A DNA stretch of 64,000 nt from Craspedostauros australis (lineage: Eukaryota). The position numbers and the translations under genes were made by a program. Positions 1 through 64,000 of this stretch are shown here, piece by piece. Where the stretch lies: NCBI GenBank assembly GCA_030167865.1, contig JALAGF010000008.1, forward strand, positions 1 to 64,000, in the 5' to 3' direction. Every line of letters starts with the position of its first letter. Within the stretch, counting starts at the first letter, position 1. The notes under the pieces were generated by a model. The model had not been told where the DNA came from, made no database searches, and saw only the letters and a program-made list of their open reading frames with translations.

Positions 1-1
1 C

Positions 2-1612
2 GGACCAACCAGCGGACCAACATCTGGACCAACCAGCGGACCAACATCTGGACCAACCAGCGGCCCAACCAGCGGACCAACATCTGGACCAACTTCCGGC
101 CCAACCTCGGGACCAACATCTGGACCAACAAGCGGCCCAACTTCTGGACCAACCAGCGGACCAACATCCGGACCAACCAGCGGACCAACATCTGGACCAA
201 CAAGCGGCCCAACTTCTGGACCTACTTCTGGACCAACCTCGGGACCAACTTCAGGCCCAACATCCGGACCAACGTCTGGACCAACTGAAACCGCCTGCAT
301 CTACACTGTTCTCGATTTCGCGACCGACGCTGGAGGCAACCCAACAGGCAACGGATATGTGCCCTCGGATGTGTACTCACAATACGACATTGATGCCATC
401 ACAGTAGATGTCACCGGCAGCCCAGGATCCTACGGTGGACCAAACAACATGAGCGGCAGATACTGGGTCACTGGCAACCCGCTGGTGGGCACCGCCTTGA
501 TCATCCAAGGAGCGGAGGGACCCACCGCGGTTCCAAGCGACGATGGTGGTGATATCGTGTTCACCCTCGACGGAGCTTCAGGAGAAGAGATGCAGCTCAC
601 ATTCTTCGATCTTGCGGAGGACGTGACAATCACACTCAACACAGAGACTGACCCAGAGGCTGGCGGTACAAGCACGACTGTCCCTGTCGTCGCCGACCCA
701 AGTGGTGGGCTGCAGTCCATCGAGATCGATATCTCGCTCATCAAGCAGGTCATTGTTACATTCACAGGTCGCGGAGCCATCGCTTCCGTTGGCATCTGTC
801 GCGATCCAAACACTCCACCACCAATGGGCAACAACAGCCCGTCGGCAACTCTGGAGCCAACATCCATGCCAACCACAAGCCCAGCACCAACCGAGACACC
901 TGGATGCCCCGAAGACATCGTGTTGGTCGCCAGCGTGGGACACACCCTTCCTCCAAGATTCGTCATCACGATCATCGAGCAAACAACCGACACTGTCACA
1001 TTCGAAGTCACCCAAAAGTTCAACAAGACCGTCAGTCGCGTCTTCACGCAGTACCACGAGACTCCAGCAGGAGAGACCGAGTGCTTCGAAGACGACAACG
1101 TCCCATACGAAGAGACTCAGCGTCACACCGCGTACTGTATGCACTGCGTACCGCTGACTATTGTCGATCTGTGGTTCTCCGATCCTACCCTCGAGCCAAC
1201 CCTGGACAATGCCATCGTTCCTCCGTGCTGCCACCCGCCAACAAACGAGACCTACCCCACCGTCCAGTACACATTCAAGCTGTACTGCGAGACCAAGTGT
1301 CCACCTGATGGAGAGCCGAACCAGTTCCAAGAGCGCCGCTTGTTGGAAGCCCCAGAAGAGCCAGTCGAAGTCGAGGCCGAGGCCATCACAGACATCGCCC
1401 CAGCTCAAGAGGAGGAGGACGACTCCAAGCATGCGTGCTCCAGCAAGGACCATCCATGCAACGGCGATATGGTCTACGTCTGCCACTACTCCAGCCGCCA
1501 CGGATACCAGACCTACTGCGTGCCAGAAGCGGATTCTGATATCGTCGAGTTCTATCCAAAGTCCTACTGCGGACGTTGTACCGGAGGACAGGGCAACTAC
1601 ATCAGAGAGTAG
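2..1612 (+). CDS. 5'-truncated secreted-type mucin-like protein: (PTSG)n repeat, Cys-containing globular region, RRL motif, C-terminal Cys-rich domain
   Basis: Frame is open from base 2 through the PTSG repeat into ORF 359..1612 (stop TAG 1610-1612). C-terminus reads ...VYVCHYSSRHGYQTYCVPEADSDIVEFYPKSYCGRC. Start and signal peptide lie outside the window. Confidence 0.85.
   Translation, partial: GPTSGPTSGPTSGPTSGPTSGPTSGPTSGPTSGPTSGPTSGPTSGPTSGPTSGPTSGPTSGPTSGPTSGPTSGPTSGPTSGPTSGPTSGPTSGPTETACIYTVLDFATDAGGNPTGNGYVPSDVYSQYDIDAITVDVTGSPGSYGGPNNMSGRYWVTGNPLVGTALIIQGAEGPTAVPSDDGGDIVFTLDGASGEEMQLTFFDLAEDVTITLNTETDPEAGGTSTTVPVVADPSGGLQSIEIDISLIKQVIVTFTGRGAIASVGICRDPNTPPPMGNNSPSATLEPTSMPTTSPAPTETPGCPEDIVLVASVGHTLPPRFVITIIEQTTDTVTFEVTQKFNKTVSRVFTQYHETPAGETECFEDDNVPYEETQRHTAYCMHCVPLTIVDLWFSDPTLEPTLDNAIVPPCCHPPTNETYPTVQYTFKLYCETKCPPDGEPNQFQERRLLEAPEEPVEVEAEAITDIAPAQEEEDDSKHACSSKDHPCNGDMVYVCHYSSRHGYQTYCVPEADSDIVEFYPKSYCGRCTGGQGNYIRE
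5..280 (+). repeat. Coding tandem repeat, 23 x 12 bp, encoding Pro-Thr-Ser-Gly
   Basis: Units such as cca acc agc gga / cca aca tct gga vary only synonymously and are in frame with the downstream ORF. Confidence 0.95.
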
Positions 1613-2492
1613 ATCGAATTCTACCGACTACCACACGACGACTCGGAGTGGGCCAGACGGGAACTCGCTTCGCGTCGGAGCGCGCAAAGAGCAGAACAAC
1701 AACAACACAACAAACAAACAACAGCAGGCAGTTTTCATGTTTACGATCCGACCATTAATCTAAGCACTTTCTTCCTCTGAACTACTGTTACGCGCACCAT
1801 GCTCTGGAGTGCTCTTCCCTACATGGTCTCATGCCATCAGTGCCTGTCTGCGCAGCCTGGATCTCTGCATCTGCTGCCTGGTAGTGTCGGCACACTGACG
1901 GGTGCGACCGCTCGTACTTGTGTTTGGGCCGCACTCGCGCCGTGCTCTGCCCTCCCGTTGCTCCTCACAAGAGTCTGCCTGGCCCAGCTGACGAGCTGAT
2001 GGCACTCGTGTCACCTGTCCAAGAGCATTGGTGCTGTGGCGACACTACTCTGGCCAAGATACGAATACAACCACAGGTCCCCGACCCAGCGTCATTGCTC
2101 GAAGTACGCGCAGCGCACACATTCGTGATGAGTTATGGTCAAAGAACGTCTTGACTCAGGGAGTATACGACTATAAGATTATGTGATGTAATAGTTCTGA
2201 GTGTTTGCCTACGTACGTGTAGATTGGAGGAAGAGTGGAGTATGTAGAATTGTTAACATGCATTGTTCGTAGAGGAGTAATGTTGTGCATGACGCATGCA
2301 CTATTCCAGCTTCGTTCGTGCCGTTGTCGCTACCGCAATGCACACACGTGTTGGGAATCATATGCCGAAGATGGCGCCATGCGTCTTGCTCGCGGGCAAT
2401 GTGAGCGCCCGCCTCAAAGCCCAACTCCTCTTCGTGCGTGAAGTCACTCATGATGGCCTGTGGGTGAGTACGGCATGGTACCAGTATGATCC

Positions 2493-5400
2493 TCACAAGG
2501 ATGGCTTGAAGTTTGCCACCAAAGCCTTGCGGTCGAGCTTCCGCGCACCAGATTTGGAACGTTTGATCGCTGCTTGAGCTGCTGCCAATCTGGCGACAGG
2601 GACACGGAAGGGCGAGCAGGAGACGTAATCCAGGCCCACGCCATCGAAGAAGGTGATTGATGCCGGGTCGCCACCGTGTTCTCCGCAGATGGATAGGCTG
2701 AGGTTGGGATTGGATGCTCTGCCTTTGGCGGCCGAGAGCTTCACCAGCCAACCCACCCCGTCTTCATCGATCGTCTTGAAGGGTTCGTCTTGGAGGATGC
2801 CCTTGCTGATGTACTCAGGGATGAACGCGCCGGCGTCGTCTCTCGAGATGCCCATCGTCATCTGGGTCAGGTCATTGGTGCCATAAGAGAAGAATTGGCA
2901 AAGCAATGCGCCATCAGCGGGATCACGAAGTCCAGCGATTTGGTCCGCAACCAGCGCTGCACGTGGGACTTCGATCATGGTGCCGATCTCATGCACGATG
3001 TCCATCTTGCGCTCGGCCTGCACACGGGTTGCTGCTGCTTTGATTTGGAGCGCCTGTTGCTCGAACTCCGCCACACTCCCAACAAGCGGAACCATGATGC
3101 GTGGGAACGGTTTTGCGTTCGGATTCTCCTCCAACAGATCTGCCGCGGCATTGAGCTGCATCGGCCGGAGTACGGGGGTGGGAGCGACAACAGGATATCA
3201 AAAAGCAAGCGGATCCAAGCAAGTGGTCAGATGAAGAGCGAAAGCAGTGTTAGACTTTGAATGTGCTGTAGCAAGAGAGTGCTGCGGCAAAAGATCAATG
3301 CTGGTGTGCAGAAATTCACCTCCACCGAGGCCACCCAAGCATGGTCATGGCAAGTATGGTACAGTTCGGCAGGTCCACATCATCAATGAAATCAAGCCGA
3401 CGGCATTTTCACACAACTTACAATCGCCTCGACTTGCATGTCGGTGAGCTCTGGACGAACGATCGCCAGACGACATCCGCGCAGCCCAAGCATGGGGTTT
3501 TCCTCATGCATGGCCTCGATGTCATCGATCAGGTCTTCCATGTGGGTGTATCCCAATTCAGCCGCCATGTCTGCGTCCACCTGCCCGGCACGTGGCAAGA
3601 ACTCATGCAACGGCGGATCGAGAAGGCGGATGGTGACAGGGCGGCCATCCATCGCGGACATGATTTCACGGAAGTCGGTACGTTGGAAATCTCGGACCTG
3701 ATCCAACCCCTCTCCTCGGAGGATCCAGCGACGAACGACCGGGAGGCGTTCAGGAGCAAAGAACATGTGCTCCGTGCGCGTGAGACCAATGCCCTTCGCA
3801 CCCAGATCTTTGGCACGAGTTGCGTCGGGGCCAGAGTCTGCGTTCGTCAAGACCTTCATGGTGTCAGCGACTTCATCCGCCCAGCTCAGGACCTTACCGA
3901 ACGATCCCTGCACGGTGACACTGCTCGTCTGGATGGGGACGCCAACGACCTCTCCAGTATTGCCATTGATGGAAATCTGGTCACCCTCCTTGAACACCTT
4001 CCCGGTACTCTTGATCGTCATGGTCTTGCTGTTTTCGTCGATGTCCAGCTCCTCACAACCGCACACGCATGGTTTCCCCCATCCGCGAGCGACGACCGCA
4101 GCGTCTACTCGATGTCCAAGATAAAAACAACGAGCACAAAACAACGTGGAGCAAGGAAGCGACGACAGAGGGACAGGTGGTGAGACTATGCACAAAGGGC
4201 ATCAGATGGGGCGCATGCTGGCATCGTTTGGATCTGTCACCGAATCAGCTCTTGCGCTGGATGAAGCATGCCGACACGGCAGGCGTAAAATCGTGGCTGC
4301 TGCGACTGCAAGAGGGAAACGTGGGAACATGGCAGGTGTGCATAACACATCCGCGCAGTTGGAGATGCAATATGCACCGCCGCCGCCACCACGACCGCCT
4401 TTCTCGCCATCCGAAAAGAAACGAAGCGCAATCACAGCCTGTGATGCGCGGCATGGGTCATTGCAGCTGAGAGCTGTGACTTACGTGAAGTGATTCCACC
4501 GCGGGCTGTCAGGATACCTTTGGCTGCCCACATACCGCCCACATCTTCGGGCGAAGTGTTCTCTCGCACCAAAATCACGCCCTCCTCACTCTGTGCCTCG
4601 GCATCCTCGGTGGAAAAGACGAGTTTTCCGACTGCGGCCCCTGGACCGCCGGTAAGTCCTACCGCGACTACGTTCGAGGTGTACTGAGTCGAGTTGAGGA
4701 CCTCCTTGGAGAAGGAAGGGTGCAAGATTTGCTTGACGTGATCAGGTTCGATCCTGAGCAACGCATCCTGCTTGCTGGTTAGACCTTCCTCCACCATGTC
4801 CACGGCGATTTGGAAGGCTGCCTGTCCGGTGCGCTTTCCCGATCGGCACTGCAGCATCCAGAGCTTGCCGTTCTCCACGGTGAACTCGACATCCTGCATG
4901 TCGCCGAAGTGACGCTCGAGTTTGTCGACCGTGTCGATGAACTGTGTGTAAGCCTCCGGGAGCACCTTTCCCATGGTAGCGATCGGTTCTGGCGTGCGGA
5001 TGCCTGCCACGACGTCTTCGCCCTGGGCGTTGATCAAGTACTCTCCAAGGAGCTCTGCATTGCCGTTGCCGGGGTCGCGAGAGAAGGCGACGCCAGTTCC
5101 GGACGTCTGCCCCAAATTTCCAAAGACCATGCATTGGAGGTTGCAGGCGGTGCCGACGAGGCTGGTGATCTCGTTGATCTCGCGGTATTTGATGGCGCGT
5201 TCGGAGTTCCAAGACCCGAAGACGGCCCGGACGCAGGCCTTGAGCTGGTCGAATGGATCTTGTGGGAAGACCTTGCCGTAGTCCTCGAAGACTTGGTAGT
5301 ACTTGGTAACGAGGACCTTGAGCTGGTCGGCTGTGAAGTCGGTGTCGCTGGTGATGCCGGTGTCCTGCTTGAGGCCGTCCATCTTGGTCTCGAAGGCTTC

Positions 5401-6811
5401 ATGCGGGATGCCCAAGACAACGTCGCCGAACATGTCAAGCAGACGACGGTAGGCATCGAAAGCGAACCTTTCATCGCCTGCCGCCTTTGCCAAGGCATGG
5501 ACGGTATCCTCGTTGAGTCCCTGCGATGCATAGGTATGTGATTCATACATGATGCAAGTGTTGTTGTCGACGTGCAGAGTCATTGTTGTTGGCAGGCAAA
5601 ATGCGTGGAAAAGGCACAGCAGAACGGAACAAGACCATTGCAACAGAGGTAAGCAGAGTTTGAGTGTGTTGATTGAGGCGCAATGTCATGACAAGACAAC
5701 ATTCCATCATGGCCGTGGCGGAGCGGTGTGCTACGCGTAGCTGCGATGCGGTCAGCAATCGAACAATTGCCATGGAGATCCGCAAGCACGCCCAAAGCAT
5801 GAATCTGCGACAAAATCGCTCCTTCCGACTCACAATGTTGAGGACCGTGTCCATCATGCCGGGCATGGAGATGGCGGCACCGCTTCTGCAGGAAAACAAG
5901 AGCGGGTTTCCCGATTTGGTGCCGTACTCCTTGCCGGTGTCGGCTTCGACCTGGCGAACGGACTCGCGGATGGCCGTCCAAACGGATGCGGGGAGGTCGT
6001 TGCCGAGGCCCTCGAAGTTCTGGCAGAGCTGGGTGGTGAGGGTGAATCCAGGGGGCACATGGGCGCCGATCTTGGTCATTTCTTGCAGTCCCAAGCCTTT
6101 GCCTCCGAGGATGGTCTTGTCCGGTTTGTCGACGGGGGTTGCGCTGCCGCCGAAGGGGACGATGCAGGCATCCACTTGTTCTGGTGTCATGATGGTCGTC
6201 ATCGTTGCTTTGCTTATTGCTGTTGCTGTTTCGTTTGTTCCTTCTTCTTCGTCTTTGTTGTTGAAATCTGCTGAAGGATTTGCTTCTGTTGATTTTATGG
6301 GTGCTGAGAAGAGGGATGAGGAGGTTGCGGAAGTTGGGCAAGTGGAGGATGCATCCGGCGCCGTCGTGATCTTTCCACCAAATGCCAACGATGAAGAGAC
6401 GATGGGTGGCGGAAACGAGAAGGTCGCAGCCTCATTGGTTCGGGTGCCCATGTTCTGACTTCCCGTTTTGACTGAGTGACGACCATGGTGGAAGGAGGGT
6501 GGAATAAGAAACGCTTCGGATACTGGCCACCCAGAAGTCCTCCTCGACGATGACGACGACGAAAGAGAAGTTGGCGATGATGGATGATGATGATGATGGA
6601 ACACGAATGGCGACATCATCATGATCAGAACCTTGGCTGTCATCATCCTCGACATCGACGGCATCGCATCAAATCCGAAGGATGATGTCAGCATCAGGGA
6701 GCCTCCGATCGATCCTGCGGCATTTGCGGTGATGGGCCCTTGGCTGATGTCACCCATCATGGCGATCAGCAGGGGCATGCCCAGAAGCAGAACCTTGGAA
6801 GGGCACTTCAT
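2493..6811 (-). CDS. PPDK: Pyruvate, phosphate dikinase (4 exons, ~1119 aa, long N-terminal presequence)
   Basis: Exons 6811-5834, 5520-4485, 4104-3422 and 3155-2493 join in frame across GT-AG introns. Motifs: LGGKG, [83 protein letters not shown]. The exact start Met is uncertain. Confidence 0.96.
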
Positions 6812-9685
6812 GGCTCACTTTTCCGAAGCACCAGTTGGCTGGTTGGTGTTGCCTTGCGTTGGTGTGGCACTTGATGTGCGGGCACGGTCACGAATACGAA
6901 GACGCGTACTGCGGTACGTGCGTGCGTGTTTGCTGAAGTTCGCCAACTCGTGGTGGGATCTCCTTCGCCAGTTCGGATCGGTGACACAGCCCACTTGGCC
7001 CAGTTTGGCGCAGTCGCGAGTACCAGAGTACACGAGGCAAGTGATGATGAAGTGCCTCTCTCTTGTTGCTGATACAGCGTCGTGCACGAACGTGATGGTC
7101 TCGGCTCGTCTCGCCAGAGAGCTTACGAACCTGGTCCGAATCTTGTTCAGCCACAGTTGGTCCGTTGGGACGGAGTAGAATGGAATGTCACCAGGAGGGA
7201 TGCTGATGATGCGCTGATGCGCTGATGTCGCGAACCGACCAGTTTGATGTTGACACCTGGCTTCGCACGAATCCTTCTTGATGGAGGGGCGTCGATGATG
7301 TGGGCAGAAGGAACGCTCAAAACGGACGCAGTCGCCTGGATGTGCAGATTGTTCGCAGCTTCGGCTGTGCTTGTTGTGATGTCTTTCGCTTTGGACCTTG
7401 GAGACGTCTTGAGTGTTTTGGGTTTTTGTTTTGTGCTTCGAGCCGTTGCTTTTGTCCCTTTGCGCGATCGATACATCGCGAGTGCGAGTGCAAGCGCGAC
7501 GCTCTTGCTGTCGTCTCTGTTGGCACGAACAGCCCACATCTGGTCCAGAGCACAGGATGGTGCGAGCACTTACCCATCTTAGCTGTCCGGATCCAGAGAG
7601 AGATCACCCAATCGAGAAACAGACAACAGACACGGAGGAGGCAAAAACGAACATTCCTCGAAACTCCTTTGGCATTACATCCTCTTGATGTGTTCGACTT
7701 GATGCCTGTCTTCGCCATGTGTCATCTCATCGATGTGATCGTTCTGCACGTTTCGAATCACGGTGACATCATGAGATGTTCGACATCAGCTGTTCGTCAT
7801 CTTCCACGCGCTTTCATTGGTCAATTTACCTATCAATCGTGTGCAGAAACGAACGCGTCACATTCCAATTTCGCACCAAGAAGCAAAGCGAAACCAGACT
7901 TGTCGGTGTGTGGGTAGAGCAGATCGTTGAGTAGAGTACGAGTTAATCTCGCTCCCCACATCTATTCTATCTGTCTTGCTATGTGGTGGCCTGTTGCAAT
8001 CGAACTTGTACAATACTACATTATATTCTACCACACATGAGTACCAAGCTGACTGGAGTATGGTACATATCCGGACTGCACGCAAGAGCATGCGAGCACT
8101 GGAGTCCAATGTTCCCAAAGCTTAGACTATCAATAGAGTGTTGTGTAGAGGAGAGTGCATAGCCTTCGTACAAACCATCCTGACGACGAGCGAATGTGTC
8201 ATCTGGATGGGAGTATAGTAGAGTGGCAACATCACCAACAGAAGGCGACAGGCAACGCGTCGTGCTCGTCTGCTGCAACACGAGTATTGTACCCAAGGCA
8301 TCCCCGAATCGGAACCTCGCCCATCGTCGCCTGGTTCTTCTTCCTCTGCCTCATTCTTTCGGAAAGAGAAGTGCGGTGATGGAACATGTCTCAAGTCCGC
8401 ATCTGCACAAGCATCGGAGAAAACAAATCCTATCGGATACGATGCCAAAGAAATGGAATGGAATGACACAGGAGGCATCACAGAATGGGAACAACATGCG
8501 ATGCGGTGCACGCGCGGCCTGGCACGGTCTGGCGCAACTGCCTCATCTTGTCATGTGTGCTTCTGTGAGCGTTTCGGAATGCAATGCAATGTCAGGGTAG
8601 GGCAGGCATATGCCCGAGTGGCTTCTTCGTATCCAGAACCACCCCATCACGGTCACGGCCATCGTGCTCGCAATTGCAGTTGTGGCCGTTCTGATGATCG
8701 GATGAGAGCTTTCCTGCTGCAGAAGACGGACGCGTTCCTCATTCGAAAACGTCATTCATCTCCGTCTTTAGGTCTGCGCGGCCCATCCTCGTTCGGTTCC
8801 GATCTTCGCTTGCAGACACTCAGTTCGGCTTCGGAGAACGTGTAATAGTCGCGAGTAACTTCATTGTTCCACCATACTGCCGATACCATGCTGTGGAGAA
8901 TTGTGCGATTCATCATTGCCTTGCGACGATCAAACTTTCGGAGCCGAAAATAAGACAATACGCCGTTCGCAAAACCAAACGATGCTGAACGTCACACCAA
9001 CCTCATCGGTTCTGGATACGCCTCGTCGCCTCCCTGTGACAATCAGAACCAGGAGCACTTTTTTGTATCAGGGTCCTTCTGCCCACTCGAATGCAAGCGT
9101 CATCTGCGTGGCGTGTGGTGTTCGCACGACGGTGTCTGTTTGATGCGAGATGATAGACGCCATCCGTACGATAGCAGACACTATACGTGTGTAATAGTTT
9201 ATGAATAATAAAACATATTATTTAATTACCGCTGGTACCAAAGAGAAAGGCTGTCGGCATTCGGGCTAGCGAACAGAGATAACAAAGATATAAATATAAC
9301 GGTCGCAGCCAGAACAAAGGAATTGGTCATTGTGACGGAAATGGTATCTTTCCCCGCACCAACCTCTTCCGACGCCACCAAAACGCACACATCCAGACAC
9401 GGGCGCGTTGATGTGTTGCTGTGTTGCTGCGTTGCTGTGTTCCTGTGTGTTGCTTGGCGCCAACAATGCAACCATCCGGCCAACCAGACTGCATCGTCTG
9501 CCTTGGCCATGCACGAGCTCACAGCATCATTGAACTTGTGGAAGATACTTTGAGATCAACTGCCAAACATCTTTGGACCAGTCGGTCTGCCAATCAAGCC
9601 ACCAAGCCACCACTCTATCTGCTCTATTCGTATATTATCTATTCTATTTTACCAACCATCCTCAGCAAGCTTCTGTCGCGACACC

Positions 9686-10762
9686 ATGTCATCCAAGGGC
9701 CGCAGCGAGATTTCGGATGCGGCTTACGAAACCATCAAGATCCTCAAGGATGGCACCTACACTGCGACCGATCCCATCTCGAAGCGAGATGCCGTAGTGG
9801 ACATGAAGGACATCCTTAAGACCGCCTGCGATGGGACGCAATGCTACGCGCACAACGCCCCCCTGCGGGTGCCCGCCGCACAGTACCAAACCGACGTGCA
9901 GGTCACGAAGGAGACCACGCTGCAATGCGCCAGCCGTCTGTCGAAGGATTTTGAGAATGGCAGCATCGGCATCCTCAACTTCGCCAGCGCCAAGCATCCG
10001 GGAGGTGGCTTCCAGCGGGGTTCCTGGGCGCAGGAGGAAACCATCGCCACCTGCTCTGGCCTGTACGCCTGTCTCACGACTCCGCAGGCCAAGGTCTTTT
10101 ACGACGCGCATGATCCCAAGAAGAACAAGAAGGGTGGGCTTTCGGGTGGGGCAAAGAAGCCAGCTCGACGGGGGTTGTTTGGCAAGGGATTCCGATCCTC
10201 CAAGGCCGGCGCTGGTTCCGCAACTGCAACGACGAAAAGCAGCGCGGCTCCGGAATCGGCATCCGCCAATGAACCACCCTACAATATTTACACGCACAAC
10301 ATAGTATTCGCACCCAACGTTCCCGTATTTCGCAACGAACGCAACTTGGAGCTGACCACGTCCATGTACACGTGCAACATGATCAGCGCCTGCGCCGTCA
10401 ACTTCAACGCCGGTATGTTCTCCAAGCGCAAGCTCACCATCGAAGAGAAGGAGTTCCCTCTGCAGACCATGCAGATGCGGGCGCTGCGCATCCTGCAGGT
10501 GGCCGCGCATCACAAGATCGACACGCTGGTGCTGGGTGCATGGGGATGCGGCGTCTTCAAGAACGATCCCTACGACGTGGCCAAGATGTTCAAGGGCGCC
10601 CTGCTGCATCCGGATATGGAGCACGCCTTCCGCTCGATCGTATTCGCCATTCCTGATGACCCCAAGAGCCCTGAGACCAGCCTGTGGTTCACCAAGGAAT
10701 TTGCCAAGGAGAAGGTCGACCCACGGTTGAAGTCGGCCGTCAACAACCTTCCGAGGTGGTAA
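9686..10762 (+). CDS. Microbial-type poly(ADP-ribose) glycohydrolase / TIGR02452 (DUF2263) macrodomain protein
   Basis: LNFASAKHPGGGFQRGSWAQEETI (PARG GGG-x6-QEE signature) and LVLGAWGCGVFKNDP; intronless; caccATG start context. Confidence 0.88.
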   Translation: MSSKGRSEISDAAYETIKILKDGTYTATDPISKRDAVVDMKDILKTACDGTQCYAHNAPLRVPAAQYQTDVQVTKETTLQCASRLSKDFENGSIGILNFASAKHPGGGFQRGSWAQEETIATCSGLYACLTTPQAKVFYDAHDPKKNKKGGLSGGAKKPARRGLFGKGFRSSKAGAGSATATTKSSAAPESASANEPPYNIYTHNIVFAPNVPVFRNERNLELTTSMYTCNMISACAVNFNAGMFSKRKLTIEEKEFPLQTMQMRALRILQVAAHHKIDTLVLGAWGCGVFKNDPYDVAKMFKGALLHPDMEHAFRSIVFAIPDDPKSPETSLWFTKEFAKEKVDPRLKSAVNNLPRW

Positions 10763-11633
10763 GGGCATTGGGAATGATGTGACGCGATGGGAGGGGATGG
10801 GATGGAATATGATGGTGACATTGCACATGACCCGATGGACATTGAACGTGGATCCAGCTGTGCGGTCTCATCATCATTCCATACTTCGTCTCGTTCGTCT
10901 CGAATACGATGGGATGGCACATCCACGAGCATGTACGGGTGTGGTGCTCTGTTGCACACTCCAGCAGGTTATTTAAAATGCAACGCTCTAGAGAGTAGAG
11001 TATGGTACTTCATGCATATACTACACGCAGGCATGGGCAGGGGAAGGACAGCTACTATTATTATACAATAGAACAATATTATGATGTATAATATTATGTA
11101 TTATAATATCGTACAGTAGTAGTATGTATATTGATAGAGCAGTATGACGCATTCTGCTCTGGCATAACCCTGTGTCTATGGCACATGATTTGGAACGCCC
11201 CATTCCTGGCCGTACGATCTCGACCAACCGATCGGACCGCGTTGCAGGCAGTGTGCAGAATTGCGGCAGGTGGTGCCATAAATGAGTCTGGCCGACACAC
11301 CGTCGAAAGACACAAATCCAAACAGATGCCAACAGATGCAAAAAGCGAAACTCGTGGTTTGGAGGTTGTTCTCCGAAGAACACGAAGAACCAGCCACCCA
11401 TCACATCTGCGATCGTGTCCGCAGCTGCATCCGCGGTCTCAAAGATCGGCGTCTTCCTCCTCGCAACGCTCCACCACCCATCGCAACCTCATAATCCGTC
11501 GCTGCCACCAACTTCAAGAGGTAGCAAGAGACACTGCACAGTTCATCAGAGCAAAGCAGACGCGTTCGTACACATAATATTGCTTGCCCAGTCCTCAAAC
11601 CACACTTCCACGCCCTTTTCTCACACCGATCGG

Positions 11634-13913
11634 ATGACGATGATGAAGTCCTTGTGTCCATTGGTGCGACGCAGCATTCTCCTTTCCCTCGTGCTGGCAT
11701 TCGCGGAACCCCCGGCCCTTGCATTTGGATATGCGCCGGTGCCTTTGCCATTGCACAATGGCGGAGCGCAGGCATGTGGGTGGGGAATGCAGCATCGTTC
11801 TGGGCTTGCCCAAGCGCCATTTGCAACAGACGACACGACCACCTGCCTGCGTGCCAGTTCCAACAGCAACAATGGCAACGACAGCCAGTCGGTGACGTCC
11901 AACACTCTCGACGGCGCTGGCGAACGTACTGAAGCACTGGCTGATAGTTGGATTGCTCAGTCGTACAACAGCGAAGACGCCGACGGCAGCGGTCAGCGGG
12001 ATGCTTCTGGCAAGGCCACCTCGTCGCCATCCGACGCCTCCTTCAGCCACCCACTGAAGGAGGCAACAGACGCGGCCTTCGTTGGCCCTCATGATGTGCT
12101 CATCTATGACACCACATTGCGCGACGGCACGCAAGGCGAATCCGTGTCGGCATCCTGCGAGGACAAGCTCAAGATCGCAGAACGCCTGGCGGATTTTGGT
12201 GTGGACTACATCGAAGCAGGATGGCCGGGAAGCAATCCAAAGGACGCGGAGTTCTTCGCGCGCGCCCCATCCGAACTGTCGCCGCAAGCACGCTCCAGGC
12301 TGGTCGCATTCGGAAGCACACGCCGCAAGAACATCGCGGCGAAGGATGACAAGCAGCTGCAAGCACTGCTGGATGCCAACGTCCCGACGATCTGCCTCGT
12401 CGCCAAGTCTCACGCCTGGCAGGTGACCGACATCCTGCGATGCACCCTCGAAGAGAACCTCAACATGATTTCCGATTCCGTGGCCTACCTTGTCAGCCAA
12501 GACAAGACGGTGCTGGTGGATCTGGAGCATTTCTTCGACGGGTACAACGAGAGTCCCGACTACGCTCTGCTCTGCTGCCAAGCTGCCGTGGATGCGGGTG
12601 CATCGTCCTTGGTGCTGTGTGATACCAACGGTGGCAGTATGCCATGGGAAGTCGCTCAGGTTTCGGAGGCCGTCACAACGCACTTTCAAAAGGAGGAAGA
12701 TGACAAGAGACGTCCACTGACCATCGGCATCCACACTCACAATGACTGTGGAATGGCTGTGGCCAACTCCTTGCAGGCATGCCACTCTGGCATTGGCTTG
12801 ATCCAGGGCACCATGAACGGCATCGGGGAGCGCACGGGCAACGCCGATCTATGCAGTATCATCCCATCTCTCGCGCTGCACGTCGAGTCAAAGATCTCGT
12901 GCCGCGACAACCTCTCCAAGATGACCAAGCTATCCCGATGGGTCGACGAGGTATTGAATCGCAAACCCAACAACGCCGCGCCGTACGTTGGAGCATCTGC
13001 GTTTGCCCACAAGGGCGGGCTGCATGTTGCAGCCATGGGACGCTCCCCCAAATCCTACCAACACATCGAACCAGAGGACGTGGGCAACGAAAAGCGCGTG
13101 CTCATTTCGGAACTGAGCGGGCGTCAAAACATCCTGGGCATGCTCAAGGATATCTTCGGCGAAAACGAGGGCAGCAGCGACAGGGATGCTGGGAAGTCCT
13201 CCGAGCAATCCGAACGCGCAACGGCCATCCTGCAGCGGGTGAAGGAACTGGAGCACCAAGGATACACCTTCGAGGGGGCCGAAGCATCGGTGCACCTCAT
13301 GATCCTCCACGCCAGCAAGGGATACTGCCCACCATTCTCGGTGCTGGACTACAGCGCCCAAGTGTACGACCAGAGGCTGGATAGTGCCAGCCGCGTTGTT
13401 TCCAAGGAAAAGACACAATCCACCAATGGACAGCCCGCCATGCTGGCCTCGTCTACTACGAGCACTTCGAGGGCCACCGTCAATGTCCGAACCGTTGTGG
13501 TTGACGACGGTAAGACGACAGCCACCGACGGCATCGGAAGCAGCGACGTCGGCGAAGACGCCAACGATCAGGTGTGTTATCGCGACACATTGGAGGTCGC
13601 CGATGGTTGCGGACCCATCGACTCCTTGGCCAACGCGCTCATGCGGGCCCTGCTTCCCACCTACCCGTACCTGAAAAACGTCGAACTGGTCGACTACAAG
13701 GTCCGCATCCTCGATCCCGCCTCCGCAACGAACGCGGCAACCCGCGTGATGATCGAGTTTGCGGACACTGCCAGCGAAGCCACTTGGACCACCGTGAGCG
13801 TCGATCGCAACGTCATCAGCGCCAGTCTCAACGCGCTCGTGGATGGTGTTGAGTATGCCTTGGTGGAACATGCGCCTGTTTGCATGCTCTGCGACGATGC
13901 CTACACGTTGTAA
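11634..13913 (+). CDS. cimA: Citramalate synthase (bacterial CimA-type, alpha-IPM synthase/DRE-TIM family), probably plastid-targeted
   Basis: DTTLRDGTQGE, YIEAGWPGSNPKD, EHFFDGY, LCDTNGG, IHTHNDCG, GIGERTGNADL, SAFAHKGGLH, ISELSGR, EGAEAS and DYKVRIL...TRVMIE (LeuA-type regulatory domain). Start chosen at Met 11634, which gives a signal peptide and ALA|F. The ORF is open from 11415 (GTG). Confidence 0.85.
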   Translation: MTMMKSLCPLVRRSILLSLVLAFAEPPALAFGYAPVPLPLHNGGAQACGWGMQHRSGLAQAPFATDDTTTCLRASSNSNNGNDSQSVTSNTLDGAGERTEALADSWIAQSYNSEDADGSGQRDASGKATSSPSDASFSHPLKEATDAAFVGPHDVLIYDTTLRDGTQGESVSASCEDKLKIAERLADFGVDYIEAGWPGSNPKDAEFFARAPSELSPQARSRLVAFGSTRRKNIAAKDDKQLQALLDANVPTICLVAKSHAWQVTDILRCTLEENLNMISDSVAYLVSQDKTVLVDLEHFFDGYNESPDYALLCCQAAVDAGASSLVLCDTNGGSMPWEVAQVSEAVTTHFQKEEDDKRRPLTIGIHTHNDCGMAVANSLQACHSGIGLIQGTMNGIGERTGNADLCSIIPSLALHVESKISCRDNLSKMTKLSRWVDEVLNRKPNNAAPYVGASAFAHKGGLHVAAMGRSPKSYQHIEPEDVGNEKRVLISELSGRQNILGMLKDIFGENEGSSDRDAGKSSEQSERATAILQRVKELEHQGYTFEGAEASVHLMILHASKGYCPPFSVLDYSAQVYDQRLDSASRVVSKEKTQSTNGQPAMLASSTTSTSRATVNVRTVVVDDGKTTATDGIGSSDVGEDANDQVCYRDTLEVADGCGPIDSLANALMRALLPTYPYLKNVELVDYKVRILDPASATNAATRVMIEFADTASEATWTTVSVDRNVISASLNALVDGVEYALVEHAPVCMLCDDAYTL

Positions 13914-14580
13914 CTGGCAGATGTCGTTGTGGTACGAGGAGACTACCATACTTACAATACATACTCGTGTGGAATGTCGCTTCTGGTGGCGGAATGGCGT
14001 CGCATTGAGCTACGGCGGCTCTCTCTGGAGCAGAGTGGAGTTGTTGCTGTTGTTGTTGTTGTTTCGACTTGAACAGAGTAGGTCACTGTGGGGTCAATCA
14101 GATGTCGGCAGCAGTTGGGTGGGCGACGAGCAGAAGTAATCCCAACCACTGTACCAGCAGAGTCATTCGTGGAGTACTAGCGCATCAGTACCATACTAAT
14201 ACAGCGACAGTCGCGATACCAATGTTATTGATGGCGACCACTGCGAGATGATGCCAACTAGAGCTGCTCTGGAATAGTAAAATATTATGTACTCGGGAGT
14301 AAGCAAGCCCAGACCATTCGTGCACCAGTTCGACGTGTCGCGTGGATGGTGTTGTCTTGATGGATGCAATGGCGCCATGCAGACAGGGGATAGATCCACT
14401 CGCACCAATAGAGGTCCCACATCACATAACTCCACCGACAGCACACAAAGCAGACCTCCTGGTCTTCCAGACGCGCAGACAAGGAAACAATTGGCGGGAA
14501 GAGAAGCGGATCCTCCCAGCCGCCACCATCAACAATAACACCCGATTCCTGACAAGCACTTTACTCGCACGAGTAGGAAC

Positions 14581-15540
14581 ATGCCCACGAGGACGATCAC
14601 ACAGAGAGATGATACCGCCTACCAGCGGCTGGAATTGATGCACGGCGACGAAGAACAAGAACAGACCTGGCAAGTGCAGATAACACATAGCCAATATTCC
14701 CACAACGATGACGACGACAAGTCCATCCTGGTGAATTTGGATGCAACGAGCCGTCCCAAAGACAACGGCATCGATGCCTTCCTGTGGGGCAAGCTCGTCT
14801 ACCACACGCATCAGCTGCAACCACCCATCGCGGTGCGACACTCGGGATACGTCCTCGCGGCCTTGGTGGCGGTCCACGTGGGTATCAGTTGGATTCTGCA
14901 GATTCCCGAACTGGCCGCGCTCTGGTTCCTCACCTTTTTACTAATGATCGCGACGCAACAAAACAAGAGGACAAGATGCACCGTCGCCGACGTGCGACGA
15001 TACATCGATAGCACGTTGGGCCCTGCCGTGCGTAAGGAAGGTTACACCATTGAGTACGGCGCCGTACAGAACGGAGGCGGTTACATCCTGCGTCGCGTGT
15101 CGCAGGATAGAAGGGCAGCAACCACAACGCATTCGGAATGGGTCCACGTGGGCGGCATGTTGCCACGGCACGGCATGGCCAGCATCCACGACGAGCTGCA
15201 CAAGGAGTTCACGTTGGAACAGCGCGAACTGATCTGGGGCGTCCTGTTGGTACTGTTCCACGAGGCGCGTCACAATCATTGGGCACGGCGCGTCGTCGGT
15301 GTGATGTTGGTTGTCGTCGTCGTGATACACGGTGTGCCCGCCAGTTTGGCATTCGCCGGCATGCCCTTCTTGTACATGGCGTTCGAAATGTTTGCCATCC
15401 AATCCACAGAACTGAAGCAGATCCAGGAGGTTTGCAAGAAGGATCCGTTGCTGGAGCGGTGCGGGTGTCGTGTCGAGTATCGCGCGCAACGAGGTCTCTG
15501 GTCAAGTACGCATTGCATCCGGCTCGTTGCGGATGCGTGA
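14581..15540 (+). CDS. Hypothetical multi-pass membrane protein with an internal two-fold repeat
   Basis: 319-aa ATG-started ORF. Each half has a W-G-x-L segment, a hydrophobic hairpin and a G-x-x-(I/V)-E-Y end. A homologous sequence lies at 58660-59756. Confidence 0.75.
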   Translation: MPTRTITQRDDTAYQRLELMHGDEEQEQTWQVQITHSQYSHNDDDDKSILVNLDATSRPKDNGIDAFLWGKLVYHTHQLQPPIAVRHSGYVLAALVAVHVGISWILQIPELAALWFLTFLLMIATQQNKRTRCTVADVRRYIDSTLGPAVRKEGYTIEYGAVQNGGGYILRRVSQDRRAATTTHSEWVHVGGMLPRHGMASIHDELHKEFTLEQRELIWGVLLVLFHEARHNHWARRVVGVMLVVVVVIHGVPASLAFAGMPFLYMAFEMFAIQSTELKQIQEVCKKDPLLERCGCRVEYRAQRGLWSSTHCIRLVADA

Positions 15541-16052
15541 GATTTCAGCCGCAGCGGAGTAGAGCGGTGTCGAGTAGAGGAGTGAAGAGTGGAATAGGAT
15601 GAAATTAGAGTTATATGAACATGTTACGAGTCGTATCGGATGGAAGCAACAACAAGAGTATTGCGCTATTCTGCGGAGGTCGACAATTGGGAAATAGCGT
15701 AGCACACAAGCGACTAGCGCACGCTAGTTCTATACATGGAAGTATACTAGCACGTTATGATAGAGTGTCCGAGCATGTAGTTGTCACTCCAGACGTTCAC
15801 TGAAACGCTCGAACCCAGCAAGCCCCAGCAGAGTACTCAAGGCGTAGAAAAGTACTTGTGCGCATACCAGTACGTACTCTGCCGTACCATCTACTACGTG
15901 AAATCCAAACAGAACAGAACGCAGAAGAACAACAAACTGGGCGACAAAAATCGCAGATTCGGACAAATCTCACGACGCCTTCGCGCAATAGAGTCCCGAC
16001 GTGGTCGTGAGACATCGGGCCCAAACGGCTGGCGGCCATAAAATTGAAAACC

Positions 16053-17756
16053 ATGAGCAACAACACGTCTCTCGATGCGATCACGCAGCTGCCGTCGACG
16101 AAGCAGCACCATGGAGATCCATCGATCGCGACGCACACCACCAGCACCAGCATGTCGTTGGAAGGCGACTACGAAGATGGTGACGATCATGCGTACGATG
16201 ATTGCGGCTACGTGGATCAAAACGAAGAGTATGATGATGATGATGAATACGAAGAAGTAGAAGTCGTCGAAGAGGATGACGACCGCCACGATGACGATGA
16301 CGATGACGATGATGACGCCTCCTATTCGTCATACGAAGAAGAAGAGGAGATCGTGGAGGAGGTGATCATCGAGGAAGAGATCATTGAAGAGGAGGAAGTG
16401 GTGGAGGATTCCGAGTCCGAGTATGAAGAGGATGATGTGACTGACAATGACAACGATCATGACAACCAACATGACAATGAGCAAGAAGACGAAGCATCCG
16501 TCAGCAGCATAGCGAGCTTCCAGGAACCCAGCGAGCACAGCGAATGCAACGACAGTGCAAAGCGAAGTTCATCGGACCGCCGTCGCCACACTCACTCTCG
16601 TTCGCATCAGCACAAGCATCAACATGAACGCCAGCATCAGCATCAGTCGCACAAGCGCTCTGGCCGCAGCAGAGGCGAAGGCAGGCACGACCAGCGACCA
16701 AGGTCCAGCCGCCACCTCCAAGACGAGGACCGCGACCATCCTCGCTCGAAGCATCGTCCTTCCAGCAGGCACCAACACGCCAACAAGCACAGGCAAGGTG
16801 AGAGCAAGAGCAAGAGGCCAGCCTCCAGCAGGTCCCACAAGCCAACGCGCAGGAGCTCCGTCTCATCGGCCACCTCCGCTTCCTCCTCGTCGCACCGCCA
16901 TGCCAATGCGAGGTCGCGCCACTCGGTCCCTGCGGCTGCGTCTTCGTCTTCCTCGCCGACTCCATCCAGCGCGAACAGCAAGCGACGATCGGGACTGCGC
17001 CACAGCCTGCGCCACAACAACAAGGACGTTCTGGACGGCACGCCCGTCGGCTCTCCGCGCACCAACTCTCCCACCTCTGCTGCAACCTCCATCAACGGCA
17101 GCACCACCAGACGACGAAGGCCCGCAGCGCCATCCACATCGCCCGCCCGGAATGCCGCACGACGTCCCAAGAAAGCGACGTCGCGCAGGCCGCGCAACCA
17201 GTCCTCCAAGTCCGTGCCCAATTCCACGTCCTCGTCGTCATCCTCCAGACCGCGACGACAGAAATCGGTCTCCATCACAGAAGCACCGCCGCCGCACACC
17301 CAAAGCGACGAGGACGACACCTTCCAGATCATCCACCAATCGTCCTCGTTCCGACGTGCCTCCATGTCGCACTCCTCATCCCAGCTCGCCGCCGACGAAC
17401 CGCAGCGACCCGCCTCGTTGCGTGCCACGCCCAACCTCTTCTCGCGCGGACCCAGGTTCATTCACAAGCGAGCCGATTCGAGCCGCTCCCTTCTCTCCAA
17501 CGCTTCGTCGCATCATGCCACGGAATTGAGCAGCACGCAGGAGGATCAGCTGCCGCCCGCCTTTCGTGCCATGGGAGGACTTTCGACCTCGGTGCATACG
17601 CCGCGTCGCACGCCAAAGCCCGTCAACAACACAGCGAATACAAACACCAAGTCGTCCTTGGCGGGATGGCAATTGCGGGAGCAGCTCAAACAGCAGCGAC
17701 ATCAGCAGCATTCCAATCGCCAGTTGGGGGAATCCGCCCATACGGCGCAATGGTAA
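16053..17756 (+). CDS. Low-complexity disordered protein (acidic N-terminal block followed by Arg/Ser/His-rich region)
   Basis: Long ORF with aaccATG context at 16053; D/E tract, then basic S/R-rich sequence; no recognisable domain. Confidence 0.75.
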   Translation: MSNNTSLDAITQLPSTKQHHGDPSIATHTTSTSMSLEGDYEDGDDHAYDDCGYVDQNEEYDDDDEYEEVEVVEEDDDRHDDDDDDDDDASYSSYEEEEEIVEEVIIEEEIIEEEEVVEDSESEYEEDDVTDNDNDHDNQHDNEQEDEASVSSIASFQEPSEHSECNDSAKRSSSDRRRHTHSRSHQHKHQHERQHQHQSHKRSGRSRGEGRHDQRPRSSRHLQDEDRDHPRSKHRPSSRHQHANKHRQGESKSKRPASSRSHKPTRRSSVSSATSASSSSHRHANARSRHSVPAAASSSSSPTPSSANSKRRSGLRHSLRHNNKDVLDGTPVGSPRTNSPTSAATSINGSTTRRRRPAAPSTSPARNAARRPKKATSRRPRNQSSKSVPNSTSSSSSSRPRRQKSVSITEAPPPHTQSDEDDTFQIIHQSSSFRRASMSHSSSQLAADEPQRPASLRATPNLFSRGPRFIHKRADSSRSLLSNASSHHATELSSTQEDQLPPAFRAMGGLSTSVHTPRRTPKPVNNTANTNTKSSLAGWQLREQLKQQRHQQHSNRQLGESAHTAQW

Positions 17757-17891
17757 TACAGTTACTAATTTCCAATTCATAAGGCAATGCTCTGGCACGA
17801 CGCACTTGCTTTCATTTAAATCATGATACTATGCTATTTATACTCGTGCGAGTGTGATTGCGTGTGGTTGCTCTATCGTCTGTTTGCGTCC

Positions 17892-20800
17892 TCAATGACT
17901 CGCAAACTCGACCTTCAATTTCTCCAATTCGTCGCGCTTGATGCTGTAGGCCGCCTTTTCGATCTTGGCCGGCACGCCGTCGCCCAGAAGGTTGAAGATG
18001 TGCTTCATGCGCTCGTTCAGCATCTCGTTCGAATCCTTCTGCTCCTCGCAGCTCGTCAGCTGACGCACCAATTTGCGACGATCGGAAGGCGTGTGCAGAT
18101 GCGGGCACAGGTTCGTGAACAGCTTCACCGTGTTAGAGAAGTTCAGCGCGCCCAGGCTGAACGGATGCTCCACCTGACCGCCGATGGCGGGGATGCCCAG
18201 CGGGTGCTCGCCCGTCAGGATGATCTTCACCTGCTTCGTCTCGTACAGCAGCGTGCGCAGGATCATGGGGAACTCCTGCTCCTCGTCCTTCTTCTTCACC
18301 TGCTCCGTGCGATCGAACACGATCAGGGCCTTGTCGTTCTTCAGGCTCTTGCAGATCACGCGCAGCATCGACTCCGTGTCGGCGTCCTCGTCGATGGGCT
18401 GGCACTTCCCAATGTCCTCCAGCTGGTCCAGCAGCTGCCGCAGCAGCATGCGGCAGTTGATGTTCCTGCCGCTCTGCCGCGGCTTCACGAAGTAGATGTG
18501 GTGGATCTCCGACATCGTGCTGGCGCGTTCGTTGATGTAATGGCACAGCGCGCACGCCAACGACGACCGACCGATGCCAGGCTCGCCCAGGATGCTCACC
18601 AACCGCTTGCGCAGCTTCAGGATCGCCGTCAGCACGTAGTACAGGTCCACTTCGCGTCCCAGGAAGAACTGCGGCGGCGTCGGCGAAGGATCCTCCTGCA
18701 TCATGTTGCGCACGCTCAGCTCGGAACCCTTCGCTCCCAACCCCATCATGCTGCGCATGCGCACCAGGCTGCTGCGGCGTTTCGACTTTGATGGCAGCAT
18801 GTGCTGGTTCCGCGGTGGCTTCGGCCATTCGCGCACGGGCTTGGCCCGGAACACGGGCACGTCGTGGTTGCCACCCTTCGGCAACAGCACGAATTTCTCC
18901 ATCTCCGCATCGGGATCGCGGAGGTTCGGCGTGGCCCTGACGGCTTTGCATCCCTGCTGGAACGATTCCTGCACGGTGTGTCCGACAGCGAGCGCCAGGT
19001 AGAACTGACGCGTGAATGCGAGCGCCGCCGTGTCCTTCAGCTCGGACTCCTGACGGCAGCACACCACGTGCGGAACGCCTGCTGATGCGAACGTCTCACC
19101 GGCCAGTCCAGAGTGACAGGCAGACACGAAGACGAACTTGAACGGCGCGACGCCATCACGAACGATCAGCTCCTTGATGTCGTCGACGTTGAACCAGTTC
19201 GGACCTCCCATGCCATCCTCGAATGGCAGGAATTGGGTGTGACCGTGCCCGGAGTAATGCAAGCAGCTGCAACGCCGCGTCAGCGTCGCCAGCAACCGAG
19301 AATGATGCGCAGTGTCGAACGACACCTCGATATCTCGCGAGGCCTCCTTGAGGCATTGCCACAGCAACTCTCGCTCCATGTCGAAGTCCAGCTTTTCGAA
19401 CGGATGCAGGCAGTTCTCGCCATCTGCAAACACCAGCGGTGCGGAGAAAAGCACGGTGATCATGTTATCGCCCTCATCCGGCTCCGGTTCTTCCAGAGCG
19501 GCAGCATCCGCGGCTCGCAGCGATGGCAGCTTGCCGATGAACGAACTTCGCGAGAACAGCGTGGCGTCCGATTCATCGATGATGTCGAGTTCCGTCCCGA
19601 CGCGATCAAAGAGGGTTGATTCGGCCTCGCCCATTCCATTCATCTGACGGTCCAGATCCACGAGGTACCGTTCGATGGCGGCCTTGCGCGTCTTGCGGAA
19701 CAGCGTCGTGAGGCGGTTGCGCTGCGACTCTGTCAGAGATGGCTGGTTGTCCTCGAATCGGAGGAATGACAGCCCCGAATCAGCGTCGGACGCATTGAGA
19801 TGATCAAGGATCAGATCGACCAACGGTGCCGAGAACTTGTTGCCCGAGAGGTTAAGATGCACCAGAGAGGTGTTCTTCAGCAACGACGACGCCAGTATCT
19901 GGTAGGAGTCTCCCTCGAGGCTATTCCTGGACAAATCCAAGGTTCGCAGACACAGTGCGTTGTGCTTGAGCATCGCAAGGATCTCCAGCGCGCCCTGTCC
20001 CAAGAACAGATCGTTCTCCGCCAGAATTAGCGTGTGCAAGGATGATTTCCATGTCTTGGCCGCGCTTGCGGATCCCACGGTCTGGTTGTATCGGTAGTAC
20101 TCCGTGTACGAACGCAGGGTCTTCGCCACGTTGGTGGCTCTGCCGATGCGATTGCCAGACAGATCGAGCTGTTCCAAGTTGCATCCCGAGTCCTTGTCGT
20201 GCACCAGCTCAAGCACAAAGGCGCATGCCTCATCTCCCAGCTTGTTGCCACTCAAATCCAGACACTTGAGGCTCGATAGCGGTGCTCTCGATGGTCCTCG
20301 TTTGGACGGTCCGGATTGACCCAGCATCTTGAAGAACGAACTCCACGACTCTCGCGATATCTCGCAGCTGTTGCGAATGCCGAAGCTGACAAACTTGCCC
20401 TGCGTTTGTCCAACCGACGACAGATCGGATGGCCGGCGGCTGTCGAGCTCGGAATCAAAGTCACCCCCGGCTGATAGCTTCACCATGGTCTCCAGGATTA
20501 CGATCAGCGCGCGCAGCTCCCGATCATTCAAGATGTTGTCGAAGGTCAAGTACGACACCCATGGTGGCAGCGACCCCGTGAGGTTCGCGAGGATACCGCT
20601 GGCTTCATCTTTCTCGCTGTCCTTCTCGGACTCATGCACGAGCAACCACTCCGAATTGCGTGCGAAGGAGAGCCCGGTGATCATTGGGCAGAGGTACAGC
20701 GTTTGGACAAGCGAATCCACAAATTCACCCGCGAAGGTGCTGTTCGTGAACCCCAACGTCCAGTGCACATTTTCCGAATCCAACGACGACGCCTGCTTGT

Positions 20801-23800
20801 CGCACAGACGCGTCAGTAGCTGCCCCTCGCGGCGGAATGAGAAGTACCGTCGCTGCGGCATCATCAGGGCTCGGAAGTCGAAAGAAGCCTGCGGGCTCAG
20901 ATCGTTGACAGGGACGACCATGTTGCGCAGCAGACGCGACGGGAAGCAGGAGTCAAGCAGCTTCTCAATTCGAGGTGGTGTGGTATCCAGCAACGATGAC
21001 ATGCTGGGATCGGCCTTGGATTTCATCTCGAGTCTTCGGCGGTGTGACAGCACCCACTCCCGCTCGACCGAGGTCTCATTCAGTGGGAACATGTGGCGGT
21101 TCATCAACCCCACCTCATCGCTGACCAGCAAGGCATGCTGATCGCTCAGCGAACGATCGATGGTCCTTCTGACCTCTTCCGCGCCGTAAATGTCGGCGTA
21201 CTGTTTGACCAGCGACCGTCGTTGTTCCAGGGAGTCATCATCCGTTGTGAAGTTCTCGAACAGGTCCTTCGTGATCTCCGTATCCGTTGAAGCCTCGTCG
21301 CCGCTCCCAGATGCGCTCGACTGGCCCGATACCTGTCGGATCAACCGCATGGCGGCAGAGTTCTTCGTCTCATTGAACGCTGAACGCCAGGTGTGAATCA
21401 GCTGCACGCGGAGTTCGGCTCGGGCCATGGCCTGGATGAGTAGGGCACGTTGGAGGCAGAACCAATCCACCAGAAGATCCGGGTTGTTTCCGGCCACCTG
21501 CGCCGTGATTTCATCCTCCGTGAAGCCCAGAGACAGGAAGACCTGACTCGCCACGCTGGAGATATCGCTGCGTTCGCCGCCCAGATTCTTTGCTTGCAAC
21601 AGCTTCGGCAAGGACATGTCGACAATTCGTATCTTCAGCGGATCGTACTTGGCCAACGCCACGAGTCCACGCAAGGCGTTCATGTTGAGTTCGTTGGTGG
21701 CCTCTTGTGCGATGGCGCTTTCGCCGTTGGCTGACTCCTTGTTGGAGCTCTCGATCATTCGTTTCAGAATTCCGTCAAAGGCTTCCAGAATATCGATTGC
21801 CCATCTTGCGCAACCCTTGCTGGCTGCCGTGTCTGATAGCAGCAACGGTGCGAGCGATGCCAGCAAACGACACGACTCCTCCAGCAGATCCAATCGGTCG
21901 ACGGGTCCAAACTCCGGCTCCGCGTTGGGCGTCATCGACTGCGGGATAGAGGATATCCAGATCAAGCTCTCCAGACCGCCGCTTTCTGCCGTGTCCACAC
22001 AACCCTTGATCAATGTCTCGGTCGGATCCAGCCAATGCGCCTGCTGTGCGACCTTATGAGATGCCGAGTTCTTCTTGGTTGGCTTCGGTGGTGCCAGAAT
22101 GTTAGCCAATGCGCACAGTGCCTCGTGAAGTTCCTTGACGGTCTCCTGCAGAGTGCTGTCGCTGTCCCGCAAGCTCGATGCAACAAGTTGGTCAGTGCTC
22201 ATCAGCGGTGATATCATCTTCACATCATCCTTCAGTGTCTTTCCCAGGGCTTCCGCCGCGCCTGCATTACAGAGCTGCAACCGGGTTTGTCGTTTCGGGC
22301 TGGTGTCTTCGCTCAGCACGCGCAGCGCCTGGACGGCGATGAAACGTAGCTTGCCTTTGTGCTCGATAGCGATTTGGACGAACGAACCATGCGCCCATCC
22401 ATCGATGATCTCGCTGCAAGTGCGTGTAGAATAGTGGACAGGTGTGTGTGAGTTGTGTTGGGTTGACGGTATCAAATAACATTGGATGATACAGCCGCAA
22501 CAGCAAGAACACAGTCCAGCATGCACGCACATATCCCATTCCACTAAAGTCGGCACAAAGTCGGCGCAAAATGATCTTACCTCAGCACATAGTCTCTGGC
22601 ATCTGACGATGGACTGTTGGCCATTTCCAGACTTGCCGACAAGGAGCTCCCGCCCGTCATGGATCCTGCCGTGAGTTGGACCAGGGCGCTGGCGGCATAC
22701 TGCACCATCTGTCGCGATGCCGGGGAGCTGTGCTCAAACAACAGGGCGACGAGGTAGCTGACGCAGCGTGCTTCGATGACGGCCGCACGCGTGTGCGGTG
22801 CGACGCAGAGGGCGGAGATCATTTGCGACACGGCGAGGCGCACGTCGGAACCGACGGATTCTCGCAGGAGTTTGACAAGTTCATTGACGGCGCCCTCGTT
22901 GACGACCTGGGAATGAATCCAGCCGGCCATGTAACGGTCTTCGATGGAGATGAGATACCGGAGTGCGGATGCGGCAGGTCGGACCTTGTCCGGGTCTTTC
23001 GAGCGGATCCAATCCACCAAAATCCTCATGAGTCCTTCTCGCACGACGATGGGCCGGGCGACATCGACCTCGCAAAGTTGCTCCACGATGTTGTAGCCCA
23101 TGTCGATGACGACGCCTTCGTGATGAATGAGCTTGGCAAAGTGGGTGATGAGGGTGACGGCCGATTCCGTCAGTTCATGAATTTCCATGGAATCCTGTCC
23201 CTGATCAAAGACGGTGCTGCTGGTGCCTCCTTTGCGCAGTCGCATGGACCTCGATTGGCTGGGCCGCAGCATGGGTCGGTTGACCGTCTTCTTGCGCGAC
23301 GATCGCTCCGAACTCAGCAGCGGTTGCACGGCATGAATCCAGAGGATGTTGACCGCCTTCGCGGATGCGCGGCACAGTTCCTCTCGCGAAATCGTCACAC
23401 CCTGCGGCGAGATAGCATTCGACATGGCCAAGAATCGCAAGCACTCGATGACCTTGAGACCCAGCGACGGTGTCGTTTGCGAGCTGGCCACGTAGGATGG
23501 CAGCACGTAGGCCACCGCCATGGCAGCGACGATCTGTATGTGCTGCGACATGCCGTTGGTGCGGAACAAGGTTAAACAGGAATGCAGACCGCCGGACGAT
23601 CGGATGTCGGAGCGCAGCGTTTCGGATTCGCGTGCGAATTTCATCAACGCCAACGCTGCTGCCAACCGTTTCTCATTTTGCGCGCGCAGCATGCAGATCA
23701 AGGAGAATACGTCTTCGTTCTCCACCAGCAATTCGATCGTCGGTCCTTCGTTGCGGTTGGACTTTTTCTTCTTGGGCTGCGACTTCTTGCCCGTGCTCTC

Positions 23801-26020
23801 GCCGCTCGTGTTGCGTGACAGGTTGGGGTGTGTCCGCCGCGACGAGGATGAGGTGGACGTCATGGACTGCAGAGTGGTTTGCATGGGCTGTTGCTCGCGG
23901 CGTTTGGCGGAAGATGACGAATTCACGGATGACGATGAGGATATGTGTGCGTCGTGGCTTCTGCTGTTGTTGCTGGGCATGCTGTTGCTGCTGCTGCCTG
24001 CGCCGTGGTTCGGCCTCGTGTTGTGGCTGGATGACGAGGACAGGGGCTGCGACGTGCTGGATGGATTGGCCGCTGCCTGGCGCATGACGCCCTGACCAAC
24101 TTCGATGGCGGAACAAATCTCGTCGTTGAGGGCGAACAATTCTTCGATGTTGTGGATGGCGTCGGCTTCTTCCAGCGCGTTGGACAGCTTCTGCTGCAGC
24201 CTCGTCTGATCCGTCTTGCACATGCCCACAAGTTCGCGAACGTAGCTGACGTCGACCGACTTCTCGCCGCACGCCAGCAGCAGAGTTCTGTAATTCTCCT
24301 TGGCCACGCTGACGACGTCGTCGGATGAGATGGCTCCTGGCCTCGTGGCGCGGGCGGTCATGATTGGTTTTGAGTCCATGGCGGATCGGGATCTGTCGAG
24401 CGAGCGCATGGGGGAGGAGGATCTTGGTAGCTGCGTGTTTGATTCGGAGACGCTGCGGCCGCCGGCGGATGGGAGGAGGGCGGAGGGTGAGTGATGCTCT
24501 GCCATGCCAATGCGTCTGCTGCGGGATCCTCGTATCGTGGTGCTGCGGATTCCGTTGGCCGATGTGGTGGTGGTGGAATTGGACGAGGGCTGCATGCTGG
24601 CGTTGGATTGGTTGGAGGAGTAGGGCATGGAGCCGCCTGCTGGCGTCGTCAGGCTGTGCGTGCTGGACAAGCTGACGACGCTGCTGGCCGACATGTTGGG
24701 GAGCGAGGTGAGGCTGTGGTGGAGGTGGCTGTTGGCGTTGAGGCCACTGTTGTGGTTGGTGTTGGGAGTGCTGCTGTTGCCATTGCCTTGAGCATTGCCG
24801 TTGATCATGGCGATGTTGTTTGCTGCGGGGCTGGACAAGCGACGTAGCTGTTGCTCCACTTCCTGCAGCTGCGCTGGCGGTGCTGATCTGGCATCCCACT
24901 GAGCTCCTGACGCTGATGAGTCCATGGGTGATACCGACGCGTGCCCTGCGGTGTTTCCATCGTTGCTGTTGTTGTCATTGTTGTTGTTGGTGGCGCTGTT
25001 GTTGTTGTTGTTGTCATTGTTGTTGGGGGAGGACGCACCCCCGGACGATGCCGCGTGGATCGTGGCCGCCATCGCAGCGGGAGACGGCAGACTGCTGTTG
25101 GACGATCGACGCAGATTGAAGTGATCGTTCATGACGGAGTTGGTATCGGCGGGGTCGTCGTCCTCCAGCGACTTCTTCGATTTTCCCGTTCCAAATAACG
25201 TGGTTGGGTTCTTCGCGGGAGCGGATGGCGCGGAATGTGCAGACATGGCGGACGACACGGACGCGGCGTCATTGAACTTGAACGTGGTGGTGGGACCGAA
25301 TGTGGTGGTGCGCTGTTCTCGGCTGGATCTGCCACCGACGCTGCTGCTGCTGCTGGCGATGCCGCTTGCCGCCGTCGAGAGGTTGGACGTGAGCATGGGA
25401 TCGTCTAACTGGTCTAGTTCCGAGATGCCGTAGTAGGGCGACGGCGTCCTTCGACCTGCGCCTGGCTGCGACAGCAGGGACGACGATCCCGGTCTCGCAT
25501 CCGGCGTGGAAAAGTGCACATCCGGCTTGTGAGGCGCGGTACCGTTGGCATCGGACGACGGTCCATGCAGGAGACGCGATCGACGCCCAAAGGTGACCGC
25601 GTTGTGCTCCGGTGCCGACGTGCCTCGCGTGTATCGCGATGGCGCCAGGATGCTGCCTGACTTAATGTGAGCAGGCGAGGCGGACGAGGCTGATGTGGGT
25701 GATACAGAGGAAGGACCGATGGCGGATCTCGTTCGATCGCCGTTCCCGTTGATCCCGCTGCTGCCGGCTTGATCTCCGTATCCCATGTATCCGGCGTACG
25801 CGCCTCCGATCGCTGGCGACGATGATTGTGAGGAGGTGATGGAACCCATCTGCGGAGCGCCTCCGGACGTCGCGGCATGCATGGGAAGGGTGCCGGAGGG
25901 TATGCCGCTGTGCTGCGCATCATGGCCGGCACCGGCTCCGCCTCCCAACGAGTGTGCGGAGGGTGAAGACCCGCCCGGTCTGTCGCCGGCGCCTTGTCGC
26001 TGTCGTCGGAATCTGTTCAT
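17892..26020 (-). CDS. ~2653-aa multidomain protein: disordered N-terminus, GAT-like helix bundle, ARM repeats, RNI-like LRRs, CHAT (caspase-like) domain, P-loop/STAND-like NTPase
   Basis: Exons 26020-22581 and 22413-17892 join in frame (intron GTAAG...TTGCAG, phase 2). LRR motifs LDLSGNKLG, LDLSGNRIG, LDLSRNSL, LNLSGNKF. CHAT motifs LHYSGHG and FVFVSACHSG. NTPase motifs FLGRE...ILGEPGIGRSSLA and LIVFD. Confidence 0.85.
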
Positions 26021-26035
26021 GCTGTGCTACTGCGG

Positions 26036-26080
26036 TACGCCGCTGTACGATGCGCCGCTGTACGATACGCCGCTGTATTG
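26036..26080. repeat. 15-bp tandem repeat x3 just upstream of the CHAT-gene start codon
   Basis: tacgccgctgtacga / tgcgccgctgtacga / tacgccgctgtattg. Confidence 0.8.
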
Positions 26081-27327
26081 CTTCAACAATCCCAGCGCCC
26101 GTTGTCGTTCTCCGTTGTCTGATTTGTGCCTTGCAATGCGTTGCTTCGCCAGTGCTTGATAAGGAGAGTTGCGCTGCTGTGGGCTCTGCTGTGGGCTCTG
26201 CTATATGCACGATGTCTTCTCCGCGTGTTCCTCTGTTCTGTTCAACTCAACTCAACTCGGTGCGACTCAACGCAATGCTATGGTGCGCCGTCGCTATTGC
26301 CGTCGCTGCTGCTGCTGGGCAAAAGAGGTGTCAGGGTGTCGAATGCAAATGAATGAATGCGCGCGCTTGTGATGGGGCTGTACTCGCAACCACCGCTGAT
26401 CGCCTTTTTTGTTGCCGTTCCAGCAACCGACTGCGCTGAGGGACGTTGCTTGTGGACAACGGTTGTGTGGTCTCGTATCGTGCAGCTCGCACTGTGCTAC
26501 TCGTATGGGATGCACTTGGATGTTCCGCAACACCAGCACCTTCTCTCTTTGCGCGCGCTTGCTTCCTTGCTTGCTTGCTTCCTTGCTTGCTTGTGGACCA
26601 AGAATGACTCGCAACCCTGATCTCACTCTCTCTCTCTCTCTCTTTGCTTCCTCTCTCCTTCTCTCTTTGCTTGTGTATCCACAATGTTATATCTTCTGGA
26701 AGTGCTTTTGTGTGTTGACTGTCTCCTCTTGGGGTCACATTGCAACCATCAACTTGAATCAACACAACTCAACCAACAGACGGTATGCTCCACCATCCAC
26801 AGAGGACATGCAAAGCCCTCAATGTTGCTTCCTGTCTTGGTATGCAGCTTCTTACACCAGACGCTGCGTAGCTGTCGTCTTCGTCACAGTCACAAACCGG
26901 TCGATGAACTGCTGCGCGCGAAACAAAAGGCGCTAACGTAGATCCAGAACCCATTTATGACTTCTGCGCAGCCGCGTTCCTTATTTCATACCATGCCGGT
27001 ACGACACTATCAACGACGAATACATCATAAGTGATTTCATGTCGTTCGTGCGTCCTGATGCGCAGACAATATATGCCTTGATTATTACGTAACGTCACTG
27101 ACGAACACAAATTCATTAGCGTGGGCTATTCTGCGGGACCGCCATGCAATGGCTGGTGGTGTGTGGACAGGCACATGCAGATGGACCATCCAGACAGAGC
27201 ACAAGCTGTGCTGTGCAGCTCACTCTGCTCATGCTCTCCGCCAACCGAGAACACTCGTAATCGATCAGTTTCACATGCTAAAGGTTACCAGGAGGACAGA
27301 GAGTTACTCTTTTCGCTGTGGACATCC

Positions 27328-29010
27328 TCACTCTGGCGTGTCTGCATTCGCAGCAACCGGTTGCACAGGAGCCGGCTTCACTAAAACGGCAACATCGTCA
27401 TCCTCCTTCTTCTCTTCCCCTTCATCCGCCTCCGCAACATGGCCTTCCTTCTTGGAGCCGCTTCCATCATCGGCAACGTCATCGACAACATCCCCTTCCT
27501 TCTTCTCGTCTCCAGCTTCTTCACCATCCTTCTTACCACCATCCGCCGCTGCGGCCGCGGAACGATCGCTATCACCCACCACCTGATCCAAGAACGGCAA
27601 CACCACGTTGCGCCCGAACCGCTTCAACCGATCTCCCATACCGCGCTTCGGCGGTTCCTTGCTACTCTCTGCTTCCACCGCCGCATCATCATCGACAACG
27701 CGCACCAACGAATCGCGCGCATTGCGCATCACCTTCTTGGGTCCCTCAAATTCGGTGCCCAGCACGCTGATGCCGCCGACGATCAGGACCTCGCCGAAGG
27801 GCGGGGGCAACGTGGGGATGAAGATCAGACCGACGCCCACCATGGTGCCGCCACCCAGCGCGATGCCGGCGCGTTTGGCTTGTCGCAGCATCTGCTGGCT
27901 GCGCGACAGGATCGTGGGTTGCGTGCGCAGGACGGTGAGGCGCACCATGCGAGATTGGCATCGGCGCAGATGGTCGATGGCTTGCGTTGCGGTCCAGTGC
28001 GAGGCGGCGGCGCCGTTCACGCAGAGGATCAGGTCGTTGTGCTGCAGAAGGCTGGAGGAGAGGACGGCCTTGGGGTCGATGACGCGGACGGCAAGCAAGG
28101 GTGTGCCTTGCGGTTGTTGCGTGTCATCGTCGTCTTTGGCGTTGGCGCTTGTGGTGGATGATTCGGCTGGTTCTGTTGTAGGTTGTTCTTCTTCGGCTTC
28201 GTTTTTCACTGCTGCGCCTTCATCTTTGTTGGTCCCCTCTTCATTGGTGGACGCTGGCTTGTCCTTTCCATCAGCTGCGCCTTCTTCGTTGGTTTCAGTG
28301 CCCTCAGCTCCTTCTTCTCCCTCCTCCTGCTGCGGTTGCTGTTCTTGTGCATCAGCCGCCGCAGGCGCCGCAAGGACACTGTGAAATCCAATGCCCAACC
28401 TCGCATCGATATTGCGTTTCACCACGACTGCTTCATACACATTCGGGTGCACGTTGATCATCTTGGGCTGCGGTTGTTGCTCCTTCTGCTGGTCAACGTC
28501 GTCGCTTTGAGCCTTGGATTCATCGTCTTGATCATCATCATTGGTGATAGCTGTTGCTGCGACTGCCGGCGTGGATGAATCACCATTCAAGTCTTCACAA
28601 TTGGTGGCAAACACCAACGTGATATCACCTTGCAAACCAAGCAACCGCTGCGTGGCGCGTTTCGCATTGCGATACCGCATGCCATTGATGGTCCACAGCA
28701 GATCGCCGACGCGCAGAACCTCGTCTCCCACCAACGGTCCCAGCAAACCATCGTGCGTCAAGGCCGTCACCACGACGCCGTTGATCTTGCAGGTATCGTC
28801 GTCCTGCAGGATGGTGGCGCTGCCCGGATCCAGCGCAATGCCCCATCGTGTCTCCTTGGTCTCCTTGAAGACGCTGACGCTGATCTGGCATGCTCGCATG
28901 GCCGTGACGTTGAGCGGGGCTGGTGATTCTTCTTGCGTTGCGGCGGTGGTTTTCGAAGGTGGCGCAGTCGGTGATGCAGTCGTTGCATTCGGAGAGGTGT
29001 CGGCCGTCAT
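27328..29010 (-). CDS. PDZ-domain protein with a C-terminal PGPGW-like membrane hairpin
   Basis: Two PDZ-like units (RWGIAL...GLLGPL...LRVGDLLWTING; RLGIGF...LLQHNDLILCVNG), then GGTMVGVGLIFIPTLPPPFGEVLIVGGISVLGTEFEGPKK. Confidence 0.75.
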   Translation of the reverse strand: MTADTSPNATTASPTAPPSKTTAATQEESPAPLNVTAMRACQISVSVFKETKETRWGIALDPGSATILQDDDTCKINGVVVTALTHDGLLGPLVGDEVLRVGDLLWTINGMRYRNAKRATQRLLGLQGDITLVFATNCEDLNGDSSTPAVAATAITNDDDQDDESKAQSDDVDQQKEQQPQPKMINVHPNVYEAVVVKRNIDARLGIGFHSVLAAPAAADAQEQQPQQEEGEEGAEGTETNEEGAADGKDKPASTNEEGTNKDEGAAVKNEAEEEQPTTEPAESSTTSANAKDDDDTQQPQGTPLLAVRVIDPKAVLSSSLLQHNDLILCVNGAAASHWTATQAIDHLRRCQSRMVRLTVLRTQPTILSRSQQMLRQAKRAGIALGGGTMVGVGLIFIPTLPPPFGEVLIVGGISVLGTEFEGPKKVMRNARDSLVRVVDDDAAVEAESSKEPPKRGMGDRLKRFGRNVVLPFLDQVVGDSDRSAAAAADGGKKDGEEAGDEKKEGDVVDDVADDGSGSKKEGHVAEADEGEEKKEDDDVAVLVKPAPVQPVAANADTPE

Positions 29011-30495
29011 GTTCGTGCAAGTAGTATAATATTATTGTACTATACTATTCTGCAGTAGTTGCTTGATGGGTGCTGTGCTCTGCAATCCGCTTCAAACTTC
29101 AAGTTGTTGGAATCAGATTGGAATCAGATTGGAGTCTGGTGGAGTGAAGTGGCGTTGCGTTGAGTTGTGAACTTGTGCTCTGATGTGCTACTATTGAGAT
29201 TGACTATTCTGTTGCTGTGTATTCTGTGAGAACGTATGGTACATACTAATACACACACAACAACATCATCGTCATTGTTATCGTCATTGTTGTCGTGTCG
29301 CCTCCACCCACATCTTCGTCTCTCCCTTGATTCCTTCGTTCGTCATTTCTTTCGTTCTCGTTGCTTCCATCGTTCTGCGCCTTGTTTTGTGTTCCTTTTG
29401 TCACGATTGCGCACCGTGTCGTGGAAAACCGCCGAAAAGGGCGATGACCAAACCGATCACTTCTGAAGTACTATCTAGTCTAGAGATAGACACTAGAGCC
29501 TCGGTGTGGAGAGGACTCGAAGTCAGCACTGTCCGTCTTTCGTCCCAAGTGCTTGAGAACTACCGTGCTCTGGAGACTTAAGATAGTCCAAATTGTTCTT
29601 ACTCGTAGAGTTGTGTGAAGTGGAGATTTGAGTACGTACTCTCTCTCTCTCCAGAATACGAGCCACTCATCTGTATTTCGATTCGATTCTGTTGTGTTCA
29701 CTGTCTCGACCCCTCTTGGTGGGCAGATGTGGGCTGCGGAATGGACAACATCGTCGCCGATCGAATGGTGGTTGGACAGAGAGTGCATACGTCCTCTGCT
29801 CTTCTCTACGACCGCGCAAGAGAGAGAGAGAGAGGCGGTCTGGAAGGGTAGATCGTAATTCTGGTCTCTGGTGTCTGGTCTTGGGAACACAGGCGCTCGG
29901 TGTGGTTCGCACAGTACTGGTAAGCATTTGGCGGGTACTGGTGTTCCCATCAACGTCGATGGCTTCACATCAACCAACCAAAACATGACTTACTTGGTCG
30001 AAACTATCAGTCACGTTTCGGCACGGACACCGAGAATGCACGAATGAACCGAAGAGAAGAAGGATGCGATGCCGCTTTCTGACCTCTCTCCTCGTTTCGC
30101 TCATAAAAAGCAGAACCGCACAAACAGTTTCGCGCGCCATTTTTCACAGAAGCGAACACAACACAACCAGAAATTCTCAGTCATCGCTGATTCCCAGGAC
30201 CGACATCACACCACGAGCAGAGAGGTCCCAAACACAAACTCTCCACAAACTTCGACACACAAGAACACCACCTCCATCCACACCCCTCTCGCAGAAAACA
30301 GGAGGGCGAGTTGCACTGCACACGCTCGCAGACACGCACACCACACATCCAGCGTCCTGCCAACACAAGGACACAAAGCCAAAAAAGCACCGACCACAAC
30401 ACTCACAAATTCAACAACAGCAAACAAGCACTCCTACTACCACCAACATTAACACCAACATTAACACCAACATCAACATTAACATCAACACCACC

Positions 30496-30912
30496 ATGAC
30501 ACAGATGCAATTCGTCACGCGCACCATTAGCTCGTTATCGTACGACGACGACACTTTGGACGATGATCTCTCCACATCCGACCACATCATGAGGCAAACC
30601 GAATACCCGACACCACCGTCGCTGCGAGAACAGCACCCATCGCGATGCTCAGATAAGGGCATTGTCAAGCCACTGGCGTACATCACGCACCAGGGCAAGC
30701 GTGCCATCTTGACCAACGCTCTCATCCATCGCGGAATGACGGAGCCCCAGTGGAGGCAGATCGTGAAGCGCATTCGATCTTCCCAGTCCATGCCTTTCGC
30801 TCGATTTTCAGTCGCCATCGCGCTGCGGCGATTGAATCGGACGACGCTGGCCAAGTATGGCTGCGTCGCAGTGATGGAGGAGCAGAAGATTGTGATCTAC
30901 AGAACGAGATGA
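30496..30912 (+). CDS. Small hypothetical protein (138 aa)
   Basis: caccATG preceded by a CA-rich leader like other genes in this window; globular-looking C-terminal half. Confidence 0.55.
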   Translation: MTQMQFVTRTISSLSYDDDTLDDDLSTSDHIMRQTEYPTPPSLREQHPSRCSDKGIVKPLAYITHQGKRAILTNALIHRGMTEPQWRQIVKRIRSSQSMPFARFSVAIALRRLNRTTLAKYGCVAVMEEQKIVIYRTR

Positions 30913-31331
30913 CAGTGACCGAATCACTGTATCGATTCAATTTTTGAGAGACTTCTCTCGAACACATCATATTCATAGCTTGCCAAACAAACGTACTCGT
31001 GGTGTTCCTCGAAGAGAGAGAGAGAGAGCACATAAAGACAATAGGAACCAACTTCTGGATACAAGCACCGCTCCAACAGAGTGGATTCGCGTCGAATAGA
31101 GCATATCGCTTGGTTTTCCCATCTGTTGCTCTTCTCTATCTATGTGTCTGTACAATAACAGCTGTACAATGGCTCTACCCTCACATTCAATGGTTGCACA
31201 CCTCAATAATTACACGCTCCACTTGTAGCTCTTACATATAATAAAATATATAAGAGTTCGAATACTGGTGCCTCTTCATCGTTGCGCACCTTGTTGGTAC
31301 GCCAAATCAATGATGATTGGTCGTCATTTTC

Positions 31332-32817
31332 TCACGCCATACCGAACATCAAAAACAATCCCGACACGACCGTGAGCAATCCAGCTACTTGCACCATCCT
31401 CACGTTGGCTGCCGATTCGCGTTCTTTGCACGATCGACACTGCGGGGTGGCTGTATCCGTCGAGGTTGCATTGTCGCCAACTGCAGTGCCGTTGCCGTCG
31501 TCCATGAGATACTCCATGCGCACAAGCTTGGAACCACGTTGATTGGAGCCATCGCTCGTGACCCACAATCGACCGCAATCATCGAAGGCGACATCGACGG
31601 GACGGAACCCGTCCTCCCACTTGGCATTGGGAGCAACATGCCCCAACAGATCGACGGGCTCCGCACCAGAGACGCGGCCGTCGGAATCCATGGCGACGTA
31701 CACCACCTTGTATCCGGTGGGAATATCGCGATTCCAAGATCCATGATACGCCAGAAAGGCGTAACCGTCCATCCATTGCGGAAAGGCTGTATCCGCGCAT
31801 TGCGATGGCCGATCTGTTTTCCATTCGTAGAATGTGATGCCCAGCGGCGCCGAATGTGCTTGCAGGGCCATGGCCGGTGCGATGTGATCAGTGCGGCACT
31901 GTTCATCGGTGTATCCCTCGTTGAGGAAGGACGGCCAGGCCCATGCCGTGCCGCGACCCTTTGCGACGTCGGCGGATAGCTCGAATTCGGTAAAGCAGTT
32001 TGGGTATCCCCAGTGCATGCCGGCATCATTCTCGGTGAACCGATTCAGTTCGTCAGCCTGTTCATGTCATTTGGGATGTGGTTGGCGTGAGCGTAAGTAT
32101 GGTCTGAATATGGGACAGCGGAGCTGAGCGAGACAGCGGATCGCAACACAGACTACGCACCGGATTATCGTTGTGAATGTCGCCTCCCAGATCTTCACGC
32201 TTGAGATTATCGGCGCTATTCTCGACACCCCACAACACGCCATGCTTATCAAAGGCCATACCCACGATATTGCGCACGCCGTCGGCAAAGACCTCGCCTT
32301 GCTGAAAGTCGTTGTTCTCGTCCTGCAACGCAAACCGCCGTATGCGCGAACGATGCGAGTTGGGATCGACGTTGCCGTTGGAACCGACCGAGACGTAGAG
32401 CCGATCCTGGTCGTCAAAGATGAGAGTGCGCGTCGTGTGTCCCTGCGGGGCTCCGCCCGCTCCATCTTGGTTGATGTTCTGCAGGATGATCTCGGGATCG
32501 CCCAACATGGTTTCAAACTCCTGCAGGGGCCATCGATAGACTTCGCGATCGCGCGAGGCGTAGATGAAATTGTTGTGCACGGCGAGGCCATGGTTGATGT
32601 AGGGCTGTCGCCGCAATACGCGGATCGTATCGGGAATGTCGTCGCCGTCGGTGTCTTCAAAGTACTTGATGGCGCCGCCGTCGCCGCGATCCAGGATCAA
32701 GCCGGATGACGTGCCAATGGGGACGATGGAACGTGCGGATGTGACGGCTATGGGGATCTCGTAGGCGCAGAATCCAGGGTGGATGGCGGCGTTGTTCAAC
32801 GCGATGCAATCGTTCAT
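31332..32817 (-). CDS. PQQ-dependent sugar dehydrogenase beta-propeller (glucose/sorbosone dehydrogenase, AA12-like) with a C-terminal hydrophobic anchor
   Basis: Exons 32817-32161 and 32057-31332 (103-bp GT-AG intron). Motifs: GHTTRTL, LYVSVGSNGNVD, GVRN, LWGVENSAD, HNDNP|ADELN, HWGYPNC, AHSAPLGITF, YHGSWNR, RPVDV. The start may lie further upstream. Confidence 0.88.
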
Positions 32818-33879
32818 GGTTGGGTGTATAGAATCCCAGTATGTAGTATGTATCGCACTGGAGTGCAAGGAGAGTTAGGCAGTATTGGTACTCGTCGATT
32901 GTGCTTGTGTGTGCATAGCAGTGGTGAAGAGATGGAGATGAAGATACCAGAAAATGAGGAGACTGCGTTGTTCGTGTGTTTTCGCAGAATGTCGAGACAC
33001 GTGAATGAGATGGCGAAGAACGTGTCTGATTCCCGAGTCAATCCCATAAATGGCGCGACAATGTTATCCCTAGCATTGGGGCCAGTTCTCTCATGAAAAA
33101 TAATAATTGTTGGCGTACATGTGCCAAGGATAACTGACGTCGGACAAGGATCCTTGTCGCAGGCAACAACAAGAAGAAGGACGATTTTGGATGCTCTCAA
33201 TCAAGCCCATTCTCACAACGATTGACACGCAGACACACGCACAGACAGAGAGGCAACCGATGGGTTTCTTGGTGGTGCGTTGTGTGTGTCCATGTCTTTT
33301 GTTTGTTGTTCTTGTTGTTGATGTCATTCCGTTGCACAAACAGACACCCCATCACACATCCCATAGATCGTAATCCACATACTCTCCTCTCGGTCGACGC
33401 CAACTGGATTGCTTTGGACTGAGGTCGTTGCCATTGCCATTGAGAGCGTTCGGCACGGAACCATACGTACTCTGCGAAAGCCACTGCAGCAGCATCGCGC
33501 AAGTTCGTGGAACGAAACGAAGGAGAACACAGAGATTGGGATTGAGAGGAAGCAAGAAACCGCGATCAACACACAAGATTAGTCCTCCGCAGCCACAAGC
33601 TCGCTCGGCTTGAGTTCAGTTGAGGCCTGTCCCCTTAATCCAGCTGCATCGTATTGCATTGCATCGCAAGGAAGCACACCTTCTCAACATAGCTCGCACA
33701 ACCCCACAGGAGCACTCTGCAGAGCACTCTGAAGTATTGCCTGGTTCTCGTTTTCGGTGGTTCTTTTCACCTTCGCGCGATCTTCCTCAGCCAACCGCAG
33801 CCAACCAAAGGAGGAATTGTTATCCACGCAGATACCAACACGAAGACCAACACGAACACTCACATCGACAGCAGCAACA

Positions 33880-36800
33880 ATGGCGACGGATGTAACCATG
33901 CAGGAGGACTCTGGGCTTGCTTCCGCAGCGTCAGCTGTTCCTCGCATCAGTCCAGATGCCATCCATGATGGTGTTGATGTGGACACTAATGTGAACACTA
34001 ATGCTAATGCTAATGTTGATGCTAATGCTAATGCTAATGGAACCACCATCACAGCTACACCTGTCGACAATCAGATCAGGAGCAGCAACAGCATGGACAA
34101 CGACAGCAGCAACAGCAACATGGCTTCGCCTTCGCCAGCACCCACCGAGGATTCCCGAACTGCATCGCAGGAACACACAACGACCGGCATTCCATCCAGA
34201 CCGCTGGTGCACCGCATCCGCTCCTTGGACCCGTCTTCCTCGCTCGCCTTTGCGGATGCCCAACCGCGTACGCATGAGTACAGCCGTCGTCACAGTCATG
34301 GACATGAGTTTGATCACGACGCCACGCATCAACAAGTGCGTCTCAGTCCCAGCAACATCAATCGTGTTGCCGCAACAACCACGCGTCCATCTGACGATGC
34401 AACAATGGCGAGAATGAGCGACGATCCTGATCATGTCGAGCAATCGCTTCCAACAGCCACTGTTGCGTCTACCAATGCATCCGGTGCCACCCATACACCT
34501 GCACAGGCAACCACCAATCAACCTGAAATGGAAGCAGGCAGTGACGCCTACACAAACAACAACGATCAACAGCAGCAGCAGCAGCAGCAACAACAGCAAA
34601 ATGCAACACGATCACCACCAACCGGGCAACCGCAGCATCCGCAACTGGACGAATCGGAATCTATTTTACTGCCACACCAACGTCCCAACCACCGGGGCGC
34701 CTCCATCTCAGGCAGTCAGGTCTACTGCATCATCTCTGGTCTGCTGGCTCTCGTGGCCATCCTCATGGCACCCATCCAGGTGGAAACGCTCAACGCAACC
34801 GCCAGAACCAACATCTTTCATCACAAATCGTCGCTCTTTTCATTCTCCATGGAAATCAACTCGCCCAAGACGGTGGAGCACAAACTGCTTCCGCAACTCA
34901 TTGCCCAATCGGCTTGGTTGGGAGCGCAGAAGGAACACAAAGCAGCGACCGACAACAACAAGAACAAGCCCGAACAATCGATCCCGCAGGTCCAGGAACC
35001 AACGGATTCCAACTCTGGACGGTCCAATCACTTCGTCGTTCGGGCCTTGGAAGATGTCTACACCTTCGCCTTTGGATTGCCAGGTCACGGCAACCTGGAG
35101 CAAAAACCCTCTCCAATCGATGACACGAAGCGCAAGCAGCAGCAGCAGTCAACGACAGGAGAACAGCAACCAAGATGGCCCAACGGCATCAAACGCTTCT
35201 TCGCCTCCCTGCAAGCCAAGCCCGCCACCATGATCCCGCCCAGCGATGTCGACGATGCCGTCATCTTTGACATCCAACCAAAACCAGCGCGAATGCAGAA
35301 CGACGACGAACCAAAGATCAAAACGAGGACGGCCTCCTTCTTTTCCATGCCATCATCTGACGGATCGCACATCATTCTGTTCCAGCAGTCGTCTTGGATT
35401 GATCCATGCATCGCGGATTGGGTACAATCCAAACTTGGCAGAGCCAGCAGCAACGCCTCTCGCTCGCAACACACATTCGCAACTATGCTTCTCATGCTGG
35501 CGCACAAAGTCATCGGAAACGCGTTGCGTCTGGGTTGTGTCTTGCATTGCATGTTCGCGTGGACGTACGTCGCCCACATTGCCATCGCCTCTCGGTTCCT
35601 CTCTTCGACGACCACCGTCAACGTCACGACCGCAGCGCGCGAACGCATCGGAGGATACATCCTCTTCAAGCTCTTCCTCACATCCCGAATACTCATCCCG
35701 GGAGCTGTGGCAGCAACAAAATCCATCTGGACGGAAGGCCAACAGGACATGCTCAACTGGCTTTGCATCTTGGCATGGTACACGTGCATCGCGTGCTTCC
35801 GATCCTGGAACATCCTCAGCGCTGCGGCGACCACCCGCATGCAGCATTCAGATTCGCAGTCCATACAGCAGCAGCGCCTTGTCGTGTCGCGTCGCGGCAC
35901 CGCAAACGACGAACACGATGATGCATCATCGGAGAACCCCATCCCGTGGCTACGATCCACCAACCCAGCCTCCAACGGCATCCTGGGATTGCTGGCATGC
36001 ATCCTCATTTGTAATGCCGTCGCGGCTGCAACCTGCATCGCTGTCGTCGTCCCGACGCGCGGCTGGAACATGGCCATCTGGTTGTGCGGCGAATGCCTGT
36101 TGCTGGCGGCCGAGGTCATCCAGCAGGCGCTGCAGCACGTGCGCACCGTGTGGGATTTGCAGCAATCGCAGCAGATCACCGCGCTGGAGGAGCAGCAGCT
36201 CAAGCAGCAGCAACAACAGCGCGATGTGGAACTCGACCAGCGCCTGGAGATGCTAGAGGTGGCGCACGCGCGACGTCTGCAATGGCTCGAGACCATGCTG
36301 TTCGGTTGCCAGCTCATCGGCCATTGCATCACCTTCATGCACTTCCTGCACATCTGGTCCATCCGCGGCGTGCAATGGACCCTGACGGATGGCCTCCTCG
36401 CGATTCATATCCATTCCGCCATCACGGGGGCCCTGCAGCAGATCTCACAGTGGCAGCACGTGCGCGCCATGGCGTCCGCCATCCAACGTCTCTTCCCCAC
36501 GGCCACCAGCTCCGATCTCGATGGCGATGTCTGCTGCATCTGCCTCGGCAGCATGGTCGTGCAGGGCCGTACCATCAAGGTGTTGCCGCGGTGCGGACAC
36601 CTCGTGCATGCCACGTGTTTGCGACAAGTCGTGGAACGAGCGCCGTCTTTGGAACATGCCCGATGCCCGCTGTGTCGCACCAATCTGCATCAGACCAAGA
36701 CCAAGGAGATGACAGTCGTGCAACCGCCACCAGCAGCAGCTATCGCAGCGCAAGCCATCAACCTGGAGCGCGCGGGTGTAGTTCCATCTCAGGCGGCGAC

Positions 36801-37239
36801 TCCCGCCACGAATGACCGGTCCCTGACACCCGGCGCAAACATCAATGCGGTCGACGACAACACGGCCGCAAACAATCTTGCGGCTGCTGCACCGCCGGTG
36901 GCTGGCGATCAAGCGCTGTTCCGATTGTCCACGGAAGGCATATTGCCATCGTGGATACCGATTCCGTCCTTCTCCTTTGAAGTCATCCGTCGGTCGCCGC
37001 AAGCTGCCGCACCGCCGGAACCAGCCGAACCGGTGCAGCAACAGCCTTCCATCCTGCGACGGTTGCTGTTCCTGCATTCCATGACGCCGGAACAAGAAGC
37101 TTTGGCGATGGAGAATCTGGTCGACATGTTCCCGCAGCATAACCGCGACGACCTGTTGCAGGCCTTGCGGCGGCGTGGATCCGCGGAGGCGGTGGTGGAA
37201 TCGATCTTTTTGGGTCGGTTGCCGGCAGGGAATTCTTAA
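33880..37239 (+). CDS. gp78/AMFR-HRD1(RIN2)-like membrane E3 ubiquitin ligase with RING-H2 and CUE domains
   Basis: Multiple hydrophobic segments; CCICLG...LPRCGHLVHATCL...CPLCR; C-terminal LVDMFPQHNRDDLLQALRRRGSAEAVVESI (CUE MFP motif). Confidence 0.85.
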   Translation: MATDVTMQEDSGLASAASAVPRISPDAIHDGVDVDTNVNTNANANVDANANANGTTITATPVDNQIRSSNSMDNDSSNSNMASPSPAPTEDSRTASQEHTTTGIPSRPLVHRIRSLDPSSSLAFADAQPRTHEYSRRHSHGHEFDHDATHQQVRLSPSNINRVAATTTRPSDDATMARMSDDPDHVEQSLPTATVASTNASGATHTPAQATTNQPEMEAGSDAYTNNNDQQQQQQQQQQQNATRSPPTGQPQHPQLDESESILLPHQRPNHRGASISGSQVYCIISGLLALVAILMAPIQVETLNATARTNIFHHKSSLFSFSMEINSPKTVEHKLLPQLIAQSAWLGAQKEHKAATDNNKNKPEQSIPQVQEPTDSNSGRSNHFVVRALEDVYTFAFGLPGHGNLEQKPSPIDDTKRKQQQQSTTGEQQPRWPNGIKRFFASLQAKPATMIPPSDVDDAVIFDIQPKPARMQNDDEPKIKTRTASFFSMPSSDGSHIILFQQSSWIDPCIADWVQSKLGRASSNASRSQHTFATMLLMLAHKVIGNALRLGCVLHCMFAWTYVAHIAIASRFLSSTTTVNVTTAARERIGGYILFKLFLTSRILIPGAVAATKSIWTEGQQDMLNWLCILAWYTCIACFRSWNILSAAATTRMQHSDSQSIQQQRLVVSRRGTANDEHDDASSENPIPWLRSTNPASNGILGLLACILICNAVAAATCIAVVVPTRGWNMAIWLCGECLLLAAEVIQQALQHVRTVWDLQQSQQITALEEQQLKQQQQQRDVELDQRLEMLEVAHARRLQWLETMLFGCQLIGHCITFMHFLHIWSIRGVQWTLTDGLLAIHIHSAITGALQQISQWQHVRAMASAIQRLFPTATSSDLDGDVCCICLGSMVVQGRTIKVLPRCGHLVHATCLRQVVERAPSLEHARCPLCRTNLHQTKTKEMTVVQPPPAAAIAAQAINLERAGVVPSQAATPATNDRSLTPGANINAVDDNTAANNLAAAAPPVAGDQALFRLSTEGILPSWIPIPSFSFEVIRRSPQAAAPPEPAEPVQQQPSILRRLLFLHSMTPEQEALAMENLVDMFPQHNRDDLLQALRRRGSAEAVVESIFLGRLPAGNS

Positions 37240-37434
37240 TTGCGTAACATCGAGTTGAGTACCTCAATCTATCATATTCTATTCTATTAGAACGATTTTT
37301 ACTTCACAATGAATGAGATGCAGTTTGTCGTTGACCGTTGCATGAGCATGTGGGGTGATAATCAAATGTTATTTTACGCGTTGATTATTTGATTGATCGA
37401 TTGCCTCTTCTCCTCTCTCCGTCGAGTACGGGCT

Positions 37435-38984
37435 TCATTCTATTTCCTGACGCATGTGCACACGGATATCCAACGTGGATAAATCCAGCTCCTCCTTCAG
37501 CTTGCTGATCTCCTTCACCAATTCATCGAAGACTTCTGTGTCGCCTGCCTGGATGGAGGTCGATGATACCATGGCCTTCACGAAGAATTCACGCTTCTTC
37601 GTCTTCTGATTCCAACGCAGCTCCGTGCTCAATTCCTCGAAGCTCATTCCGTTGTTTGCGATGCGTTCGGAAATGGCGGCGAGCATGCCAGGGCTGTTGT
37701 TGTGTGCATGTTACGCAGTTGATGGTTACATTGGGATTGACGTTGACGAGGGATAATATGTTGCAAGCGGGGTGAGTGCGCGTGAAGCAAAGCATGGCAA
37801 GTACGAAAATGGTGGAGTACCAGGACTTGTGGAAAGTCGACGCTCTCTTCCACATACCAGCAATACATAGCAGGCAGTAGACAGTAGACAGCACGCTGCT
37901 GCAACGCACGAAAATAATAGACACAAACTCACCGATCTTCACCGATACAATTGATGACCATCCCCATGACGGCCTTCTTGGTCGGATGCGCGTCATACTC
38001 CCGCCGTCTCAGCTCCGTGACATGAATGTCCATCTCGTGGCTGATGGTCTTGCGCCGTTGCAAATTGCTCTGAATGACGTGCTTCTTCTCCGGCGGTATG
38101 GCGACGTGCATCTGGATGATGAATTCTTCCCCCAGCCGCACCATCTTGGAATGCGTGATGTTGCCCCCGTCGCGCGCGATGTGCTGTGTCAATCCTGCCA
38201 CGATGCCCGCGCGGTCCTTGCCGACGGCCGAGACGTTGAAATGGGCCATGTTGTGATCCATCTCCACGGGCGTGTTGTTGAAATTTTCGTCGAGACCTTC
38301 GCGCATGAGTGAGAGGGTGGAACCCGTGACGGCACCCATGGCCAAGTCGTCGGCGTGCACGACGTCTCCACCGCGCATGGCCGACAGCACGCAGGTCCAC
38401 AGCAGCGAGACGCCGGCGGTGAAGGGGATGCGCATGTGCATCGGCATGAAGGCGAAATTAAGGCAAGTGGCCGGGACCCAGATCTTCCACAGGGCTATGA
38501 GATCCTCACGGATGTTGACGGTGAAGTAGTCCGTCAGGACCTTCTTGATGTCGGGCGGGTTGCTGGGATTGGACATGACCATCTCGCGCGTGATGTAGAA
38601 GGCCGGGAAGTACATCAAGGGGTGGTGCACGCACTGGTCGAGGAAGACCTGCGCGACGAGCTGGATCATGCCCTTGGTGTCCTTGAGCTTGTCCACGAGA
38701 GGCAGCTTGGCGAATTTCGCAGCATGCGGGAAGAGGCGACCGAAGATGGGAACGTAGAGGCTGTACTGCACGCCGCCCAAGTAGACGAAGCCGAACGTGG
38801 CAAACGCGGCGTTGCGCTTCCAGTCCACCTCCTTGCGCTGCTCCACGACCTTCTGCACCAGCAGATCGGAGAAGGAGGTCTTGAAGCCGGAGATTATCAC
38901 TCCAAAGGCGAACGGGTACTTCACAGGCATGGCCTTGCTCCTCGACCAGAACGACGATGCGGCGCGTCCGAATGTGGATGTCAT
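37435..38984 (-). CDS. Mpv17/PMP22-family membrane protein fused to two ACT domains (GcvR-like), ~436 aa
   Basis: Exons 38984-37933 and 37693-37435 (GTGAG...CAG, phase 2). Mpv17 motifs: SDLLVQ, DWKR, VFLDQ, WKIWVPATCLNFAFMPMHMR, W...LS. ACT motifs: VSAVGKDRAGIVAGLT...GGNITHSKM and CIGEDRPGMLAAISE. Confidence 0.85.
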
Positions 38985-39737
38985 CGTGCCCGTTTTCTGC
39001 GTGCCCGTTTCTGTGCTGCTCTGGTCTGCTCAACTGTGTCGTGCTATGTTGTGGTCTGATTTGATCTGATCTGCTCCTCTCTTGTTCGCACAGGTGCTTG
39101 TCAAGTATCGTATGCGTACGACTATGCAAACATAGAACAGGATGCACTCCAACAGATACTCTCCTTGTCGTGTTCCGTGTGCGATGCTCAGCACAATGTC
39201 GGCAAAGAACAACGAGGATGAAAAGTGAGAACAACAGGAACACAACCACGTGAGCAATCCGCAACAGAATCTTTGGACGCGTCGTCGACAATGTGACGTC
39301 CTCTGTGCTGACGTCAAGGAACGACACGAGAACGACAACAAAGCTCTGACCAATTCACGACGAATGGAATTCTCGAGTCGCGCGACCCAAAGTCGATCGA
39401 GGCGGTCGTGCTGCTAGTTTGATTCCTTCGAACAATAATGGGACATGCGTACAGACTGTTGATCACAGCAAACCGCGTTGTTGTTGCTGTTCACGACGAG
39501 AAAACGTAGTAAGTGGTAGCAGGCACCAACAACAAGTTGCAACAAGAATCACGATGGCGGATCGCGGCAACAGCGGTAGCCTTGGCTGCATCTGGAAAAT
39601 CCCCCTCCACTGGCAACCGCAACAACAGTACCACCACCAGCAACAACATCACCCAGCCGCCAGCAATCATCATCATCCGATCGCTGTAGCACTCGTAGTC
39701 CAACCGCCACTCACGAAGCAAACGAAAAATTTCCACC

Positions 39738-40771
39738 ATGGCCGACGTTGAAGAACCAATCGCTGAACCAGCCCCAGAGGAGCCAGAAGCCGAGGAGGCG
39801 GAGGAAGAAGAAGAGGAGGCCGCCGAGGAAGAGGAAGCCGAAGAGGAGGAATTTGCCGCTGTCGGCGGTGCCACCGAGGTCAAGCTCTTCGGAAAGTGGT
39901 CCTTCGATGACATTGAGGTCCGCGATATCTCCCTTGAGGTACGTGCGAGCACATGAAGATGCGGTTGGTTGAGTGGTGTGCGTTGGAAGGAGAGGAGATC
40001 GGCAACAAGCGGAACTGGCTGGAGATCGATCAACACGGTGAACCACATGCATGGACGGACGGACGCCAACAGTGAAGACAGCAACCCGCAAATGTGATGC
40101 ACACAGACCTTCTCACATCATCATATCTCCTTGCCTCAATCATCGTTTCCGCACACTGGACGAATCGCTGATGGAACGAATGGATCAACTCGGGTTGCTT
40201 TCTTCCATCACTTCGCTACCGCACTGAATGAATTCATGGCTGCTCTGAATCGTTACAACCACAGGACTACATTGCCTGCAAGGGTGACCATGCCGTCTAC
40301 CTCCCACACACCGCTGGACGATACCAAATGAAGCGATTCCGCAAGGCATCGTGCCCAATCGTCGAGCGACTTGTGTGCTGCCTCATGAAGAAGGGACGCA
40401 ACAACGGAAAGAAGCTGCAGGCGTGCCGAATCGTTCAGCACACTCTCGAAATCATCCACCTCCTCACTGACCAGAACCCAATCCAGGTCATCGTCGATGC
40501 CATCATCAACTCCGGACCACGCGAAGATTCCACACGAGTGGGAGGAGCCGGTGTCGTCAGACGCCAGGCCGTCGATATGTCGCCATTCCGACGTGTCAAC
40601 TACGCCCTCTTCCTCCTCGCCACTGGCGCCCGTGAGGCCTCCTTCCGCAACCTCAAGACAATGGGAGAGTGTCTGGCCGAGGAGCTCATCAATGCCGCCC
40701 GTGGATCATCAAACTCTTACGCCATCAAGAAGAAGGATGAGATTGAACGTGTTTCCAAGAGTAACCGTTAA
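39738..40771 (+). CDS. RPS5: 40S ribosomal protein S5 (uS7)
   Basis: Exons 39738-39938 and 40265-40771. [61 protein letters not shown]. Confidence 0.97.
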
Positions 40772-41990
40772 TCACGCAAGCTCTGTAATAAACAAACAAA
40801 CTCTGAATACCATACTATACAACAAACGTGCACCTACCATACTCCACATGCGTAGTAGAAGTGTTGCCGTCTCTTCCTGCTCATTGACTGTCAGATTAGG
40901 GCCGGACACGTGAGATATGGTTGGCACTTACACCATCCCAGATGAAGAGTTCAAGAAGACAACACTGGGCTACGGATTGCCCTTCCGAGGACTCGACAAC
41001 AAGACCTCACCTACATCTAACCAGTACCCACATCTTCCACCTATCGTCCCTATTGGATCTGAATACGAGTTGCACGAACCATGCGCGCACTCTACTCCTA
41101 TTCTCTCTTTCCGGAGAGAGCATACGACGCAGCGAAGAATGGATGCTTCGGCACAGGAACCAAGCCCAACATTACTCCACTCGACTCTACTCTAATCTCC
41201 TCGTTTCTACACATACACGCTCATAGTATACATTGTATTACACGAGCAATTGTAGCATATTCTATAATACTCTTAAACATAATATCATGTTCATGGGTTG
41301 CCAAGACAACAACGAAGGAGCAAGGAAGAGACCAGACATTCACATTCTGGTCAATGTCTCTAGCTTCAATATATAGCATGAGTTTGAAATCGGCTTTACG
41401 TTGGATTGGCGTTACGCAAGTTACAGGTTGAAAATAGGTTGGACGTGCTCGTTTGATCCTGTCGAACCAACATGGCATCCCTGTGACATTTCAGCGATTG
41501 GGGTAGAGCATGTCCTCCGTTTTCATGTGTGACACTGGATATTGACGTTATTCAAGTATTGGTATAATTAATGATATGGTGGTTATCTGCGTGCGACAGG
41601 CCACCTCACGATGGTTGTTTTCGCCGACCATCGCTGATTCGGAAAATCGCCTCTCCACATCTTCACGCGCAGAAACACTAACAACAACAAGAGAGGTGCA
41701 AACGTCCCAGTCACATGGGAAGTGCACGCATGTGACCATACCAGACAACACAATACAATAACGCAATACTCTCCTTTACGAGCATACCGCACTTGCCCAA
41801 CCATCGAAGAGCCACACCGACCACCTTCTGCTCGACGTCGACATCAGCTCAACGACGCTCACAAAACGACAACGCAATCAACAGCAACCTCGCTCTGCAC
41901 GTGTCCGCATTCAGGAACAATCCCATCACATTTACTCACAATAACTTCAACGACACTCTAACTACCCCACACCCTCAAACCACAGCAACA

Positions 41991-43082
41991 ATGGCCTCCG
42001 TCATGGGAAACAACAACGAGCTCTGGTTGCCAGAGACCTCCGTCGCCAAGCGCGGCAAGGAGTCCAAGATCGAGAACTGGTGGGAGGTCAAGATCTCTGA
42101 CAACCCAGCCGATGCCCGTCCAACCCGCGGAGCCACGCCCCTCGTCGAACGCTGCATGCGCGTGCACGGATTCAAGGAGAGCTTCGCCAAGCGCGTCCTC
42201 AAGGGATACCGTCAGTTCATGGAGCTCAAGTCCGTGATGAACGACTGGAACGAGCTCAAGCTCGCACCACCCGTCGCCGTTCACCAGATGTGGGAGCAGC
42301 ACCTCCTCGACAACCTCAACTACACCGACGACTGCCTCCTTCTGTTCGGACGCGTCATTGGCCACAACCCAGATGCCATCCTCGACGCCGGCGGCCTCCG
42401 CGATCGCATCATGACCACCAAGATCGCCTTCCAGGCTCGTTACGGAGACGATCTCGACCAGGAGGTCTGGGACTTCGGTGACTCGCACGGACAGACCGCG
42501 CCGCAGCCGGCCGACAACCACAGTGCTCCAATCAAAATCCACAGCGAGCCAAACCCGGCCGTGAGCCACACTCCACGCGGACGCCTCCCAGTCGCCTCCG
42601 TCGCCGGTGAGCCGATCACCATGTCCCCACCACGCAACAGCAACCAGGCCAACGCCCACACCACCCAGATGGTCGAGGACGCTCCCATCACCAACGTGAG
42701 CAACTCCCGATCCGTCACCGGGAGCCGAACCATCACATCCCCCAGCCACCGCGGCATGGTCCCGCAGTCTACCGCCGTCAACAGCACCTCGCGCTCGATG
42801 GCCTCGCCCAAGACCAACACCGCCGCCACGCCTAACGGAAACGAGCCAATCACCATCTTCCTGAGGGATCAGACCAGCGGCGAGGAGACCTACTTCTCCT
42901 TGAGGTACAAGAGCACCCTTCGAATTGTGTTCACCGTCTTCGCCGAGCGCCGTGGCATGAACCAGGAGCTGCTGAAATTCAGCTACAGCGGACAGAACCT
43001 CACCGGATACGAGACGCCGCACAGCCTGGGTCTGGAAGACAGAGCACGCATCGACGTGCAGGTCACACCACGACGGGGTTAA
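41991..43082 (+). CDS. GRDP-like (DUF1399-type) domain protein with a C-terminal SUMO-like ubiquitin fold
   Basis: YRQFMELK...APPVAVHQMWEQHLLD...YTDDC...FGRVIGHNP; P/S/T linker; ITIFLRDQ...ETYFSL...LKFSYSGQ...ETPHSLGLED...IDV. Confidence 0.75.
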   Translation: MASVMGNNNELWLPETSVAKRGKESKIENWWEVKISDNPADARPTRGATPLVERCMRVHGFKESFAKRVLKGYRQFMELKSVMNDWNELKLAPPVAVHQMWEQHLLDNLNYTDDCLLLFGRVIGHNPDAILDAGGLRDRIMTTKIAFQARYGDDLDQEVWDFGDSHGQTAPQPADNHSAPIKIHSEPNPAVSHTPRGRLPVASVAGEPITMSPPRNSNQANAHTTQMVEDAPITNVSNSRSVTGSRTITSPSHRGMVPQSTAVNSTSRSMASPKTNTAATPNGNEPITIFLRDQTSGEETYFSLRYKSTLRIVFTVFAERRGMNQELLKFSYSGQNLTGYETPHSLGLEDRARIDVQVTPRRG

Positions 43083-43479
43083 GCAGCACAGGCACGACAC
43101 CATGTCCAGCGCCTATCGCCACACACTACATGCACCCATCCCAATCCTCTGAACGTGAGAGGATGGTGAGGCATGAACCGCATACCATCAACACCAACAA
43201 CGCGCCAGCAACAACGCAACAAAACACACCATTCCCAATGTTTCCACTACCAATCTAACAACGAAGAGATCCGGAGTACTCGTGGTCATTACATAGGAGT
43301 ACGAACCATCTCTCGCTCAAGCAAGCACACACACACACAAGCACTGTATATGTTTTTGTCCAAACACACACAATCAAAAGAAATTAAGAATAGCACCAAA
43401 CATCAAATAACTTACAACAACAACAACATAATCTGTTGACGACCCTATTCCATATCTGCATCAATGCTGATGAAAACGT

Positions 43480-44580
43480 TCACGATGAAGGTTTGTTACC
43501 AACCATCCACGCTTGCCACGCCGCGTTCTCCTTGTAATTCTTCGTACTGGCTTGCTGCTGCAAATCACGCACTTGACAACTTCCAAACGGATTACGCTGG
43601 GCTGCCCAGAGGAGCCTTTCCGATGTCTCCGATCCACAGACGTCCGCAATGACCTCTTGATCGTCTTGCGCTTCCTGCAACGTATACGCCGTCACGACGA
43701 ACGGAAACTGCCCGCGCCGCTCCGTCGCAAACAGATACCGCAACGTCGTCTCCCATTCCGCATATCCCCAGATCCCGGCATTGAAGGCGATCGCCACATC
43801 GGGCACATCGTGCGATTGCAACCACTCGTGGTAGACGCCGGCATGACACTGCACGCCATCGTAGACATGCTGCATCGACGTCGGTAGATCCCTTCCCACC
43901 AAATGCAACTGGCAAGCATGCCACTGCAGAAATTCATCGAACAGCTGTCGCAGACGTGGCACCGACGCGCACTCGACCTGATCGACACCGACGATATGCA
44001 CGACGCGCGGTCGTATTTGCAAGCGCACCAAGGCATCGGCCATCGTCGCGGCGCGGCTGAGATGAGATGCACTGCGGAAGGCGCGCAATGTCGCTTTGGG
44101 GATGATATCGTGCTTCAAGAACGTTTCCCATCGTTTCAATTTGTCGGTCATGTTGGATTTGGTTTGGATCGTCGCGATGGCGGATTTGACCGATTTCATG
44201 TCGATGTTCTTCTTTGTTGGAGCGGCGTCGCCGAACGTGGCCGTCCATTCCTCGTTGATTGGGTGGTCGTAGGCATCGGCGATGATATTGCCGTAGTCTT
44301 CATCTGGTTCCACGGGTTGGTGGGTGGTGCCACGCAATGTGGCTTCGTAATCTGCATCCAACGTCGCCAGCGCTAGATTTGCGATGCTTTCAAAGTCGAA
44401 TGCATCGTCGTCGTCGCTGTCGCTGTCTTGAGTTGGTCCTGCGGAGAACGTGTTGTTGGCAGGATTCAAATTGAAGAGAGGGGTGTACCCGCCGTTGTTG
44501 TTCCAGGCATCGTCATCATGACTCTCCGCCATGGTCGAATGCTGGTCTTCGCTGTTGTCATTTTTGGGTGTCGAATTCAT
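43480..44580 (-). CDS. MSS51 C-terminal-like domain protein (methyltransferase-like fold)
   Basis: VHIVGV, LHLVG, GVYHE, PDVAIAFNAGIWGYAEW, FVVTAYTLQEA, NPFGS motifs. Confidence 0.7.
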   Translation of the reverse strand: MNSTPKNDNSEDQHSTMAESHDDDAWNNNGGYTPLFNLNPANNTFSAGPTQDSDSDDDDAFDFESIANLALATLDADYEATLRGTTHQPVEPDEDYGNIIADAYDHPINEEWTATFGDAAPTKKNIDMKSVKSAIATIQTKSNMTDKLKRWETFLKHDIIPKATLRAFRSASHLSRAATMADALVRLQIRPRVVHIVGVDQVECASVPRLRQLFDEFLQWHACQLHLVGRDLPTSMQHVYDGVQCHAGVYHEWLQSHDVPDVAIAFNAGIWGYAEWETTLRYLFATERRGQFPFVVTAYTLQEAQDDQEVIADVCGSETSERLLWAAQRNPFGSCQVRDLQQQASTKNYKENAAWQAWMVGNKPSS

Positions 44581-44693
44581 GGTTTTTTGTTTTTTCAGAA
44601 TGAAAATTATGACCGCAAACAAATCGTGGGTAAAACTACTGTGTGTTACTCTCTTGCTCTATTGTTACAAGGAACAAAACTGTGCGGAACTCT

Positions 44694-47309
44694 CTACCAA
44701 GCAAAGCTGGATCTGGAAATACCACCACCATTATTCGTCGCTTGTTGAGCATTGGTGGCCGTGCTCTGCTGGGCCTGCGATTGCGTTGGCAGAGTGATGC
44801 TGTTGCGCGTTTGCTGTTGCATGAGCTGTTGTTGCATGGCCATGGGGTTCATGCCTGCCATTTGGAACGGCATCATGTTGTTCATGCCGACGTTGCCTTG
44901 CATGGCAGCGGCTGCAGCAGCCGCCGCCATCTGCTGCTGCTGCTGGGTTCCCATCATACCTCCGTTCATGACGGGGTTGAATCCGCCCATCATGCCCATG
45001 CCCATTCCCATGTTCATTCCCATTCCCATGTTGGCAGCGGCGGCGTTCATCATCATGCTCTGTTGTTGGTGCTGATTTTGTTGTTGTTGTTGTTGCTGCT
45101 GCTGCTGTTGTTGCAGGAGGAGTCCCATCTGCTGCTGTTGCATGGGGTTCATCGTCGCCATGCCGTTGTTCATCAGCTGCTGGGAAGCGATGAAGGAGTT
45201 GCGATTCATGTTGGCCATGGGGTTGCCACCGCTCATCTGTCGGGCCAGCGCTTGCTGTTGCAGGAGACCCTGTTGCTGGTTCTGCATGAGCTGCTGCTGG
45301 ATGGCGGCGGGGGTCATGCCTCCTTGCTGCTGCATCTGGCCTTGCTTTTGGTTGGGCATGGACTGTCCCTGCAGGAGCGCCGCATTTCCCATTGCTGGGT
45401 TGGACGCGTTGTTGCCGCTCATCATGTTCGGAGATGTGGTCTGGGTCGTGGAGCTGTTCTGCCCAGCCGTTGCATTCGCATTCGTGCCTGCCGCTGCATT
45501 GCCATTGTTGGTGGCGTTGTTTGTAGTGGCGGCTGCACCTGTGATATTTGAAGCGTTCAAAGGAGGTTGCGAGTTGGTGCTCGTATCCATGTCGGATGTT
45601 TGCATGGGTGTGATTGCAGCATTGAGATTTGGGTTGGAACTGGCAGTAGCGTTGGTGGTGCTCGAGATGGGATTCATGTTGCCCACAACCGTGTTGAGTG
45701 GATTCATCGTGTTCACCGCGCCCATTGCATTGTTGTTCGTGGAATTGGATGCATTCATGTTCATTGCATTCGTGTTGTTGTTGTTGTTAACGTTGTTGTT
45801 GTTGTTCATACCGCCCATACTCATGTTGTTGCTGCTGTTGTTGCCAATCATGGTCGACGTATGGGCAGGCGCGGAGGTTTCTCGTCGCAGGGGTGGAGGA
45901 GGCATCATGCTGATGTCGATGGAAGATGGTGTCATGACCTCCGATTGTTGCCTTCGCATCTTGGGCAAGTCGAGGAAGGAAGCATCGCCACCTCCGTTGT
46001 TGTTGTTAACGTTGTTGTTGTTGTTGTTGTTGTTGTCAACCATGAGAGGTTCCATGACGCTGTCACGAGAGAGCGGACCGATGCTATCCAAGCCATTGTT
46101 GTGACTGGCGATGCTGTTTGTGAAGCTCTCATCGATGGAACCCAGCTGGATCTGCGAGCTCATGGAGGATCTGGACATGGGCCGCCTATTGTTGTTGTCA
46201 CCAATGTTCTTGCCATCACCACCTGTGTTGAACATGACACGCGGGTTGGACGGGATCATGGAGGTGGAAGATCTGCGCTGTGGATTCCTGTGGTCCGGGC
46301 CAGAGCTCTTGTAATGTTTGGTGATGGCGGAGGCAAGCTTGGCAAGCCGTCTCTTGAGCGTCCTCCGGTCCAGGTAGGCATCGAGGCAGACGGCGTTCTT
46401 GTAGAGCTGGTTCTCCAACATGCGCGCCTTGAGTGCCAGCCGTTCCATCCATTCTTTGCTCTGGTTGTCTCGCTTTCGCGCAAACAGCAGTTTGGCACTT
46501 TGGATTGAATTGTGAATGTGATGGGAATGTCACAAAGTGAGAAACGAAGTAGTGGAACGTATGCGACCACACAGAAACGCATCGAGCAAAAAGACTTACA
46601 TGTCCCGAATCATGGCCTGACGATGCGCAAAGTCCGCGGCTTCGGAATGCCACGTGGGTGGAGGCAATCCATTCTCGGCCGATTCGTTGTGAGCGGATGA
46701 TCGACGTTTCTTCGCTTTCTTGTTCTTCTTGGGAGGTGCGTTCTTGGCGTCCGATGGCTTGTCCGGTGACTTGGTTTTGGTGTTCGTGGAGGCGTCCTGC
46801 ATCTGGGCGTCACCGTCATCGTCGTGGTTGTTGGAGGAAGTCTTGGACTTGGAGGAGGATCCTGCAGCAGATGTGTTGGACGACGACGCGGCATCGGGAT
46901 CTTCGCGCTTGGCGGATGATGTCGCCGCGTCGGACATGGCGCTGCAGGATGGATCGGAGCTTGATGCCGGCGTCGCGGAGGATTGCGCATTGCTGCTCTT
47001 GTCCTCATCATCGTCGTCTTCGTCTTCGTCGTCAGGTCCAAAGGACTGCGGGTTGAGAGACTCGGGATTGATGCTGTTCAAGCGCGGATCAAAGAGCGAG
47101 GAATCGACGGCGTTGTCCTCCTCGTCGAAGATGTCGTTGTAGTCATCCTCGAACATGGCCGCCGTGTCCAGCGCATCGAGGTCGTCCGGCATGAGGGAGT
47201 GGCGTTTGGCCATCATGTTGCCACGGTGTGCGGGCGCAGGTCCTCCACCGCTTCCTGTTGTGAGTCCCTCGTGATTGCGCGGCAAAGGGATGGGATCTTC
47301 TGCTGTCAT
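44694..47309 (-). CDS. KIX-like (Med15/CBP-type) helical domain protein with a Q/N/M-rich C-terminus, ~837 aa; putative transcriptional co-activator
   Basis: Exons 47309-46600 and 46497-44694 (102-bp GTAAG...AAG intron) give WHSEAADFAHRQAMIRDIAKLL...WMERLALKARMLENQLYKNA...YLDRRTLKRRL, followed by poly-N and poly-Q tracts. Confidence 0.72.
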
Positions 47310-49246
47310 GTCTGAGATGCTGCAGATGCGTGGCTGTTCGATTGTCCAGGTGAGACAGGAGCTGTCAGTGCAGTTGATATGCTGGCAGCGCGTATTCTGT
47401 GTAATAGTAGAATAGTGTGAGCGCAGTGCTCTGCTTCTCTTCCAAGGTTCCTCCGGAGCGTGCTCTGTGTGTACTCTGCGTGTACTCTCTACACGTATGG
47501 CCTATTCAGGTTCTCTTCGCTGCAAAGCTTTTCTCGTGAAGGTTGTTTGGCTCAAGGTCCCTGATTCCCACAAGCCTTGCGTGTCAGACCTCAGAAACTG
47601 TTCGTGCGCGTAGAAGCAGGCTCTGATCCTCGCTCTGATCCTCGCTGTGCTTGTTGTTGTTCTGCCGAATGTCCCTGGCTTTCACTGCGTGGACGCGACG
47701 CTCTGCGGTATGGAACCTGATGTCGTGGCGGATGCTCAGCAACAGAGTAAAGTAGAGTGCGTCTGTTCTGGATTTTGACAGCACTTGCGTGTGTTGTGTC
47801 GTTCGCCGTCTCCGCTCCAGAGTACAGCACTCGCGATGCGTGGTGCAGACACCGATCAACGAGCGGTCTTTTTTGTGGATGCACAGGTACAACCGATCAA
47901 TGCAGCGATGGACAACCTGGAAGGGATGCCGCTTGGGTGGATGTAAGAGAGCAGGGGTAGTCGAACGGCGGCCTCGTGCGGTTGCCGTCGTCGTGGATCG
48001 GTTGGGCTGGTGTTGGTGCTGATGACAATGGCGTTGATGTTCACAATCGGGAGGGCCCTCGTCCAACACAAGGCAGCAACACAGAGAAGGCACCAAGAAA
48101 CATGGCCCAAGTCTTGGTATTTCTTGCTCTCCTGCGTTTCAATCGTTGTCCAGAGAACACAAAAACACAAACACCGCCGTCAACTCGACACAAACACCGC
48201 AACACAACGCCAAGAAAAGGAAAGAGACGCACAGAGAACAAGAGGCGGCGCAATGCAGTTTTCGGACCGTATCTCAAAACTGCATTCAGGTACAACTTTA
48301 TACGCACGATTTTATGTAGATAATACTGTATACAGTATTGGAGTACTTTTATAGTCCTAACGAGAACTGCGGAGGCTTCGTGTTCTGGATTCTCCGCGCG
48401 AGGCGGATCGTCGTCACAAAGTCGGGTGTTGGCGCGTCTTTTCTCTTTTGACGCATGTGTGTGCACGACCATGAAAGGAGACGTCCACAACATCAACCCA
48501 AACCAGACACCACATCACATGAAATGGATTTGAAAGATTGTGGAGAGTGGGGCATGCATACTCGTAGTACTCGGATGGAATGTCAATTCGTTTGCGTCTT
48601 GTCTTGATTCGTCGTTCTTCACGATGGATGGATGGATGATGGTCACGTCCCGATCCTGCATACGAAACCAAACATGGCATAGCTCGCGGAGCAGCCGAGA
48701 CAAAACGGATAGGCATGAATCGATTGAGCGCCTTTGCGTCTGGATACGTCATGCTATTGCTGATGCCAACTCCTATGACTATGAATGTGCTCTTCGAGAG
48801 GTGCGAACAGTCTCCGATCAGTGGGCGATTGCCCTGCAGCCTTCTCGACCGAGAGAACAGTAGAGTCCACAAATGGTCACCGTCAGATACGTTGGTCAGG
48901 CTGATGATCTATTCTTCAAGAGTGCACACAGACAGGATCTCATCCATGAAGCAGATGATCATGCGCAGGTTGCCATACGTAAATCTGGGACATCTTCTCG
49001 ACCATAGTCGTACAATACAATGCTCCACTGTTCTCTGCTCCTGTTTTCTACAAGTGAAATGGCGTGTACTCTAGTATACGATCTACTCGTACGTGCTGTT
49101 TTACATTCATCAATCTACATGTCTTCCCCAGAGAAACACTCCCACTTGCAATGCAATGCAATGCAACGGATGTATCGCCACTCCATTATCATCCAATCGG
49201 CCGGTTGAATCAGCCGATTCGTTCGTACCCTCTACATACCAATTGT

Positions 49247-52200
49247 CTACCGCAAACCGCACGACGACTGATCATCGCTGAACCTGCCATTCGACGCCGC
49301 CTCATCATCGCTGTGTTCGATGCAGTACATCACGTCGTCATCGTTCGTGATCCCAGGCGTGTCCATCATGACGACCGTCTTCCACGGATGTTTCTTCTTC
49401 TTCCTGCGCTTTCCGCGTTGGCTGGGTGCGGAGATGATGCTGGCGTTGTCACAACCGCCGTCGTCGCTGCTGTTGACGGGATACAGCTTGCTGGATCCGA
49501 CGAAGCGTTGCAGCTGAATGTCCTTGTGCGGCACCTTGGATGCATCTGCGGTTGTCTTGGCGGGTGATGCAGCGTCTCCCGGAAGATGGAATCCTCGGAT
49601 CATGGTCAGATCGATGAATTCCGACGATTCCTCATGTGTGCCGTCCACCAAATCCACGACGTCGCAATTGCTGGATGCCACGTTCATGTTGTCGTCGTTG
49701 TCATCATTCAGCAAGGCATGCAAATCTTCTGCGGCAGTGTCGCTGAGACCATCGTCCTTGTCGTCGTCGATCCCGACGCGTTGCATCGTCCAATCGCTCT
49801 CCGTCGGGTCGTCGCACTTGCGAGCGTCGCTCTCCGTGTTGCCTTCCAGATCCGTCAGCGGCGCGATCTGGGATGTCCCCGAGGTCTCGCCGCCGCTGTC
49901 GTCCAGCAGAACGATGGGCTGGGGGATCGGACGCAGCAGGTCTGGAAAGACCACCATCGGGTTCTCGTCAACGGATGCAGTAGAATCGCCGAAGGACATG
50001 ACGGGTGGGATCGCAACACCAACACCCGCGTCGACTGGTAGCTTCGAGGTTTGGATGGATTGGATCGACATGAGGTCCACGCCGGTCGCCGTCAACGATC
50101 CGGGCATCGAGGGCGAAGCGGATGACGATGCCACCGACTGCGGTGGGGACTGTCCGCTTCGCCGGACTGGGGATAGAACGAGCATCGAGCCACTGTCGTG
50201 GCGATGGTAGTTGTCGGCGGTGATGCTGTTGGCGTCAAATGCCATGGCCGCTTCGGTGATGGCGTCGTTTTGATCGGACTGCGTAGGTTGCGATGTTGCT
50301 GAGGAAGACTGGTCGGATGATGACTCGTCTGAAGAATCCTCTGCGACGTCAACCAGCGCTGGTGTGTCCAGCGTGGCGAACATATTGACGCGGTGTGGTC
50401 GGTCGGACCATGCCTTGTTATCATCCGTTGTGGATTCGATGTAGACCCGAGTTTTGGCCGCGGATGGTTCGGAGAATGGAGCCACCTCCGAAGACTCGGC
50501 GAGCTGATCGGTGAGCTCTCCCTGGTACAATGCTTCGCCATTGCCATTCCTGCTGTTGCTCATTTCGGCCTTGATGATGTGGTTTCCAACTGCCATGGAG
50601 GACATCATTTGACGAGCGTGACTGCTCCCCATCTTCATGTCTGTGATCGTCGACGAAGTGCCTGGGGGTGGTGGCAACGAGCTAAACTCCGATGCCATCC
50701 CGCTTGCCCTTGTGTCAACCTCCGTTCCAATCTTAGAAGCACCCTCTCCGCCGTCGCTGTCATCTTCTATGTCGTCATCGTCCGTGCTGTCTCCGCTGTC
50801 GTCTTCTGTGCCATCCTCGCTGCTGTCCTCACTGCTGCCCTCACTATCATCCTCGCTTTCATCTCCGATACCTCCTTCGGTGTTGCTTTCGCCACCATCG
50901 GCGAACGTAGCGTACGAATGTGATTGAGCAACGACCACTTGCTTTGGTCCCAAGGTGGATTCTTCCTGGCCATACGTGTCGTTATCAAGAGTGCTGCAGT
51001 TGGCGCTGTTTCCATCTGTGCGCCGAGAGGAATCTGCGTCATCAGAATCTTCCTCATCTGTCGAACCGGCAGCCAGCTGAGCGAATTTATCCTCCCAATT
51101 AGTCAGAAGATCGGGGAACTCCATCTCGGTGCCGACCTGCCCCTTGCGGCGTTGCTGTTCGCTAAGCTCGGTCCTAGTCTGCATTGCATCAGGCTGCAGG
51201 TTTGCCTTGGCAAGCAAATCAGGGAAGACTTGCACAGCGAGGTCATTCATCTTCCCGGTGGATAATGTTGCCTCATCATCTGCATCGTTGGCATTGTTCG
51301 CGTTGTTGGTGTTGTCAGAAGTCTCCTTCTTCGGTGCATCCGGTTCAGATCTGCTCGGACGGAACCTGCTGATGAAGCCATGGAAGAGCCGCCCGCTCAC
51401 GGCGGTTTCAAGCAACCCCATCGACCGTGCGGAGGCCGCGGACAGCCGTGATTGGATGGAGCCGCCGTTCGTATTCTCGCCTGCGGATATGGCATCTGCA
51501 CCATCTTGATTGGGAGCATTTGGATCGCCATTCTTGCTGTTTGAGAAGGTCGATACTGAAGATGATGAATTCCCCGTGCCGTCGTCTTCACTGAAATCCA
51601 CAGGCGCAAGCCAGACCCTCTTCCCATCTTGTTCGTCGACCACGGCAGGAAACGCCCCGATATGATCATCCTTGCGCTTCTCATTCTCGCCCATGAGATG
51701 CTGCTTGAGGTCCGCAAGCGTCCCAAGCCTTCGCTTGCGCTTCATCGTCCACAAGACGAAGATGGCAATGAAGATCGGCACTGCGATGAACAGCATGAAC
51801 TTAGCAACACGTATGGCTCGAGATCGTCGTTTCACAGTCTTCACTTCGCGTTTGCACCCAGCGACCTGCATGCATGTGAGGCAGATCGGACAATCGGGTG
51901 GGCAGAGCTTGGCTTCGTCACATGTCAGCTTGCCTTCCGCCAGCAGTTCCTCCGCGAAGGCGCATTGACAATTTGGATTGTTCGGCCTGTTCTCCTCTCC
52001 GCATGACAGTGCCAAATCCCACATCCACAAATCGTGGTACGTGGAGCATTCTTCGATGTTGAAGGCATCGTAGGGTGTGTCAACGTCCTCATCTGTATCT
52101 CCGTAATCGACCACGACTACTTCTTCGTACTCTCCAGTGGTTGGATTGTAGTAGTAGCTGCGACAAAAGGGGTTCGAACAGAGTGGTGAAGAAGTGTGAG

Positions 52201-53167
52201 CAAAGATGATGAAGAGTTATGATGCCCATATTGATGTGCAGGGTTGTTGGTCAGGGGGCGACTCCAGATGAGAATGCTGCCCGAAGAAAGCGCAGCCCTC
52301 AAGCAACCGTATGTGAAAAACAAAGCACAAAATGCAAACTCACGTTGTTTGATCATCTTGATCGTTGCCATTTCCATCCCCATTTTGGGCGTTGTAATTG
52401 CCATCGCCACCGTTGCCATTCTTCTGTGCATTGCCATCGTAGTTGTAGTTGTTGCCATCGCCACCATCTCCGTCGCCATTCCCATTGTTGTTGTCACCAT
52501 TGCCATTGCCATTGTCGTTGCCATCGTTGTTTCCTCCATTGTTGTTGTTTCCATTTCCATTTCCACCATTTCCATTGTTGTTGTCACCGTTGTTATTGTT
52601 TCCATTTCCATTGTTGCCGTTGTTGTTTCCATTTCCATTGCTGCCGTTGTTGTTTCCATTTCCATTGTTGCCACCATTACCACCATTCCCATTGCCGCTG
52701 TTGCTCCCACCACCGTTCGTGGTTATGCCGGATGATCCGTAGGCACTACCACCAACCACGATATCAACAGTGGTGCCATCACTTGTGTGCGAGACGTATC
52801 CGCAGACAGCCATACTGCCACCCATTTCCCAGTACGAGGCAAGCTCATCGCTGGTGAGACTCAAGCATCCGTCGTATCCATTCTCTGTCCACCCGACGCC
52901 GGATCCTCCCGTGCCTCCGCTGCCTCCCTTGCCACTGCCTTTTCCGCTCAATTGTCGTGGGCTCTGTCTCGCGGGGCTGGAATGTCTCAAGGATGGATGC
53001 ACATCCTCATCTTCCTTGATCATTCGTGTTTCCTCGTTCCGCCATTCTCGACGTCCGGCGTTGGTGGGTCTTCTGCGATGTCCCGTGACCCTTCTGTTTG
53101 CTGCGCGCACACCAAGCGTGAGGAGCGCCAAGAGGACTGTCACCGTCAGCTGAATTGATCGCATCAT
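49247..53167 (-). CDS. Type I membrane protein A (~1244 aa): signal peptide, RQL motif, GN-rich repeat, 8-Cys domain, one TM helix, long acidic tail
   Basis: Exons 53167-52344 and 52157-49247 (GTGAG...CAG, phase 2). Signal MMRSIQLTVTVLLALLTLGVRA; TM FMLFIAVPIFIAIFVLWTM followed by KRKRR. Confidence 0.82.
52380..52720 (-). repeat. Coding Gly/Asn-rich low-complexity repeat (protein A)
   Basis: Imperfect GNGNNN/GNGG units; boundaries approximate. Confidence 0.85.
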
Positions 53168-54269
53168 GGTGTGGTCTGTTGTTCTCCTTGGTCTTCCACT
53201 CAGTACGACCCCTGAGAGAGAATGATAATCGTTGGTATGGATATAGTATGAGTGGGTGATCTTGGAATAGAGTACTTTGCTCTCACTTCGCTTCACCTCG
53301 ATTTGCTTCTGTTTGATTTGGTTTGTGTCGTCAGGCGTGGGTGTTTGTCCTCCTGGTGTTGCTGTTTGAGTCTTTGTTGTTCAATGTCCTCGAGAACTGG
53401 TACTGCTGCTGTTGCCGGAGAATGGAGACTGTTGGAGGATGAAGGGAACACAGGATCATGAACTGTGCTGTTGCATGCGACTGCATTCCATGCCGTGCGA
53501 TGTCATGCATTGTTGTGTGATGGTTGCCAACCGATTTGTGTTGGGTTTTTGCCGAATTTTGTGGAGGTGCGTCAACACAAATTGTGTCCCCTAATTGTGA
53601 GCGTCACACATGCGCGCAACCCCTATGTAACGTTTCACCTAACGTTTGCATCCAACCGTTGGGCTGCACCCTCCGAAGCCAACACACATGATTTGGGGAA
53701 CTCCATCCATCTCACCACCTCTTCCCAACGTACTCCTGTTTCTGGGGCAAGGAGGAGCAACACTCTCCGAGCACCGATGTCACGATCAAGGCGCTCCTCT
53801 GGAATGGAGAACCGTGCTCTCCCAGAAGTACGACCATTGTTTCGCCTAGCAATCAGGTTTCATGGCAAGAGCAGAAATGAGCAGAAATGGAATAGTAGAG
53901 TAGCTCATGGAGAGGATAGCTCGCCTGTCGCATGCAAGTAATCTTCAGACGGGTGGAGCTCATCCATCCGTCCACCCACCTCACCACCTCACCACTCAAT
54001 CGCCTACCCGACTGCTCAGTCCAGAATGTGAAAGAATAAGTTCACAGGGGTTCTACGTACTTTACGTTGTCTTTGTTTGTTGTCACTGTACAGATATGCA
54101 TTCGGAATATTCATCCGTGGCTCTTCTCTCTTTCGTCTCGTCCTGCTTCAAGAGCACGAGTTGGGTAGTCCACGTTCGTTTCTTCGATTTTCTATGGCAT
54201 TGGCATGATCGGTTGCTGATGAGATCACATATGATATGTAGTACTCGTATGTACGAGCTATTTGTCTCA

Positions 54270-56471
54270 TTATGAAAACATGTCCGAACAACCAGTGTCC
54301 ATTAGGAAATCGTCCTGTGTTGTATCGACGGAACTATCCTCTCCATCTTCGTCCCCTTCGTCCACTGTCGATGGCATCGCCGACAGAAAAGGTTGGGGTG
54401 GGCTTGTTGAAACAGAGGGTGTGCTGGCGACGGTCTCGTCGACTGTTGGGGCAGTCTCGGCGGAGGCCTGCGTGGTATCATCCTGCTCTGGCTTCTTGGG
54501 TTTGGGCACCGTCACAGGGATGAAAGTGGGAAGGCCACCAGGTCCCAGCAGCGCCTCCTGACTGTATGGATCGATGCCCAGCATCTGTGGCGGATCGATA
54601 GCTCGCTGCGGTGGATCGGGCGCTCTGTGCGCCGGCACGTTGCCCGAAATTGGTGGTTCGTACTCACCGTCGCGATGATTCGTCTCGACGAAGTTGGCGC
54701 CAAGTAGACCCTTGTTTGCGGCATCGCCTTGCTGCTGTCTTCTGAGATGGCAGCAGGCCAGCGCGGCTACCAGCGCGACGATGGCAGCTGCGATGGCGTA
54801 TAGGATGATATTCGTGGGGATGATGCGTGTTCTGGTGTAGTTTCCTTCGTCTCCGCAGATGAGTTCGAGGCATGTGCTGCAGATCGAGCAATCCGCCGGA
54901 CAGTTCGACAGGTCGTCGCAGGACAGCGATCCCAGGTTCATGAGATCCTGGGTCATGGTGCATTCGCAGTTTTCGAGGCTGTATTCGCTGTCGCAGGTCA
55001 TGGACAGATCCCAGAGCCAGAGATTGTTGTAGGTGTCGCACTGTTGAACATGAATGAAAGGCAAAAGGGAAGAACAAGAAAGAGAGAGAGGGGGAACGAT
55101 ACATCCGAGCAAGATGGTGAGCAACGATGACTGTAGAAGTCAGCATGAAGGATGGTACTTGTTTGTTGAATTCTGTGCAACATCGACTGAACGTACCTGC
55201 GTAATGTCGAAGTCGGTGTATGGATCGTAGGCTTCATTTTCATCGTTGCTGCCATTGTTGTCATCCTCGTCTCCATTCGCGTACTCTTCATTAGTCACAG
55301 TGACTTCGTCGCCATCATCACCATCACCGCCATCTCCACCATTACCGTCGTTTCCATTTCCTCCATTGTTTCCGTTTCCACCATCGTTGTTTCCGTTTCC
55401 ACCGTTTCCATTATTTCCGTTTCCTCCATTATTTCCATTTCCACCGTTGTTGTTGTTGCCGTTTCCACCATTGTTGTTTCCATTTCCACCGTTGTTGTTG
55501 TTACCGTTTCCACCATTGTTGTTTCCATTGCCGTTGTTTCCATTTCCACCATTGTTACCGTTTTCATTACCACCGTTTCCGTTTCCACCATTTCCATTGC
55601 CTCCATTTCCGTTTCCACCATTTCCGTTTCCACCATTGCCTCCATTTCCGTTTCCACCGTTGCCTCCACTACTCCCGCCACTTCCTCCGCTGCTTCCGCT
55701 GCTTCCGCCGCCACTTCCGCTTCCCCCACTGCCTCCACTGCTTCCGCCACCACTGCCGCCACCGCTTCCCCCGCTGCCTCCACTGCTTCCACCACCACTG
55801 CTTCCACCACCGCTTCCGCCACCACTGCCGCCACTGCTGCCGCCACCACTTCCACTGTGTCATAGAATAGTTCAAAGACGAGATGCAGATAATTTGAGAA
55901 CAAATGGGTGAGGAACATGGTGTCCGCGAATGCATGTACGAGGGCATGCAACAAGAGGATGCACACAGAGAGAATTCAAGCCATCAGTTGCATGATCGTT
56001 GCACGTACCCGTTATGATGAACGTAGGAACAAGATGGTGCGTTGCCCTTGAATTTCCACATTTCAGACAGCTCACTATCCGTGTATAAGAGGCATCCATA
56101 GCTCGGGGTGGAGGAAGACGACGATGATCCGCCTCCCTTCCCGGCTGTGGTGCGCGTTGAAAGAAAGAACAGAGAATCGGACAAGGGAAGCCAAGAACGG
56201 ATACGTTAGAGTGGAACTTTCGTGATGCGACCATGGCGCTTGGAATGGTGATGGACTGGGAAAGGCTGTGACAGGGGAGGTGCGACAGCCGATCCTCCAA
56301 CGTCGCTATGCTTCGGCATGCAGGTGGTGACTTACGTAGCCGTCTCTGTCTCTGCTCCATGACCTCTGTCTTCGGAAACTGAACGCCTCTGATTCTGCCT
56401 GATCCTCTCGCAGCGTTCGTGCTGCTCAGAAGGCATGCCATGAAAGCGACGGCAAGTGTTGGTGACCTCAT
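54270..56471 (-). CDS. Type I membrane protein B (~566 aa), tandem paralog of protein A
   Basis: Exons 56471-56336, 56144-56009, 55854-55197 and 55040-54270 have consistent phases (1,2,0). Signal peptide, RRL, GS- and GN-rich repeats, CDTYNNLWLWDLSMTC...CPADCSICSTCLELIC, TM IILYAIAAAIVALVAALACC. Confidence 0.82.
55320..55853 (-). repeat. Coding (GSGG)n then (GNGGN)n low-complexity repeat (protein B)
   Basis: Appears as P/F/L-rich antisense ORF 55246..55911; the sense frame is Gly/Ser then Gly/Asn. Boundaries approximate. Confidence 0.85.
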
Positions 56472-56518
56472 CGTGTCCTCTGTCTATTCGTATGGAGTGT
56501 GTAGAACGTTTGTGTGGC

Positions 56519-56551
56519 GTGATGTGATGTGATGTGATGTGATGTGATGTG
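56519..56551. repeat. (GATGT)n microsatellite
   Basis: About six tandem GATGT units upstream of gene B. Confidence 0.85.
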
Positions 56552-57951
56552 TTGCCTCGTTTCAACTCTGCCTGCCCTGGTCACTTGGTTTATTAGTATG
56601 CCGATGCGTTGTCGATTGGTTGATTGATTGATGCTATGTCACACAGAGAGTAGTGGACATGGATGAATTGTCGGGGTTGATGGGTGGATGATTGATTGTG
56701 TGCCTCCTGTTGCTTCATCAGAGTTCCGCGATTTGTGTCTCTTGTCGTTAGTATTGGTGTTGGTGATTGCGGTTGCGCCCCAATTCTCGTTCCTGGGCGT
56801 GCCGCCCAGCCCATCCTCTCCTTGTTGGAGTGCAATCACATGTCCAGACGGTGTTTCTCGTTGCCGATCACACGTACGAACAGAGTGCACTTGGCGCACA
56901 CGAGGGAGGCTGAGATGGAAAGACCGCGGCACTGGAATGTCTGTGTGTGAATCTCACAGAGCACCACCACAACCGACACAGATGGCATCCAAATTTTGGC
57001 CGGAGGTGCAAATTGTGATGGAACCACATGAAAGTTCTGGACGATTCGTGGATAAAACTCCATGTGTAACACCAATAACCCCAGCCGTTGCGCGAGCCGA
57101 CCGTGAGCAAAACGCATGCGGCGCCTATGTAATCACGGTCTGACGAGCTGCTCGATAATTTTCACACACGAAAATTCCTCATTCCCTTCGCGACCAGACC
57201 GCGAAGTCGCCAAACGGGAGCAGAACCGAATAAGCACAGACGGACAAATCCAGGAACGATTTGGTGTTGTTGTTGCGCAATCTCGTCTCCAAATCACACG
57301 TCGCCATCCCCATCGCCGTGATCTCCATCTGTGAAACGACGGACATGATCAAGAAAGAGAGAGAAGACAGGAAGAAGAATCATCATCATGTCGCGATGGA
57401 TGACCGGGTAATAAGTGTTCATGAATAGTTCACGTGCTTGTAGATGGAGGTTGCTCCCGAAGAGGACTGCATTCTTGCTCCACCTTCACAAGATGCCCAC
57501 AATCCATCATCACACAATGATGTCCATGTTTGTCCTGCTCATCGTACCGTACCCAAAGTTTGCTCTCCGTGTGCACAGATGTTAGAATCGCTGTTGTTCA
57601 AAGAGTAGGACTGCGGAAGGCGTTTCTGCCGTCATGCTGTGTTGAGTTATGTCACTATCTTGAATGACCAGCTCGTCTCATGCATGAACAACGATGATGA
57701 TGCCTGAGATTACTTCGCAAACCGAGAAGCAGAGTGTGGATCTTGCTTGCACACCACACACCGCACTCTTCACGAAATGATGCCAATAAGCTGAACCCTA
57801 TCTGCCGTACTCGTACGAGCTGCTGAGTCCGCAGATGCTCCTATCCGTCACTGTTGTTGCTGGAGTGGAAGCAAAAGAAAGGTTGAGATGAACCAGACAA
57901 AGCGCTGTGGACGCGCGCAAAACTGTGCCTTGTGTGCCGAACAACAAAATA

Positions 57952-58024
57952 TTCCGCTACCGGGACTCGAACCCGGGTCTCAACGGTGAGAGCGTCGTAT
58001 GATAACCACCTACACTATAGCGGA
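57952..58024 (-). tRNA. tRNA-Glu (CUC), copy 1, anticodon-stem variant
   Basis: 73-nt cloverleaf TCCGCTA...CGACG CT-CTC-AC CGTTG...TTCGAGT...TAGCGGA-A, followed by a T-run. Confidence 0.95.
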
Positions 58025-58659
58025 TCAACTGTTTATGCTGATGTCGATGTGGGTGTGAATCAAACTTTATGTTCTTGCTTGCATCAAATCAACAGAAACG
58101 GGCAACACGTTGTGGACGCCTTTCTTGCATTTCCATAGTCGTCTCGCTTCCTTCAGCTTCCATTGCTGGCTTTGCTGTCCAGAACTTGCTGCAGTTGTAA
58201 CTTTACTGTTAATCGATCAACAGACTTGTCGTACGTGCAGCTTCCGATGCCGGTCGGCGGTTTCTCTTCGTTTGCAATCGTTCAAACTGGAAGCTTTCTC
58301 CAGGCCCGACTCGCTGCTCTCCCTACCATCCCGATGGAAATCCAAGTCGGCCGTGCAATTCCCTCACTTCGGGATCATCTCCCGTTCTCTTATATTTTCC
58401 AAGTCTCTCTCTCTCTCTATTATCACATGTTGCGCGATGAAGTGATGCCACTATGTTATGGCTTGCGTGTTTACTTATATACCGAACAACATCAGTATTG
58501 GTGCGTACGATCACTCTCACACGATCCTACCATGGATTACTGCTCGTTTGGCCCCCATCGACAGGCACAAGCCAGATGTAACGTGGTGCACCATAATACC
58601 GTGCGATGTTGCCCATTCTGTCTGCGTCTTCCACTCTGCATCCGTACCGTTCCGACATC

Positions 58660-59756
58660 AAATTGGAAACTCCGTCTTCACCCATTTCTTGACGCCTGCT
58701 TGCTTCTTCAGCCAATTGCACCATGTGCCAACCGTAGTCAATTCCAGTACAACCCGAGCGATATACAACGCACAATGAGCACCAGCAGCGTGGTGCTCAT
58801 TAATGTCGATGCCATTCATCAGAAACCTTCTCGTCATCGACAGCTTGAATGGGGCATCGAATACCACAAACATACAAATGATCATTCGCAGCATGTGATG
58901 CGACTTGCACTCCTCGAAAGGATGGACGCATGCTGCGAAATCCGAAGTGGTTACACCCCCGAATGATCTCCAGCTGCTGCTTGGCCAGACCTGTTGCGAC
59001 GACATCGTTCGCGCTGGAATCCTTGGGGGGCACCAGCCACCGACGTGGATCCAAGGGGAGGGCGTCTCCGACCTTGCTGCTTCCCGCAGCGATATGACTT
59101 CTGTATCTGGTAGACCATTGTCGTCGTCGTGGTGGTCACCGCCATTCGCGCCGACATTCATTGATTCAGCAGATGCAATGCAACGAATGGCGCAACCCAT
59201 AATGTCTCCAATGAGCCCCAACGCCTCGTACTGGATGGAGAGACCAGCCGTCCTGAATGGTGCTGCCAATTCTTGTCGGATCATTTCCTGAATCACGATG
59301 GCGAAGTTCATGTTTCCGTCCCGCCGCGGCCTACGAAAGTAAACGATGATCAGAAATCCCAAGACAAGGACGAGGATGAGTGCAATTTGCACGTCCCACC
59401 CACATTCACCGAAGCCATCCCCTGGACCACCTGGACATGCGCCGTCCAGAACACTAATCCACGATAAGACGAATGCGCTCAGTAGGAAGTATTCGGGCCG
59501 CTTGATATCGATCATCAATCTCGTATCGTAGCTTCTTGGTATGGTATATGAGCTTGTCCCACAGGACGTAGTCGAGCTCTGGCGGCAAGTGGAACTTCAA
59601 GAACTCTTTGCACATTCTCGTGGAGTGCCTTTCGCAGTTTTCCAGGACGTTCACTTTCCAGCATGTGGAGTCGTTCGGCTGCAGGAAGCTCGTTGTTTGA
59701 GCAGTCTCCGTTGGCAAGGATGTATCTAACAGAATCTGGCTTTCAAAGATCTCCAT
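58660..59756 (-). pseudogene. Frameshifted paralog of the 14581-15540 membrane protein
   Basis: Homologous blocks fall in different frames: LWDKLIYHTKKL vs LWGKLVYHTHQL; WIHVGG vs WVHVGG; QQLEII vs QRELIW; FEECKSHH vs FHEARHNH. The 3' boundary is approximate. Confidence 0.7.
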
Positions 59757-60292
59757 GTTGCCTTCTGATATGATGGCAATATCTGTGCGTACTCGCAAGG
59801 CACGAAAGATAAGGGCGAAATGCTGTCCGTTCGATTGGTCGTGGCCGCGGTTGTTCTGGCCATTGCCGCTCTTTTCGCGGGTAGCACATCATCATGGAGG
59901 ACGGGTGCCTCGTCCCATGTTCTTGCTGTCTGTGCTCTGGTTGCTCTTTGTTGTTGTGTTTTGGTTTGGGACTGCCGACCATCGCGGTTGACGCAAGCTC
60001 ACCCAAAGTGGCAGATCACACATCCGCCTGAAGCTTGCATGGCAGAGGCACGCGTACTTGTACCACTCGTGCGTAAGTATGAGCTATCATACGATACAGA
60101 TGTCGCTGTAACACGGCCCATCACGAACAAGGTGTGCAGAACCAACCCCGGAGATGATGCAAAATGTGGTCGTAGCTCGCAGTGCGATGCCGCAAACAGG
60201 AGGGACAAATGTTGCTGATGTTGGTGGGAAAGGCAACGAAAAGGTCAACGTCCGCCCACGATAATGGTGTTTTTGTGCCGAGCAACAAAAGA

Positions 60293-60365
60293 TTCCGCTA
60301 CCGGGACTCGAACCCGGGTCTCAACGGTGAGAGCGTTGTATGATAACCACCTACACTATAGCGGA
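60293..60365 (-). tRNA. tRNA-Glu (CUC), copy 2
   Basis: 73-nt cloverleaf with anticodon arm CAACG CT-CTC-AC CGTTG; downstream TTTT. Confidence 0.96.
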
Positions 60366-61523
60366 GCAGCTGTTGAGCTGTTACAATCATTCGATGAATC
60401 TAAGTTTATTATCGCTCTGCAACGAAGGCTTCCAAGCTCCCACTGCTTGCGATGCATTTGTCACAGGCTTCAGTCCATGCCAAGCATTGCATGGGCTGCC
60501 CTCAGGCGTGCTGATCGCACGACAGGTAGTGTCAAAGACGAACGCGATGCGTCTCCAGTGGGTGCTTCATTGGGCTGTTGTGGTGGTATGCGGTTGTACA
60601 AAAAAGAACGCTGGCTCCGCGTCCCATGCTATGCCGCACGAGACCCCACCCAAGTGCTGAGGGGTTAATTCTGGAGAGTCCGCTCCCCGCAGCGACAACG
60701 TTTGCGTTTGCCTCACCTACTCATGCTACAGTGCGACCCTGGGCTTGGAATGGATGTCTCAACGAAGCGAGGAAACAAAGAGTATATGCCATCAGGATAG
60801 TTTCCAAATGTTACAGCTGGTATTAGGTAGAGATATGTGACGGATATCTCACGCACGATGTTTGAAATAGAGGTGATAGAACAGAATCACGGTTACAATG
60901 CGAGAGATCTGCTGGACATGATGCTTCCGTGACGGTTGACGTTCAGACCTAGGATGACCACATGTCCGTTAGTAATAACGAACGTTTTGAAGGACATGTG
61001 TATAATTGCGGTAAATAAATATTACTTTCTTGATTGCGTCCACGTGACAACCAAATGTCGTGCTCGTCCCATCCCAACACATCAGCTTCGTCATCATCTT
61101 GTTTCTGCAACCGACAATGACATCCGCAACAACAAACTGCGTCTGCTTGTGTGTGTCGTGTATGTACGTGAAGATCTTTATTGAGGCAATAACAGTCACA
61201 CAACAAGGCCTCCAGCAGCGGTCCTCGAGAAATAAACCACTGGGTGCAGTGGCAACAAGCGCGCAGTCGACGTTCCTCTCGCCCATTGTGCATGATGGCA
61301 CCATGATACCCGCATCAAGTACCTTCCCAAGACAAATCGGATCCGTCTCACACAATATTGTGCCGTCGGTATGGGTGAGGATAGTCATGCAATACTGAAA
61401 ATGCTGGAGATGAATCGAAGTCTGTGGCAAATGTGAAGCAAACATCGGGGAAGTTGGGAGTCTTGCATTGAAAGTGTATTTAAGGCTATATTTACCCCTA
61501 AGTGGCAACAGCGCAACAGCTGC

Positions 61524-61596
61524 TCCGCTATAGTGTAGGTGGTTATCATACAACGCTCTCACCGTTGAGACCCGGGTTCGAGTCCCGGTAGCGGAA
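61524..61596 (+). tRNA. tRNA-Glu (CUC), copy 3
   Basis: Identical to copy 2; downstream TTTTT Pol III terminator. Confidence 0.96.
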
Positions 61597-62352
61597 CTTT
61601 TTGTTGCTCGGCACAACAACGCGCAGTTTTGCGCCTCTGCGTGTCGTGTCGCTTCTCTTGCATCTCGACCCTTCTTTTGCTTCCACGCTGACTGTGACAA
61701 CGACCTCACCAAGCGCCAAGACCAATGAATCGCTTTGTGCAAGCTTCATTGAGTGGCGCACTGGCTGGTCTGGCTAACTGCCACAATACAATTCCATACG
61801 AGGCTGACAGGGTGGATGAAGCCGTTCCCAAACCACAAGTACCCGGCAAAAGAAGAGCCTCCCGCGCGTCGTCCAAGCTTGATGCGAGGCATCGGCCAGA
61901 CATGCTCATTGGTGAGTACGATTTGGAAGCAGGTCACGGCAGCTGCTGGAGGGCCATCAACTATGCTTATCCGTCTGTGGAGTTGGAGCAGCACAAGTGG
62001 GTTGAGAGCAGGTCGTGACCGAGGCGAGCCCAATGTTTGGCTATGGTATTGCCACGACGCATCAACACTTGGACTGTGTCAAGAAATCAATACACTTTTA
62101 TAAAACTACGTGATGAGAGCAGCGGAGAGCAAAACCACTCTCGATATCCTTGAAGCGTTCAGACAAATCAGTGCACCCAGGGGATCTGAAGTAGGAGAAC
62201 GCAGCCGATACTGTTGCGGAAATAGGCTCCGTTGATGATGGAGGGCTGTTTTGGGCCAAGGCGGTTGAAGCCGCGATTGCTGTGGTTGAAAACGTTTATT
62301 GCAAAATATAAAAATTTGAACTCGTCCCAGGGATGGCAGCGAAAACAGCTGA

Positions 62353-62425
62353 TCCGCTATAGTGTAGGTGGTTATCATACAACGCTCTCACCGTTGAGAC
62401 CCGGGTTCGAGTCCCGGTAGCGGAA
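62353..62425 (+). tRNA. tRNA-Glu (CUC), copy 4
   Basis: Identical to copies 2 and 3; downstream TTTT. Confidence 0.96.
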
Positions 62426-63273
62426 TCTTTTGCTCCGTGATCATCTTTTTCTTTGAATGGCCACGCTTCTTCTCGTCGCAACAAAGGTTGCAAAAGCGAC
62501 GAAATGCTAGTCACACCCATCGTCTCCTTTTGTTGGTTCTCTGCATCTTGGAATTGACAACTGTATGCCACCAAAGTTGGTTGCACCTCACCATCTCATC
62601 GGAGGGAGTGATTCCGTTGTTGCTTGGAGATCTCGCCTGGAACGTGACGCAAGAAAGCGCATCGGACATTTTGCAACATGCGTTGGTGCCGCTGAAACTA
62701 AGACGAGACAATGAATCATGTTGATATACATTCTCATTGCCAGTGTCGCATAATACGTCAAGCTTTTGGGACCTACGTAGAATACGAGTATGACATCGAA
62801 GTTGATGACATATCACCTCCACACAGTCCACATGTTTGCAACAGTACGGACGGTATGAACTACGAGCTGGGTTGATCTCAGCATCAAATGATGAGATGAG
62901 AAAGGCTAATCCAGTACTCTACCACCATGGTTTGGGACTGACGCACATTGACATCTTGTCTCCCGCTTCTCTGCATCCACCACACAAACTCACTCACCCA
63001 ATCACCCATCCACAAAACCCCAACCCACATTGCGATCCGTATCATCGTTGTCGCCATCATTATCATCCAACCTGATCGGCAGCCGCAGTGCATCAACAAA
63101 GTCAGAGACAGAAAGAGAGGCATTGGATCGATCATCGAATTGATCCATTGTCCAAATCGTGTCAACGGCAGGAAAGGTCGTCGCTGGGACTTCGAATCCT
63201 ACAATCGAAGAACGATACATCACAAAATAGAGCAATACCCGCTACTCAGCTACTGTCCATACTCAGCAGAATC

Positions 63274-63881
63274 ATGAGATTGCCAATCTGCAGCTTCATG
63301 CTGCTGCTGATGTCGGCAACTACTGCCACAGCCTTTGTGCTTCCGCCATCTGGATGGACATCATCTTCAACGCCAATGTCACCACAACAACGACATGATG
63401 GCAGCGCCACCCAACTCCACATGGTGTTCGATTTCTTCAAACAGCGCAGTTCCGAAGGCCTCGAGCAACTGTCCAAACTATCCGACGCCGCCGCCAAAGG
63501 CAAACTGGGCGAGGGCCTCACCGACATTGCCTCCTACACGCGCGAGACGAACGAGGCCTTCGCGGCCGGACTGGCCAAATCGCGCAACCGCTTTCTGACG
63601 AACCTCGAGAGCCTCATGACGGGCGGTTCCGACGATCCGCTCGAGGATCTGGCCGACGTGCTGTTGCAGGCCGATCTGGGCACGGCAACGGCCGACGACA
63701 TCGTCGATGAAGTGCGCAGCCTGCAGGCCGATTCGACCAAGTTCTTGAGCCGCGACGATCTCATGAGCGTCATGCGCGGCAAGCTCATCGAAACATTGCA
63801 GACGCAGACGCGGTCGATCCAGTTCGCTCAGGATGACTTTCCGACGGTTTTGTTCATTTTGGGTGCCAACGGGATGGGAAA
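63274..63881 (+). CDS. ftsY: Plastid SRP receptor FtsY, first exon (gene continues beyond the window)
   Basis: Signal peptide + ATA|F presequence; GLAKSR, LEDLADVLLQADLG...IVDEVR, VLFILGANGMGK (SRP GTPase G1); GTGAGT donor at 63882. Confidence 0.9.
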
Positions 63882-64000
63882 GTGAGTGGGCGTGCAGTAC
63901 GAGTGGAGCATGAATGCTGTATTGTATTGTTGGTTGATGCGAATGTTGTGAATGTTGCGGAGATCAATGTCAAGCTTCTTCTCGTGAAATGGTAGAGTAG

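What the first reader, a model, noticed from the sequence alone, without database searches (positions are those of the whole stretch)
37435..38984. Mpv17/PMP22 channel fused to tandem GcvR-like ACT domains
Seen: the Mpv17 domain and the first ACT domain (from ~38243) lie in the same exon, and the second ACT is completed across one intron (EDR|PGMLAAIS). The N-terminus MTSTFGRAASSFWSRSKA is Arg/Ser-rich with no acidic residues. Known: Mpv17/PMP22 proteins are organellar metabolite channels usually without soluble domains; tandem ACT domains bind amino acids, and GcvR senses glycine. Inference: a ligand-gated mitochondrial or peroxisomal channel, possibly tied to glycine/serine photorespiratory flux. 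I know of no characterised example.
Basis: partly seen in the sequence, partly recalled or inferred. Interest (0 to 1): 0.75.

Follow-up and report, generated by a model that had tools for sequence, protein, structure and literature searches.

The report
Organelle channel fused to amino-acid sensor
A real, spliced diatom gene joins an Mpv17/PMP22 organelle membrane channel to a pair of amino-acid-binding-type domains; the same fusion occurs in several distant groups of protists, and related channels carry calcium or cyclic-nucleotide sensors at the same place, so these may be naturally ligand-regulated versions of a channel family whose cargo and gating are still unknown.

Summary
Observation confirmed. 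The minus-strand gene (38984-37933, 37693-37435; 436 aa) encodes an Mpv17/PMP22 domain, a ~40-residue linker and two ACT domains. A 100%-identical contig skips exactly the 239-nt intron and links the Mpv17 C-half to both ACTs. AlphaFold of an orthologue gives a helical membrane domain plus two ACT folds most like Galdieria ACTP and GcvR-like 1U8S, but it is not a GcvR member. The fusion is conserved across diatoms and is also recorded in pelagophytes, a haptophyte, a green alga, two rhizarians and the heterotroph Thecamonas. Amino-acid-site residues (D-R-x-G loops, Asn at +18) are among the best-conserved ACT positions. New here: neighbouring branches of the same Mpv17 subfamily carry EF-hand or cyclic-nucleotide-binding domains at the same C-terminal place. 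Best reading (0.45): a metabolite-regulated organellar channel, probably mitochondrial. Ligand, gating and location are untested. The photorespiration/glycine link is weak, and the basic N-terminus does not identify the organelle. Nine literature searches found no description of the fusion. Verdict: new variant of a known kind.

The parts
37933..38984 (-). Exon 1 (codons 1-350 plus two bases of Arg351): N-terminal segment, Mpv17 domain, linker, ACT1, first strand of ACT2
   Evidence: 38499-37933 covered by the spliced contig
37694..37932 (-). 239-nt GT..AG phase-2 intron; its position appears shared across diatoms
   Evidence: skipped exactly by a contig of run X1; 69 of the 80 hits without an exon-2 match stop or diverge right after the G-x-D-[RKQ] motif
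37435..37693 (-). Exon 2: rest of ACT2 and stop codon; no PTS1-type C-terminal tripeptide
   Evidence: 32-51% identical to 40 full-length orthologues
38931..38984 (-). Residues 1-18: basic, acid-free N-terminus; partly the family's first helix, no hydrophobic signal peptide by eye
   Evidence: no targeting predictor was run
38370..38930 (-). Mpv17/PMP22 membrane domain (residues ~19-205): four long helices with near-invariant polar residues K35, D40, Q44, R57, Q73, Q112, D116, H120, H121, D161, N176, R185, S201, R204
38244..38369 (-). Linker (residues 206-247; 32-89 aa, median 41, in 76 orthologues) with a predicted helix and conserved G217, G221, E229, D243 in diatoms
   Evidence: low model confidence at 202-219 of the orthologue
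38010..38243 (-). [quoted passage not shown]
37450..37967 (-). ACT2 (residues ~340-432, interrupted by the intron); G348, D350, R351, P352, G353; S368 in place of the usual Asn
37376..37434 (-). 3' untranslated stretch covered by the spliced contig

Best explanation
An old eukaryotic Mpv17/PMP22 subfamily member whose membrane domain oligomerises into a small-metabolite pore in an organelle membrane, most likely the mitochondrial inner membrane (about 0.6; peroxisome 0.3). Its C-terminal ACT pair packs ACT-to-ACT and binds an amino acid or similar small metabolite, best at the site made by the ACT2 loop (D350-R-P-G353) and ACT1 Asn275. Binding shifts the ACT assembly and acts through the linker helix on the last membrane helix, changing the open probability or assembly of the pore: feedback control of flux. 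Shown: gene structure, splicing, domain order, ACT folds (predicted), conservation and spread. Inferred from family knowledge: channel activity, oligomer, ACT pairing. Inferred only: ligand binding, coupling, organelle, ligand identity (Gly/Ser is one candidate among several amino acids).
For: Fusion intact in 161 full-length proteins, 76 of them under 70% identical, from diatoms, pelagophytes, Emiliania, Chlamydomonas eustigma, Lotharella, Paulinella and Thecamonas. The Mpv17 domain averages 62% pairwise identity against 29% for the ACT pair, yet G255 (74 of 76), D257 (63), N275 (57), D350 (69) and G353 (74) stand far above the ACT median of 38%. The spacing D257 to N275 is 18, the same as D463 to N481 in the serine site of SerA1, where D463/R464 and the partner's Asn bind serine (PMC6630544, passage). 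Closest folds: ACTP 2NYI, GcvR-like 1U8S and SerB2, including the serine-bound entry 5JLP. Other branches of the subfamily carry EF-hands (7 proteins) or tandem cNMP-binding domains (2 proteins) at the same C-terminal place, which is what a regulated membrane module would collect. The linker starts directly after invariant S201-x-M-R-G; S201, P122 and R57 match human S170, P98 and R50 by spacing (my inference, not aligned), and the S170 equivalent is needed for opening of fly Mpv17 (PMC10558772, passage). For mitochondria: no signal peptide by eye; a few orthologues have 40-residue Arg-rich extensions; the stand-alone tandem-ACT relatives in diatoms have mitochondrial-type presequences by eye; diplonemids have mitochondrion-targeted glycine-cleavage 'R' proteins (PMC12699882, passage).
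Against: No binding, conductance or localisation data exist for any member that I found. Family members also have non-channel roles (WSC, Pex37, MPV17L2). The second site is degenerate: Asn368 in only 24 of 76 proteins, Ser in most diatoms, and several distant members have eroded ACT1 loops. The models leave the start of the linker at low confidence and pTM is 0.48 and 0.63, so no fixed ACT-membrane contact is shown. Gly and Asp in these loops are also structural, so their conservation alone does not prove binding. The EF-hand and cNMP fusions are themselves uncharacterised.
Confidence: 0.45

Rival explanations
1. The ACT pair binds no ligand. It is an assembly module that dimerises or sets the oligomeric state of the membrane domain, or shapes the membrane.
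For: ACT domains often mediate oligomerisation (PMC11190351, passages). Mpv17-family proteins work in large complexes, and disease alleles fail to assemble (PMC6166979). The ACT pair evolves about twice as fast as the membrane domain and one site is degenerate. The MgtC C-terminal domain, an ACT-like domain on a membrane protein, is a fold neighbour; that it binds no amino acid is recalled, not read.
Against: ACT-free paralogues of the same subfamily exist in this genome, so the membrane domain does not need ACT to exist. Both halves of one canonical site are kept in 54 of 76 proteins. Sister branches carry true sensor folds.
Confidence: 0.24
2. The ACT pair senses a metabolite or docks a partner enzyme (for example the glycine cleavage complex or a nitrogen-assimilation enzyme) and regulates that partner. 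The Mpv17 domain serves as anchor or feeds substrate, and is not itself gated.
For: The closest relatives of the pair are stand-alone regulators (ACTP, GcvR-like). That GcvR and plant ACR11 act by binding other proteins is recalled, not read. A stand-alone relative with a mitochondrial-type presequence is found throughout diatoms.
Against: The membrane domain is far more conserved than an anchor needs to be (57 positions at 95% or more, many polar and inside helices). The stand-alone protein already exists in the same genome.
Confidence: 0.2
3. A glycine/serine-gated channel dedicated to photorespiratory flux in peroxisomes or mitochondria.
For: GcvR-like and SerB2-like fold; most named carriers are algae; glycine cleavage is mitochondrial.
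Against: Recorded in the heterotroph Thecamonas on a 406,747-base contig. No land-plant record among the named rows (240 rows listed, most unnamed). The GcvR family cut-off is missed by a wide margin. The neighbouring genes are unrelated.
Confidence: 0.1
4. Artefact: a mis-joined gene model, or a chance read-through of two genes.
For: 80 of 120 database hits lack the exon-2 part.
Against: Mpv17 and ACT1 share one exon; the spliced contig joins all parts; the truncated hits are intron-blind gene calls that break at the same motif; transcript-derived orthologues are full length.
Confidence: 0.01

Closest known systems
MPV17 / Sym1 (mitochondrial inner membrane) and PXMP2/PMP22 (peroxisome), Pfam PF04117
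   Same: PF04117 above cut-off; four long helices; conserved R, DQ-x4-P and W-x3-L-S positions; short basic N-terminus. These proteins form wide channels in bilayers (PMC10558772, PMC6166979, PMC7318627; passages).
   Different: They are single-domain proteins of about 180-200 aa (recalled). This one has a 230-aa tail with two ACT domains and belongs to a distinct protist subfamily, only 21-31% identical to most Mpv17 paralogues of the same genome.
Galdieria ACTP (PDB 2NYI) and GcvR-like protein (PDB 1U8S); NCBIfam PRK11589
   Same: Best sequence-profile (E 1.9e-17 and 2.2e-17) and structure matches (Z 13.2 and 14.2, about 170 aligned, rmsd 4.2 and 5.7) over both ACT domains.
   Different: Soluble stand-alone proteins; about 20% identity; GcvR score 33.6 against cut-off 267; no role in transcription is implied here.
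Mycobacterial SerB2 tandem ACT module (PDB 3P96, 5JLP)
   Same: The same tandem ACT arrangement fused to an effector domain, with serine bound at the ACT domain and allosteric control.
   Different: The effector there is a phosphatase C-terminal to the ACTs; here it is a membrane domain N-terminal to them. Identity 14-16%.
Stand-alone tandem-ACT ('glycine cleavage R'-like) proteins of diatoms and diplonemids
   Same: 34% identical over 130 residues to the fused pair; one copy in this genome (G000:C3503).
   Different: Soluble, with presequence; forms its own branch (support 96), so the diatom fusion did not arise recently from it.
EF-hand-regulated mitochondrial carriers (ATP-Mg/Pi carriers) and MgtC
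   Same: Precedents for a sensor or ACT-like domain fused to a membrane transport domain (carrier paper: title only, in a reference list; MgtC: structure titles).
   Different: Unrelated membrane folds; analogy only.

Membership tests
Mpv17/PMP22 (PF04117) | Pfam model above gathering cut-off | tested here: met
   46.1 bits against 27, residues 162-201
Mpv17/PMP22 (PF04117) | Four to five membrane helices after a short N-terminal helix | tested here: met
   Model of orthologue P0013: long helices 23-46, 54-83, 102-136, 143-175, 178-201, pLDDT mostly above 90. Hydropathy is modest (peaks 1.2-1.5). No solved Mpv17 structure was found to compare with.
Mpv17/PMP22 (PF04117) | Channel activity and oligomer in a membrane | not testable with these tools
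   Needs bilayer recording; the complex predictor was not available
MPV17/Sym1 (mitochondrial) versus PXMP2 (peroxisomal) clade | Orthology to one clade, and organelle location | tested here: inconclusive
   No named reference sequences were in the trees; the N-terminus does not discriminate; the subfamily also holds a paralogue with a plastid-type presequence by eye
ACT domain | [quoted passage not shown] | tested here: met
   ACT_6 43.4 bits against 23; ACT2 matches 1ZPV at Z 12.4, rmsd 1.5, 82 aligned
ACT domain | Ligand-site residues: D-R-x-G loop and partner Asn 18 residues on | tested here: met
   ACT2 loop plus ACT1 Asn in 54 of 76; ACT1 loop plus ACT2 Asn in 23 of 76; reference residues from PMC6630544. 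Which loop pairs with which Asn is inferred.
ACT domain | Binding of a small-molecule effector | not testable with these tools
   Experiment needed
GcvR (PRK11589) | Equivalog cut-off | tested here: not met
   33.6 bits against 267 (exon-1 protein only, so ACT2 was mostly not scored)
GcvR (PRK11589) | Soluble stand-alone protein acting on GcvA-dependent transcription | tested here: not met
   Fused to a eukaryotic membrane domain; PF04117 rings in 0 of 14 prokaryote control genomes. GcvR's mode of action is recalled.

The most novel reading that the evidence does not exclude
A previously undescribed, ancient protist subfamily of Mpv17/PMP22 channels is ligand-gated through interchangeable C-terminal sensors: an ACT pair for amino acids (this gene; diatoms to Thecamonas), EF-hands for calcium (chlorarachniophytes and unnamed others) and tandem cyclic-nucleotide-binding domains (a dinoflagellate and one unnamed record). 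This protein would be the first ACT-gated organellar channel, and its ligand would point to the cargo class of the whole MPV17 family.
Probability: 0.35. Interest if true: 0.87.

Novelty: new variant of a known kind. Interest (0 to 1): 0.66.

Why it matters
The cargo and gating of MPV17/Sym1/PXMP2 are long-standing open questions, although MPV17 is a human disease gene; the papers read call its role elusive, and I found no solved structure of any member. A natural member with a built-in soluble sensor gives a handle: find what the ACT pair binds, then ask whether it opens or closes the pore. The 20-kDa soluble module also makes the protein a better cryo-EM target. If gating holds, it adds a new class of metabolite-gated organellar channel in abundant marine algae, linking amino-acid status to organelle permeability. 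The parallel EF-hand and cNMP fusions allow the same test with known ligands.

Tried and rejected
Literature: 'Mpv17'+'ACT domain' gave 1 paper, unrelated by title; 'GcvR'+'ACT domain' gave 0; 'tandem ACT domain'+'Galdieria' gave 1, a reference-list mention; 'Mpv17'+'diatom' gave 20, 18 listed; 'Mpv17'+'EF-hand' gave 24, 20 listed; some searches gave family background. None of the listings, nor the passages I opened, describes the fusion. The library lacks most subscription papers, and I opened no supplementary tables, where orthologues may be listed in organelle proteomes. The ACTP structure paper (PMC4226431) is not held, so its domain-swapped dimer is recalled only. Earlier scan findings: none by words or by sequence. 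The complex predictor was not available, so dimer or oligomer formation is untested. Fold searches returned ACT matches only; the membrane domain was not searched alone, so the lack of a match says nothing about its fold. The run search listed one run, with no holder on record as RNA; the first 161 codons have no cover in it. Gene neighbourhood gave no functional link (RING/CUE ligase, ribosomal protein, PPDK, isopropylmalate synthase). A single origin of all ACT fusions is not shown: FastTree put 46 of 48 in one branch (support 98), but IQ-TREE gave the main group of 20 only 75/55 and left two rows outside; the AU test rejects neither one ACT clade (p 0.43) nor one clade of all sensor fusions (p 0.057). 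The 14 unlabelled rows inside the FastTree ACT branch are mostly truncated gene calls; three (P0159, P0167, P0194) could be true ACT losses. The long tail of P0240 looks like read-through and was not counted as a domain. My first splice coordinates were wrong and were corrected.

Full report
OBSERVATION. The region holds a two-exon gene on the minus strand: exon 1 38984-37933, a 239-nt GT..AG phase-2 intron 37932-37694, and exon 2 37693-37435, giving 436 aa without internal stop. GC at third codon positions is 0.68-0.89 in all coding segments, against 0.48 GC in the intron. Pfam finds Mpv17/PMP22 (162-201, E 4.9e-12) and ACT_6 (251-322, E 3.2e-11) in the exon-1 product, both above cut-off. A contig of run X1 matches 38499-37933 and 37693-37376 with no differences and skips exactly the intron. 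It is one contig from one run whose RNA status is a guess, but a precise GT..AG skip is what a spliced transcript gives, and it joins the last two Mpv17 helices to both ACT domains.

ANATOMY. The spliced window protein could not be folded directly, so I folded orthologue P0013 (68% identical over exon 1). With 35 sequences mean pLDDT was 81.9 and pTM 0.48; with 113 sequences 87.5 and 0.63. [quoted passage not shown] The best structural matches cover both ACTs: GcvR-like 1U8S (Z 14.2, 171 aligned, rmsd 5.7), Galdieria ACTP 2NYI (Z 13.2, 169, 4.2) and SerB2 (Z 11.6, 162, 5.2) (same order of families). The GcvR family model is missed by far (33.6 against 267 bits). No solved Mpv17 structure turned up by sequence.

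SPREAD. The first search gave 472 relatives among 1996 candidates; 119 of the 120 listed carry both PF04117 and PF13740, and the named ones are diatoms or the diatom-bearing Kryptoperidinium. 40 of the 120 match exon 2; 69 of the other 80 stop or diverge right after the junction motif, as intron-blind gene calls would, which suggests a shared intron position. A profile of 18 distant fusions gave 214 hits among 8000 candidates scored, 120 listed, including Chlamydomonas eustigma, Chrysophaeum taylorii and Thecamonas trahens. Look-ups of 10 proteins added Lotharella globosa, Paulinella micropora, Emiliania huxleyi and Pelagomonas calceolata. The fusion thus spans stramenopiles, Rhizaria, haptophytes, green algae and an apusomonad. 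Most non-diatom lineages rest on one or two named records, most records are unnamed, and Paulinella's ACT pair groups with diatoms while its membrane domain groups with pelagophytes, so transfer or contamination is possible there. In this genome at least 28 places match PF04117 and 3 match ACT_6; only this gene has both. Two ACT-free paralogues of the same subfamily (43% and 38%) and a stand-alone tandem-ACT gene are present.

ORIGIN. In trees of the membrane domain, diatom, green-algal and pelagophyte fusions form their own groups. FastTree places 46 of 48 ACT fusions in one branch; IQ-TREE supports only a core of 16 (95/94), and the AU test does not reject a single ACT clade (p 0.43). Pairwise identities of the two modules correlate (Spearman 0.70), and the fused pairs are separate from the stand-alone diatom ACT proteins. 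An old fusion inherited as a unit, with many losses or some transfers, fits best; a second independent fusion (P0151, P0160, P0163) is not excluded.

SENSOR SWAPPING. Among the best 150 of 6142 representatives found with the fusion profile, I scanned 13 long proteins whose match covered only the membrane domain. Seven carry EF-hands and two carry tandem cNMP-binding domains C-terminal to the Mpv17 domain; four had no further Pfam hit. Two of those four (P0246, P0176) and one cNMP fusion match a profile of the EF-hand tails. Named carriers are Amorphochlora and Bigelowiella (EF-hand) and Gymnodinium smaydae (cNMP). They lie on other branches of the same subfamily. Three kinds of ligand-sensing module at one position is the strongest indirect sign that the C-terminus of this membrane domain is a regulatory handle. 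It remains indirect: none of these proteins is characterised.

LIGAND SITE. In 76 full-length fusions under 70% identity (from 161), the ACT pair averages 29% identity against 62% for the membrane domain; the median top-residue frequency in the ACTs is 38%. Against that, G255 is kept in 74, D257 in 63, G260 in 66, N275 in 57, D350 in 69, P352 in 60 and G353 in 74 of 76. In SerA1, serine is bound by D463 and R464 of one ACT and N481 of its partner, and in SerB2 D15 binds the serine amino group (PMC6630544, passages). D257 to N275 and D350 to S368 have the same spacing of 18. If ACT1 pairs with ACT2, as I recall for ACTP, one site (ACT2 loop plus N275) is complete in 54 of 76 and the other in only 23 of 76. 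This predicts one main site. ACT sequences do not reveal the ligand, and loop glycines can be dispensable (PMC11190351, passages).

MEMBRANE DOMAIN AND COUPLING. 57 positions are at least 95% conserved, including polar residues inside helices (K35, D40, Q44, R57, Q73, Q112, D116, H120, H121, D161, N176, R185), as expected of a solute path. Yeast, fly and human members form wide channels; the fly protein passes uridine and needs the S170-equivalent serine to open (PMC10558772, PMC6166979, passages). Invariant S201, P122 and R57 fit human S170, P98 and R50 by spacing; this mapping is my inference. The linker leaves the last helix three residues after S201, keeps a length of about 41 residues and conserved positions in diatoms, so mechanical coupling is plausible but not shown. 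Non-channel roles exist in the family (WSC, Pex37, MPV17L2; PMC7318627 and PMC4117752, passages).

LOCATION. 56 of 72 orthologues have no acidic residue before the first conserved Pro, but the median extension is 10 residues and 28 have 8 or fewer. This is the family's first helix rather than a presequence, and Sym1/MPV17 import uses internal signals (PMC6166979). There is no signal peptide by eye, which argues against a secondary plastid, although an ochrophyte Mpv17 was picked as a plastid-targeted candidate (PMC5462543, one passage) and a paralogue here looks like one. A few orthologues have long Arg-rich extensions, stand-alone relatives look mitochondrial, and diplonemid 'R' proteins are reported as mitochondrion-targeted (PMC12699882). 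I put mitochondrion at about 0.6 and peroxisome at 0.3. The side the C-terminus faces is unsettled even for MPV17; one preprint proposes the matrix (10.1101/2024.04.12.589178, passages).

WHAT IS KNOWN. Databases hold the architecture under automatic names (ACT domain-containing protein, peroxisomal membrane family protein) and the ESM Atlas has an unnamed cluster of 92 members. Nine full-text searches found no description of the fusion; passages in PMC11986044, PMC12480563, PMC7050145, PMC5755239 and 10.64898/2026.08.13.744648 mention Mpv17 or PMP22 only in passing. I read passages only, no whole paper and no supplement; subscription papers are not covered.

VERDICT. A real, expressed, widely conserved and apparently undescribed domain fusion: a member of the Mpv17/PMP22 family and of the ACT superfamily, not a GcvR. 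It most likely works like SerB2-type ACT feedback control applied to an organellar metabolite channel (0.45). The rivals are assembly-only ACTs (0.24), regulation of a partner enzyme (0.20) and a photorespiration-specific gate (0.10). Novelty: new variant of a known kind. Interest 0.66; 0.87 if a family of sensor-gated Mpv17 channels is confirmed.

Noticed in passing
P0173, P0181, P0183, P0185, P0186, P0199, P0206: Mpv17 domain of the same subfamily fused to C-terminal EF-hands; named ones are chlorarachniophytes (Amorphochlora, Bigelowiella). No paper found.
   Followed up: partly
P0189, P0192: Mpv17 domain fused to two cNMP-binding domains; P0189 (Gymnodinium smaydae) also keeps an EF-hand-like stretch between them. 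Candidate cyclic-nucleotide-regulated Mpv17.
   Followed up: partly
L007:1565-2152 + (G000:C3503): Stand-alone tandem-ACT gene (ACT_6 74 bits); 136 relatives, named ones diatoms, many with mitochondrial-type presequences by eye. Function in mitochondria unknown; its first exon was not worked out.
   Followed up: partly
L002:1423-2076 + and L003:1090-2058 +: ACT-free paralogues of the same Mpv17 subfamily; the L003 product has a bipartite plastid-type presequence by eye.
   Followed up: partly
G000, whole genome: At least 28 places match PF04117, three of them on contig C4961: a large Mpv17 family for one genome (four identical scores may be assembly duplicates).
   Followed up: no
G000:C4320:15180-15287 -: Third ACT_6 match in the genome, inside a 376-aa open frame; not examined.
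   Followed up: no
window 33880-37239 +: Single-exon 1119-aa membrane RING plus CUE protein (gp78/AMFR-like E3 ligase), convergent with the fusion gene.
   Followed up: no
window 39740-40771 +: Ribosomal protein S5/uS7-like gene by eye, with a long acidic N-terminus and one intron, head to head with the fusion gene about 750 bases away.
   Followed up: no
window 17892-26020 -: Two long adjacent frames: LRR-CHAT-NACHT (1546 aa) and ARM repeats (1147 aa), ending and starting 45 bases apart; the order along the strand is ARM, LRR, CHAT, NACHT, possibly one large STAND-type protein with an unusual domain order.
   Followed up: no
window 9686-10762 +: Microbial-type PARG catalytic domain (E 9.4e-36), with a 379-aa open frame on the opposite strand that has no Pfam hit.
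   Followed up: no
window 4432-6811 - and 11634-13913 +: Pyruvate phosphate dikinase exons and a 2-isopropylmalate synthase; ordinary metabolic genes.
   Followed up: no
P0127 (Paulinella micropora): ACT pair groups with diatoms (support 99) while the membrane domain groups with pelagophytes: recombination, transfer or contamination.
   Followed up: no
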